Part shown: positions 1 through 64,000 of the stretch, piece by piece | Position numbering within the stretch: position 1 is the first letter of the stretch | How the letters are laid out: each line of letters starts with the position of its first letter | Notes under the pieces: generated by a model | What the model saw: only the letters and a program-made list of their open reading frames with translations | Told to the model about the DNA's origin: nothing | Database searches by the model: none | Position numbers and translations under genes: made by a program | Assembly (NCBI GenBank): GCA_037447605.1 | Contig: CM074819.1 | Span: forward strand, 1,634,297 to 1,698,296 | Direction: 5' to 3' | DNA length: 64,000 nt | DNA from: Zygnema circumcarinatum SAG 698-1b | Lineage: Eukaryota; Plantae; Zygnematophyceae

Positions 1-1942
1 AGCCCATCAAGCTCGTAAAGGACCCCATTGACAGGCAAGTAGCTGATGAAGTGGTAGACATCATCATCCTTCTCTCCCTGCTTTGTTTCCTCCGCTACAA
101 TTGCTTCCGGTCGAGCAAAACTGTTATGAGCTGTTCGAATTGCTTCACTGTTATTGATCGCAAGCCCCCTCAGCTCTGGAGAAAAATCTTTGGTGAACTC
201 TCGCAGAGCATTCAGCTCCGGACCGATTTCAATTTGCTGACAATTCATTAGGATGGAGAGAATGGCTTGCGTAGCGCATGCATTGTTTATTACCTGAACA
301 GAAAAAGCAGGACAGCAGATACTTTCTTAATTATGTGCAATCACTTCCATGGAGTTCGCATGCGAAACTTAATCCGTTTTTTCTACGGATATCTACTTCT
401 GCAGTTACTGTGATAGAACTGCAGTTGAGCTGATGGTTAAACTGCATACAGACCTGACTTGCAAAGAAAAGGCCACTGCTGCTGAAGTCCTTAAGAACAG
501 GACGAGTGTCGGTTTCACCGGGACGCCACTTGAATAAGAATACAAGGCCATAGACAGGGCTGCACACAAACAGGTGAAACAGACTTGGCATAAGTGCAAA
601 GAGGAAAACTAAGAAGCTCCAAAGGCTGCATCATTTAGCTCTCCTCTTTCTCTGAGCCCTTCTGCGTGTCTTTTTCAGCATCTGCTGTTAATCTGGCCGA
701 ATTCGTGTTTATGATGATAGTTGTTACCAATTGGAAAGCTACTCCATATGCAAACTATCACTAAACATGAGGTTACCTGTTTTGAGGATTACCTGAGCTG
801 CTCCAACATATCCAGGTCTAAACTGTAGAGCTCCTCCACCTGTAATCTCACAATACAGGTAACCTCATGCATTGGACTGCTGATTCTCACAGAACAGAAG
901 AGCAAGAAGCTTCACATGTTTGGCAAGCACAGGCAAGATGTTGTTTCCTGTGCAACAAAAGTTGGCGTTTTTTTAGTGAATGACATTCAGCATTCAGAAA
1001 GCTGCACGATGAATATTTATGAGGGTCTCCTCTACAATGGATTTTCCATACAAGAATTGGAGAGACAACGGGGTACCTGAACTCCTTTCACTTGCATTTG
1101 CTGAATCAATTCCGTAAAGACACCTGCAAATTGGGTTAAAGAGAATTCCATCAATTCTTTAACTAAACACAAGAATCCCAATATTGAAGGGCCAAACAAA
1201 AATATTGGCATGTGTGCATGCGCTAGTTGGGCCATAGATGTGATTATTTAGTGAAAGAGGAAAGAAATTCCTCTTAGATTTCCCCAGTATAAAAAATAGG
1301 GGCATTCTTCTACACCAGGCTCAATTGCATTGAAGAAGTAGACTCCAAAAAACAAGGATTGCTTCAGAATGCCTAAACCTAAACTGCTTTTAAAATTGGT
1401 CTTCAGAAATAAAGAATAACCCGTTCAATCCAAATGTATGCGCCCTAAAATTGACAAACAGCCCTCTGTTTGATATTGGAACATTTCAGAGGCTGTCATT
1501 GAAAACCATTACAGGAAAAGCAGTTCTTTAAACTCCAAAGGAATGAAAGAAGGCGATGAACTCTTTCTGTCAAATTTTCCAACGAATTTGAACCATTGAT
1601 TTGTATTTTCGATAATAATATGCGTAATATCTTAATTATTTTTGAAATTGCAGGTAAAGGGAGCAAATTATCGCACATACTACACATCCGAATGTTGGAA
1701 TAAAAGAAGCGGGAGAGGGAATAGAGGAGAGGGAGTGAGATTTTGTGGAACGGGAGAAAGCGAAAGCAAGAGAGGAAGGAGGTCTAAACGAGAGGAAAAA
1801 TGAGAAAGTGCAGCGAGGGGTAGAGAGAGAGAGAGCGCGAGAGAGAGAGTAAGAGAGAAAGAGAGAAAGAGAAAAAAAATAGACAGAGAGAGGGAGAGAG
1901 AGAGAGCTTACCAGGGTCCGACTCGATAGTACACCAAGACAT
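1..1942 (-). CDS. Ubiquitin C-terminal hydrolase, UCH37/UCHL5 (plant UCH1/2) type; 3' end runs off the window
   Basis: Exons 1912-1942, 1077-1123, 793-839, 454-559, 1-293 splice in frame (GT-AG). Product: [34 protein letters not shown]...[11 protein letters not shown]...[20 protein letters not shown]...[18 protein letters not shown]. Catalytic Cys (NACAT), His (YHF) and Asp (ELDG) motifs of peptidase C12 are present. Confidence 0.95.
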
Positions 1943-2441
1943 GGCTGCCGCAGCTTCCTTCTCTCCCTCCTCTCCACTCCTCTCTATCCCTTTCAGCAAA
2001 GTATCCCCATAGTTCCTCCTCACTCGTTGCCAGCGATCCACCTTTACTTGATCAACCGATGACGTGGATCCACACTCCTCCGCCGTCACAAACGTTGACC
2101 TTCCGCACGTTGATTCCGCCAAAAGCACCGGTGATCCTGGGCGTACTTCAGCGATCTACCTCACCATCACCCAGATGAACCAGATCCACATCGTTTTAAC
2201 CCTTTTTCCTGGTGGATCCAACTTCGAAATGTAGATCTCTTTCCAAGGTTCAGTCCCAGTCCCTAGTATGGTTCGTCGAACGCAAACCAATCACAGGTCG
2301 CCACTTCATCAAAATGAACACGTGGCAGTCCATGATTGGCCTACACTCAACACTAATTGAATGGTACCTTTGGAGATCAGAGGAAGAGACCCTTTCTTCC
2401 TGCTGAAAGGAGCTTCTCCTACTTCTTGAGGGAAGGAATCC

Positions 2442-4236
2442 ATGGCGGAAGGAAAGGAGGAGGAGGAGCCTGTGCAGGGGTCTCCCGGATCCTCAAAGCG
2501 CCATGAATCTGACGCGGGGAAGGAGGAGAGAGCCGCAAGAAGGCGGCGCATACTTGAGCGCGGCTCGCAGCGTCTCGCTTACATTACAGGGGAGGTGGCG
2601 GCTCTCCCTGCAGGTTAGAGCGGGTTTTCTTATTAATTTTCTTTTCTGGATTCTGAGTCGCCTTAAGTTTTTATGTAATCGGTGGGGTTTTTTTTTCATA
2701 ATTTTTTGGGTTTCTCGGTTTTTAGGGTTTGTTTGGATGAGGGCATTAGGGGTCAGCCAAATTAGGGTTTGCAGGAGCTGGGGAGACTTGCTCGGAGGAT
2801 TTCGTCTGTGGGATAATTTTTAACTTAAATTGATAGGGTGTGCATGAATTATTGTTGTTCTTATCAATATTAGTTTTCTCTTGTTATTCGTATTGGTATT
2901 ATTCTCGTCACTCTTTTCCTGGTACATTGATGCGTACAACCACATTTTTATACTTGAGAGGAGGACTCTTTCAGGCCACTTGAAACTTGTTGGGTTTGTT
3001 ATGGTCTAGGATTCGCCCTCTAGCGGTCATTTGTATACATAAATTCATGATGAAACTTTACTTTCTCTTTGACATCTGCTTTCGCCTGCATTAATTGAGA
3101 TGGGTCACAAACTATATAGTAAGTGAAAAGAAATGCCTTGCTCCTCTTGGCTTCTCGTCCTTCTCTTGCTGATGATTTTATCTATTGTGGCTTAGTGTTG
3201 TTCTTGCTGATGGACTTTTTTTTCCTTCTTGTCTGCAGGAGGGCAAACTTCGCCAGCATTAACTCCCAGCAAGGAGCCATCCCCTTCTAACTTCTCTCCT
3301 GGGTTTCAAACTTTTTCCCCAGGAAGCTCAAGCCCTCCATTCTTAACTCCCCCTTCAAGCTCTCGCTCGGCAAGACATGTTGCTCAAAATGCAGAGACTT
3401 TAGGGGTCGATTTGGGAATACAAGGTGAGGTTAGAGAGGGAGGACAAGGGGAAGGAATCTCGTCAAGAGTTAACACAACTCCCCTCTCATCTAGTTTTCA
3501 ACAAAGCGTCAGTCCGACACATTCATTTGAAAATAGCCCTCCATTGGCCAACTTGCTTGGTGAATTCCGATCTGCGAAGCGTCTTTTTGCAAATGAGTTG
3601 CAGACGCAGAGTTCAAGGAGTGTACAGGCATTGCGGAGTGAAGCACCACCAAGGAAAAGCATGGAGACTCCCTTGCAGGATCGCCAAGGTGAAGGAAGGA
3701 GGAAGGTGATATTGGGAAGTATTGCAGAGGCCTTTGAAGTTCCTGCTATCAACAAAGCAGTTGATGCCACTGAAGGCATACGAATCTTCCTCTCTGTTCT
3801 TGTGGCACTGATATCCTTAGCCCAGCTGCTGTCTGCTACCTGCGATTTGCCGGGTTCTCACATTTTCCGCCTACTAGTCAACCCTTTCCCTCTCCTCTCT
3901 GTGCTGCTAACCAGCTTCGCAGTAGTGATGGGTATGCTGTTTGTGAAATACCAGTTCAAAAAACCCATCACCCCATCACCTCCATATTCCAGCAGTATTC
4001 CTCTTCAAGCAGGTGGGCTGAAGGAGAGGATAGGGTCTGATTTCAGCTCAGAAGATGACGACCCGGTGAAAGCACTTGAGGGCCTTTTGGAGAAGCTTCA
4101 AGGGACGATGGGGCGGGGCATGCTGATGCTCAAGGTCTCGCGGAGCCTCATGGTAGACGTGTGCTTCTATGTGGTGGCAGTGGGGTGCGGGAAGTCCCTA
4201 ATGGATTGGTTGGCGCCACACTGCGTTTCACAATGA
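2442..4236 (+). CDS. GET2/CAML-like (plant G1IP-like) tail-anchored protein insertase subunit
   Basis: Exon 2442-2613 (MAEGKEEE...ERAARRRRILERGSQRLAYITG) joins exon 3239-4236 in phase 1. The N-terminal RRRxI-xx-GSxRLAxITG basic motif and three C-terminal hydrophobic segments (IRIFLSVLVALISLAQLL; PLLSVLLTSFAVVMGMLF; LMVDVCFYVVAVGCG) match my recollection of plant GET2. Confidence 0.75.
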
Positions 4237-4509
4237 AAGGGTTCAGGATGGCGTCCCGGTGTGAAGGGTTTGGCGAAGTGCATGGTCCCTTGTTGGTCAT
4301 GAAAACATGGTTTCCTTGCAAACATTGGCAATGGTGGCTGCAGGGAAGCGAGAGGGGGAGGGAGAGGAGGAGGGGGGAGAAAAGGGGCGAGGTAGGAAGG
4401 GGGGAGAGAGGGGAGAGAGGGGAGAGAATGGAGAGGGGGTGGGAAGAGGGGTTTTTTCATTGTGGAACAGAACGATGAGGGATTCTCTTAGATACAGCTA
4501 TGCATAGGT

Positions 4510-4680
4510 CAACATGAACAGCACAAATGTAAACATGAAAAAGAACAACATGAATGTGAACACGAACAATATGAACATGAATGGCAGGAACATTACCATG
4601 TTTAACATTAGCTTGAACAACATGACATGAACATGAACCATGAACACCAAAAGCAGGAACCTGAAACCTGATGTGCATGA
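4510..4680. repeat. Degenerate (AACATG)n hexamer microsatellite
   Basis: Repeated aacatg/aacatgaac units visible. Confidence 0.7.
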
Positions 4681-5229
4681 AGTCAGGAGAGGGCCCTCGT
4701 TGGTAAGACCTAGAAATGGGAGACCTTCATGACAAATGATTACCACGTGTTGTAAGTCTACTGCTATTGCTGAGGAATAGTAAAAAAAACCGACTCGAAA
4801 AAAGAACCATCAATGGATCACTACCAAGCAGACCAACATTCACATGTCGCACATGAATCCGCTCCATGGAAGCCGGTCAATGATGTGGCAGCCACGTGGG
4901 CGCCCGGTCAGCAAAGCGAGCCTTCATGGAACCCGAAAACGCGTCGCATACGACGGCGAAACTGTCCATGGAACCGCGGCCTGAGCGGGCCGAGGCGGCT
5001 GTATGTTCGTGCGGACGCTACTGTCAACTGACGCATAGATCCGCCACAAGCCAAATTGTTCAACTCTTAATTCGGGCCGCAACACGACAAACCTCCCCCG
5101 AAACGTTCTAGAAAGTTCCATGGACGGTCGTACGATACTGACCGTTGACTTTTGGTCAGAAAGAGACAAACAAGGCTGCCGTGCAAGATTCATCAAGATT
5201 CACTCGTCCCCTTTGAGGATATTTTGAAA

Positions 5230-5470
5230 TATCCACCGACAACAGGTTGAATCCACCGACATTGTGACAGGCTCCAACAGAATCCACCGATATTGAAAAA
5301 TAACCACCGACATTGTGACCGAATTCACCGTCATTCTAAAAGATTTACCGACATTTGAAAAGATCAACCGACATTTGTCAAGATCCACCGACATTTTTTG
5401 AGGGTCTACCGACATTTACCAGCTCCTTTGAAAGATCCACCGACATCATTTGAGGTCTACCGACATTTCA
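5230..5470 (+). promoter_or_regulatory. Tandem ACCGAC (DRE/CRT core) array upstream of the RING gene
   Basis: About 9 ACCGAC copies, mostly at ~20-40 bp spacing. Exact TACCGACAT 9-mers at 5346, 5407 and 5458. Confidence 0.45.
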
Positions 5471-5710
5471 ACAACTTTTTGGAGGTGTCGTACTGAACCG
5501 GCCACGCCGGCCGGTCCCGTAATCGACAAATTAGATGCCGTTTACAGCAGCGGGGCTACTGACCAAACCGCTAACCGTCATAACGGCTGAGGCCAACCGC
5601 TTCCCGCCGGCCGTTAGTCCCGGTTTTACCTATATTTCCCGGGGACCCTTTTTCTTGGGCAGCCGAACTCGAGGGCGGCTCAAGGGAAGGGAGGCGAAAT
5701 TTCTTCATTC

Positions 5711-8635
5711 GTGATGGGGTCGGGGGGGGAAGCACGTGGGGAGGGCTATGAAGGGTTGGGGCTGAGGGAGGGGAGGGGAGGGGAGGGGTTGGGAGGGGGG
5801 GATGGGAGAGGGAGGAGGGGGGAGGGGAGGGAGAGGAGGGAGAGGGAGAGGGGGGGGAGGAGGGAGAGAGGGCCGATGGGGAGAATGGAGGAGAGGGTAG
5901 GGAGGAGAGGGGGAGGAGAGTGGGAGGAGGAGGGGGATAGGGAGGAGGAGGAAGAGGGTGGAAAGGAAGGAGGAGAAGGAAGAAATGGGCTCAGAATTTC
6001 TGAAAGGAAAGGAGGGAGCATTCAACGTAACGGAAGATACGTGGTCGGGAGAGACGGTTTACCGTTAAAAAATAGCAGAAGAGCAGGAACAGATAACGGC
6101 TCAAGGAGAGAATCTCAAGTTTCCTATCCTCCTCCCCTCCCTCCCAACACCTCTCCTTACACTCCCCCTTCCCCGCCCACCGCCCCTCTCACTTTCCCCT
6201 CTCCCACCCCCCCTCCTCCCCTCCCCCCTCACAACCCCACTCTCCCCCTCTCCTCTCTCTCTCTCCCTCCCTCCTGCACTGCCATGAACCACACCTTCCC
6301 CCCCTATTTTGCCACTCCTTTTTCCCAAGAACCCCTTTTCTGTATCTCCGATGCTCTCTCACAAGCTCTCGCAAATCCTGTCTCCGTCTCCAACGCTCTT
6401 TCACCCCCCATAACTCGCCCCTTTGCTCCTCCAGTAGCTAAAATGTACAACCGCTCCAATCTAAGCACTCCCGCTCTCAAGCATGGAGGAGGGGGTCAGG
6501 GCTCAGGGTTCAGCTCCCAGAGGGGAGAATTCTACTCCCATGGGGGTAATGGAAAACCCAATTCAAATTTTCCCGCTAACCCTAATTTTCCGCATCCCAT
6601 GAGTAGGTCCCTACTTGGAGCCCTCATGCATCCTACGGTAGCTTTTCCGGGGCCATTTCCGGGGCTCGCTATGGCTTATATGATGGCTCAGAATTCGGAC
6701 AATGTGGGAGAAGAGAGAGAGAGAGGGGATTTTGGGAGGAACTCCCGCTCGCCCTCTCCCTCTCCCTTGCCAACTACGGGGAATTCAATGCCAGAAAGGC
6801 CTTTCCCTTCTCCTTCTCCGTCTCCTCCTCCTCCTCCTCCTCCTCCTCCTCCTCCTCCTCCTCCCCCTCCTCCTCCTCTTCCTTCACTTCCTCCCCCTCC
6901 TCTTCTCTCTTCTCCTGCTCTCCCTTGGCCTCCTTCCGTTACCTCTGCGACATCTTGTCTTTCTGCGGAAGGCATGGACAGCAAGGCTGCAGCTGACGAA
7001 TGGGAGAAGGAATCATCTCTAGCGGTGAAGTCTCTCCCCACTCCTCCCACTACTCCCCCCTCCTCTCCCAATCCTCCTACCCCCATCTCAGCCTCTCCCA
7101 ACCCTCCGAAACCCCAACTGTCTAAAACCCAATTCGCCCCAGATGTTGACCCTAAAGTGAAATCATTGAAAAAGTCAAGTTCGAGCAAGTTGAAGCAAGC
7201 CACCTCTCTCTCTCCTCTATTCTCCGCCTCCCACCATCCCCAACTTCCGGACACTCTCTCTCCCCTTATCCCTTTTTCAAGTAGCCGGCCATGGCCTCTT
7301 GCCTCTCCCTCAAGTCCCTTTAAAGACGGCATGGAAGCTCCGAGGACCCCCCAAGCTCACCCTCTCTCACCCTTCCCTCAAGCATTTTCTTTCCAATTGC
7401 AAAAGGCTCTGTTTCGAGCATGCAGCCCAACTTCCCAAACAAGTAAATCTGTCCTATCTCCCAAGAATTCAAACGAACCCAGAAAGGGTTTTCCTTTTAG
7501 TAACAGCGCCTTCTTCTCCGACCGGAGTTCTCCCAAGAATGGATCTCCAAGGTGCTCTTTCCCCTTAATTCCGAAGTCTGCCATACTTCAGAAGACCCAA
7601 GTTTCTGAAGAGAAGGGGACTTCTATCTGCAGTAGCAAGGATCTGTTTAGTGAGAGTGGCTCGGACTTAACCAATTTTGAGAAGGGGCTTGAGAACGCTC
7701 CGCCGGCAGTTGACGGAGGCAGAGAGAAGAGCAAGACTCCGGCTCAGAGAGTGAGTTGTCTCCCTATGGGAGGGTACCGACAAACCGCAATTCGACCAGA
7801 ATTAGCAAGTTTGGGAGGGGCTCGGCAGGGAGACAGCCACATTCTAGGTAAAGCCATGCTTTCACAAACTCCAAGAGTGAATCCATGGTGGTCGAATTCC
7901 GGGAGATCGGCGATGCATGATGGGAGCTATGGCCATGTCCATGGTCCTAGTCGTGACGGTTATGGTAACGCTCATGTCCATAGTCTTGTTCAACATGATG
8001 TTGGACATGGTCATGGTCATGATGTGGGGGAGATTCAACCATGGCTTCAAGATGGGGAGACAAATGGGACCCCACATTTCGAAAACTATATGTCAACCAA
8101 GAGGCTCCAAAAATCCAAGCATTTGGAGAGCCTCAAAACTTCAAGAGGCCCAGTTATGGACCCGAGGAAGGTGGGGAGTGGTAGTAGCATCCTCGGAACC
8201 CCTCACCTCCCTCCTCCTCTCCCTCCTCCTCTCCCCCCTCCTCTTCCTCCTACCTCTCACTCCCACGAGCAAAGCAGGTGGAGGGGGCAAAATCCGGCTG
8301 AGCCGTATGGAGGATTTTTCGGATTTGAGGTGGGGGGGAACAGTGTACAGAGCTTAATGCCTGGTGAGGAAGGAGTGGCGTGGGAGGGCCATGGCGGGGA
8401 GTGGGACAGAGAGAGGGAGAGGGAGAGGGAGCGGGAGAGGGAGAGGGAGAGAGAGAGAAAGGGAGATGTTCCTATTGATTCATGTTCAGTGTGTATGGAT
8501 GGACCTCCGGAGGCAGGTTTCATTCCCTGCTCTCACAGAGTGTGTCAGAAATGTGCTCTCACTCACTTCCGGACTAAGGCTTGCTGTCGGCTCTGTGATG
8601 CGCCTGTGGGAGGGATTTTCAGTTTACTTCTGTAA
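5711..8635 (+). CDS. Low-complexity Pro/Ser-rich protein with C-terminal RING-HC (C3HC4) finger, putative E3 ligase
   Basis: 974-aa uninterrupted ORF ending CSVCMDGPPEAGFIPCSHRVCQKCALTHFRTKACCRLC. The true start is uncertain. Confidence 0.8.
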   Translation: MMGSGGEARGEGYEGLGLREGRGGEGLGGGDGRGRRGEGRERRERERGGRRERGPMGRMEERVGRRGGGEWEEEGDREEEEEGGKEGGEGRNGLRISERKGGSIQRNGRYVVGRDGLPLKNSRRAGTDNGSRRESQVSYPPPLPPNTSPYTPPSPPTAPLTFPSPTPPPPLPPHNPTLPLSSLSLPPSCTAMNHTFPPYFATPFSQEPLFCISDALSQALANPVSVSNALSPPITRPFAPPVAKMYNRSNLSTPALKHGGGGQGSGFSSQRGEFYSHGGNGKPNSNFPANPNFPHPMSRSLLGALMHPTVAFPGPFPGLAMAYMMAQNSDNVGEERERGDFGRNSRSPSPSPLPTTGNSMPERPFPSPSPSPPPPPPPPPPPPPPPPPPLPSLPPPPLLSSPALPWPPSVTSATSCLSAEGMDSKAAADEWEKESSLAVKSLPTPPTTPPSSPNPPTPISASPNPPKPQLSKTQFAPDVDPKVKSLKKSSSSKLKQATSLSPLFSASHHPQLPDTLSPLIPFSSSRPWPLASPSSPFKDGMEAPRTPQAHPLSPFPQAFSFQLQKALFRACSPTSQTSKSVLSPKNSNEPRKGFPFSNSAFFSDRSSPKNGSPRCSFPLIPKSAILQKTQVSEEKGTSICSSKDLFSESGSDLTNFEKGLENAPPAVDGGREKSKTPAQRVSCLPMGGYRQTAIRPELASLGGARQGDSHILGKAMLSQTPRVNPWWSNSGRSAMHDGSYGHVHGPSRDGYGNAHVHSLVQHDVGHGHGHDVGEIQPWLQDGETNGTPHFENYMSTKRLQKSKHLESLKTSRGPVMDPRKVGSGSSILGTPHLPPPLPPPLPPPLPPTSHSHEQSRWRGQNPAEPYGGFFGFEVGGNSVQSLMPGEEGVAWEGHGGEWDRERERERERERERERERKGDVPIDSCSVCMDGPPEAGFIPCSHRVCQKCALTHFRTKACCRLCDAPVGGIFSLLL

Positions 8636-9787
8636 AACTGTAAACTGTAACATTAAGGTGTACTTTACGAAGAATGTGTCATTTGAATTTAATTCTTTTG
8701 CTTTTGCTTTTGAAATTAGCTCAATTGAATTTGTGGACTGTTTGACAATTTAGAGTTAGCTCTGATTGCCTCGATCGCTCACTTTCGGGTTTTTGGAATT
8801 TAGGGTTTGATGATTCCCAAGAAACCTGTGTTTAGCAGGTTAAGGGGAAGATTATAGGAACCCCAAAGTCTCTAAAAAACTTGGGTGTTAGTTTGTGGCG
8901 AGGGCGAGCTTGCAGTTTTAGTTGTACACTAGTTTTCGTCATTGCATTGAATTCATTTTTTTTGAATTTTTTTTGTTGGGCAGTCAGCGGCTGCAAGCGC
9001 AGGAGTAGGTTCAACTGAGGATTCTTTTTGCGTGCAGAGAACACAATCTTTTATATTTGATTTTTGTGTACCACTGGATTCACATTATGTCAATTAAAAT
9101 TGATTTTTTTGTTCTATCGCTTTATCATTTCTTTTTTTTCTTATGCTATGATTGTTGCTCACGTTGTCGCCAACTGGCGGTCTCTCCAAAAACCATAAAA
9201 ATCTTAAATTTCAAATTCCCTGAAGTCCCTAAATATTCTAAACTGTCAGAGAACTTCACAGCTCCAAAACCTTAAAACCCTTAAAAGAAAAAAATTGAGT
9301 CAATGCTTCGGTAGCTTGATTATTCGCAAGCGCGATATCGAAAGCGGATGAACTCAATTAAAGCTAAAACATCCAAACGGGAAATATAAACAAAGCAACT
9401 TAGGGAGGGGCTATCTGATCACTGCCTACTTTAGAGACAAAGCTGAGATTAAAACCAATGTGGTGAGCGAGAGAGCGAGAGAGTGAGAGAGGAACAGAGG
9501 TTGACGGAAAGGGTGCGAGTAGGGAGAGAGAGAGAGGAAGGGAGATGGGAGGCAGGGAAGGGAGAGGGAGAGGGATGGAGGATGAGAGGGAGGGTGAAGG
9601 AGAGGGCGCGAGCGAGAAATAGGGGGACAGCGCGAAAGTGAGGATACAGAAGTGGAGGTAGATGGAAAGGGTGAATAGCGGAGGAAAAGAGGGAGAGAGA
9701 GAGAGACGGATTGAGAGAGAGAAAGAGAGGGAGAGAGAGAGACAGAGAGAGAGAGCGCGCGAGCGAGAGAGGGGGAGAGAGAGATGC

Positions 9788-11834
9788 CTATGAAAGTAAT
9801 CGATAATCGCTCAGTTTCCGCTGGTCGATGACCCGTCTGTTCTTTTTGCTGAGCATGAGCATGTCGTCAAACTCTGCGTTCCATACAATGTCTCCGTCCA
9901 CGACGCTGTAGTGCTGCACATGGAACACGGACTGCATGGAGGATCGCTCGAGGCCCACCTGAGGGAGGGAGGGAGAGACAGAGAGTGAGAGGGAGAGAGA
10001 GAGAGAGAGGGAGAGAGATAGAGAAGAGAGGGAGGAGAGGAGGCCCCGGGTTTGCCATGTCCGATGAATTTAGCGAAAACATGCTAGAATTGAAGATTTA
10101 GAGAAAGGAGTAGAGATTAAACAATGTATAGAACCAACCATGAAGATCAAGATAATCTGATGTGCACGGATCAAGATCAACGCTGCTGAGCCAGGTGGTT
10201 TTGGCGTAGGTTAGGTCAGATCAAGGTCAGGTCAAGTCAGGTCAAGATCAGGTCAAGTCAGGTCAAGTCAAGTTCGGTCAAGGCCGGCCCACCACGCTGA
10301 GCGAGAAGATCGCGTCCTCGCGGAGGAGGTCCTCGCGGGTCCTTCGGAGGAGCGGGCTGGTCTCGTCGATGACGTGGCGCACGAGCATGCCGTGCGTCTG
10401 ATAGGCTATCTCCGGGCGGACCTGCGCCGCGCCGTGGTACAGCTGTCGGGTTATCAGCCATACCCGCCATGCAGGGGATGCCATGCATGCATGCCATGCC
10501 ATGCCATGCAAAGGATGCCATACATGCCATGCCATATTCTCCCTAAGAGACTATACCACACATATTCTGTCATACATGCCCTGCCTTAGATGTCATGCGA
10601 TGCATCTCATACCTCACATAACAAGTCATACATACCATGGGACCGGACATCCCATGTCATCCATACCTTGCCATGCGACACATACCATGCGTGCTCACAC
10701 ATACATCTCCAAAGAAAACCCAAAAGCCCATACCAAAAATGTCCTTAACTCCATACCAAACCCACAACTCTACCAATCCAATCTCTCCCCATCCACCCCC
10801 AATCCTCAAAGAACGCTCCTTACCGACAAAAACCCACAATTCAATGAACTTCCTTGTCCAAAACCCAACTCTCTTTCAGACCCAAAAGAGAAGCGAGGAG
10901 GCTTATATCCTCACCAACTTCAACGACTGCTGAGCTCGAAAGTATGACCCCGACCTCGTGACAGTATTGTATCGGAATGTGAGGTCCACTTTCACGTCGA
11001 CGAGTTCGGACGGCTGCGGCCCCGTGAGGACGTATCGGCACATGAGGACACTCCTCGTGGTTTCGCTGCGATATCGGCGACGGCCGGAGGGAGGGCAGAC
11101 AAGGGCCACGGAGGCACAGCGGATGGGCTGGGAAGGCTGAGAGAGGCGGGCGAATACTGCAGAACAATGGGATAGCAGGATGAGGGAAGGAGGGAGGGAG
11201 GGAGGGAGGAGGAGGGAGGGAGGAGGGAGGGAGGGGGGAGGGAGGGGGGAGGGAGGGAGGAGGGGGAGGGAGGGGGGGAGGGAGGGAGGGGGGAGGGGGA
11301 GGGAGGGAGGGAGGGAGGGAGGGAGGAGGGAGGAGGGAGGGAGGAGGGGGAGGGAGGGGGGGGAGGGAGGGGGGGAGGGAGGGGTGGAGGGAGGGAGGGA
11401 GGGGGGAGGGAGGGAGGGGGGAGGGAGGGAGGGCGGGAGGGGGGAGGAGAGAGGGTGGTGAAGGGAGAAAAGGAGGGAAGGAGGGGGATTTAATGTAGAA
11501 ACAATGTTGAGGCTTTGAGTGATGGGGTTGGATGATGGATTTAGACATGGGTACTGAGGGAGGGGAGCTGAGGAGGAGGCTCAGAGATGGAGAGAGACAC
11601 AGGGGCGGGGGTGGTTAGGGAGGATGGAGGGAGGGACAGGGGTATGGAGGGAAGAAACGTATGGGGTAGAGAGGAAAGTGGAAGAAGTGGGGGATGGAGG
11701 AAGAAAACGAAAGAGAGCGAATGTACGAGGAAAGAGAACGAGAGTGTGAGTGAGTGGGGAGAGAGGGAGAGCAGGCCGCCGGGAAAAAAACGGGGAATAC
11801 AAAGGAAGACGAGGAGGAAGAGGGAGAGGGAGAG

Positions 11835-11876
<42 letters not shown>

Positions 11877-14800
11877 CAGGAGAGTGCAAGCTTTGGACTG
11901 CCACATACCTGCTCCACTTAGAAAAACGAATATGAGCTCAGCCACAAGTGCGTTTGTGTTGGCAACAATGAGAGCGTATGGAGATAGCGGAGCGAGTTCA
12001 GGCTGAAGGCCGGTAGAGAGAGAGAGAGAGAACATGAAAACTTGAAATATGGTGGTGGCAGTATCTAGCTGAAGATTAGGACTTGGAGAAATTCCCCTCT
12101 GCGCTTCAAAAAATTTCTGAGCGGTTTCATCGAGCGCGAGACCGTTTAGGTCAAAGAGATAACAGAAAGTGAAAAAAACGCTGACGAGAATTGGAGCAGA
12201 GAACATGCCGAGGGAAAATATGTGTAGTGGCATTTTGAGCATGTAGATGTAAAAGTCGTGAACGATAGAAAGTGGACCCACTTCTTCCTGAGAAACAGCA
12301 GAAGCCCAATTTTGCCGATCGAATCGACTGTTAGCGTGACAGTTGCTCTCTCTCTCTCTCTCTCCCCTCTCTCCATCTCTCTCTCTCCTTCTTAGCCCCT
12401 AACCTTGGGTATCCTTTAGCGTGACAGTTGCTCTCTCTCTCTCACCCCCCTCTCTCCATCTCTTTCTCTCTTTCTTAGCCCCAAACCTTGGGTATCGTCA
12501 ATAATAAATATGTACACAAACAGATGAAAATGGACTAAAACCAAGTCTTTTATATCTATTTAAGATAGTAATGAAAGCAGGATCATTACCTTTATAATGA
12601 CGTAATTAGTCATCCCTTGCCTTCCGCGAAACTCCGGCGAATCAATCCCTTTAAATGCCTCAAGATCATCATCATCATCATCATTTTCTGAGACCAAAAG
12701 CCCTTCCACACTTTCCCTAAGCTCTCCCACTTTGTCCTGCACTGCATCCACAGTGTCTTGAACTTTATCCGTCAAACTCAGAACCTGCACCTGCATAGTT
12801 TCCTGTAAATCCGTTACAGTTTCCTGCATACTTTCAGTAAGACCCGCAACGGTGTCGGAAACTGTCTCCGTTATCTCCGACACCGTTTCGGCGACCGTTT
12901 CCGTGAAATCCGAGACAGTTTCCGCTACCGTTTCCGTTACAGAGTCCACCTTTTCCGAAACGGTTTCCGCCATCTGCGAAACAGTTTCCCCAACTTGCTC
13001 AGCTAAATTCTCGACAGAATTGGGTAGAATCTCAGCGACTGCTTCAACTACCATAATGGACTTCTCCTTTACCGGCTCCGGAAGTATCTCCTTCACTTTC
13101 TCTCTCACTTTCTCTGACACTCCCACCACCGCTCCCAAAAGAGATGAAGTAGATTTTCTCTCCTTCTCAGTAGAGAGCCTCCCTCCTATCCGGTATCCAG
13201 CAAAGAGTGCTTGCCCTCTTCTTGAAACTGAAAAAACCCCACTTGAAAAAACCTTTACTTCTTCTTTATATTTCACCGTTTTAGCTTCTTGTATATCTTT
13301 TAAATTGATATCTGAAGCGCGTTTCGACGAAGCAGAACTAAGATTCTCTTCAGATGCTCTTGATTTTTTAAGGTTTTCCTCTTCTCCTGCTTTGTTTTCC
13401 TCCTCTGCTCTTGAGAGAGACCTTGCAGCCCCGTTCTCACTCTCTTTCCCTGACTCCTCCCCGGCCTCTCTCTCCTCCTCTCTCTCATACTTCCTCTCCA
13501 TGTGCTCCTTTACTCTCTCCACATCCGTCACCTCTCCCTCTTCCACTTTGCTAGCCATCTTGGCCTCCTTCTTTGCCTGTTTCTCTGACTCTTTCCTCGC
13601 CTGCTTTTTGAGAACTTCCGTTTCTTTCATCGTCTTTTTCTCTCTCTCGTTCACTTCTTTCTGAGCTTTCTTCTCTTTGGCTTCTACTCCCTTCTGAGTT
13701 TTTCTATGAAGTGAAGCTGCTTCCGTTCTAGCTACAATTTCTGCAAACTTCATTTTCCTATGCATTTTTTTGTATTGCTTTTCCGTAAGAGCCCAAGATG
13801 GCCTTCTCCCATCCAATTCCACTTCCCATATTTCCCTCACTTCTGAAGGATCCGTCGCCTCCTCTCTCTCCTCTCCCTCCTCAATTTCCCCACTCACGGC
13901 CCCATTAAAGCTCTCTCCCTCAAAATCCCCTTTGTTCCCACGTGTTACTTCAGCTTCCCCACCTTCTATCCTTTCCATTTCGGTCGATGTTTTTGCAAGT
14001 TGATCATTAACCTGCACCAAATCATTAGCTAATTTTTTTGAATTCTCTTCTACAAAACTAAGTGTCTCCCCATTTGTAATTTTTTCCTTGCTATCAACTT
14101 CATCTGACTGCGATTCAACATACTCCCTCACCCCCTGTACATCATTATTCAAACTGACGTTTCTTCCCCTTACATCACGAGTCAAACTGCCCTTATCTAC
14201 ACGCCGCTTTAAAGTCGTCGATCTTCGAATTTGACTTAAATTAGGTGATGATGATGATGGTGAGGATGATGAAGTAGTCGATGTCGTAGATGATGTACAT
14301 GTTGATGATGTACTTTCTCTCTGCTTCCGTCTACTTTCCTCGGCAACCCCTTCTCCTTCTCTCACACTTCCGTCCTCTCCAACCGAAATATTTGCTCTTC
14401 CATTACTAGGATTTCCTAATCCCCCCTCTATTTCACTCGCAGAAACGACATAATCGTCGATGCATTCACCCTCTTTACCTATTTCCACTAATTCATTTTC
14501 ATTATCGCCCGAGTCATACTCCGACTCTCCCTCCCATTCAATCATGTAGCGCTGCCTATCGTCCATGGCTGCCTCCATAGCTTCCCACTCTGACTCCAAG
14601 CACTCTTCGTTTCCAGAGTCACCATATGCATAACTCTGCAGCTCATCTCTCTTCTCATCTTCTGACTGCTCCCATTCCTGCAATCACAATTTGCCGTTTG
14701 TTTGTAAGGGAAAGAATGGACCGCCCCCCTCCATTCCCCCCACTTTCACCCTCTCCCACTCCTCCCCCNNNNNNNNNNCCCCCCCCCCCCCCCTCTCTAC

Positions 14801-15597
14801 CTGTCCTCCCCTCTGTCCTCTCCTCTGTCCTCCTAGCTAACTTTTTCATGCTCTCTCCCTCTCCTCCCCCATTCTCTCACTCCCTCATCCCCCCTCTCCC
14901 CATTCTCTCGTTCTCTCTTCCTTCCCCTTTCCCCCCCCCCCTCTCCCCACCTTCCCATCATCCCCCCTCACCATCATATGCTTAAAAAGGAAGCAACACA
15001 AAGCACAGTGTTGAACACAACAGAAAAATCACCCATAGAATCCCATCCCTCCCTTACTTTTGAGGGCGAATCCCCCTCTTCTCCTTCACTTCCGATCTCA
15101 TTTTCGTCCAAATTATCAGAGGGCTCATCGTCCGGTTGCTTCCGCCTATTTGTAATTCTTCTCCTTGTCTTCCTCACTCGGCTCCCGTGCACAGCTCCTG
15201 CTGCTCTCGCTCCACTCACACGCACTGCCACCGACCTTGTGAAATTGAACCTTAGAGCCCCAAACAATCTTTCGACTCGCCGTCCAGAATTCAACCGTTT
15301 TAAGCTCACTTCAGAGCCCCACAAATGGGTGGAATGTTTGTGAATGGCCGAGCCTCGTACAGGGACAACAGCAGCAGATAATGTACGCAGTTGGGAAGAT
15401 TTCGGAGCTCGTCGCAGCCTGGATCTCAACATGTGAAGGGCCGATTTTTCCCAAAAAATAGGTCGAATTGAGTCATCGTTTCTGACGTTCGCATGCGTGA
15501 ACAGTGCGTGAGATGGGGTAAACGGAGTTTCGGTGGGAGAGAGAAACGAACTGGAAACCAAACTGCAAAGGGAACGAGACGTTGCATAGAGACCCAT
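9788..15597 (-). CDS. Inward-rectifier (Kir/KirBac-fold) channel homolog with non-canonical filter and ~870-aa N-terminal extension (~1180 aa)
   Basis: Exons 15058-15597, 12590-14677, 11909-12287, 10915-11156, 10293-10421, 9788-9958 all splice in frame. Translation shows a slide helix/TM1 (HDFYIYMLKMPLHIFSLGMFSAPILVSVFFTFCY), pore helix (FQVFMFSLSLSTGLQPELAP), TM2 to GAVFARLSQP, LMCRY, SLKLVRPE..HVIDETSPL..TREDL..DAIFSLSVVGLERSSMQSVFHVQHY..DIVWNAEFDDML. These are collinear with KirBac motifs (FARFSRP, LMFRV, HPIDETSPL, ILWNHRF). Confidence 0.88.
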
Positions 15598-16169
15598 GAG
15601 AGAGCAGACCTATCCCTATCAAGAATACCCTCTCCGTAAAGTTATACTAACATATTTTTGCGTTTTTGAGCCCGCAGAGTTCGTCCTCCTCCTCCTCCCT
15701 TTCCCTCTCCTTTTGCCTCTCCCTTTTTTCCTCCGCTCTCCTCCGATCCGTGTTCTCCCTGACTCTCTCCTTCTCACTTTTCTCCCTGCTCGCCTCCCTC
15801 TCCGCTCCTCGTTTAAACCTTGCTCTCTACTTTCCTCCTATCTCATATCCCGCCGTCCTCCTGCTTTTCTCTCTCCTCTCCCTCTCACTCCCCTCTTTCT
15901 CCCTCTGCTTATCCTCCCCTCCTTATCCTCCTCTCTTTCCCCCCTTCTCTTTCTCTCCCTCTCCCTCTCCCTCTCCCTCTCTTTCTCTCCCTCTCCCTCC
16001 CTTTCTCTCCCTCTCCCGCTCTTTCTCTCCCTCGCCCTCTCTTTCTCTCCCTCTCCCTCTCCTCTCTCCCTATCCTCCACTTCCTCTTCCCTCCTCTCCC
16101 TCTCCCTCTCCCTCTCCCTCTCCCTCTCTCCTTCCCCCCACCCCTCCCCTCTCCCCCCTTAGCCAACAA

Positions 16170-16660
16170 ACGTCCAGGTGGCAGCTCCTCGCTCTTTATA
16201 CTGCCCCTGACCGCCCTCCAATTCGCCGCAAACTTGCCGCCACGTGGCGGTCGACGCGAATTTGGCGCAATTCGTTGCTTGCGTGCCTGTCCCCCACGTG
16301 TCCTTTATGTACGAACCATACAAAACATCGTTCTCAGCCAATGGATTTGCGCCACGTACTCGCTGTCAAGATCGTGTGGTGACGTGGCAGCTGCAGCCCG
16401 CGCCGCGAGAGAGGCCGTTTCCATGTTTCGTTTGACGGTGCCGCCGTTTGCTGCGAACGAACTGCGGCCGATTTGGAGCAGAGAGAGCTCGCTGGCAAAC
16501 GTTGGTTTAACTGTTGGCAGTGACTGCCAACCGTTGGCAAACTCCAATGGTTGTCGGGGTGCGCCAACAAATGTCCGCAGCCGTTGCAATGGTTGCCAAC
16601 CAGTGGACCCAATGATTGGCACCATTGGCAACGGTTGGATCCTTGGCTGGGTCCCAATTT
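16170..16660. repeat. Dispersed G-box-rich repeat, homologous to ~44600-44900
   Basis: gccgtttccatgt..cgtttgacggtgccgccgtt..cgaactgcggccga.ttggagcagagag occurs at ~16413-16480 and ~44727-44800, followed in both by CAACCGTTGGCA/CAATGGTTG units. Confidence 0.7.
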
Positions 16661-16691
16661 TCTATGAGCATTGAGCCCTGCGCACGAAAAT

Positions 16692-17235
16692 AGGGCGTGT
16701 CAGACTCAACAAAATGTTGCGAATATCGAGTTTTTAGTATTGCTAAAACCGAGGTTACAAAGTACTGAAATTCATGGTTTTCCCGAACCTAACCCGAGCC
16801 TCCTTCGGCAACTGTCCTTAGTCAACGGATCAATGTACAGGGGGTCCTCGTCATATTTTCCACCTGGTTTCGGCAAATACCGGGCGAAAATATTGTTTTT
16901 GGCAAATAGAAGGTCCGTGTTACCAATAGGCGAGCGGAATGATGTTAGTGTTCATGTATATTCGTACGCATCGTATCGTATCGTTTGTTTTAATATCGTA
17001 CCGCATCGTACCGTATCGGCTACTACAGCTCGGGTTTTAGGGTTTTTAGGGTACGGATAGTACGAATAGTACGGCTAACTCTAAGTTACCGTACAAAAAT
17101 GTGGTTTCGGCAAAATCGGTGCGAATTTATTGGTGACGCACTGTTGAAGGTGGAAAATATGACGAGGACCCCCTGTAGCGAAGATCGACCTGCGGGGTTT
17201 ACTGAAAAGGACACTCCTTCGCATGATTTTGTTGG
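16692..17235. mobile_element. MITE family 2 fragment (TIR GGGCGTGTCAGACT), interrupted by a nested MITE
   Basis: Reverse-complement homology to 51480-51679, which resumes after the nested insertion at 17176 (gcgaagatcgacctgcggggtttactgaaa). Confidence 0.7.
16838..17174. mobile_element. Tc1/mariner-type MITE, TIR CAGGGGGTCCTCGTCATATTTTCCACC, TA target duplication
   Basis: Perfect ~27-bp inverted termini flanked by TA on both sides. Related pieces at ~27227-27535 and ~27786-27875. Confidence 0.85.
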
Positions 17236-18517
17236 CCGAATCTCCTTTCTAATTCGTAATTGAGTTTTCGATTTGCCTTCTCAAATTCGTGTTTAAAGTC
17301 TTCTCCTTATTTTTGAGACGTTGTCATCATCATCATTCTTTGTTTCTCTTGAATACTTAACTACTTTATACTGTTTATCCTCCGCCGTAGGAACCCTAGA
17401 AACCCTAAACCCCTAATCCGAAAAGTGTTTAAAGGAAGCCTAAAATCAGTACGGATAGTTTCCTGGATCGAACTAGCGGTGGCAGAATTGCGACTTTGTA
17501 GGGTTCAGGGCTCAGGGTTGAATGCATTCATACCTTCTCTAGGGAACTACAACTACTTCCTGAAGGAGAAATTACCCCCCATAAACTAATTATCTAGTGG
17601 AAAGTCGTAGGCATCGACAAATTACGAAAGGGAAAGTAATAGACATCGACTAATTAGGGTAGAAAAAGTCATGTATTTGTGGTTTCTGAGGGAGGTTAGC
17701 AGCAGCCATGCTTGCACCATGGAAAGCTCCTTTTCGTGCTCAAGTTCGATGGGGGGCCAATGAGGAGGGCGGGCAACACTTGGAATTGCAAAATTGAACG
17801 GAAACAGAACTGCATGTGACCATCATCTTAAATAGTGAAGAGCTTCCAGACCCTTAAAGTGGAGTAAGGAAAAATAAACTTAGGGCTGTTTTGGGCAGTC
17901 AGCAAACAGCTCATAAAGAGCACCCCCCCGGGTGCTATTTCTAACAGGTGATGAAGAGGGAGGGAGGGCGGGAGGACGAAGCAGCACGAGAGAGAGAGAG
18001 AGGGAGAGAGAGAGTGTGAGGTTGGGAGGGAGGCATGGAACTAGTTTGGGGAGGGGAGGGAGAGAGGGGCATCGAGCTGGAAAGGAGCAAAGAAAGATAG
18101 CAATAAAGATTAAGTGAGTTCCTTGCAGGACAGACGGAGTGGGAGCCAGCAAAAGGTGATACTCTGGAGATAACTGAAAGCACACCCTGCATATTCACTG
18201 GGGCATTATGGGCACACCCAGGGGAACATTCACAGGGTGAAATTGCAGGAACTCTGACTATCCACCATGTTATTTCCACTCCCTTCCCTATAACCTCAAA
18301 CAGATGTATCCGAGCAATAGAAATACTCCGCACTCAGAATCTGTTAAAAGTTTAACTCTTCCCTTCGCTCTCCTCCAAATCCTGAGAGCCATCCCTCTCT
18401 ACACCCACCTCGTTCATTCCTTCTCCCAAATCCCTCTCCCTTCCCCTCTTCATGCAATCTCCAGCCATAAGAAGATTGACATCCTCCTGTGAAGGAGAGA
18501 TTAGTCACATCCTTAAT

Positions 18518-18631
18518 AGTCAATAATCAATATTCAATAGTCAATAGTCAATACTCAATAGTCAATAGTCAATAGTCAATAGTCAATACTCAATAGTCAA
18601 TAGTCAATAGTCAATAGTCAATAGTCAATAG
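18518..18631. repeat. (TCAATAG)n heptamer tandem repeat just past the stop of gene A
   Basis: About 16 units of tcaatag/tcaatac. Confidence 0.9.
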
Positions 18632-18635
18632 GTAG

Positions 18636-32593
<13,958 letters not shown>

Positions 32594-32598
32594 CGAAC

Positions 32599-32639
<41 letters not shown>

Positions 32640-32713
32640 TGGGGCTGAGGGGGTGGGGGGAGAGTGAGAGAATGAATGGCGCTGAGGGGCTGGGGGGAGG
32701 GGGGATGTGCCAG

Positions 32714-32910
32714 GTGACACGTCCTCATTCGCTGTAGGAAATGTTTGAGGCCACACGGCACGTCCTCATTCGCTGTAGAAATGTTTGAATCCACGTGTCA
32801 TGTTCTCATTCGCTGTAACGAATGTTTTTTCGAAGCAACGTGGCACGTTCTCATTTGTTGCAGCGAATGTGTTTTTTATACCACGTGGCACGTCCTCATT
32901 CGCTCTGGGA
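32714..32910 (-). promoter_or_regulatory. Five ~40-45 bp tandem repeats with G-box/ABRE-like cores upstream of the gene A ATG
   Basis: Unit consensus CCACGTGGCACGTCCTCATTCGCTGTAG.AATGTTT. Confidence 0.55.
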
Positions 32911-35867
32911 AAATCCCCCCACAGGGCCGAACCCGACATGTCTCCAAAGCCCTCCTGCGGTCGGCGCCGGCAGGACTTTCTGCCGGCCGGTTGAGCCGGT
33001 TTGGAAACCGGCCGGCAGGACCGGCCCCGCGGCTCGGCCGGCCGGCGACTTGGACGCCAGAGGGCTGCGATTGGTCGGCCCGCCCCCCGTCCGTACAAGG
33101 GAGCTTTACCAATACGATATTATACGATGTGATATTCCGATATACCGTCTTGGATATCCGTCCCTACCGTAGCCGCAGAGGGCTTGTGGCGCCCCCGGCC
33201 TCCGTTGCCACGTGGCGCTCGGGGCGCGGAAAAAAAAAAAAAAAAATTGAAATGGAATGGAACCTGTCTCAGTCAATGGAACTGTGAGCAGCGAACGGTA
33301 CTTGGAAACTGCTCGCCCTGAAAGGGTTTTTAGGGTTTTAAGTGGGAGGTAGCGAAAAAAAGAAAGGCACACTTCTACTGTGCACACACAGGCACACTAT
33401 TGATTGACTCTTGTCGGTTTCCTAACTATTTGGTAATGTTCAAAGGGAAGGAAATCCAGAAACACGAGTATTTCATTCCGGACATCACAAATGACTCATG
33501 TTGCAAAGGATGCGAGCCTTTTTCCACATGCGTTGCAATCACGACAGGTTGGACAATAACACTCTTTAAGGTTTTGCACCCGTTCGGCATCATTATCTAA
33601 CAGACTTCACAATCCTTTGGCTGCTGCGGCACTGCAAGTGTTAATGTATAGGTACATCAAGGTGTTGGTACTTAGTTTCTGGCATGAATGTTGTCCAGGA
33701 GATCAATGTGTTGGTATAGGGACAATGTCCATGCATGAATGGTCATGTTTGGTGTAGGACCGAACATGGGGGGTGCCCGTATCGTTAGGGAACGGTACGG
33801 CACTTCTAGGGATGGTCTAGGATCGTAGGCTTGCGGCTTAGGCAGTACTGTACCAAAGGGGGTGTGCGGAATGCGCCTGTAACGGATGGAGAGCGGCCGT
33901 ACGGACGGCGAGTGATTGTACGGACAAAGCGGAAATGTATGGGTGCGGAAATCTTTGGCGCGAGAGGCGGATCTGCACGAAGCGATATGATTGGTCGCGA
34001 CAGTGCGCAGATCGCGACGCAGTCGTCGTGCGTGACGTGACGCATTGTTTGGCAATGTTCGGTGGAGAGATTGGAGATGTCGGCGACGAATGAAGAGGCG
34101 GCACGTGGATCCTTAGTGGGGTCCGCGGCTCTGACGAGGTCAACTGAGAAGCACTTGAGCGGGCGGCAGACGTGTACGGCTGGACGGCGGAACAGTACGG
34201 ACAACCTTGTGTAGGTCGGTGTTGGCGTAGGTTTACGTGAGGCCGACGGCCTGCCGGCTGTTGAAAGCATGCACTTGCTAGTGCGCCTGTGACATGACAT
34301 TGGGTGTCACGTCACGCCGGCCGCCATTGTATAAGACTCTCTTACTCACTCTCTCTGGATGTTATGCTGCTCGACCGTTGTTTTTCTAGGAAGAGCTTGC
34401 AGAGGCTGATTCCTAGAGGAGTCCAGCCTTGTGTATGAAGGTCGGGAAGGAACTAGCTCTCATCATGCTAAGCTTGTGAAGGCGTTAGGTGGTGTCTCCC
34501 TCATGTGTTGAGGTAGAGGAAGAGTTCTTGGAGGCATGAAGTGTTTGGCAATTGTAATTGGGTCGTAAGCTATCTGTCACAAGATAAGATAGTGCTCAGA
34601 ATCTAGCATAAGGGATTTATGTCGATTTCCTAAGGAGCTTGTGTTACACTCATGATTATTGAGAAGTTTTAGGGCCGTGGGCTTTCTCCTTTCTCCTTAC
34701 TACTGTGTCATTTGTCATGTGAGTCCTTGTGTTGGACTGGCGTGGTGGATGAGTGGAGGCAACCATTATATGGGCGGTGTGTCGCTTCACACGAGGAGAC
34801 CATTGGAGGAACGTGGAGTCTGAAGGAGCCAAGACCATGGAGGGGATGACGAAGTGTTCTTATAGGTGGCGTGTTTTGTATCCGTTGTACGTACCTGGCG
34901 AGGGGTGGATGAGAAGGCATATCATAGCGGAAGTGGTATGTGGCCCAAGGAGAAGTGGAGGAAAGTTTTGAGCTTCATCCGGGCATGTGTTTATCCTTCC
35001 TAGAGTCCCCCTTTGCACCAACAGAAAGGGCCTCCGAATGCATCATTCGAGGTAAGGGTTCTGCCCGCCAAAACGTGTACGAGCATGTGGTCAGCACTTC
35101 TTGATGTTTGCGGCACGCAAAGGATATGAGCAGTTCTCCCGCTTCACCTAGTGAGAGTCATGGGGTGAACTTGTTTTGCAGTTCTGTTTGTGCGATTCTT
35201 TTTAGTTCACTACCAGATCTGCCGCTTATAGAGCTGTCTCCTTTGCTCCACACCAGTCAATACCATAAATGGTATTTCAAGATCACATAGGTGTATTTAC
35301 ACTATCAGTTGAAAGAAATATGAGTTGATTAAAATGATTTCCATTTTGTTTACAACACACTCCCTCTCAGATTTTTCCCATAAATCACTCACTTACTTCC
35401 CCCGCCTAGCAATACTTCACAGGTCAGACCATTGGATCAACCATTGCAATGGTTGTGAACCATTGGATCGCGAGCCAGCCAACCATATACTGAGCCCGCC
35501 CCATAAGAAGGTGATGGGCGACCACAGTACCAATCACAGTTTAGCATACCAAGTCAAACTTCAAAATCCAATGTTTGAAACTCTTGACTATCTCAAGCAA
35601 GCATCACTACCCGACGATCCTCATTTCTGAATTTTTTACCTGCGCCAAAACCAGCCAGCGCCTCTGTTTGGAATGTCTCCAGTCCTTTCCTGTTCACTGT
35701 TTTCAAGTACCAACATCGTTATGTTTCTGAGATTCATTCGGATCATTTCCACACGATGTTCACAATTTCCATGTCCTTTGACCACATCTGATTTACTGTT
35801 CCGTTCGCGCTGCAGGGGCTGGTGAAGACAGAGGGAAGGGCGGAGAAGAAGGGCTCGGAGGGGGACG

Positions 35868-38800
35868 TTAAGGGGCTGGACGACTAGGAGGAGGTTTACG
35901 CAGAGGGGGACTTCTAGGAGGGGGTCGAGGACTAGGAGGGGGTGGACGTGGAGGGGGGCTACGAGGAGGGGGTCGAGGACTAGGAGGGGGTGGACGCGGA
36001 GGAGGACTTCGAGGAGGAGGTCGAGGACGAGGAGGAGGTGGACGCGGAGGGGGACTCGGAGGGGGACTTCGAGGAGGGGGTCGAGGACTAGGAGGAGGTT
36101 TCTGCGGAGGGGGACTTCGAGGAGGGGGTCGCGGGCTTCGAGGAGGGGGTCGCGGGCTTCGAGGAGGATTACGCTGAGAGGGATTTTGAGGAGTGGGCCG
36201 AGGACTAGGAGGAGGTGGTGAAGGTGGAGGAAAGGGTGGAGGAGAGGGGCTCGGAGGGGGTGGTGAAGGCGGAGGTAGGGGCGGGGGAGAGGGGCTCGGA
36301 GGGGGTGGTGAAGGCGGAGGTAGGGGCGGGGGAGAGGGGCTCGGAGGGGGTGGTGAAGGCGGAGGTAGGGGCGGGGGAGAGGGGCTCGGAGGGGGTGGTG
36401 AAGGCGGAGGAGGAGGTGGAGGAGAAGGGCTCGGCGGTGGTGGTGAAGGGGGAGGAAGGGGCGGAGGAGAGGGGCTCGGAGGGGGTGGTGAAGGCGGAGG
36501 AGGAGGTGGAGGAGAAGGGCTCGGAGGTGGTGGTGAAGGGGGAGGAAGGGGCGGAGAAGGGGGGCTTGGAGGGGGTGAACCTGCAGTAATTCAGGGCATT
36601 TCATGAGTTTCAGTTCAAAGCTAATGGTGGAATCACTTCTTCCATGGCTTACATACTCTTAAAACGTGATATTTCATCAACTATGTGCCTCTCATGCAAT
36701 CTGTCTCCACGGAAAATCAGATTCCTATGTCATTTCTCGGGCTACGCAATTTTTTTTTTGAAAAGCTGCGAGGTCAAACTCGCAGGTTATCTAACTATTG
36801 CAGATGGAGACGACATAGGTTATTGGGATGGGTCGTGAAGATTATCAAAAGCTAAAACATGTTATTGTAGGAGCACCCTCGTTAAATGCTCGTCAAACCC
36901 TGCACCATCTTCTGAATGAGCTTGTTTGAGTTCACAAATTAATACTTGAACTATGCTTCTAGAAGTTCGAAAATTGAATTGGCGCCAACACATGGACATT
37001 CAGTTTGCTCTGTCAGCAATGGTTGGTTGGTTGGTTGACGACAGTGTACAAGCTGTTCAAAATGCGGTACTTCCCACTGCCTATGCCACCCTTTCCTTTG
37101 CCTTTCAAAGGGAATCTGCACGTAATAAGTTACTTACGGCGCAGAATACATTTTTCAGATGACAGCATATATCCTGGGTCACATGTGCAGGTGCCTGTGT
37201 CGAACCCGCACGTGCCAAGTCCCCCGCATGCTCCATCGGAATCATCGCTGTTGCAGAAGGACGAGCACTCTTGCTGAGATCTCTGCGAAGAAGGTGCGCT
37301 ACATTGGAGGGTAATGTCGTTGCGGTAAATGCAGTTGTTGGCATATCGGCAGTATTGATAGTGGGGGCCATAGGGTTGCCCAATCAATGTTATGTTGATT
37401 GGCCCGGAGAAGTAGTTGTCTTGGATATACGCGTCGACAAGGTAATCGCTCGTAAGGGTTATGGAGCCTGTCAGTTTGTTGTTTTCTAAGTTCCTGGTGA
37501 CATGAAGGGTGCACATGAGAGAGGGGGGAGCATTACAGCTGAAACTTTTTAAGTTTCTGTCATGTTTGTGTCACAGCCACTACAAATGTTATGCTTCGAA
37601 ATCACACAAGTGACCTTGGAAACTTTTTTCACAAAACATGAGATAAACAATACTCATGCAAGTGCAGAATCAATGTAATAGCTCGAGAGGTACGAATGCT
37701 TTGTAACCGAACAAAAAATCAAACTGCTGCAACTACAACTTTATCGATGTAACGGCGCTCACAGGTTCGACAGTTGGGTGAGTTTACTGATGAAGCCGGA
37801 CACTCTCCCCTCCAGTTTGTTGTTACACAAGGACCTGCAGACAGAACGACGAAAAACGAAAAACATGAGGCTGATTCTGATCTGAACAGAAGAAAATCGA
37901 AACAAATCAGGCATGCAACTCCACGTTCTGTTGTCCGTGAAAAACTATTTATTTGGATCCGTAGACCTCCAAGAAAACTTGTGCAAAAGCATCAAAAGCG
38001 ATAACTTTACAACTAGACGAATTCTCGAACGCAATTTACACAGACGTCACTAACTTTTAAGCTTGCGAATGTGCAGCCTAGCTAGGACGCGAGCATGCAT
38101 TGGCAGCCCCACTTCTTTAAAGCTTACATTGATATTTTGCACTTCCACTTCCAATAAGGGAAAAAACCACTCACAACTCTGTTAGATTCGAAAGGTTGCC
38201 GATAGAATCCGGGATAGAACCCGATAGGGAATTACCACACAAAAATCTGCAAAGAAAGAAGAGGCTTCAAGAGTCTGGCCGATGTGTACAGCAAAAAGCG
38301 AAACTCATGGGGAACGACAGCTCAAGTGAATGCCAAAGAATTGAGTCGAGCAACTGCAGTACGTCCGTTTGCGTACACGTGACGTGACATCCTGGACTAA
38401 AGCTTTTGCACATGCAGCCAGGGAGGACAACAAGCATGCATTGGCACTTCCCTGAAAGTTGCATTGTTTTTTTGCCATTCCATTGTCACATAAGAAAAAA
38501 ATCAACTCACAGTCCTTTTAGATTCGCAAGGTTGCCGATAGAATCCGGGATAGAGCCCGACAGGGAGTTACTACGCATGCCTCTGCGACAAAGAAAAGAG
38601 GTTTCACGAGTTTGGCCAATGTTTGCAGGTAAAGCGGAGATCATGTGGAAAGAATGCTCAAATGAATGTCAAAGTATGAAGTCGAGCAACTGCAGTACGT
38701 TCGTCCAAGTACACGTGACGTGACATCTTGCACTTTAAGCTTGCGAATGTGCAGCGAGTATGCATTGGCAGCCCCACTAATCTTGCAAACTTGCATTGGT

Positions 38801-41800
38801 TTTTTGGACTTCCAATTCAACTAAGGGAAAAAAATATTTACAAATATTGCAGATTCGCAAGGTTGCCGATAGAATCTGGGATAGAGCCCGATAGGGAGTT
38901 ACTATCGATTTCTCTGAAAAAAAAAAAAAGAGGCTTCACGAGTCTGGCCGGTGTTTGCAGCAAAAAGTGGAGGTGGGAAGATTGATCAAGTTAGAGCAAC
39001 TACAGTACGTCTGTCCGCGCACACGTGACGTGACATGCTACATTGGCAGCTCCACTCTTAAAAAATTGCGTTAATTTTCAGCACTTCCATTTCAGATAAG
39101 AGCAAAAATACTTACAAGTATTTCAGATATGCAAGGTTGCCAATAGAATCCGGGATAGAACCCGATAGGGAATTAATGATTAACCCTCTACAAAGAAAGA
39201 AGAAAGTGGCTTCACGATTTTGGCCGAGGATTACAAAAAAAAGCGGAACTCATGTGGAAAAAATTGCTCAAATGAATGCCGAGAGACGGAATCGAGCAAC
39301 TGCAGTACCTCCGTCAATGCAAACGTGACGTGACATCCTAAATTTTAAGAGTTGCAATAGAGCTAGGACAAGCGCATACGCTGGCAACCCCAGTTCATGA
39401 AAGCCGCATTGATTTTCTACATTTCCAATTCTAATGAGGAAAAAACTACTTACAAATCTTGCAGATTCACAAGGTTGCCGATAGAATCCGGGATAGAGCC
39501 CGTTAGGGAATTATAACTCAAGCTTCTGCAAAGATAGAAGAGGCGTGGCGAGTCTGGCCAATGTTTACATCAAAAAGCGAAACTCATGTTGAACGACAGC
39601 TCAAGTGAATGCCAAAGATTTGAGTCGAGCAAAGCTTAAAGCTTGTGATCGTGCAGGCAGGGAGGGCAACAAGTATGCATTGGCCTGAAAGTTGCATTGA
39701 TTTTTTGCAATTCCACGTCAAATAAGGGGAATAGATACTTACAAGCGTGTTAAATTAAAAAGAAAAAAGGGGCTTTAAAAAACTGGCCGATACTTGCAGC
39801 AAACAAGCGGAACTCATATGGAAAGAATACTCAATTGTACACGTGACGTGACATGCAGCCCCAGTTCTCTGAAGGTTAAAATGGCTTTCTACATTTCCAT
39901 TTTCCAAATAAGGAACAAAACACGTACAATGTTTGCAGATTCGCAAGGTTGCCGATAGTAACCGGGATAGGACCCGATAGGGAGTTATGACCCAAATCTC
40001 TGCAAGAAAAAAAGGGGCTTAACAAGTTTGACCGATGTTTGCAGCAAACAATGAAGCGTGTGCATGTGCAACAGTCCCAGCTAGGACGAGATAATGCATT
40101 GGCAGCCACACTTCTCCGAAAGCTGCAATAATTTTCTACAATTCTATTATAAATAAGGGAAAAAACACTTACATATCTTGCAGATTCGCAAGGTTGCCGA
40201 TAGAATCCGGGATGGAGCCAGATAGGGAATTAGACCACAGGCCTCTGACAAAACAACAAAAAAAAAAGGGCTTCACGAGTCTGGCCGATGCGTACTTAAA
40301 AACTGGAACTCATGTGGAAATAATGCTCAAGTGAATGCCAAGGAATCGAGTCGAGCAATTGCAGTACGTGACGTGACATCTTGCACTTTAAGCTTGCGAA
40401 TGTGCAGCCTAGCTAGGACGCGAGCATGCATTGGCAGCCCCACTTCTTTCTAAGCTTATATTGATATTTTGCACTTCCAATTCAAATAAGGGGAAAAAAA
40501 TACTTACAAGTGTGTTAGATTCGAAAGGTTGCCGATAGAATCCGGGATAGAACCCGACAGGGAATTACGACTCAACTCACTGCAAAGAACGAAGAGGCTT
40601 CACGAGTCTGGCCGATGTTTGCAGCAAAAATCGGAACTTATGTGGAACGAATGATCAAGTGAATGCCAAAGAATTGAATCGAGCAATTGCAGTACTTCCG
40701 TCTGCGTACACGTGACGTGACATGCTGAAGCGTGTGCATGTGCAACCCAGCTAGGACGCGAGAATGCATCGGCAGCCACACTTCTCTGAAAGCTACAATG
40801 GTTTTCTACAATTCAATTTCAAATAAGGGAAAAATAAATTACAAAAATTGAAGATTCGCAAGGTTGCCGATAGAATCCGGGATGGGGCCGGATAGGGAAT
40901 TCGACCACAAGTCTCTGACAAACATAGAAATCAAAAGGGCTTCACAAGTTTGGCCGATGTTTGCAGCAAAAATCATCACTCATAAGGAACGACAGCTCAA
41001 GTGAATGACAAGGAACAACGCCGAGCAACTGCAGGTCGTCCATCCGTGTACACGTGACGTGACATCCTGAACTTTAAGCGTGTGTTCATGTGCAGCCAAG
41101 CCAGGACAAGGGCATCAATTGGTGGCCCCACCCCTTAAGCTGCAGTGATTTATTAGACTACTATTTCGTAAGAGAAGGAGGTACATACACGTATTTCAGA
41201 TTCACAAGGTTGCCGATAGTATCCGGGATAGAGCCCGATAGGGAATTACTACCCATTGCTCTGCAGAAAAGAAAGAAAGCTTCACGAGTCAAGCCGATGT
41301 TTAAAGCAAAAAACGACACTCCTGTACAAAAAAGATCAAGTGAATGCCGACAAACGGATGCGCGCATGCATTGACAACCCTACTTCTTTGAAAGTTGCAT
41401 TGGTTCTCTGCACTTTCATTTTAAAAAAGGGAGGAAATACTCACGTGTTTCGCAGATTGGCAAGGTTGCCGATAGAATTCGGGATAGGGCCGGATAAGGA
41501 ATTAGAATGCAAATATCTGCAAGAAGTAAAAGGAGGGATGGCGAGTTTGGCTGATGTTTACAACAAAAAGCGAAACTCTTGTGGAAAGGAAGCTCTAGAG
41601 AATGACGAGGAAGGGAGTCGAGCAACTGCTGTAATTCCGTCCGTGTGTACACGTGACGTGACAACCTAAACTTTAAGCGGGTGCCTGTATAGCCGAGCTA
41701 GAACGCGAGCATGCATTGGCAGCCCCTCTTCTCTGAAAGCTGCAATGGTTTCTGCACTTGCAATTCAAAAGAGGGAAAAGAGTAGTCACAAGTATTGCAG

Positions 41801-43861
41801 ATTCACAAGGTTGCCGATGGAATCCGGGATAGAACCTGTAAGGGAATTCGAATACAAGTTTCTGCAAAAAAAAGAAAAGGCTTCACGAGTGGGGCCTATC
41901 TTTTACAACAAAAAAGCGAAACTCTTGTGGAAAGAAAGCTTTAGTGAATGACGAGGAAGGGAGTCGAGCAGCTGCAATGCATCCGTCCGTGTGTACACGT
42001 GACGTGACATCTTGAACTTTTGCATGTACAGCCTAGCTAGAACGCGAGCATGCATTGGCAGCCCCACTTCTTTGAAAGTTGCAATGATTTCTGCACTTCC
42101 AATTCAAAAGAGGGAAAAGAGTAGTTACAAGGATTGCAGATTCACAAGGTTGCCGATGGAATCCGGGATAGAACCTGTAAGAGAATTAAGTATGAATGAC
42201 CTGCAAAAAAGAAAGAGGCTCCTCAAGTAAGGCCGATGTTTGCAGTAAAAACTGGATCTCATGTGGAAAGAATGCTCAAGTGAATGACGAGGAACTGAGT
42301 CGAGCAATTGCAGTACGTCCGTCCATATACACGTGACGTGACAACCTGAACTTTAAGCGGGTGCCTGTATAGCCGAGCTAGGACGCGAGCATGCATTGGT
42401 AGCCACACTTCTTGAAAAGCTGCTGTTTCCTGCACTTGCATTTCAAACAAGAAAATAAAACACTTACAATTCTTGCAGATTCACAAGGTTGCCGATAGAA
42501 TCCGGGATAGAGCCCGTTAGGAAGATAGCACTCATGTCTCTGCGACAAAAAAAAGAGGTTTCACGAGTTTGGCCAATGTTCGCAGGTAAAGCGGAAATCA
42601 TGTGAAAAAAATGCTCAAATGAATGTCAACGAATGAAGTCGAGCAACTACAGTAAGCACTCGTGATTTCTGCAAGCTGCATTGATTTTTGCATTTCTATT
42701 TCAAACAAGAGAGATGAGTTACTTGCACTTTTATTTCTTTGTCAAGCATTCCTATTCCTTGTATTTCAGATTTGAGGCATAAATACTGAGAAGATCTGCA
42801 CATTCGCTAGGTTGCCTATTGAAATCGGGATAAAAACCCTTAAATAACTTGATTCCAACTCTGTGCAATAAAAAAGGACAACAGTATGCGTAAGCAAGCT
42901 CACTTTCTTTGAAAGCTCCAGTGGTTCAGTGCTTTTACTAATTTAGTACGTCGTCAACATCTGAGCTCTCTCTCTCTCTCTCTCTCTCTAGCTCTCTTAA
43001 CTATGAACTCGCACACACGCATGTAACACATCCATATGGAATGGAGTCACTCACAAAGTTGTCAACTTTGTCAGGTTCCCGATGGCAGGTGAAATGGTTC
43101 CTCCATATCTCCTGAAATTACAATACCTGCAAATGGCGGGTTACCAGTGAAAGCGTCAGAAAAACAGGGCTCCAGCAAACGAGGGAGGCTCTTCCTGATC
43201 AGGTTGTCTGAACCAAGAGGCCCCCTTTAGCCCCCTTTTTCAGAAGGATTCTTCCCTCCTAGCAGCCTCGGTAACAGTTCAGCAGCTATGGAATCCGTGG
43301 ATCACTCCAAAATTACAAGCGGTGTTCAGTCAAAGTGTAGCTCACAGCTGCGTGACGCGACCGTTTCCGTCGCATGTGATCCCCGCCCAGGAGCTGCAGT
43401 CGCTGCTACTCGCCGTCCAGGAGGTGAGTCGTGACCCGTCGGAGAGTGCCGCCTTGACAGTGAGAAGAGCATCCCCTGCGGCCCAAACGCGAGAAGATGC
43501 AGGAATGAGGCCTACATTAGCTTCAAATTTCACAGAGAGAAGGGAAAGTAAGATTTCCCTCTCCCCACACATGGAGGCTTATCGCCGCAGATTATACAGA
43601 TCTTTCCTGGTTATGTTAGACGCAAGGGTGGGCGAGCGGCTCAACGACCGGCCCTGCCGGGAAGCGTCTGCAGAGGGAGGGAGGGCAAGCCTCACTGTCT
43701 CGCGGGTCGATGTTGACCGCGGAGGCGATGGCAAGGAGCAGCAAGAGGAGGATGAGAGTGAAAGGGAGGTGGGGAGAGGGAGGGCGCGAGGAAGAGGAAG
43801 AGGGATATGGAGGAGAGGGAGAGCGAGAGCGAGAGGGAGAGGGAGAGCGCCAGGCCGCCAT
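35868..43861 (-). CDS. Gene B: secreted LRR-extensin-like paralog of the N-terminal half of gene A (SP-LRRNT-16 single-LRR exons-Cys/EGF-extensin, ~840 aa)
   Basis: Exons 43696-43861 (signal), 43346-43475 (LRRNT, near-identical to A), 72-nt LRR exons at 43055, 42468, 42129, 41790, 41445, 41189, 40843, 40508, 40173, 39928, 39454, 39116, 38842, 38511, 38175, 37763; 37138-37493 (356 nt, as in A); Pro-rich exon from 36580 to TAA at 35868-35870. Confidence 0.85.
38040..42870 (-). repeat. LRR exon-intron cassette array of gene B (14 intact + 2 dead units, period mostly 331-346 bp)
   Basis: The core aaggttgccgatagaatccgggatag recurs with homologous flanking introns. Exon spacings are 339, 339, 345, 256, 346, 335, 335, 245, 474, 338, 274, 331, 336. 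Confidence 0.95.
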
Positions 43862-44963
43862 GGCGGCGCAAAGGGTGAGGGCGACGAGTGGCGTCGTCAA
43901 GGGGCGCCGCGGCGACTAAAGCTCCGCCGCCGCGGCTGCCGGGGAGGCGGACGGCCACGTGGCGCGTTTCCATTTGCTGAAGTTTTTCTTCCGCAATTTT
44001 CAAGCATTTCAAGACAAAAAAATATCGTAAGATTTTTTTCGTACACGATACTAGAATGAAGTATCGTGTTCGTACGCATAGCCGACAACCGACATATATG
44101 TACGGTACGAATAATAATTTATGCTTCTCTAACCGACCATTTCGTACGGTCCCGCCACTCGACGACAGGCTCGCAGCCGCGCTGCGGGGAGTGCCTCACT
44201 GATGTCGTTGGTGCCGTCCAATTTCTCCGTACGGTCACGGGCACTAGAGGACAGCCACGTGGCAGTGGCAGTTGCCCGTAACCAAGACGTCCATTCACCG
44301 CATACGGACAGAATTACGGCGACGGAAGGACACACGTAACAGCGCGTGAGCACAACTAGTGGAGCCACGTGGTGCCCTACCACCGGCGGAATGCAGCGAT
44401 TTGCGACAAAGCATGCGTGACGCGGCGGTGCGCGATTCGCTGTCTAAACCCCGACACGTGACAGAGGCCTCCGTATGGATAGGACAGCGTACGGACAATG
44501 TGGGAGCCATACGGACAGTTCTCATCAGTCCGTTAATTCGCTGCTTGCCACGTGGTAGTCACGCGGATTTGGGGCGTGAAGGTAGTGGATTGCGTGCCTG
44601 ACCTCCACGTGTCTATTTTTTATGGCGAGCAGAAAAGGATTCACTGTCAGCGAATGGAATAACGCCACGTGGAACACGGTCAAGATGTGATGACCACGTG
44701 GCGACGACGACGCGGCGCGGCGAAAGCCGTTTCCATGTGACCGTTTGACGGTGCCGCCGTTCACGGCGTACGAACTGCGGCCGACTTGGAGCAGAGAGCG
44801 AGAGAGCGCTGCGGACAGTGCGCACTGCGATTTGCAAACTTTGGCCCAACCGTTGGCAGTGCCTCGCAACCGTTGGCAACACGAATCGCCAATGGTTGGT
44901 TCCTCCCCCCCCCCTTATGTCAGCGTTGCACAGGTCGGACCATTCGATCGAACATTTGCAATA

Positions 44964-45417
44964 GGGGGAGTCAGACCTTGACCATCGCTCGCGGAATTGA
45001 AAGATTCCGCCGGCGGAAAGGTATTGATTTCGATTGCAGAATTCGGGTCGGAAACCGCGGCTCCCCCCGAACCTGTCTGTCCCGTCCGTACTTCGAAATA
45101 GGTTACGAAAATGAGATACAGGCTCGGCGCCCGAGCCTGTCGAACGTCCACTTTTGGCGGAAAAGGCCTGCCGTACAACGCGGAATTGGCCCGACGGGCT
45201 CGCGGAATTGGTTTGGCGATGGACAAGGTCTGACTCCCCCTAATCCCCTCCCCCTCCCCCCGTATCTCATTTTTGTGACCTATTTCGAAGTACGGACGGG
45301 ACAGACAGGTTCGGGGGGAGCCGCGGTTTCCGACCCGAATTCTGCAATCGAAATCAATACCTTTCCGCCGGCGGAATCTTTCAATTCCGCGGGCGATGGT
45401 CAAGGTCTGACTCCCCC
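44964..45417. mobile_element. MITE family 1 (TIR GGGGGAGTCAGACCTTGACCA): full copy plus inverted partial copy
   Basis: Full copy 44964-45240, partial opposite-orientation copy ~45262-45417, TA flanks. Confidence 0.85.
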
Positions 45418-45625
45418 TAATGGTTGTGAACCATTGGATCGCGATCCAGGCAACAATTGTAATGGTCGCAATCCATGGGATGTCAATGGTTGTAAGCCAT
45501 TGGATGGCGATGGTTGCGAGCCATTGGATGGCAATGGTTGCTAACCATTGCAATGGTTGCGAACCATTGAACCGTCCAACCATTGCCATGCCATGGTTGG
45601 CCAATGGTTGCCGATGCAATGGTCC
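45418..45625. repeat. CAATGGTTG/CCATTGGA minisatellite
   Basis: Degenerate ~20-27 bp units. Similar units at ~35430-35480, ~28045-28085 and ~16540-16640. Confidence 0.65.
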
Positions 45626-46022
45626 GACCTGTGCATCGTTCCTCTCTTCACTTTTGCGCCTTGAGCCCATGCAGGACACGTGTCAGTGCTTGGCGGAATC
45701 ATGCTATTTGGGACATTTCGGGCCGTTGGATTAACCTCCCAGTAGTAGGTCGCGAAAACAAATTAAGATAGTTGCTCAAGGTTCTGGAATGAATCTTCAC
45801 CGATAGGCCGTCACGTAGCACTACATTTCCAAGTATTGGGGAGCCGATAAGGATAAGGACGATGGAAAGAAATAGATAAAAAATAGACTTAGATTGGAGT
45901 TTCAAATTCATCCCTCAATGAAGGACACTAACAACTGCAAGTTTAATTTTCCAATGACAGTTTAATAAATTACGTCAAAATTAGTTTTTTTTACCGAAAT
46001 TTCATTGAGATTTCTGTAGCAT

Positions 46023-49000
46023 TTAGGAGAGAACCCCACATTTCGGAACCCCTTTTGGAGGGGGAGGGATGTCCCCCTTCTCGCCCACCACGCGCAGATA
46101 CAACTGCAGACCGAGGTCCACGTGGGGATCCATGTGACCTGAACCAAACGGAGAACAAATTACGGAACTAGTCAGCTTTAAACTGCGCACTCTTCTGACC
46201 CCCCTGAACCCCAAGCCCCAAAATTCCGAGTTTTGAAAGGCCCCAAAACTCATCGCACAGAGGTGCTAAGAATGAGCTCACGTACAATGCATGTTCCACA
46301 CGCCCACATTGTCAGCCACGAACCGGATGGCGACCCATGTGTCGGAGTACACCGTCACCGTGTTACGGACCGGCGGATCTATGAGGTTGTATGTGTTCTC
46401 ATAGTCTTGTTCCAAGGAGATGTTGTACAGCCCCTTCCCATGGCCGACTGTATAGAAATCGTAACCATGAAGATGCCATGGATGGTGAAGGCCATTAGGG
46501 TTGTTCTGTTGTAGGCAACGAAACAGTTAAACTGTCAAACGCAGGCCGTTTAACGGAACTACCGAATATGGAAAAGGAAGTGAACAATGTGGAGTGGAGA
46601 GATAGTGGGAGAGGAAAGAGAAGAAAGAAGAAGGTAGGAGAGAGGGGAGAGAGAGAGAGAGAGGGGGAGAGAGGGAGAGAGAAATACATACTTGGAGCAC
46701 AATTTGCACAAAATCCCCCTTCTTCACTGTCAATACATTTGACCTAAACTCGGGAGTAAGTGTCCCTTCATTCTGATCAAGTACGGCAAAGTTGTGGGGG
46801 ATTTCATTTTTCTCGAAGAAGTCGGTCTGGTTCATGTACGCCTGATAGAGCGCGGGAGTGCTTGGCGCAACAAAGGAGTAGTTGTTAACGGCGTAACGAA
46901 AGTAGCCGTCCAAACTCACTTCGTTCCATTGAATGGAGAAGTAGCGATCTACCTGCATCAGCCCAAAAAGGACTTGAACAGATGAAAAGGTTAGAAATTA
47001 GGGTCTACAAGTGATGTTATCACACTGGCTGCCTTCCCTCTAATCTGCACTCTCTACCATCCCTCCCCCACTATCTCTATCTCTCTGTCTCATTCCTTCC
47101 CTCCGCCACTCCCTTCCCTCACAACCACCTTCTGTCAACATACCCTTGTATTTACTATTGTTGGTTCCGGCTTCCTCCCACCCTCCCAACCTCACTTCTC
47201 CCTCCCCAATTCGCCCCTTCCCCTTCTCCTTCTCCTCTCCCTCCTTCCTAACCCTCCCCCTATCCTTGTACGTCTCCCACTCTCCTCGTCAACTATCCCC
47301 CCTCCCTCTTTCTCCTCCCAACAAAAACAACAACATTATCAACTCCACCATCCATTATGGAGAAAGCTGCCGATTGACCTACCTTTCTCTTAGCGAGCTT
47401 CGGAAAAGTGTGAAGATTTTTAAGGGATTTCTGCTGCCTCAATCCGAAATTTTTATCACTTTCATCGGGACCAGTTGGGAATGGAAACCACCAAGGCTGA
47501 GTGTTATTGAAAACGGGCGAGTCTTCATATTTGAGCACTGCCAGACCGGGGGGGTCTACGAAAGTATTATATCTCCCATTGATACCTATCCAATAGTTTC
47601 GTGGTTTCTGATCCGCAGTGAGAAGGATATCATAAGATTGTCCGGGGTCTATATCGAGGGAGTCAACTACGACCGGTTTTAAGTACCAGCCATCATTCAT
47701 AACGAGAGTGAAATTGTGGCCCTGCATGGAGGGAGTTATAGTTGACCAGTTAAGTGGCAGAGAGGGAAAGTTAGAGAGAGAGAAATAGCAGACTTAAAGA
47801 GAGCAGAGAGAAAAACAGGGAAAGGGGAGTAGAGACAGATACAACGACGAAGTTTTGACTACGCGAAGATAGCGATGTTAAAGAACTCACGAAGATGGAA
47901 TATCATAGAGAACTTTGTTCTAGGATGGGTGTCAGTTCTGCAGCTTGCGTGTGAAAGGGAAAGAGAGGGCGAGGGGAAACGAGAGGGAGGAAGGGGAGAG
48001 AGATAGATATAGTCACGGAAGTGGAAGGGAGAGAAGGGAAAAGAGCGAAGAAGAGGAGGATCTTTTGCAGAAGTATGAAGGGTGTACTTATCCTCAGGGT
48101 TGTACCTCTATTTTGAAGTTCATTTGTGCTAATAGAGCCACATTCACAATCCGGAAGCGGTACGTTCCCCCCGGTTTCACTACAAAGGAAGAAAAGGGAT
48201 TGCAGAAGGTGCTTTTTCTGTCGCATTTTCCGCATTTCCATGTGCCTTCATATCCCGGCGGGCATACATACTGCATTTTGCATTCCAGAAAGGAAATAAA
48301 CAAAAGGAATAAAAAGAAAAGAAGTATTAAGACCCTCTCCACCTCTCCACCTCTCCCCCCCTTCCCGCCTCCCNNNNNNNNNNCTCCCTCTCTCTCTCTC
48401 TCTCTCTCTCCTCTCTCCTCTCTCTCTCTCTCTTCGACATACCTGCTTGCACCACGTTACTCCCCTTCCGTTCACGAGGATGCTATCCGGCTGACCAAGA
48501 CTCACATACGTTTTGTTGAATATTCCATCCACGATGTCGCCGCTATATCTGTTCTCCCACAACTCGACAGACCCTTACAATATATCAAATGAAATCTTTC
48601 ACAGTATCCCCAAAAAAATCTCTACCGCCCTCGCCTTCCCCCACTCTCCCAGTTTCCGTTTCGCCGTTCCCCTGCCCCCCACTTCCCTCTCCCTCTCTGC
48701 CTCTCAACTCCCTCTCCTCCCCCCTTCCTTTTTCTCTCCCTCTCTTTCCTTCTCCCTCTCTTCCCCAGTCGTCGCTCCCCCACTCCCCTTCACTCCCTCC
48801 CTCTCTCCCTCCCTCCCCTCCCTCTCTCCCTCCCTCCCCTCCGTCTCTTCCTCCCTCTCCCTCTCTCCTCACCCTCCCTCCCTCTCTCCCTCCCTCCCTC
48901 CCCTCCCTCTCTCCCTCCCTCCCTCCCTCCCCAACTAAGAGAGATCCTTGGTTACCTGTGATACCAGTCATTGAGGAGAACGTGGTAGTCGCCTGCCGGT

Positions 49001-50144
49001 TTTGGAAACGGAACCTTCGAATTTTCTTTCGGCGAAATGATGAGAGGTCCGTACAGAGACGACCTCCGAATGTCCATATGTCCATGGTACCAAAAAGTTC
49101 CATGCTGACCGTTCACCACGAAGTCATATGTGAAACATTCTCCGGTCTGAGGGCCACAAAAAGAAAAAAAGAAAAAAAAAAGGGGGGGGGGAGGGGAAAT
49201 GAATAAGACGATGCGATTAACGGAGGTTTGAGGTTTTCGGCTCCTAACAAACAATTTTCAAGATTTATGTTTTTTCAATCACAGTTATCAAGGTGGGGTA
49301 AATTTCGAGATATATGGAATTAAGGGTAAGGAAGTCAGAGGAGTAAAGGAGAGGGAGAGCGAGGAAGGAGAGGGGAAGGCGAGTGTGGTGAAACCGGGAT
49401 GCAATAGAATGGAGGGGTGAGAGGGAGAGCGAGGGAGATTGAGGGGTATCAGCCCACGAGTAGAGAAACAGAAGATTTTCCTTCTTTACAGCATAGACAA
49501 GAGGGCTCCAGCTTAAAAAAGCTAAGAAAAATAAATGTCAAATTGTGGCGTGAAATGAAAAGAGGGAGAGAGGGAGAGGGAAGGGAGAGGGAGGAGACCG
49601 GTATGGGGCACTGCGAGGCTAATGCAGCTCCGTCCATCCACTGCTGCCCCTTCATGTGCAGTCCGTGCCTGCGCAGATCCGCCGGAAACCCATATAGGAA
49701 GAGAGAGAGAGGGGGAGGGGGAGGGAGGAGGGGGAGGGAGGAGGGGCAGGGATGCAGACAGACACAGAGCCTGCTTTAGAGCGAACGAGAGCGATAGACA
49801 CAATCACAAAATAGGGAGAAGAGGGAGGGAGGGAGGGAGGGAGGGAGGGCGGGATGCTAGGAGGGGAAAAGGAGAATAAGAGAGGGGAAGGAGAGCCGCT
49901 CCTCCTACCAGTGCATGGTGATCGGCCAGTACATGTCGTTGCAGACCTTCGCACGGATTCTGTCCCCTGTTACTGCATGTATCGGCGGCCCCGGGTACTG
50001 CCCGTTTATTGCGGGCACCGTTTTAGTCACGCAGTCAGGCGCAATGGTCACATAGGACACGTTCCAAAAGACCTCCACGAGCCCTCCCTCTACCGCTCGC
50101 AGGGACCCTAAAGCTGCTACCGCAGCGACTGCCCATACCCACAT
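46023..50144 (-). CDS. Secreted multicopper oxidase (ascorbate oxidase/laccase-like)
   Basis: Signal peptide, then [23 protein letters not shown]|[76 protein letters not shown]|[11 protein letters not shown]. All four Cu-binding motifs occur across GT-AG exons. Confidence 0.93.
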
Positions 50145-50964
50145 TTTGAGCTTTCTCCGCTCTCTCTCTCTCTCTCTCTCCCTCTCACTCTTCCCTCCAG
50201 CCCTCTCTTTCCCCCACTCACTCACTCTCCCCTCACCTCTCTTCCTTCGACACTTCTCAAGCTGTCATTTCCCTCTCTCAAACTGTCTCTCTCTCCCTCT
50301 CTCTTCCCACTCGCGCTCCTCTCTCCTCGTCGACACTCCCCTCCTCCTCCCTCTCTGTCTCACTCTCTAACTCTCTCCCACTGCCGCCTCCCACTCCCTC
50401 TCTCTCTCTCTCCCACTGCCGCCTCCCTCTCCCACTCTCTCTCTCACTCTCCCACTGCCGCCTCCCTCTCCCACTCTCTCTCTCTCTCCCCCCCACTAAC
50501 CACCTCCCACTCCCACTCCCTCCCTCCCTCACTCTCTCTCCCTCAGTCACGCCCTCCCTTTCTGACCCCGACAGATCGCGCGTTGTCCCGCTGGCGGACA
50601 CTTCCAAGATTCCTCCGCGGCATCTGTGCGGTGGCGGCAGCTTTTTGGACCGGCTCTGACTAATTTTGACTAGTCATGACTAGTCTAGATCAGTCATGAC
50701 CAATTGCCACTGGTTAGCCGGTCGTGTGAGTGCATCGAAAACTTTCTGAGCTTTGCTGGATGTCGGTGCTTGTCAATACGTGTCGGTGCGTGTCGGTGAA
50801 TGTCGGTGAGGGACAATCTTCGACAAAATGCTTGGGTGCTGCATCGGCAGGCCTCTACAATTTAGGGGAATCCGTACGAGGTCCCTTAAATATTCAAAAA
50901 CGATTCTAGGCCGTTCCATATCTCTGTAAGGGTGAATAAGGGATTGTCGGAAATGACACAATTA

Positions 50965-51168
50965 GGGGGGGGGATCAGACATTGACCATGGCCGTACTAA
51001 ATTCCCGAATTCAGTATACTAAAAGTCAAAGTTTCATGTACGAATTCCGAGTCGGGATCCGCGATTCATCCGTACACAGCCGTACCGAAATGCGTACCTA
51101 GCCAATGCTTGATTCGCCCGACAGGCTTACTAAATTGATTCGACCATGGTCAATGTCTGACCCCCCCC
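50965..51168. mobile_element. MITE related to family 1 (TIR GGGGG..TCAGACATTGACCATGG)
   Basis: Inverted termini tcagacattgaccatgg / ccatggtcaatgtctga with G/C runs. Confidence 0.7.
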
Positions 51169-51258
51169 ACTGTACAAATACTAGACGATCACTGTTTACG
51201 GGAAATACAGTCACGGCTGAAACCTAAGACTTACTGACGTTTTCTATGTCTTACATTA

Positions 51259-51679
51259 GGGCGTGTCAGACTTAAAAAATTCTCGTAATACTAAAAACTC
51301 GATATTCGTAACATTTCGAGTCAACGTCAGTAAAACTAAAATTCCCGAGCCTAGTTTTTCGCACTCGCGGCGCGGTCCTGTTCGCACTCCGCGATCGCCG
51401 TCTTCGCACTTCTCCAAACGCCGTCTTCGCNNNNNNNNNNTCTTCGCACGTCCATTTCGGCGCCTCTTTTGGGTGCGAACAAAATCGTGCGAAGAAATGC
51501 AATTTCAGTAAACCCCACAGGTCAATCTTCGCAACGTTGACCCGTTGACTTAGTACAGTTGACTTCCGTTCGGTTCGGTTTAGGTTCGGGGGCGCGATGA
51601 TTTTTAGTACTTAGTAACCTCGATTCTCGTAATACTAAAAACTCGATATTCGTAACATTTTGTTAAGTCTGACACGCCC
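51259..51679. mobile_element. MITE family 2 (TIR GGGCGTGTCAGACTTAA), TA-flanked, spans an N gap
   Basis: tagggcgtgtcagacttaa ... ttaagtctgacacgcccta. Confidence 0.8.
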
Positions 51680-51715
51680 TATTCCTTTAAATCGGAGGGG
51701 AAATCTTAAATAATA

Positions 51716-51992
51716 GGGGGAGTCAGACCTTGACCAGCGCCAAACCAATTCCGCGAGCCCGTCGGGCCAATTCCACGTTGTACGGCAGGCCTTTTTCGCC
51801 AAAAGTGGACGTTCGACAGGCTCGGGCGCCGAGCCTGTATCTCATTTTTGTAACCTATTTCGAAGTACGGACGGGACAAACAGGTTCGGGGGGAGCCGCG
51901 GTTTCCGACCCGAATTCTGCAATCGAAATCAATACCTTTCCGCCGGCGGAATCTTTCAATTCCGCGGGCGATGGTCAAGGTCTGACTCCCCC
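51716..51992. mobile_element. MITE family 1, 277 bp
   Basis: TIRs and internal sequence near-identical to 54439-54715 and (reverse) 44964-45240. Confidence 0.9.
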
Positions 51993-53267
51993 TAATACTT
52001 TAAATACTTTTTTAAGGGAATTCCCTTATTTGTAGAGGCCTTCATCGGGCGTAACAGCTTCGGCAAGGGTTCGACGAAGGTTCAGCGAAGGTTCGGCTGC
52101 CGCCGAAAGCGACAGCTACCGAACGGCGATGCGGGAGACGACCGCGGCCGCTAACGACAAACGTACCGAGCTCGCCGCAGGAGGCGGCCATGGCGGCCGG
52201 CTCGTTCCCTCCCTCCACCGTGCGGGCACGGCGGGTTGGCCACTCTCTCTCTCTTTTTTTCTCTATCTCTCTCTCTCTCCCTCTCACTTGTTTCCTCTCA
52301 CTCTAACCCATTCTCCCTCTCAGCCCTTCCCTCGATCTCTTTCGTCCCTGACGTCTCTTGTTGTCCTTCTCACTCACTGTGTCTCTCTCGTTCTCTGCCC
52401 GTGTCTCTCTCTCTCTGCCCTTCCCCCCCTCCTCATCCCTCTCGCTGCCCTCCTTTCTCTCTCGTTGCTATTTTTTTCTCTATCTCTCTCTCTTTCTCCC
52501 TATCTAGTTGCGGGGAAGGTGAGGCACAAAGAAGGAGAGACGGAGTCGCGAGGACGAGAGAAAGAGAGGGAGAGGTGGGGAGCGAGCGAGTCTTTATCAG
52601 TCTCTTGCAGTCGTCGGACGGTGCCGCCGAACCTTCTCGATGGGTGGGCCAAGGAGGGGTCGGGAAGGAACGCGCAGGCAGGCGGGCAGCCGCACACCGA
52701 GCGATGGCCCGCGGGGTGGGGATGGAGGGAGGAGAGAGGGGGAAGGGGGAGNNNNNNNNNNGGGAGGGGGAGGGAAGGGGAAATAAAAAATCTGAAATTC
52801 GAGTGTGTGTGTTTTCGTTATTCAACCTTGAAACGCGATCGATCGGTGGCTGACAACAGCTTTTATAAATCCGAGGGCCCAAAAGCAACAATGTATCCGC
52901 CTCTGGGGAGAGAGGAGAGGAAGGGAAACGGGAGAGAGGGAGAGAGGCCCCGGCCCCTTCTCCGTCCTTTCGGGTCGGTTGGTCGGTCGGCAAGTGTCGG
53001 CAGCCCTCCCTATTGGTCAACCGGCGGCGCCGCCCGCCAGCTGGCGGGCCGCCACTGGCGGAACTAGCCGATGTTTTTTTTTCACTTCCTGCGCGTCACG
53101 TGGCGCGCATCCATTGGCCCGTTTGCAGCTGCAAATTTTTTCTTTCCCGAGCCGCGTTTCGTCCGCCCATGGCTCTTACCGGCCGTCCGTGGGTCCGCTC
53201 GGAGCGGGTACTCCTCGATTTTCCATGTTTATCTAGACCGAGTACTCCTCCGCGCGCGATCGTAATA

Positions 53268-53646
53268 GGGGGGGTTAGACCTTGACCATCGCCAAACCAA
53301 TTTCGTAAGCCCGTCGGGCCTATTCCGCCGTGTACGGCAGGCCTTTTTCGCAAAAAGTGGCCGTTCGGCAGGTTCGGGCGCCGCGAATTCAAGAAAATAA
53401 TTATTTTACCTTCGTATCTCCGAGCCAGGTCTGACCCCCCCCTTTTCGCCCCGCCGCGCTCCCTCCGCCGCCCGCCGCCTGCCGCCCNNNNNNNNNNATT
53501 TTTGTAACCTATTCCATAGTACGGACGGGACATGACAGGTTCGGGGGAGCCGCGGCTTCCGAACCGAAACCTGGAAACGAAATCAATACCTTTCCGTATA
53601 GGGAATCTTTGAATTTCGTAAGCGATGGTCAAGGTCTGACCCCCCC
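53268..53646. mobile_element. Diverged MITE family 1 copy (spans an N gap)
   Basis: gggggggttagaccttgaccatcg ... cgatggtcaaggtctgaccccccc, TA flanks. Confidence 0.75.
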
Positions 53647-54438
53647 TATTAGGGTACGAGTACGTATTTTGTTGCTTACGGGATTCCGCAGTTTTACTGA
53701 GAGTCGTGTAGTCTGACAGTTCAAGATAACTAGAACAACGGGTTCCGTGTTTTGTACTGTGGCTTTTTCACCTGTAGGTGTGTTCTTACTCATCCGTATA
53801 TATATAAATAGGTACGGGCACACCCCTCCCCGTCATTTTCTCCCGAAAAGTCGGCTCATCGGTCGGACCAGCCCATCCGTACACTTTCTGTACGGTTTCA
53901 CCGGCCGCCGGCCGTTGCCAGCCCGTTTGGGTCCTGAACTCCTGCCGGCGGCGAGGCGCCAGTCGCTGTATGGCCGGCAGCGGTCAGCCGGTCAGTCGGT
54001 GAGTCGGTGCCGGCCGTCGGGTGGTCGGCCGGCAGAGGTGGACCCGTCAACTTGCAGCGGTTGGCGGCCGGCTTTCAACTGACAAGAGAAATCGGCGACA
54101 TGTGATTGGTCGGTGGTCTGGAATGTGCGCTTATCGCATTATATGTGACAAAGTGAAATTTTTCCTAAAGTCACAAATTTGGAGCTTCGAGATACTACGG
54201 GGAAGGTCCGCTTGATAAAGTGAATACAATGTCTCTTTGCTTCGCTGCACGCCGAAGGATGGTGGAAGCAAGGCACCGCTGCAAAGCGACGGAAATGCGC
54301 TGTCGATAAAAAAGTTGCAAGGATCGCTGGGGAAGGGCTTTCGGGGCCGTGCGCGTATCTCAAAGGAGCGGTGGGCGCACTGGCGAAGGAAGACATCCAA
54401 CCGAGCATCGAGACAGCCAAAATTTTCGACAGCCAATA

Positions 54439-54715
54439 GGGGGAGTCAGACCTTGACCAGCGCCAAATCAATTCCGCGAGCCCGTCGGGCCAATTCCGCG
54501 TTGTACGGCAGGCCTTTTCCGCCAAAAGTGGACGTTCGACAGGCTCGGGCGCCGAGCCTGTATCTCATTTTTGTAACCTATTTCGAAGTACGGACGGGAC
54601 AGACAGGTTCGGGGGGAGCCGCGGTTTCCGACTCGAATTCTGCAATCGAAATCAATACCTTTCCGCCGGCGGAAACTTTCAATTCCGCGGGCGATGGTCA
54701 AGGTCTGACTCCCCC
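54439..54715. mobile_element. MITE family 1, 277 bp
   Basis: TIR GGGGGAGTCAGACCTTGACCA at both ends, TA flanks. Confidence 0.9.
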
Positions 54716-55929
54716 TAATGGAATAAACTCATCGGCAGAGTCGCTGACAACATCCCCGAAAATACGCCGAGAACCGTCGAAAACAAAATAAAGCAACGAT
54801 AGTATATTGTATCTACTGTACATTTTTAGTCTTTATCGAGGCTGGCCATTACGCTTCGTTGACTTTATCGAGGTGTGCTCGGCTTGACTTAAGCAGCTTT
54901 GAGCCGCTGGGATCGTCCCTCTCAGGTACTGCAATTATTGGTCGCAAAATATTGACTTTTAGTCGAATAATTGGTTCTTTCTCTGAGTTTTTGACTGTTT
55001 TCCTTCCAGAATTAAACCCTAAAAACACAAACTTGCAAATTAGGAGCCTCTTAGGAAGGTTTAATGAAAACTGAAAACGTACATTTGGCAAACACCACTG
55101 ACTTAGTAAGATCTTGCTACTAGGGTTTTTTTTGCGTGTGGTCGATTGAGTTCCCCATAACCTTTCAATTCCTGTTCTGAAAACAACAAAAACCAAAACA
55201 ACAACAAAAAAAAAAAAAAACAAAAAAACAGCAAAAAACAAGAACAACAACAGCATTACACGCAAAATCTCGCATGTGAGAAAAAAAAGTATCATCGAAA
55301 ACAAGCGTTCCTCTCCCATTCTCTCCCCCACCGCTTTACCCCAACGCACGAAAATATGTGCCCTGCCAACCAACCTATATAAAAAAAAACAATGACCGGC
55401 ACCAATCAGATCCCTCCCTCCACCTCCCCAGCCTCCGGGACAAATTAAAAAAAGAAAAAAAAAAGAAAGAAACTAAGAATAATTCCTAATACCAAGCCTC
55501 GCGGGCCGTAGTAGACCTCCCCTTAGTCACTACTCAGTGCAAATTGGCACTTTTTGCCAACCTCCCCTCCTCCCTCCAAACCCTAAAACAGAGAGGCCCA
55601 TCCTCCTCTTCTCTCCACCTCAAACGCTGCCCCTGCAAGTCACTTAGCTCACATCACATGAGCCTCTGCTCTTCCCCCCCTTACCCTCCCTCTCACCCTC
55701 TCACCCTCTCGCTCTCTCTCCCTCTGCTTCCCCCCCACTCTCTCACCTCATCCTTCTCCCTCGCCTCTGCATACCCTTCTCAATCATTTCTCCTCCCAAG
55801 TCACAAGTACTGCACATAGTACCTCCCCCCCCCCCCTCTCCCTCCCTCCCACAATCCCTCCCTCCCTCCCTCCCTCCCCCCCTCCCTCCCTCTTCCCCTC
55901 TCCCTCACCTCTCCTACCCCACTCTCAGC

Positions 55930-57129
55930 TCAGCTCCCAGAGCTCCTCAAGTACTCCCGATTCTCCCGCAAGTGTTGCAACAACTGCGAAGCCTTTCTCT
56001 TTGCTCTCGGCGTTCCGTTCCGTAGTAAACTACTGAGAGGGACATCTGTGTTCAGTTTGATGGCCTCTTCCGTGTGATTTGCTCCGTTCAAGCAGAGCGA
56101 AAGAAGAACTGAAGCAGCATTCTCCTTATTCCGAGGAGACCCATTTCCTATTAAATCTACGAGAACGGGAACTGCTGCTGCTTGTCCAATAGAAGTCCTC
56201 CCCTCCAAACAAGTCGCAAGTATGGCTAAAATTGCCAATGCTTCATCGGTCATTCCTGCTCTCCTGTTCACCAAAAGCTCCATTAAGGGTCCCACCACTC
56301 CTGCTCTCACAGCTCTCGCCTTATTCCCTTGGTAGATTGACAGGTTGAACAAAGCAGTAGCTGCATCTTTTTTCCCTCTCACTGTTCCCGTCTGCAGTAG
56401 CTCCACCAATGCAGGAATTGCTCCTGTCTGTCCGATAGAAATTTTATTCTCGTCGATGACCGACAAACTGAACAGCGTTGCAGCTGCGTTCTCCCTCGCT
56501 TCCATGCTTCCGTTTTTCAGTACATCCACGATGGGTTCTATGGCTCCCGCCGACACAATTATAGCCTTGTTTGGATCGTTTATAGAGAGGTTTAGCAGAG
56601 CTGTAACTGCATGCTCTTGGGTTTTCTTATCGGGAGACCCTAAAAGACCCACTAGTAAAGGAATCACCCCTGCATCCGCAATACAAACCCTATTCCCCAT
56701 ACTCCTTTTTGCCAATTTCCGAAGATCTTCGGCTGCTATCCTCTGTATATCCGTACCTCCCGTGAGCAATTTTTCCTTCAATTCTCGCACCAATTGTCGG
56801 TCTCCCGCATCTCCGTTCCCGAGAGCGGAACTGGGGACACGTGCCACCCCCCCCCTGTTGGCCTTCTTTGGAAGCTCTACTCCGTTAGCTTCACACCACT
56901 GCTGGATAAGACTTCGGAGAGAGTAGTTGGGGATGAGGACGGGGTGGGAGAGGACTTGTTGGGTTTTGGGACAGGTCTTGTGGCCCTCCTTCAGCCACTG
57001 CCTACGTACCGTCAACATGTCTGAGTGGCATGAGGGGAGTGAGAGAGAGAGAGAGAGCGAGAGAGAGAGAGAGGGAGAGAGAGAGAGAGAGCAGAGAGAG
57101 AGAGAGAGCGAGAGAGAGAGAGAGCAGGC

Positions 57130-57174
<45 letters not shown>

Positions 57175-57205
57175 GAGTATATATATATATATATATATAT
57201 AGGCA

Positions 57206-57265
<60 letters not shown>

Positions 57266-57284
57266 TGGCAGGCGTGTTATATGG

Positions 57285-57328
<44 letters not shown>

Positions 57329-57736
57329 CAAGTAAGTAAGTATAAGAAAAAAAGGTATAAGAAAGTGGGTAAAAGAAAAGGTTTTATTTACTTGAGTGCC
57401 AGTCCCGACTGGGAAGGTGAGGGATGGGAGGTGGGGTGATCGAGAGAGGGGAGAGAGTGGGAGAGGAGAGATGAAGTGATTCGCAATGGAAAAAGAACTT
57501 CAGCAGAGGAGCAGCAGAGAGAAGAGTGTCGGTAGCACGAAGAGTATTTCAACAAGAGCATTATGAAGATTTAGCTTCCATATCATACCAAGAAATGCAG
57601 CAAAACACAAAAAAAATCAGAAAGGAAACGAAGTTTCGTTGCTATTTGACTTCTTTCATCCACTTCAACACTACCACTCCTCTCCCATCTTCCCAAAATT
57701 TAGCCAATTCTAACTTAAAACTCCTTTGAAAACTAC

Positions 57737-57819
<83 letters not shown>

Positions 57820-58528
57820 CGCCACCCTCCCACCCTCACCTGGCCAGTGGAGACAATAACCGGATCCCGCATAAGCTCGAGCGAAATCGGACACTTAAAA
57901 TCATCCGGCGGCTGAACTCCTCCCGCACTCCCTCCCTTCCCTCCCACTCCCCCTCCCTCTCCCCCTCCCGTTTCTGTGTCTGTCTCCTCGTCGCTGTCCG
58001 TTCCACCCAAACTGATTTTCAACCGTTTCAACAGAGAAATGGCCTGTACCATAACAGCCACCTCCTTCTCATTGCAATTCTCCTCCGCCTTTTTCCTCTC
58101 CCTCTCAAGAGCCCTAATTTCTTTGTTCGCTACCGGTAAAGAAGTAATTCCCAATTTACCCATAATGGGGTCTAATAGACCCGGATCTGCCGTCCCCTCC
58201 CTATCTTCCTCAAGAAGAGCTTTTATATCTGACTCCAATTGCTCCTCCTGAGCGTCTTCCATGTTCTTTGCTCGTTTCAGTTGAGCGTGGACCAACTGAG
58301 CCTGCGAACATGGAACAAAGGGGGCCACTAGTGATGAATTTGATGAATTTACAGCAAAACTCCGCACATTTTTATGATTGAAGGAAGGATTGTTTGAAAG
58401 GTAAGTTTGGGTTATTGAACTACGGAGGTTGAGTGAAAGGAGGAGATTCTTTGATAGGATGTTTGATGAAAGAAAGCTAGCGTGTCACGTGGCAGAAACA
58501 AAAGAGTATACTTGTGTGTGATAGAGTG

Positions 58529-58577
<49 letters not shown>

Positions 58578-60265
58578 GAGGGGGTGGGGAGAGGGACAGG
58601 GAGAGGAGGGCTGGCTTACTTGCTCTTGAATCTCAACGGAAACTGCCAACAAATCCAGAGGCAGTCCATCCAACGCTCTGCTCAGTTCCGCAGTCAACTC
58701 CGCAAACCGCCTTCCCATCGCCTCTCTCTCCATCACCTGTTTTACATTCAATAACAAAGAATCTAAGTCAACACCAGACCTTCATCTTTAAAAACATATT
58801 CCACCCGACCAGACATGCTTCTCAATCCCTAAGACATCATCCCAAAGTCATACATGATCATATCTAGCCCAACCAACCAGCATCATCCCCCAATTCTGCA
58901 TCACTTCTGCCTCCCTCACATCACTTTCAGTACCTCATCAACCTGCCCACCCTTCCACATAGTGCGAATTGTACATCATCTTGGTCCCACCCTACATCAT
59001 CCTAGATACCCATAACATCACCCTGCCCATCTCCCTGCCAACTCTAACATCCTTCCTCTGCACTACCACACGACCTTTGCTAACCCTACATAATCCTTCC
59101 TAACACCACATCACCATGACCTACCGTACATCCCACTGCACCTTGCCCTACATCATCCTGAGACAAATCCTACAGCTTCCTGCCAACCTCACAACACCAA
59201 CTCAACCCCTACATCACCTTCGTCAAATCCTACAATTTCCTATCAATTTCTGAACAGACTAACACTCTCTGTTTCCCAATTCACTCCTTCCCCCAACCCT
59301 CCAACTTCCTCACCTCTCACACATCCCCAACTCCCTTCCTCCCATTTCCCCCCCACCCTGCATCTCCCTGTCAATCTCTACATCACCCTTCTTACATCAC
59401 CCTAATCTACCCCTACCTCTACCCTACAAGCCCCAGTCCCATCATCCTCCCCGTTCCTTACCAACCTAACCTCCCGGACCCCACTTTTCCATCCCCTCTT
59501 CTCCCTATGTCACCCGTACCAACTCCACCTCTCACTTACCCTTCCCATCTCCTCACTATCTGAAGGACTCTAAATCTCCCTCTCACTCCCTAGTCGGCCT
59601 CCCACCCCCATAAAATATCCCCCCCCCCCTCCGCCGCCACCCCCCCGCCCCCAACCAAACTAACCCAACTCCACATGTTACGCTGCCTTGACCAATCCCC
59701 TCCTCACCCTCTCTGCAGCCCTAATCGGGGCAAAAAGAAACTCCACACTCCCTACCCTCCCCCAACCCCCCGTGCATCTTCAAACCCTAATTCACACTCT
59801 CTACCAACCCTCCCCCTTCTCCTCCACTCCCCTCCCCCTCCCCTCTCTCCCTCTCCCTTTCCCTCCTCCCTTACCTCTCCTTTNNNNNNNNNNCCTCCCC
59901 CTCCCTCTTCCCCTCCCCCTTCCCCGCCCCCCCCCCAAAACCCTAATTTCCCCCCTTCCCCCCCTCCCCCCCCTCACCATGTAAAGGCGCGAGGACGTCT
60001 TGCAGTCCTCGAGCACTTGGCGGCTCGCGCGGAAGGCCGCGCGCAGGTCCTGAAAGCGCACGAGCGCGGCCGGCGGGAGGGGGCTCTTCACTTCGCGGAT
60101 CTCCTCGAAGAGCGGCGAGAGGAGCTTCACGAGCCGCGTGAGGTTCCAGCAGCTCTTCTTGTGGCTCTTCACCTCCTCGCCCGCCGCGGCTATGGCTGCC
60201 ACAAGCTTCAGGAGCTCGTCCACCAGAGCCATGGAGGACGACGTGGCCATCTTGTGCGGCGACAT
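55930..60265 (-). CDS. Plant U-box/ARM E3 ubiquitin ligase, PUB13/PUB14-like (UND + U-box + ARM repeats)
   Basis: Exons ~59979-60265 (KKSCWNLTRLVKLLSPLFEEIRE..SSRLYM), ~58620-58736, ~57840-58301 (PPDDFKCPISLELMRDPVIVSTGQ), ~55930-57020 (WLKEGHKTCPKTQQ..LIPNYSLRSLIQQWCEANG; ARM: TQEHAVTALLNLSI, ARENAAATLFSLS, RGKKDAATALFNL). The junction near 57000-57020 is defective as assembled. Confidence 0.92.
57040..57330. repeat. Compound microsatellite (GA)n-(TA)n-(GCAG)n in a PUB intron
   Basis: Directly visible. Confidence 0.95.
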
Positions 60266-63047
60266 CTCCCCCCCCTCTCTCTCTCTCCCCTTCCCTCCCC
60301 CCTCTCTCTCGTTCTATCTCTTTCTATCTCTCTCTCTCTGTAACTCTATGTATCTCTATATCTCTCGCTGTCCCGGTCTCGGCCCCTGCTTCTCGCCCTC
60401 TCCCTTCCTCTCCCCTTCCTCCCTCTCTCCCTCCCTCCCTCCCCCTCTGTCCCTACCAGGGAAAGACTGCCGTGGGGGGACACGTGTCGGCCCGAGGAGG
60501 CGCCAGGAGGCGAGAGCCGTCCGGGCGGGCCAAACGCCCGGATAGGTTCGGCTGAGCAGGCGGTTAAACTCCGCCGTCCGATGCGTGATCGGACGGCCCA
60601 GATTAGCCCGGTCAGCGGGCGGCGGAAGGACCGTACCGTTGGCGGGAAAGACGGTAACGGATTGCGGCTTTCCTCCGGGGACGCTCCGACGGACGGTGTG
60701 GACGCGGCGGCGGACGGTTGACTTAGCGCCGGCGGACGGTACGTGGTGGTCGGTGGACGGTACGGGCGCCGGTAAAGGAAGTCTCTGTCCTGGCGCCGGC
60801 CAGAGGACATTAGGTGGCATTAAATGCGGGGGGCCGACGGGCGGCAGAGGGACAGGTGGGGGGCGGAGGGCACGCCACGTCAGCATTGGGCGGTCTAACG
60901 GGCCGTTTCTATGTGAAAAATTGGGGTATTTTTGGAGGCCTTGATTGGACGGTTGGGGAAATTCAGGAGCAATTATTTGAGGATTTTTTGCAGGGGGAAA
61001 ATCAGACAGACTTTTGGGTGAAGTTTGGCAGGATCCTAAACGACAGCGCGGAGAGAGAGGAGGTTGAAAGTGACGTCATAACCGGAAAAGTACTGGAAAC
61101 TGCGACAGCCTGTCGGTTAGCTACCGAAGGTCACCGCCGTTACGGTCAGTCAACTCTGAAACAGTTCCCGTCCGTCGTGGTCGGCGCTTTTCAGAAGTGA
61201 CGCGTCCAATCACCTTGTTTTATGGCACGTGCACAAACTTTCGGACCAGTTAAATGGTGTCACGTGGTTGTCAGAAATGGACAAGCAAATCTATCAACTG
61301 GAAATTTGAACGGCGGCGGCGGTCGTTCTGAAATGGACGGATTCGAGAGCCATACGGAATAATACGTCATCATTGGCTGAGGTCAGCGCGTCTCTGACGT
61401 CTTCATTTGACCAGGTCGAAGTCCGCAGCGGTTAAGGGCGCATGAGACTTCGTTGACTTCTCGGANNNNNNNNNNCCTCCCCCTCCCTCTTCCCCTCCCC
61501 CTTCCCCGCCCCCCCCCCAAAACCCTAATTTCCCCCCTTCCCCCCCTCCCCCCCCTCACCATGTAAAGGCGCGAGGACGTCTTGCAGTCCTCGAGCACTT
61601 GGCGGCTCGCGCGGAAGGCCGCGCGCAGGTCCTGAAAGCGCACGAGCGCGGCCGGCGGGAGGGGGCTCTTCACTTCGCGGATCTCCTCGAAGAGCGGCGA
61701 GAGGAGCTTCACGAGCCGCGTGAGGTTCCAGCAGCTCTTCTTGTGGCTCTTCACCTCCTCGCCCGCCGCGGCTATGGCTGCCACAAGCTTCAGGAGCTCG
61801 TCCACCAGAGCCATGGAGGACGACGTGGCCATCTTGTGCGGCGACATCTCCCCCCCCTCTCTCTCTCTCCCCTTCCCTCCCCCCTCTCTCTCGTTCTATC
61901 TCTTTCTATCTCTCTCTCTCTGTAACTCTATGTATCTCTATATCTCTCGCTGTCCCGGTCTCGGCCCCTGCTTCTCGCCCTCTCCCTTCCTCTCCCCTTC
62001 CTCCCTCTCTCCCTCCCTCCCTCCCCCTCTGTCCCTACCAGGGAAAGACTGCCGTGGGGGGACACGTGTCGGCCCGAGGAGGCGCCAGGAGGCGAGAGCC
62101 GTCCGGGCGGGCCAAACGCCCGGATAGGTTCGGCTGAGCAGGCGGTTAAACTCCGCCGTCCGATGCGTGATCGGACGGCCCAGATTAGCCCGGTCAGCGG
62201 GCGGCGGAAGGACCGTACCGTTGGCGGGAAAGACGGTAACGGATTGCGGCTTTCCTCCGGGGACGCTCCGACGGACGGTGTGGACGCGGCGGCGGACGGT
62301 TGACTTAGCGCCGGCGGACGGTACGTGGTGGTCGGTGGACGGTACGGGCGCCGGTAAAGGAAGTCTCTGTCCTGGCGCCGGCCAGAGGACATTAGGTGGC
62401 ATTAAATGCGGGGGGCCGACGGGCGGCAGAGGGACAGGTGGGGGGCGGAGGGCACGCCACGTCAGCATTGGGCGGTCTAACGGGCCGTTTCTATGTGAAA
62501 AATTGGGGTATTTTTGGAGGCCTTGATTGGACGGTTGGGGAAATTCAGGAGCAATTATTTGAGGATTTTTTGCAGGGGGAAAATCAGACAGACTTTTGGG
62601 TGAAGTTTGGCAGGATCCTAAACGACAGCGCGGAGAGAGAGGAGGTTGAAAGTGACGTCATAACCGGAAAAGTACTGGAAACTGCGACAGCCTGTCGGTT
62701 AGCTACCGAAGGTCACCGCCGTTACGGTCAGTCAACTCTGAAACAGTTCCCGTCCGTCGTGGTCGGCGCTTTTCAGAAGTGACGCGTCCAATCACCTTGT
62801 TTTATGGCACGTGCACAAACTTTCGGACCAGTTAAATGGTGTCACGTGGTTGTCAGAAATGGACAAGCAAATCTATCAACTGGAAATTTGAACGGCGGCG
62901 GCGGTCGTTCTGAAATGGACGGATTCGAGAGCCATACGGAATAATACGTCATCATTGGCTGAGGTCAGCGCGTCTCTGACGTCTTCATTTGACCAGGTCG
63001 AAGTCCGCAGCGGTTAAGGGCGCATGAGACTTCGTTGACTTCTCGGA
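59894..63047. repeat. 1582-bp-offset direct duplication (59894-61465 = 61476-63047) including PUB exon 1; probable assembly artefact
   Basis: Identical ORF translations at an offset of 1582. Both copies begin immediately after an N gap. Confidence 0.85.
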
Positions 63048-64000
63048 TCTAGTGCCGTAGGCGTACGAACAATGTACGATATGTACAAAATTGTACCTCT
63101 TTGTACGGATATTTCGGCTTTGAAAATTGGATGTTGGGACCTGTCGGTGGAAGTTCTTTCGTACGAGATCGTTCTGGAACCGTACGAACTTTTGATTCTT
63201 CGATACGGACAAAGTACACGTGGAGTGAACACAGTAAAAATGTACGGTTTCACAACAAACGACGGAATGTTTTTGTCGTTTAACTAAGCCCGCAGTTTAT
63301 GCCCGGGGGTAGGTCGTTTTCTCGCGCCAAGTGGGACAGTCTGTCAAGTAAGAACGAATTAAATCCCTCCACGTGGCAACTTCAGCACTTGGCCGCCACT
63401 AAGTGGTCGGTGGTCAGAATCGGTCGCAGAAATAATCAAGGCCCAATGAAAAACAGGGGACGGGGGAAAAAAGTCGGCCCAAAACGACAAAAAAAGGTTT
63501 AAACAACGAAGATCAGCAGAAAGTTCGCTACAGCCTATAGAAATGTGATTATTTTCCAAAGGATCCACATTGGACATTAGAAGCTGGACACATTTTTTTC
63601 CTGGGATAGATTTTTGAATTATTTACACATCGGGCAGGCGCGGAACTGTCCTGGTTCGGAGTGGGAGGATGGATGCGCGGTGACGAAAGCAAACGGTTGA
63701 GTGACGTCAGCAACGTTTGCTCGAAATCCGGGTGGTTTGCTTACTCGCAACCGCCGACAGGTGCGGCGCCGTGTCTGCTCCACGTTTGAATGGGCACACC
63801 ATGGGCCGCGAGGAACTGGAGCCTACTTCTCTTCCAATTCATTCCATCTCATCCTTAGAAGATTTTCCTTTCCTAGACATGTTCAGCAATCTCAATCATT
63901 CAATGCACAGCACACTCACCCACAAAAGCTTTATTTCCAAAGATGAACAAGAGCTCAAGCATCCTATGCTTCCCTCAAAGCTCCGGTTGACAAAGACACA

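Follow-up and report, generated by a model that had tools for sequence, protein, structure and literature searches.

The array gene (gene A) lies on the minus strand of the 64-kb window, the whole stretch of DNA analysed here, and comprises about 838 codons in the order signal stretch, LRRNT, 16 one-repeat exons, Cys-rich/EGF-like cap and Ser-Pro extensin tail; it is expressed, being found in the RNA-like runs X7 and X8. The predicted exon 1 (43696..43861) has a Ser/Pro-rich start followed by a signal-like hydrophobic segment (residues 35-49, mean hydropathy 2.9) and ends in a phase-1 GT donor; because the tandem paralog (paralog B) has a shorter version of this exon, the true start codon of gene A is uncertain. 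The 130-nt LRRNT exon (43346..43475; Pfam LRRNT_2, E 1e-9) shares 96% identity with that of paralog B. The first LRR exon (72 nt, 43055..43126), with a 5′ strand that lacks the usual Leu and Asn, is matched with zero differences by an RNA contig piece at 43055-43124, and the last single-LRR exon (72 nt, 37763..37834) closely matches paralog B. A 356-nt exon (37138..37493, phase-1 donor) then encodes a terminal LRR, a Cys-rich cap and an EGF-like module; its match to EGF_Teneurin in Pfam (E 0.002) fell below the cut-off, its relatives are found in Mesotaenium and algal transcriptomes, and a word-index protein search, uninformative on longer kin, gave no match for it.

This cap exon is present in an RNA piece, and the gene continues beyond 37138 into a predicted last exon of 236 codons (35868..36580, stop TAA), the splice into which is likewise predicted. 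It encodes an extensin-like rod with 160 Pro, 21 Ser-Pro3+ runs and an Arg-rich end, and with neither Tyr nor a membrane anchor. The frame is open throughout gene A and the splice sites are canonical; several donors look weak. Exons were searched singly and joined only to check the frame. The predicted product is a secreted LRR-Cys-rich/EGF-extensin protein, probably tethered in the cell wall.

Bracketed by the distinct first and last LRR exons are 14 intact cassettes, A1-A14 (38175..42539, minus strand), each made of a 72-nt exon and a 173-402-nt intron; the exons start at 42539, 42200, 41861, 41516, 41260, 40914 and 40579 (A1-A7) and at 40244, 39999, 39525, 39187, 38913, 38582 and 38246 (A8-A14). 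All 14 are AG/GT-bounded and phase 2-2, each holds a single LRR, and checking of sites and open frame bears out their earlier description as intact. The duplicated unit is, as had been proposed, exon plus intron: the array introns align end to end with 63-86% identity among themselves, while in the intron after A14 homology is limited to the first ~115 nt. One unit used as a query matches each of the remaining 13 exon-bearing units with an E value of at most 5e-22, so the array is not a product of chance. The ~335-bp tandem unit of the first-pass annotation agrees with the TRF periods (335 and 339), but is a modal value only, unit spacing ranging from 245 to 474 because of intron deletions. 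Two dead units accompany the intact ones. The first is a 72-nt LRR-like pseudo-exon (42791..42862, minus strand) without AG acceptor or GT donor, with a homologous intron after it; the second is a relic in the A9-A10 intron (39735..39760, minus strand) that keeps the exon end and donor and has lost the acceptor and most of the exon. Thus 16 units once existed.

Paralog B (26473..32593, minus strand) has the same frame exons as gene A and an open frame of 593 codons to 26473. It holds five cassettes (30738, 30418, 30168, 29954 and 29605) against the 14 of gene A, a cap exon (28534-28179) and an extensin exon (27147-26473) whose phase-1 donor is compatible with the LRRNT exon that comes next. 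Single-copy introns of the two genes are 17-23% different, compared with near 26% among cassettes. Separate clades for the A and B cassettes were considered and rejected: the cassette tree is star-like, and as holding the B cassettes as one group was not rejected (p-AU 0.10), the tree does not settle which events came first. The two halves of the introns are uncorrelated (rho 0.13, P 0.24), and nearest neighbours (A1/A13 and A7/A14) are non-adjacent, giving mosaic relationships. The array is old. These mosaics, the dead units and the 14 versus 5 copies indicate that germline unequal crossover or conversion added, mixed and killed units over evolutionary time; this is one part that we would keep of the earlier proposal that crossover or splicing generates a variable surface. 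Further downstream, an LRR-EGF-papain module (24299..25880, minus strand) contains five 72-nt LRR exons, also phase 2-2, the introns of which are mutually unrelated; phase-2 symmetry is therefore the ancestral layout.

Across A1-A14 the framework after the Asn is nearly fixed and five face codons are hypervariable, so the binding face is indeed the variable part, as the first-pass annotation had it. Since the introns are homologous, the array carries a built-in neutral clock for its exons. At face codon positions 1-2, p is 0.70 versus 0.27 for intron columns, a value that random sets of 8 intron columns reached in 0 of 200,000 draws. A codon likelihood analysis in which the introns set the neutral rate, two-parameter fits were made on a grid and a simplified tree was assumed although the array recombines, gave a non-synonymous multiplier of 5-8 at face codons and 0.3 in the framework, with a synonymous multiplier of 1.5-2 at the face that is compatible with 1. 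(Estimates of face-codon dS by NG86 were not used, because codons with multiple hits inflate them.) Close cassette pairs have most of their differences at the face; between A7 and A14 these number 7/15 in face, 1/48 in framework and 6/110 in intron. A face evolving 5-8 times faster than the introns, with a framework at 0.3 times, indicates diversifying selection; statistically, the five exposed codons of each beta-strand were rewritten in this way, and the framework is under purifying selection.

The face variation could instead have come from targeted mutation or gene conversion (local hypermutation, or patches acquired from related cassettes at other genomic sites), with selection not the main cause. 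This would be consistent with the raised face third positions (p 0.52, P 0.006), with a 52-nt tract identical between A5 and B1, and with a framework depth of up to about 2800 versus about 48 for single-copy sequence, from which it follows that many related cassettes exist. In gene A alone a pure increase in mutation rate is weakly rejected (P about 0.03-0.35). However, with A and B together a model of equal synonymous and non-synonymous acceleration fits ~5-6 log units worse, the Leu and Asn codons interspersed among the face codons show no acceleration, there are 0 stop codons in 95 face codons, and the second DNA sample, X5, contains no face change. We therefore regard this origin as improbable; selection acting on point changes is the best explanation of the face variability. 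A satellite-like neutral expansion under relaxed constraint, or an artefact of assembly, might account for the dead units and the many intron deletions, yet is very improbable, given the purifying framework, a face faster than neutral, spliced RNA and independent DNA runs containing 78-89% of words. Support also comes from run X1, DNA of which covers all 30 bins with no differences in the listed contigs, so the array is not an assembly artefact.

Any cassette had been predicted to be skippable without frameshift, and this holds for all 153 forward joins (153/153 keep frame and a sense codon, 117 of them Leu). Regulated exon skipping could thus produce an isoform repertoire, like the multiple LRR splice variants annotated for Ectocarpus ROCO genes (PMC11378527), and the weak-looking donors would suit it, as would a conserved 14-nt intron motif, TGTCACGTCACGTG, acting as a possible splicing control. 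Eleven copies of this motif lie in the array (38376..42343, minus strand), with a maximum of one per intron, and a twelfth in paralog B (30545-30558, minus strand); there are 13 matches versus 0.18 by chance, and 2 mismatches in 168 sites versus 24.9 expected (a shuffle test was also done). The motif is strongly conserved, and no role in our best explanation accounts for this conservation. Against skipping, no full reverse complement that might serve as a docking site for the motif is present in the window, and the intron RNA consensus structure (energy -3.2, covariation term +0.38) lacks covariation support. RNA contigs are spliced consecutively, and runs X7 and X8 contain the exact A4-A5 junction (one two-exon record displayed). 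A4 and A5 occur joined in one contig and are therefore not mutually exclusive exons. No skip was seen among the listed RNA contig joints, a minority of all joints, in contigs that drop rare isoforms, and none of the listed joints has intron-like ends at cassette borders. High-depth joints were considered as skipping and rejected, as their depth (150-700 versus 10-30 for gene A) and face residues absent from A identify them as paralogs. Regulated skipping is accordingly unlikely, though skipping at a low level and copy-number differences between strains may occur, and splicing as a source of the variable surface is not upheld by these consecutive joins; in the main transcript the cassettes are probably joined in consecutive order, as shown for A4-A5 only.

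Programmed somatic assembly or shuffling of the lamprey VLR type would also draw on modular LRR units, a variable concave face and a repeated intron motif. Sample X5 has the same junctions and unit order where covered, and its only exonic change in gene A, at 39951, is synonymous; one array intron is uncovered in X5, where a one-unit deletion is possible, and this too might be taken for somatic change. Nevertheless, gene A is whole in the germline and is expressed, the 64-kb window holds no orphan, flanking or inverted cassette beyond the two arrays, bulk DNA of X1 equals the reference in every long contig listed (such contigs drop rare variants), and the introns, 25% diverged with many deletions, are unlike maintained recombination substrates; such assembly is extremely improbable. 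The candidate combinatorial recognition system of the first-pass annotation finds no support as a dedicated system: phase symmetry is ancestral, the variability fits selection, the listed joints hold no skip and X5 keeps the order of units where covered.

We propose, with a probability of roughly three in four (about 0.77), that gene A is an ordinary expressed gene shaped by tandem exon-plus-intron amplification and then by diversifying selection on the face. Before the expansion LRR exons had 72 nt and phase 2-2, as the neighbouring gene shows, and a single exon-plus-intron unit then multiplied in tandem, which lengthened the binding surface; later crossover or conversion in the germline probably altered the set of units, diversifying selection rewrote the exposed codons, and purifying selection kept the scaffold. 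The LRR horseshoe may bind a ligand that itself changes in the course of evolution and, judging from the selection pattern, this could be a surface molecule of a microbe or parasite, or a wall molecule of self or a mating partner. The 5-8-fold face acceleration suggests that secreted LRR-extensin-like proteins are engaged in an arms race or serve in recognition. The host is a green alga related closely to land plants, and gene A offers a clean, measurable case of receptor-surface evolution there. It is doubtful that the array is still being actively varied, with cassette number differing between strains, the 14-nt motif controlling recombination or splicing, and one gene yielding a regulated repertoire of wall-bound binders in the algal sister group of land plants; the array would gain importance only through proof of such repertoires, among isoforms or strains, or of a function of the motif.

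The array mechanism is already known from brown algae and ciliates. For Zygnematophyceae, our literature search gave no paper in which such arrays are described. Gene A resembles the LRR exon arrays of brown-algal ROCO genes (Zambounis et al. 2012, PMC3341825; Teng et al. 2024, PMC11378527) in giving each LRR a 72-nt phase-2 exon of its own and in having inactivated exons within introns, tandem gene clustering, positive selection on concave-face residues and, as in Tetrahymena too, an exon number that varies between close paralogs. Unlike ROCO, its product is secreted and lacks the ROC-COR GTPase (the model ends in the extensin exon and stop), inverted cassettes are absent from the window, entire introns can be recognised as copies and the listed joints include no splice variants. 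Tetrahymena LRR genes likewise consist of tandem exon/intron units with phase-2 introns and, in young genes, nucleotide-level similarity (2019, PMC6564038); unit number varies among inparalogs there, and unequal crossing over was invoked (PMC6564038). Gene A differs in its 24-aa plant-type (versus 30-aa) repeats, its far smaller scale and its lineage, and no retrotransposon was found linked to its array, in contrast to Tetrahymena.

Lamprey VLRs (summarised in PMC3341825) combine LRR modules and a hypervariable concave face, both seen in gene A, with an incomplete germline gene and flanking donor cassettes, neither of which applies in the window, where signs of somatic assembly are absent. Plant LRR receptor-like proteins and PGIP-type defence LRRs share the plant-specific 24-aa LRR, change of repeat number by intragenic recombination and selection on xxLxLxx, but their repeats usually lie within one exon, whereas those of gene A each have their own intron and are followed by an extensin rod. 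Dscam-type mutually exclusive splicing, which picks one exon of a cluster by docking/selector pairing, differs again, in view of the contig holding both A4 and A5 and the lack of conserved pairing or a complementary site. Land-plant LRR-extensins (LRX/PEX; PMC7357788) share the predicted layout of gene A, with signal peptide, LRRs, Cys-rich linker and a C-terminal Ser-Pro(n) rod without membrane anchor. Gene A departs from them in having about 17 repeats versus 11, a generic LRRNT_2 N-cap (for which PDB gave no LRX hit) where LRX proteins carry their NT domain, a linker that includes an EGF-like module, one exon per repeat, a strongly diversifying face and a rod without Tyr cross-linking motifs. 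The Cys-rich part of the cap alone has no LRX match; the alignment of the cap profile to LRX2 spans positions 1-79 and extends beyond that to most receptors.

The minus-strand gene that carries the cassette array (gene A) begins, upstream of the array, with a predicted first exon that encodes a hydrophobic stretch; an LRRNT exon (Pfam E 1e-9) follows. Downstream of the array, a 356-nt exon (37138-37493, -) encodes the final LRR together with a Cys-rich cap and an EGF-like module; after it comes a Ser-Pro exon of 236 codons, whose TAA stop is at 35868. Our model of about 838 codons has an open frame, with no stop, and no membrane anchor; as predicted from its sequence, the layout is LRR-extensin-like. 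It is similar to that of LRX proteins (PMC7357788), but two features that define these, eleven LRRs and an LRX-specific NT domain, are absent. For the Cys-rich domain the comparison is mixed: the cap profile can be aligned with LRX2 across positions 1-79, and the Cys-rich part by itself retrieves no LRX protein. In searches run exon by exon, relatives of the cap exon (32-51% identity) came from Mesotaenium (gene models) and from transcriptomes (unnamed proteins); in them the LRR-cap module is followed by a kinase, by a Pro-rich stretch or by a papain-EGF-LysM chain.

The array proper (42539 to 38175, -) contains 14 intact cassettes (A1-A14, each an exon plus its intron), and the AG acceptor, GT donor and phase 2 end of every exactly 72-nt exon confirm the first-pass annotation of 14 phase 2-2 LRR exons, bracketed by distinct first (43126-43055, -) and last (37834-37763, -) LRR exons. 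The homology claimed for the introns was also upheld: they are 63-86% identical and alignable along their whole length, their spread of lengths (173-402 nt) being due to deletions. Two dead units are present, one a pseudo-exon that lacks splice sites (42862-42791, -), the other a relic of a cassette (near 39760-39735, -). Six DNA runs hold 78-89% of the array's sequence words, and in one of them (X1) all bins of the array are covered and the contigs listed show no differences, so the array is not an assembly artefact. The first LRR exon of gene A has lost the conserved beta-strand Leu and Asn, both retained in its tandem paralog, and is still transcribed despite this.

The five exposed sites of the beta-strand xxLxLxx (the face) were chosen in advance from LRR structure. 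Four of them carry 8-9 different residues and the fifth carries 4; the remainder of the cassette exon (the framework) is almost invariant. At four face codons, positions 1+2 have a p of 0.70, against 0.27 for intron columns. By codon likelihood, with the neutral rate taken from introns, non-synonymous change has a multiplier of 5-8 at the face versus 0.3 in the framework, and the face synonymous multiplier is 1.5-2, compatible with 1; these selection estimates rest on a simplified tree of 19 short sequences. For gene A and its paralog together, a simple increase in mutation rate is rejected as the cause (about 5-6 log units); for gene A alone the rejection is only weak. Recombination among units cannot make face divergence exceed the largest distance between introns, 0.365, and so does not explain the face signal.

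The tandem paralog (paralog B, 32593-26473, -) has frame exons as in gene A and five cassettes. Introns differ between cassettes by a mean p of 0.26, not far from the 17-23% by which single-copy introns differ between the two genes. The cassette tree is star-like apart from a few pairs (A2/A3, A1/A13, A6/A8, A7/A14); it does not separate the cassettes of the two genes, although a clade of paralog B cassettes is not rejected (p-AU 0.10). Nearest neighbours are frequently non-adjacent in the array, and distances in the 5′ and 3′ intron halves are uncorrelated (rho 0.13). We propose that tandem copying came in an early burst, roughly when the A/B duplication took place, and that occasional unequal crossover or conversion between cassettes followed; the array introns are drifting rather than being homogenised.

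Five LRR exons of an LRR-EGF-papain module are likewise 72 nt and phase 2-2, but their introns lack mutual similarity; frame symmetry is therefore an inherited layout and no special adaptation of the array. The first-pass interpretation is supported in part: exon and intron were duplicated together, the face is variable and crossover or conversion probably acted in the past. A dedicated combinatorial system is not supported: the phase symmetry is inherited, and tests of gene A for a VLR-type incomplete germline gene with flanking donor cassettes in the window, and for Dscam-type choice of one exon per cluster, found neither. In the ROCO genes of brown algae, LRR exons are 72 nt long with phase 2, inactivated exons occur, the concave face is under positive selection and splice variants are annotated; somatic recombinants have not been reported (PMC3341825, PMC11378527). 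Exon/intron repeat units are also present in young Tetrahymena LRR genes, their number changing through unequal crossing over (PMC6564038). Gene A works like both, although it is not a ROCO gene, and we found no paper describing such arrays in Zygnematophyceae.

The phase-1 donor at 26473, in the extensin exon of paralog B, matches an LRRNT exon near 26300 (a predicted splice), by which paralog B could splice onward into the LRR-EGF-papain module. A possible LRR-EGF-extensin-LRR-EGF-papain-EGF mosaic would then span 21000-32593 (-); a 1468-aa relative (P0122) has LRR, Peptidase_C1 and weak LysM matches.

Splicing and strain comparison used assembled contigs alone, with joints as listed. Pieces from runs X7 and X8 end at exon borders, so these runs behave as RNA. 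One X7 contig joins A4 directly to A5 at an exact junction, and RNA-type pieces (depth 10-30) cover the first LRR exon, A2, A3 and the cap exon. Among the joints listed, a set that omits 86 others, none shows intron-type ends where cassettes begin or end; rare skipping may still take place. Nearly all the listed joints have depth 150-700, and their face codons are other than those of gene A, on which ground they were rejected as gene A skipping and attributed to strongly expressed relatives. Such relatives, at a contig depth of about 400-700, share the cassette framework and differ in face residues. Framework depth in DNA suggests that related cassettes number some tens in the genome, and related intron starts occur as loose ends in DNA; hence copies of the exon+intron unit form a family spread through the genome.

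DNA from another sample (X5) differs from the reference by seven substitutions and a single insertion of 5 nt, the sole exonic change being synonymous. Most ends of its long contigs coincide with those of X1, and the contigs link the same neighbouring units (A14-A13, A11-A10, A10-A9-A8, A7-A6, A5-A4). Contig depth is zero at 38600-38799 (the A12-A13 intron), other contigs mirroring X1; this hole may be either a one-unit deletion (an A12/A13 hybrid, in another strain) or a filter hole. The word share of the array is 0.80 in X5, 0.78 in X6 and 0.84-0.89 in other runs, that of X5 being slightly below the prediction from the listed differences (3.4%), where loss of one unit would cost 5.3%. Contigs break within most frameworks, so crossovers there would escape detection.

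The motif TGTCACGTCACGTG is present in 11 introns of gene A and one of paralog B, with 13 matches at <=2 mismatches against 0.18 expected, and has 2 mismatches in 168 sites where 24.9 would be expected (window-shuffle P below 0.0002). It has been deleted out of several introns and retained in two whose flanks disappeared. It contains ACGT cores and, read on the opposite strand, tandem TGAC cores, which we take, as a lead only, to look like bZIP or TALE-homeodomain sites. Neither a conserved intron RNA structure nor a full complementary copy of the motif on the transcribed strand was found; our guess is a redundant intronic enhancer. Upstream of paralog B there are two near-copies, oriented opposite to each other, at 34305-34318 (+) and about 34040.

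Elsewhere in the window, a U-box/ARM E3 ligase gene, PUB13/14-like (55930-57018, -), has an 89% match to an unnamed protein and 60-65% matches to land-plant proteins, which, with the relatives of the cap exon, mark the organism as a streptophyte alga. Its upstream exons extend to about 60265 and the first is repeated at 61383-61847, the 5′ exon region being seemingly doubled ~1.6 kb apart, by real duplication or as an assembly repeat. One dispersed repeat, with several copies in both orientations (44786-45679, 51730-52035, 53096-53632, 54237-54791), is probably a non-autonomous transposon. ORF fragments mark ascorbate oxidase-like multicopper oxidase exons (46500-50225, -), and a 974-codon Pro/Ser-rich ORF (5711-8635, +) carries a terminal RING-like Cys/His motif.

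Follow-up and report, generated by a model that had tools for sequence, protein, structure and literature searches.

Hypervariable, solvent-exposed residues of the xxLxLxx motif are a textbook feature of plant LRR defence proteins. LRX proteins are built from a signal peptide, an N-cap, LRRs, a Cys-rich region, and a Ser-Pro4 tail; in land plants their LRR domain is conserved and binds RALF peptides. The ROCO and LRR-kinase arrays of brown algae (Ectocarpus, Saccharina) encode one LRR per 72-nt phase-2 exon, include inactivated exons, vary in repeat number between recent paralogs, and show positive selection at four concave-face sites (PMC3341825, PMC11378527). The LRR genes of Tetrahymena consist of tandem units of a 90-bp exon plus an intron, with phase-2 introns, and are ascribed to unequal crossing-over; these arrays number thousands of genes and are linked to REP retrotransposons (PMC6564038).

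How does gene B, an LRR gene in the window (the whole 64,000-nt stretch of Zygnema circumcarinatum SAG 698-1b DNA that we analyzed), compare with these systems? The features of gene B and of its paralog A are as follows.

43861-35868, minus strand: gene B, whole
43696-43861, minus strand: exon 1, with the start codon and a predicted hydrophobic, signal-peptide-like stretch; its 3' end and donor match those of gene A exon 1
43345-43475, minus strand: LRR N-cap exon, phase 1 to 2, 96% identity to A
43055-43126, minus strand: first LRR exon, single-copy, 72 nt
42791-42862, minus strand: B0, a dead LRR-like cassette without acceptor AG or donor GT
42468-42539, minus strand: cassette B1
42129-42200, minus strand: cassette B2, present in a contig of run X7
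41790-41861, minus strand: cassette B3
41445-41516, minus strand: cassette B4, joined to B5 by splicing (X7 record 19)
41189-41260, minus strand: cassette B5, joined by splicing to B4 and B6 (X7 record 19)
40843-40914, minus strand: cassette B6, joined to B5 in a spliced contig
40508-40579, minus strand: cassette B7
40173-40244, minus strand: cassette B8
39928-39999, minus strand: cassette B9
39743-39754, minus strand: Bd, remnant of a deleted cassette, with 12 exon bases and the donor but no acceptor, within the 402-nt intron B9-B10
39454-39525, minus strand: cassette B10, a plant-type LRR with FLS2 and GSO1 as best matches
39116-39187, minus strand: cassette B11, joined to B12 by splicing (X8 record 23)
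38842-38913, minus strand: cassette B12 (X8 record 23)
38511-38582, minus strand: cassette B13
38175-38246, minus strand: cassette B14
37763-37834, minus strand: single-copy LRR exon past the array
37138-37493, minus strand: last LRR and Cys-rich EGF-like exon, expressed and joined to the extensin exon
35868-36580, minus strand: terminal exon, extensin-like, Ser-Pro4 and Pro-Arg-rich, carrying the stop
29534-30738, minus strand: paralog A array of five 72-nt cassettes (30667-30738, 30347-30418, 30097-30168, 29883-29954, 29534-29605)
26473-32593, minus strand: paralog A frame, with signal peptide, N-cap, LRR1 (31455-31526), array, LRR (29165-29236), LRR/EGF (28179-28534), and extensin-like exon

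The gene B array (42539-38175, minus strand) comprises 14 exons, each exactly 72 nt, bounded by AG and GT, phase 2/2, and stop-free; exon inspection shows one LRR per 72-nt phase-2 exon in both gene B and paralog A. The two genes differ in cassette number (14 in B vs. 5 in A), although their flanking introns are just ~15% apart. Gene B introns span 173 to 402 nt, introns of separate units can be aligned to one another, and nucleotide identity among the 19 cassettes (14 B and 5 A) is 65 to 89%. Two inactivated units, B0 and Bd, lie within the array. All 14 exon starts listed in the original prediction match the exons found here exactly, as do the exon ends, except that their last letter is set by the first base of the next exon (Phe at B6-B7, Ile at B8-B9). 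The statement that no two cassettes are alike extends to all 19, among which neither a peptide nor a 4-residue head is held in common.

What protein would such a gene encode? The gene B model has an LRX-type layout of signal peptide, LRR domain, Cys-rich region, and Ser-Pro4 tail, and no transmembrane segment was seen in it. Homology searches were run exon by exon: a single cassette matched FLS2, GSO1, and PGIP2, among others, and its match to LRX2 reflected generic LRR only. The EGF-like exon gave a weak EGF match, under the Pfam cut-off, and its relatives are LRR-EGF kinases of Mesotaenium and LRR-EGF-proline-rich or LRR-EGF-papain-LysM proteins; a word-indexed search returned no homologs of this exon, and the exact core pattern had no match in metagenome contigs. 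For a U-box/ARM gene, also in the window, Logan contigs gave an 89% match and land plants one of ~65%. A ROC-COR GTPase domain is absent from gene B, whose C-terminal exons encode the EGF-like and extensin parts, with the stop. Read from the gene model, the product is likely, as part of the overall explanation given below, to be a secreted protein of ~17 LRRs, an EGF-like module, and an extensin-like tail, which is probably tethered to the cell wall.

Has selection driven the cassettes apart? Because the repeats are young, their introns provide an internal neutral clock, and selection on single ligand-facing residues becomes measurable within one gene. With the introns as neutral yardstick (they evolve at nearly equal rates from site to site, gamma shape 8-9), we applied codon models equivalent to the PAML and MEME tests and a PHI-like test, all written for this analysis. 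Amino-acid entropy across the 19 cassettes is 3.2 bits at x8, 3.5 at x10, 2.3 at x11, 1.6 at x5, and 3.1 at x6, with 0 to 0.8 at most core sites. Likewise, dN is 1.15 at the five x codons and 1.69 at the head codons, vs. intron divergence of 0.30-0.32. The site-wise comparison of M7 with M8 gave 2dL = 105 (p ~ 1e-23), that of M8a with M8 gave 2dL = 102, and omega_s was 9.0. Across models omega at the x codons is ~4-9, a size that is imprecise because the trees are star-like and mosaic: It is 6.9-7.6 when compared with neutral (p < 1e-34), 3.6-3.9 with the local synonymous rate free (p ~ 0.001 vs. pure hypermutation), and 4.3-5.1 when multi-hit changes are allowed (p <= 0.001). Posterior values of 1.0 were reached at codons 1, 3, 4, and 23 and at no others. 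Even in the seven youngest cassette pairs, with upstream introns 9-15% different, head x bases differ at 39 of 63 positions.

Repeated change by positive selection at four sites, x6, x8, x10, and x11, is strongly supported, and the strong diversifying selection anticipated in the original prediction is borne out, with dN/dS above 1 and x codons more divergent than introns. The variability was described as confined to the x positions of xxLxLxx, which is where most of it lies; x5, however, does not significantly exceed neutral (omega ~2), L9 and x2 are about neutral (omega ~1.4), and some junctions give T, V, I, or F at the split L7 codon. The core shows ordinary purifying selection (dN 0.07). 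Its supposed near-invariance at synonymous sites does not hold, and we reject the idea that these sites are frozen or homogenised: Core dS is 0.36 vs. 0.30-0.32 for introns, and the ML synonymous rate is 1.0-1.4x that of introns.

Could the variable codons be old rather than fast-evolving? Gene conversion might have evened cores and introns but spared the strand, thereby inflating omega, and the flanks are in fact mosaic. The PHI-like test gave p = 0.04, and the upstream- and downstream-flank trees of the cassettes conflict. Cassettes A2 and A3 have 11 of 12 head bases in common, though their upstream introns are 29% divergent, which suggests short conversion tracts behind the likeness of their heads. 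Old codons, however, predict synonymous saturation, whereas the synonymous rate at L9 is 1.4x that of introns and the data reject a 5-fold rate (p = 0.02); omega exceeds 1 with the synonymous rate free; the single-copy LRR exons of A and B show this bias too (x bases differ at 15/30, other bases at 8/108, p = 6e-7); and the sparing of the strand would need selection anyway. We therefore consider great age of these codons very unlikely. A separate proposal, in which most crossovers lie within exon cores and whole strands move as blocks, found no support (Mantel 0.16 within the intron and 0.19 across the exon, neither significant).

The original prediction had also raised targeted diversification. 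A targeted mutator or programmed DNA rearrangement (DGR-, AID-, or VLR-like) at the x codons would fit the sharp concentration of variation beside both splice sites and the slight enrichment of multi-nucleotide changes, which give a better fit (p ~ 0.01). Selection nevertheless fits better than pure local hypermutation, and no significant rise in synonymous rate was found, the x-codon rate being nominally 1.8x that of introns (p = 0.22). The 95 x codons contain no stops (6.9 expected, P = 0.0008) and no prolines (3.8 expected, P = 0.02), and the single-copy exons, again, have a like pattern. Moreover, germ-line gene B is complete and spliceable, with its own introns, rather than filled from donor cassettes, and the opposite strand holds no intact inverted or spare cassettes (best antisense local score 30, vs. 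54 for B0, the decayed copy in sense orientation). In DNA run X6, from another study, 0 of 123 x bases were changed and cassette order was the same wherever contigs span units, in contigs that lose rare variants. Nothing observed points to dedicated machinery for generating diversity; targeted mutation or rearrangement is disfavored and appears extremely improbable. Micro-conversion may contribute to the pattern, since the x codons have a nominally raised synonymous rate and multi-nucleotide changes fit better.

Is the array spliced as a whole or in combinations? In spliced contigs, B4-B5-B6 and B11-B12 are connected exactly at their exon ends, with 0 mismatches and in genomic order, and one contig runs unbroken across B4-B5-B6; gene B contigs also show the EGF exon spliced to the extensin exon. 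These contiguous joins imply that splicing is not mutually exclusive, and a Dscam-type cluster with one exon per transcript is thus out. Combinatorial exon skipping would instead leave out varying sets of cassettes, each new junction making a new beta-strand and the whole a transcript-level repertoire. The geometry allows this, as predicted: All exons are phase 2/2, 120/120 forward pairings are in frame and stop-free (87/120 keep Leu at L7), and the dead units B0 and Bd are necessarily skipped. Splice variants also occur in brown algal LRR arrays and are reported for some Ectocarpus ROCO genes (PMC3341825, PMC11378527). However, all three gene B cassette junctions seen, out of 13 and in contigs that lose rare isoforms, connect consecutive neighbors. 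The 15 best-supported other joints (44 weaker ones lie beyond these) lack intron-type ends, mostly include foreign letters, and have depths of 80-800, whereas gene B lies at 10-30; some of them turn up again in as many as three runs. On these grounds we read them as paralog transcripts, not skips. Nor was conserved intron-exon pairing found in the 173- to 402-nt introns: Just three of them contain a 17-nt stretch that complements the 3' end of the exon, this stretch is not conserved, and 1 of 14 units beats shuffles, which rejects docking-site or selector pairing. A recurring intron motif was rejected as a required splice signal, being absent from several introns, one of which, B4-B5, is itself spliced. 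Combinatorial skipping is thus unlikely. It is similarly doubtful that the array is alternatively spliced at a low or inducible level, in addition to germ-line selection, to yield many wall-bound LRR binders from one locus; if it were, this would be a splice-generated recognition repertoire, with a new concave strand per skip junction, in an alga near land plants.

The best overall explanation, which we consider likely, is intragenic tandem duplication with mosaic recombination and diversifying selection in a probably wall-bound LRR-EGF-extensin protein. Homology among the units shows that the LRR domain grew by germ-line tandem duplication of a ~335-bp exon-plus-intron unit, with later loss of units (B0, Bd), and the mosaic flanks suggest mixing by unequal crossing-over or conversion. 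To judge from the three junctions, splicing would mostly follow the genomic order of the exons and yield a single long solenoid. As the statistics above show, positive selection has repeatedly fixed mutations, which would be ordinary point and small multi-base ones, at codons x6, x8, x10, and x11 of the solvent-exposed concave face, and purifying selection has retained the scaffold. An arms race with parasite enzymes or surface proteins, like that of PGIP or Cf-type LRR proteins, is the most likely driver, with mating recognition as the main alternative. The locus offers an unusually clean natural experiment in receptor evolution, points to a strong arms race over recognition at this streptophyte alga's cell wall, and marks residues worth testing once the ligand is known.

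Brown algae, ciliates, and plant LRR proteins already provide examples of the mechanism; in our incomplete coverage of the literature we found no published description of such arrays in zygnematophytes. Gene B resembles the brown algal ROCO type in its 72-nt phase-2 LRR exons, change of repeat number between paralogs, dead exons, and four selected sites. It differs in its streptophyte host, its secreted LRR-EGF-extensin product without ROC-COR, its plant-specific GxIP repeat, its introns, which are still alignable between units, and its splicing, in which no alternative forms were seen; Ectocarpus loci, moreover, carry intact, inverted exons on the non-coding strand, whereas gene B has none. 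With Tetrahymena it shares tandem exon-plus-intron units and phase-2 introns, but with 72-nt rather than 90-nt exons, and a search, not in depth, identified no REP-like retrotransposon at the array. LRX proteins have a conserved LRR domain, whereas gene B has a fast-evolving array of variable length and an EGF-like module; the likeness seen is one of domain layout. PGIP, Cf-type RLPs, and R genes share with gene B the plant-type 24-residue LRR and selection at xxLxLxx; there, however, alleles or paralogs are compared, whereas gene B offers young repeats inside one gene, one exon each.

The array region is a tandem repeat with a period of about 335-339 bp, each unit of which comprises one 72-nt minus-strand exon (a cassette) between AG and GT, in phase 2/2 (one split-codon base at its start and two at its end). 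One cassette matches plant-type 24-residue LRRs (FLS2, GSO1, PGIP2), with the consensus LxxLxxLxLxxNxLSGxIPxxLGx.

42539-38175, minus strand: array of 14 intact exons (B1-B14) in gene B, an LRR-EGF-extensin gene
30738-29534, minus strand: array of five exons (A1-A5) in the related gene, paralog A
18636-26306, minus strand: second N-cap, five divergent LRR exons, EGF exon, papain-family protease, EGF and LysM-like exons

Gene B opens with a signal-peptide-like exon, an LRR N-cap, one single-copy LRR, and a dead cassette (B0) with both splice sites gone; after B1-B14 come another single-copy LRR, an exon that combines an LRR with a Cys-rich EGF-like part, and a Ser-Pro-rich terminal exon with the stop at 35868. 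The 402-nt intron that separates B9 from B10 contains a second dead unit, missing nearly its whole exon. In searches run exon by exon, the EGF exon has relatives in Mesotaenium LRR-EGF kinases and in LRR-EGF-proline-rich and LRR-EGF-papain-LysM proteins, as expected for a streptophyte alga, probably a zygnematophyte. Exon codons 22, 23, split, 1, 2, 3, and 4 correspond to x5, x6, L7, x8, L9, x10, and x11 of the strand xxLxLxx, whose x residues, as is established for repeats of this kind, point to the concave, ligand-side face. Because the codon split across exons is L7, the intron interrupts the beta-strand there, as originally predicted. Elsewhere in the window, a U-box/ARM gene (PUB13/14-like) has roughly 1.6 kb around its 5' end in two copies (about 59800-60890 and 61380-62470). 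These are 1582 bases apart, share their ORFs, and have N gaps close by; they may be an assembly duplication. A family of repeats that contain inverted copies within them recurs at several places (44786-45679, about 53100-54790) and is possibly a non-autonomous transposon.

Does the variability among cassettes exceed neutral expectation? All 19 peptides are distinct, bearing out the claim that no two are alike, and variability is highest at x8, x10, x6, and x11. Pairwise divergence is 0.30-0.32 in introns and 0.36 at core synonymous sites—two independent yardsticks of the neutral rate, in agreement—vs. 0.07 at core nonsynonymous sites and 1.15 at x-codon nonsynonymous sites. Synonymous sites of the core are therefore not frozen, contrary to the original prediction. 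The seven youngest pairs (upstream introns 9-15% apart) differ at 39 of 63 head x bases.

Codon models, fitted on trees scaled chiefly by intron sites, gave the five x codons an omega of 6.9-7.6 (P < 1e-34), or 4.3-5.1 with multi-nucleotide changes allowed. Site models without prior labels agreed (M7 vs. M8, 2dL = 105; M8a vs. M8, 2dL = 102), and the predicted diversifying selection is thus upheld. Its confinement to x positions holds in part: the posterior is 1.0 at codons 1, 3, 4, and 23 and 0 at all others, and x5 showed no positive selection in these models. L9 and x2 evolve near neutrally. Could a local mutator, as in the proposed targeted diversification, have varied the strand codons instead? 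The synonymous rate at x codons is raised 1.8-fold, not significantly (P = 0.22); with it left free, omega is still 3.6-3.9, and this fit beats pure local hypermutation (P ~ 0.001). At L9, flanked by selected codons, the synonymous rate is just 1.4 times the intron rate and a 5-fold rate is rejected (P = 0.02), which argues against a mutator and equally against the idea that conversion spared an old strand. No stops (6.9 expected) and no prolines (3.8 expected) occur among the 95 x codons, although part of this absence may reflect the loss of dead units. Between A and B, the single-copy LRR exons differ at 15 of 30 x bases vs. 8 of 108 others (P = 6e-7). The same bias outside the arrays means that the pressure targets the protein face, not cassettes as such.

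Unit trees are star-like. Well-supported upstream-flank pairs (B1-B13, B3-B4, B10-B14) conflict with the downstream-flank groupings (B1-B2-B3, B7-B14); the downstream tree is the one that the core favors (P = 0.003 in the AU test). AU tests that set a flank against the tree best for that flank are biased and given no weight. A PHI-like recombination test gave P = 0.04. The constant introns have diverged by about 15% between A and B and the cassette introns by about 25%, with no one-to-one cassette orthologs evident. These patterns indicate units born, lost, and mixed. A2 and A3 (30097-30168, 30347-30418) have 11 of 12 head bases in common with upstream introns 29% different, possibly a short conversion tract copying a binding strand. 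In X6, a DNA run from another study, cassette order is unchanged wherever contigs span units, with 4 differences in 3342 bases of the listed pieces and 0 in 123 x-codon bases; this excludes wholesale diversification between isolates but could not detect a 5-fold rate.

Are the cassettes spliced together? The stretch is present in six DNA-like runs, and several unlabelled runs contain up to 15% of its words (exons alone would give 16.7%). Among contigs of runs X7, X8, X11, and X6 aligned to 37130-42900, those of X7 and X8 behave as RNA: B4-B5-B6 are joined at exact exon ends with 0 mismatches (X7, record 19), B11 is spliced to B12 (X8, record 23), and the EGF exon is spliced to the extensin exon (X7). 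The cassette joints therefore exclude mutually exclusive splicing. The 15 best-supported other joints (depth 80-800) lack intron-type ends, several recur across runs, and most have foreign letters between cores; they probably represent fixed transcripts of paralogs that lie elsewhere and are more strongly expressed. Low-level cassette skipping may still occur, as 44 weaker joints lie beyond the 15 examined and contigs lose rare forms. The paralogous-array transcripts have nearly identical cores and depth far above gene B's; judging by the spacing at one joint, a paralog may have a repeat of 23 residues. Intron sequence in X7/X8 at depth about 10 (37517-37701, 37869-38138, 40420-40537, 41958-42139) may be pre-mRNA, intron retention, or DNA carry-over. 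Only three introns (38059-38076, 38737-38754, 40390-40407) contain a 17-nt stretch that is nearly the reverse complement of the exon's 3' core. Its match to the exon of the same unit reaches significance in one case, and the resemblance is probably chance.

Overall, the signal is real and strong, and the mechanism is ordinary. Most probably, unequal crossing-over lengthened the LRR solenoid by adding exon-intron units, all cassettes would be spliced constitutively into a secreted, probably wall-tethered protein, and positive selection against a shifting ligand would have resurfaced it. That ligand is probably parasite-derived; mating recognition is the alternative driver. Paralog A seems to continue in frame, by a predicted join, into LRR, papain-like protease, EGF, and LysM-like exons: the 18636-26306 exons follow its extensin exon, which ends at 26473 and could splice to them in frame (phase 1). 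One exon has a Pfam C1 protease match with an apparently intact catalytic Cys motif, and an LRR-EGF-papain-EGF-LysM transcript is found in another organism (P0122). A and these exons may be either one gene or two; if joined, the run into protease and LysM-like exons would fit defence against chitin-walled parasites.

Brown algal ROCO genes likewise carry one LRR per 72-nt phase-2 exon, contain inactivated exons, and show selection at four sites of the concave face (PMC3341825, PMC11378527). Tetrahymena has arrays of 90-bp exons ascribed to unequal crossing-over (PMC6564038). Although it works as the brown algal and Tetrahymena arrays do, the gene B locus belongs to none of the ROCO genes, Dscam-type clusters, or VLRs. 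Its architecture is LRX-like.
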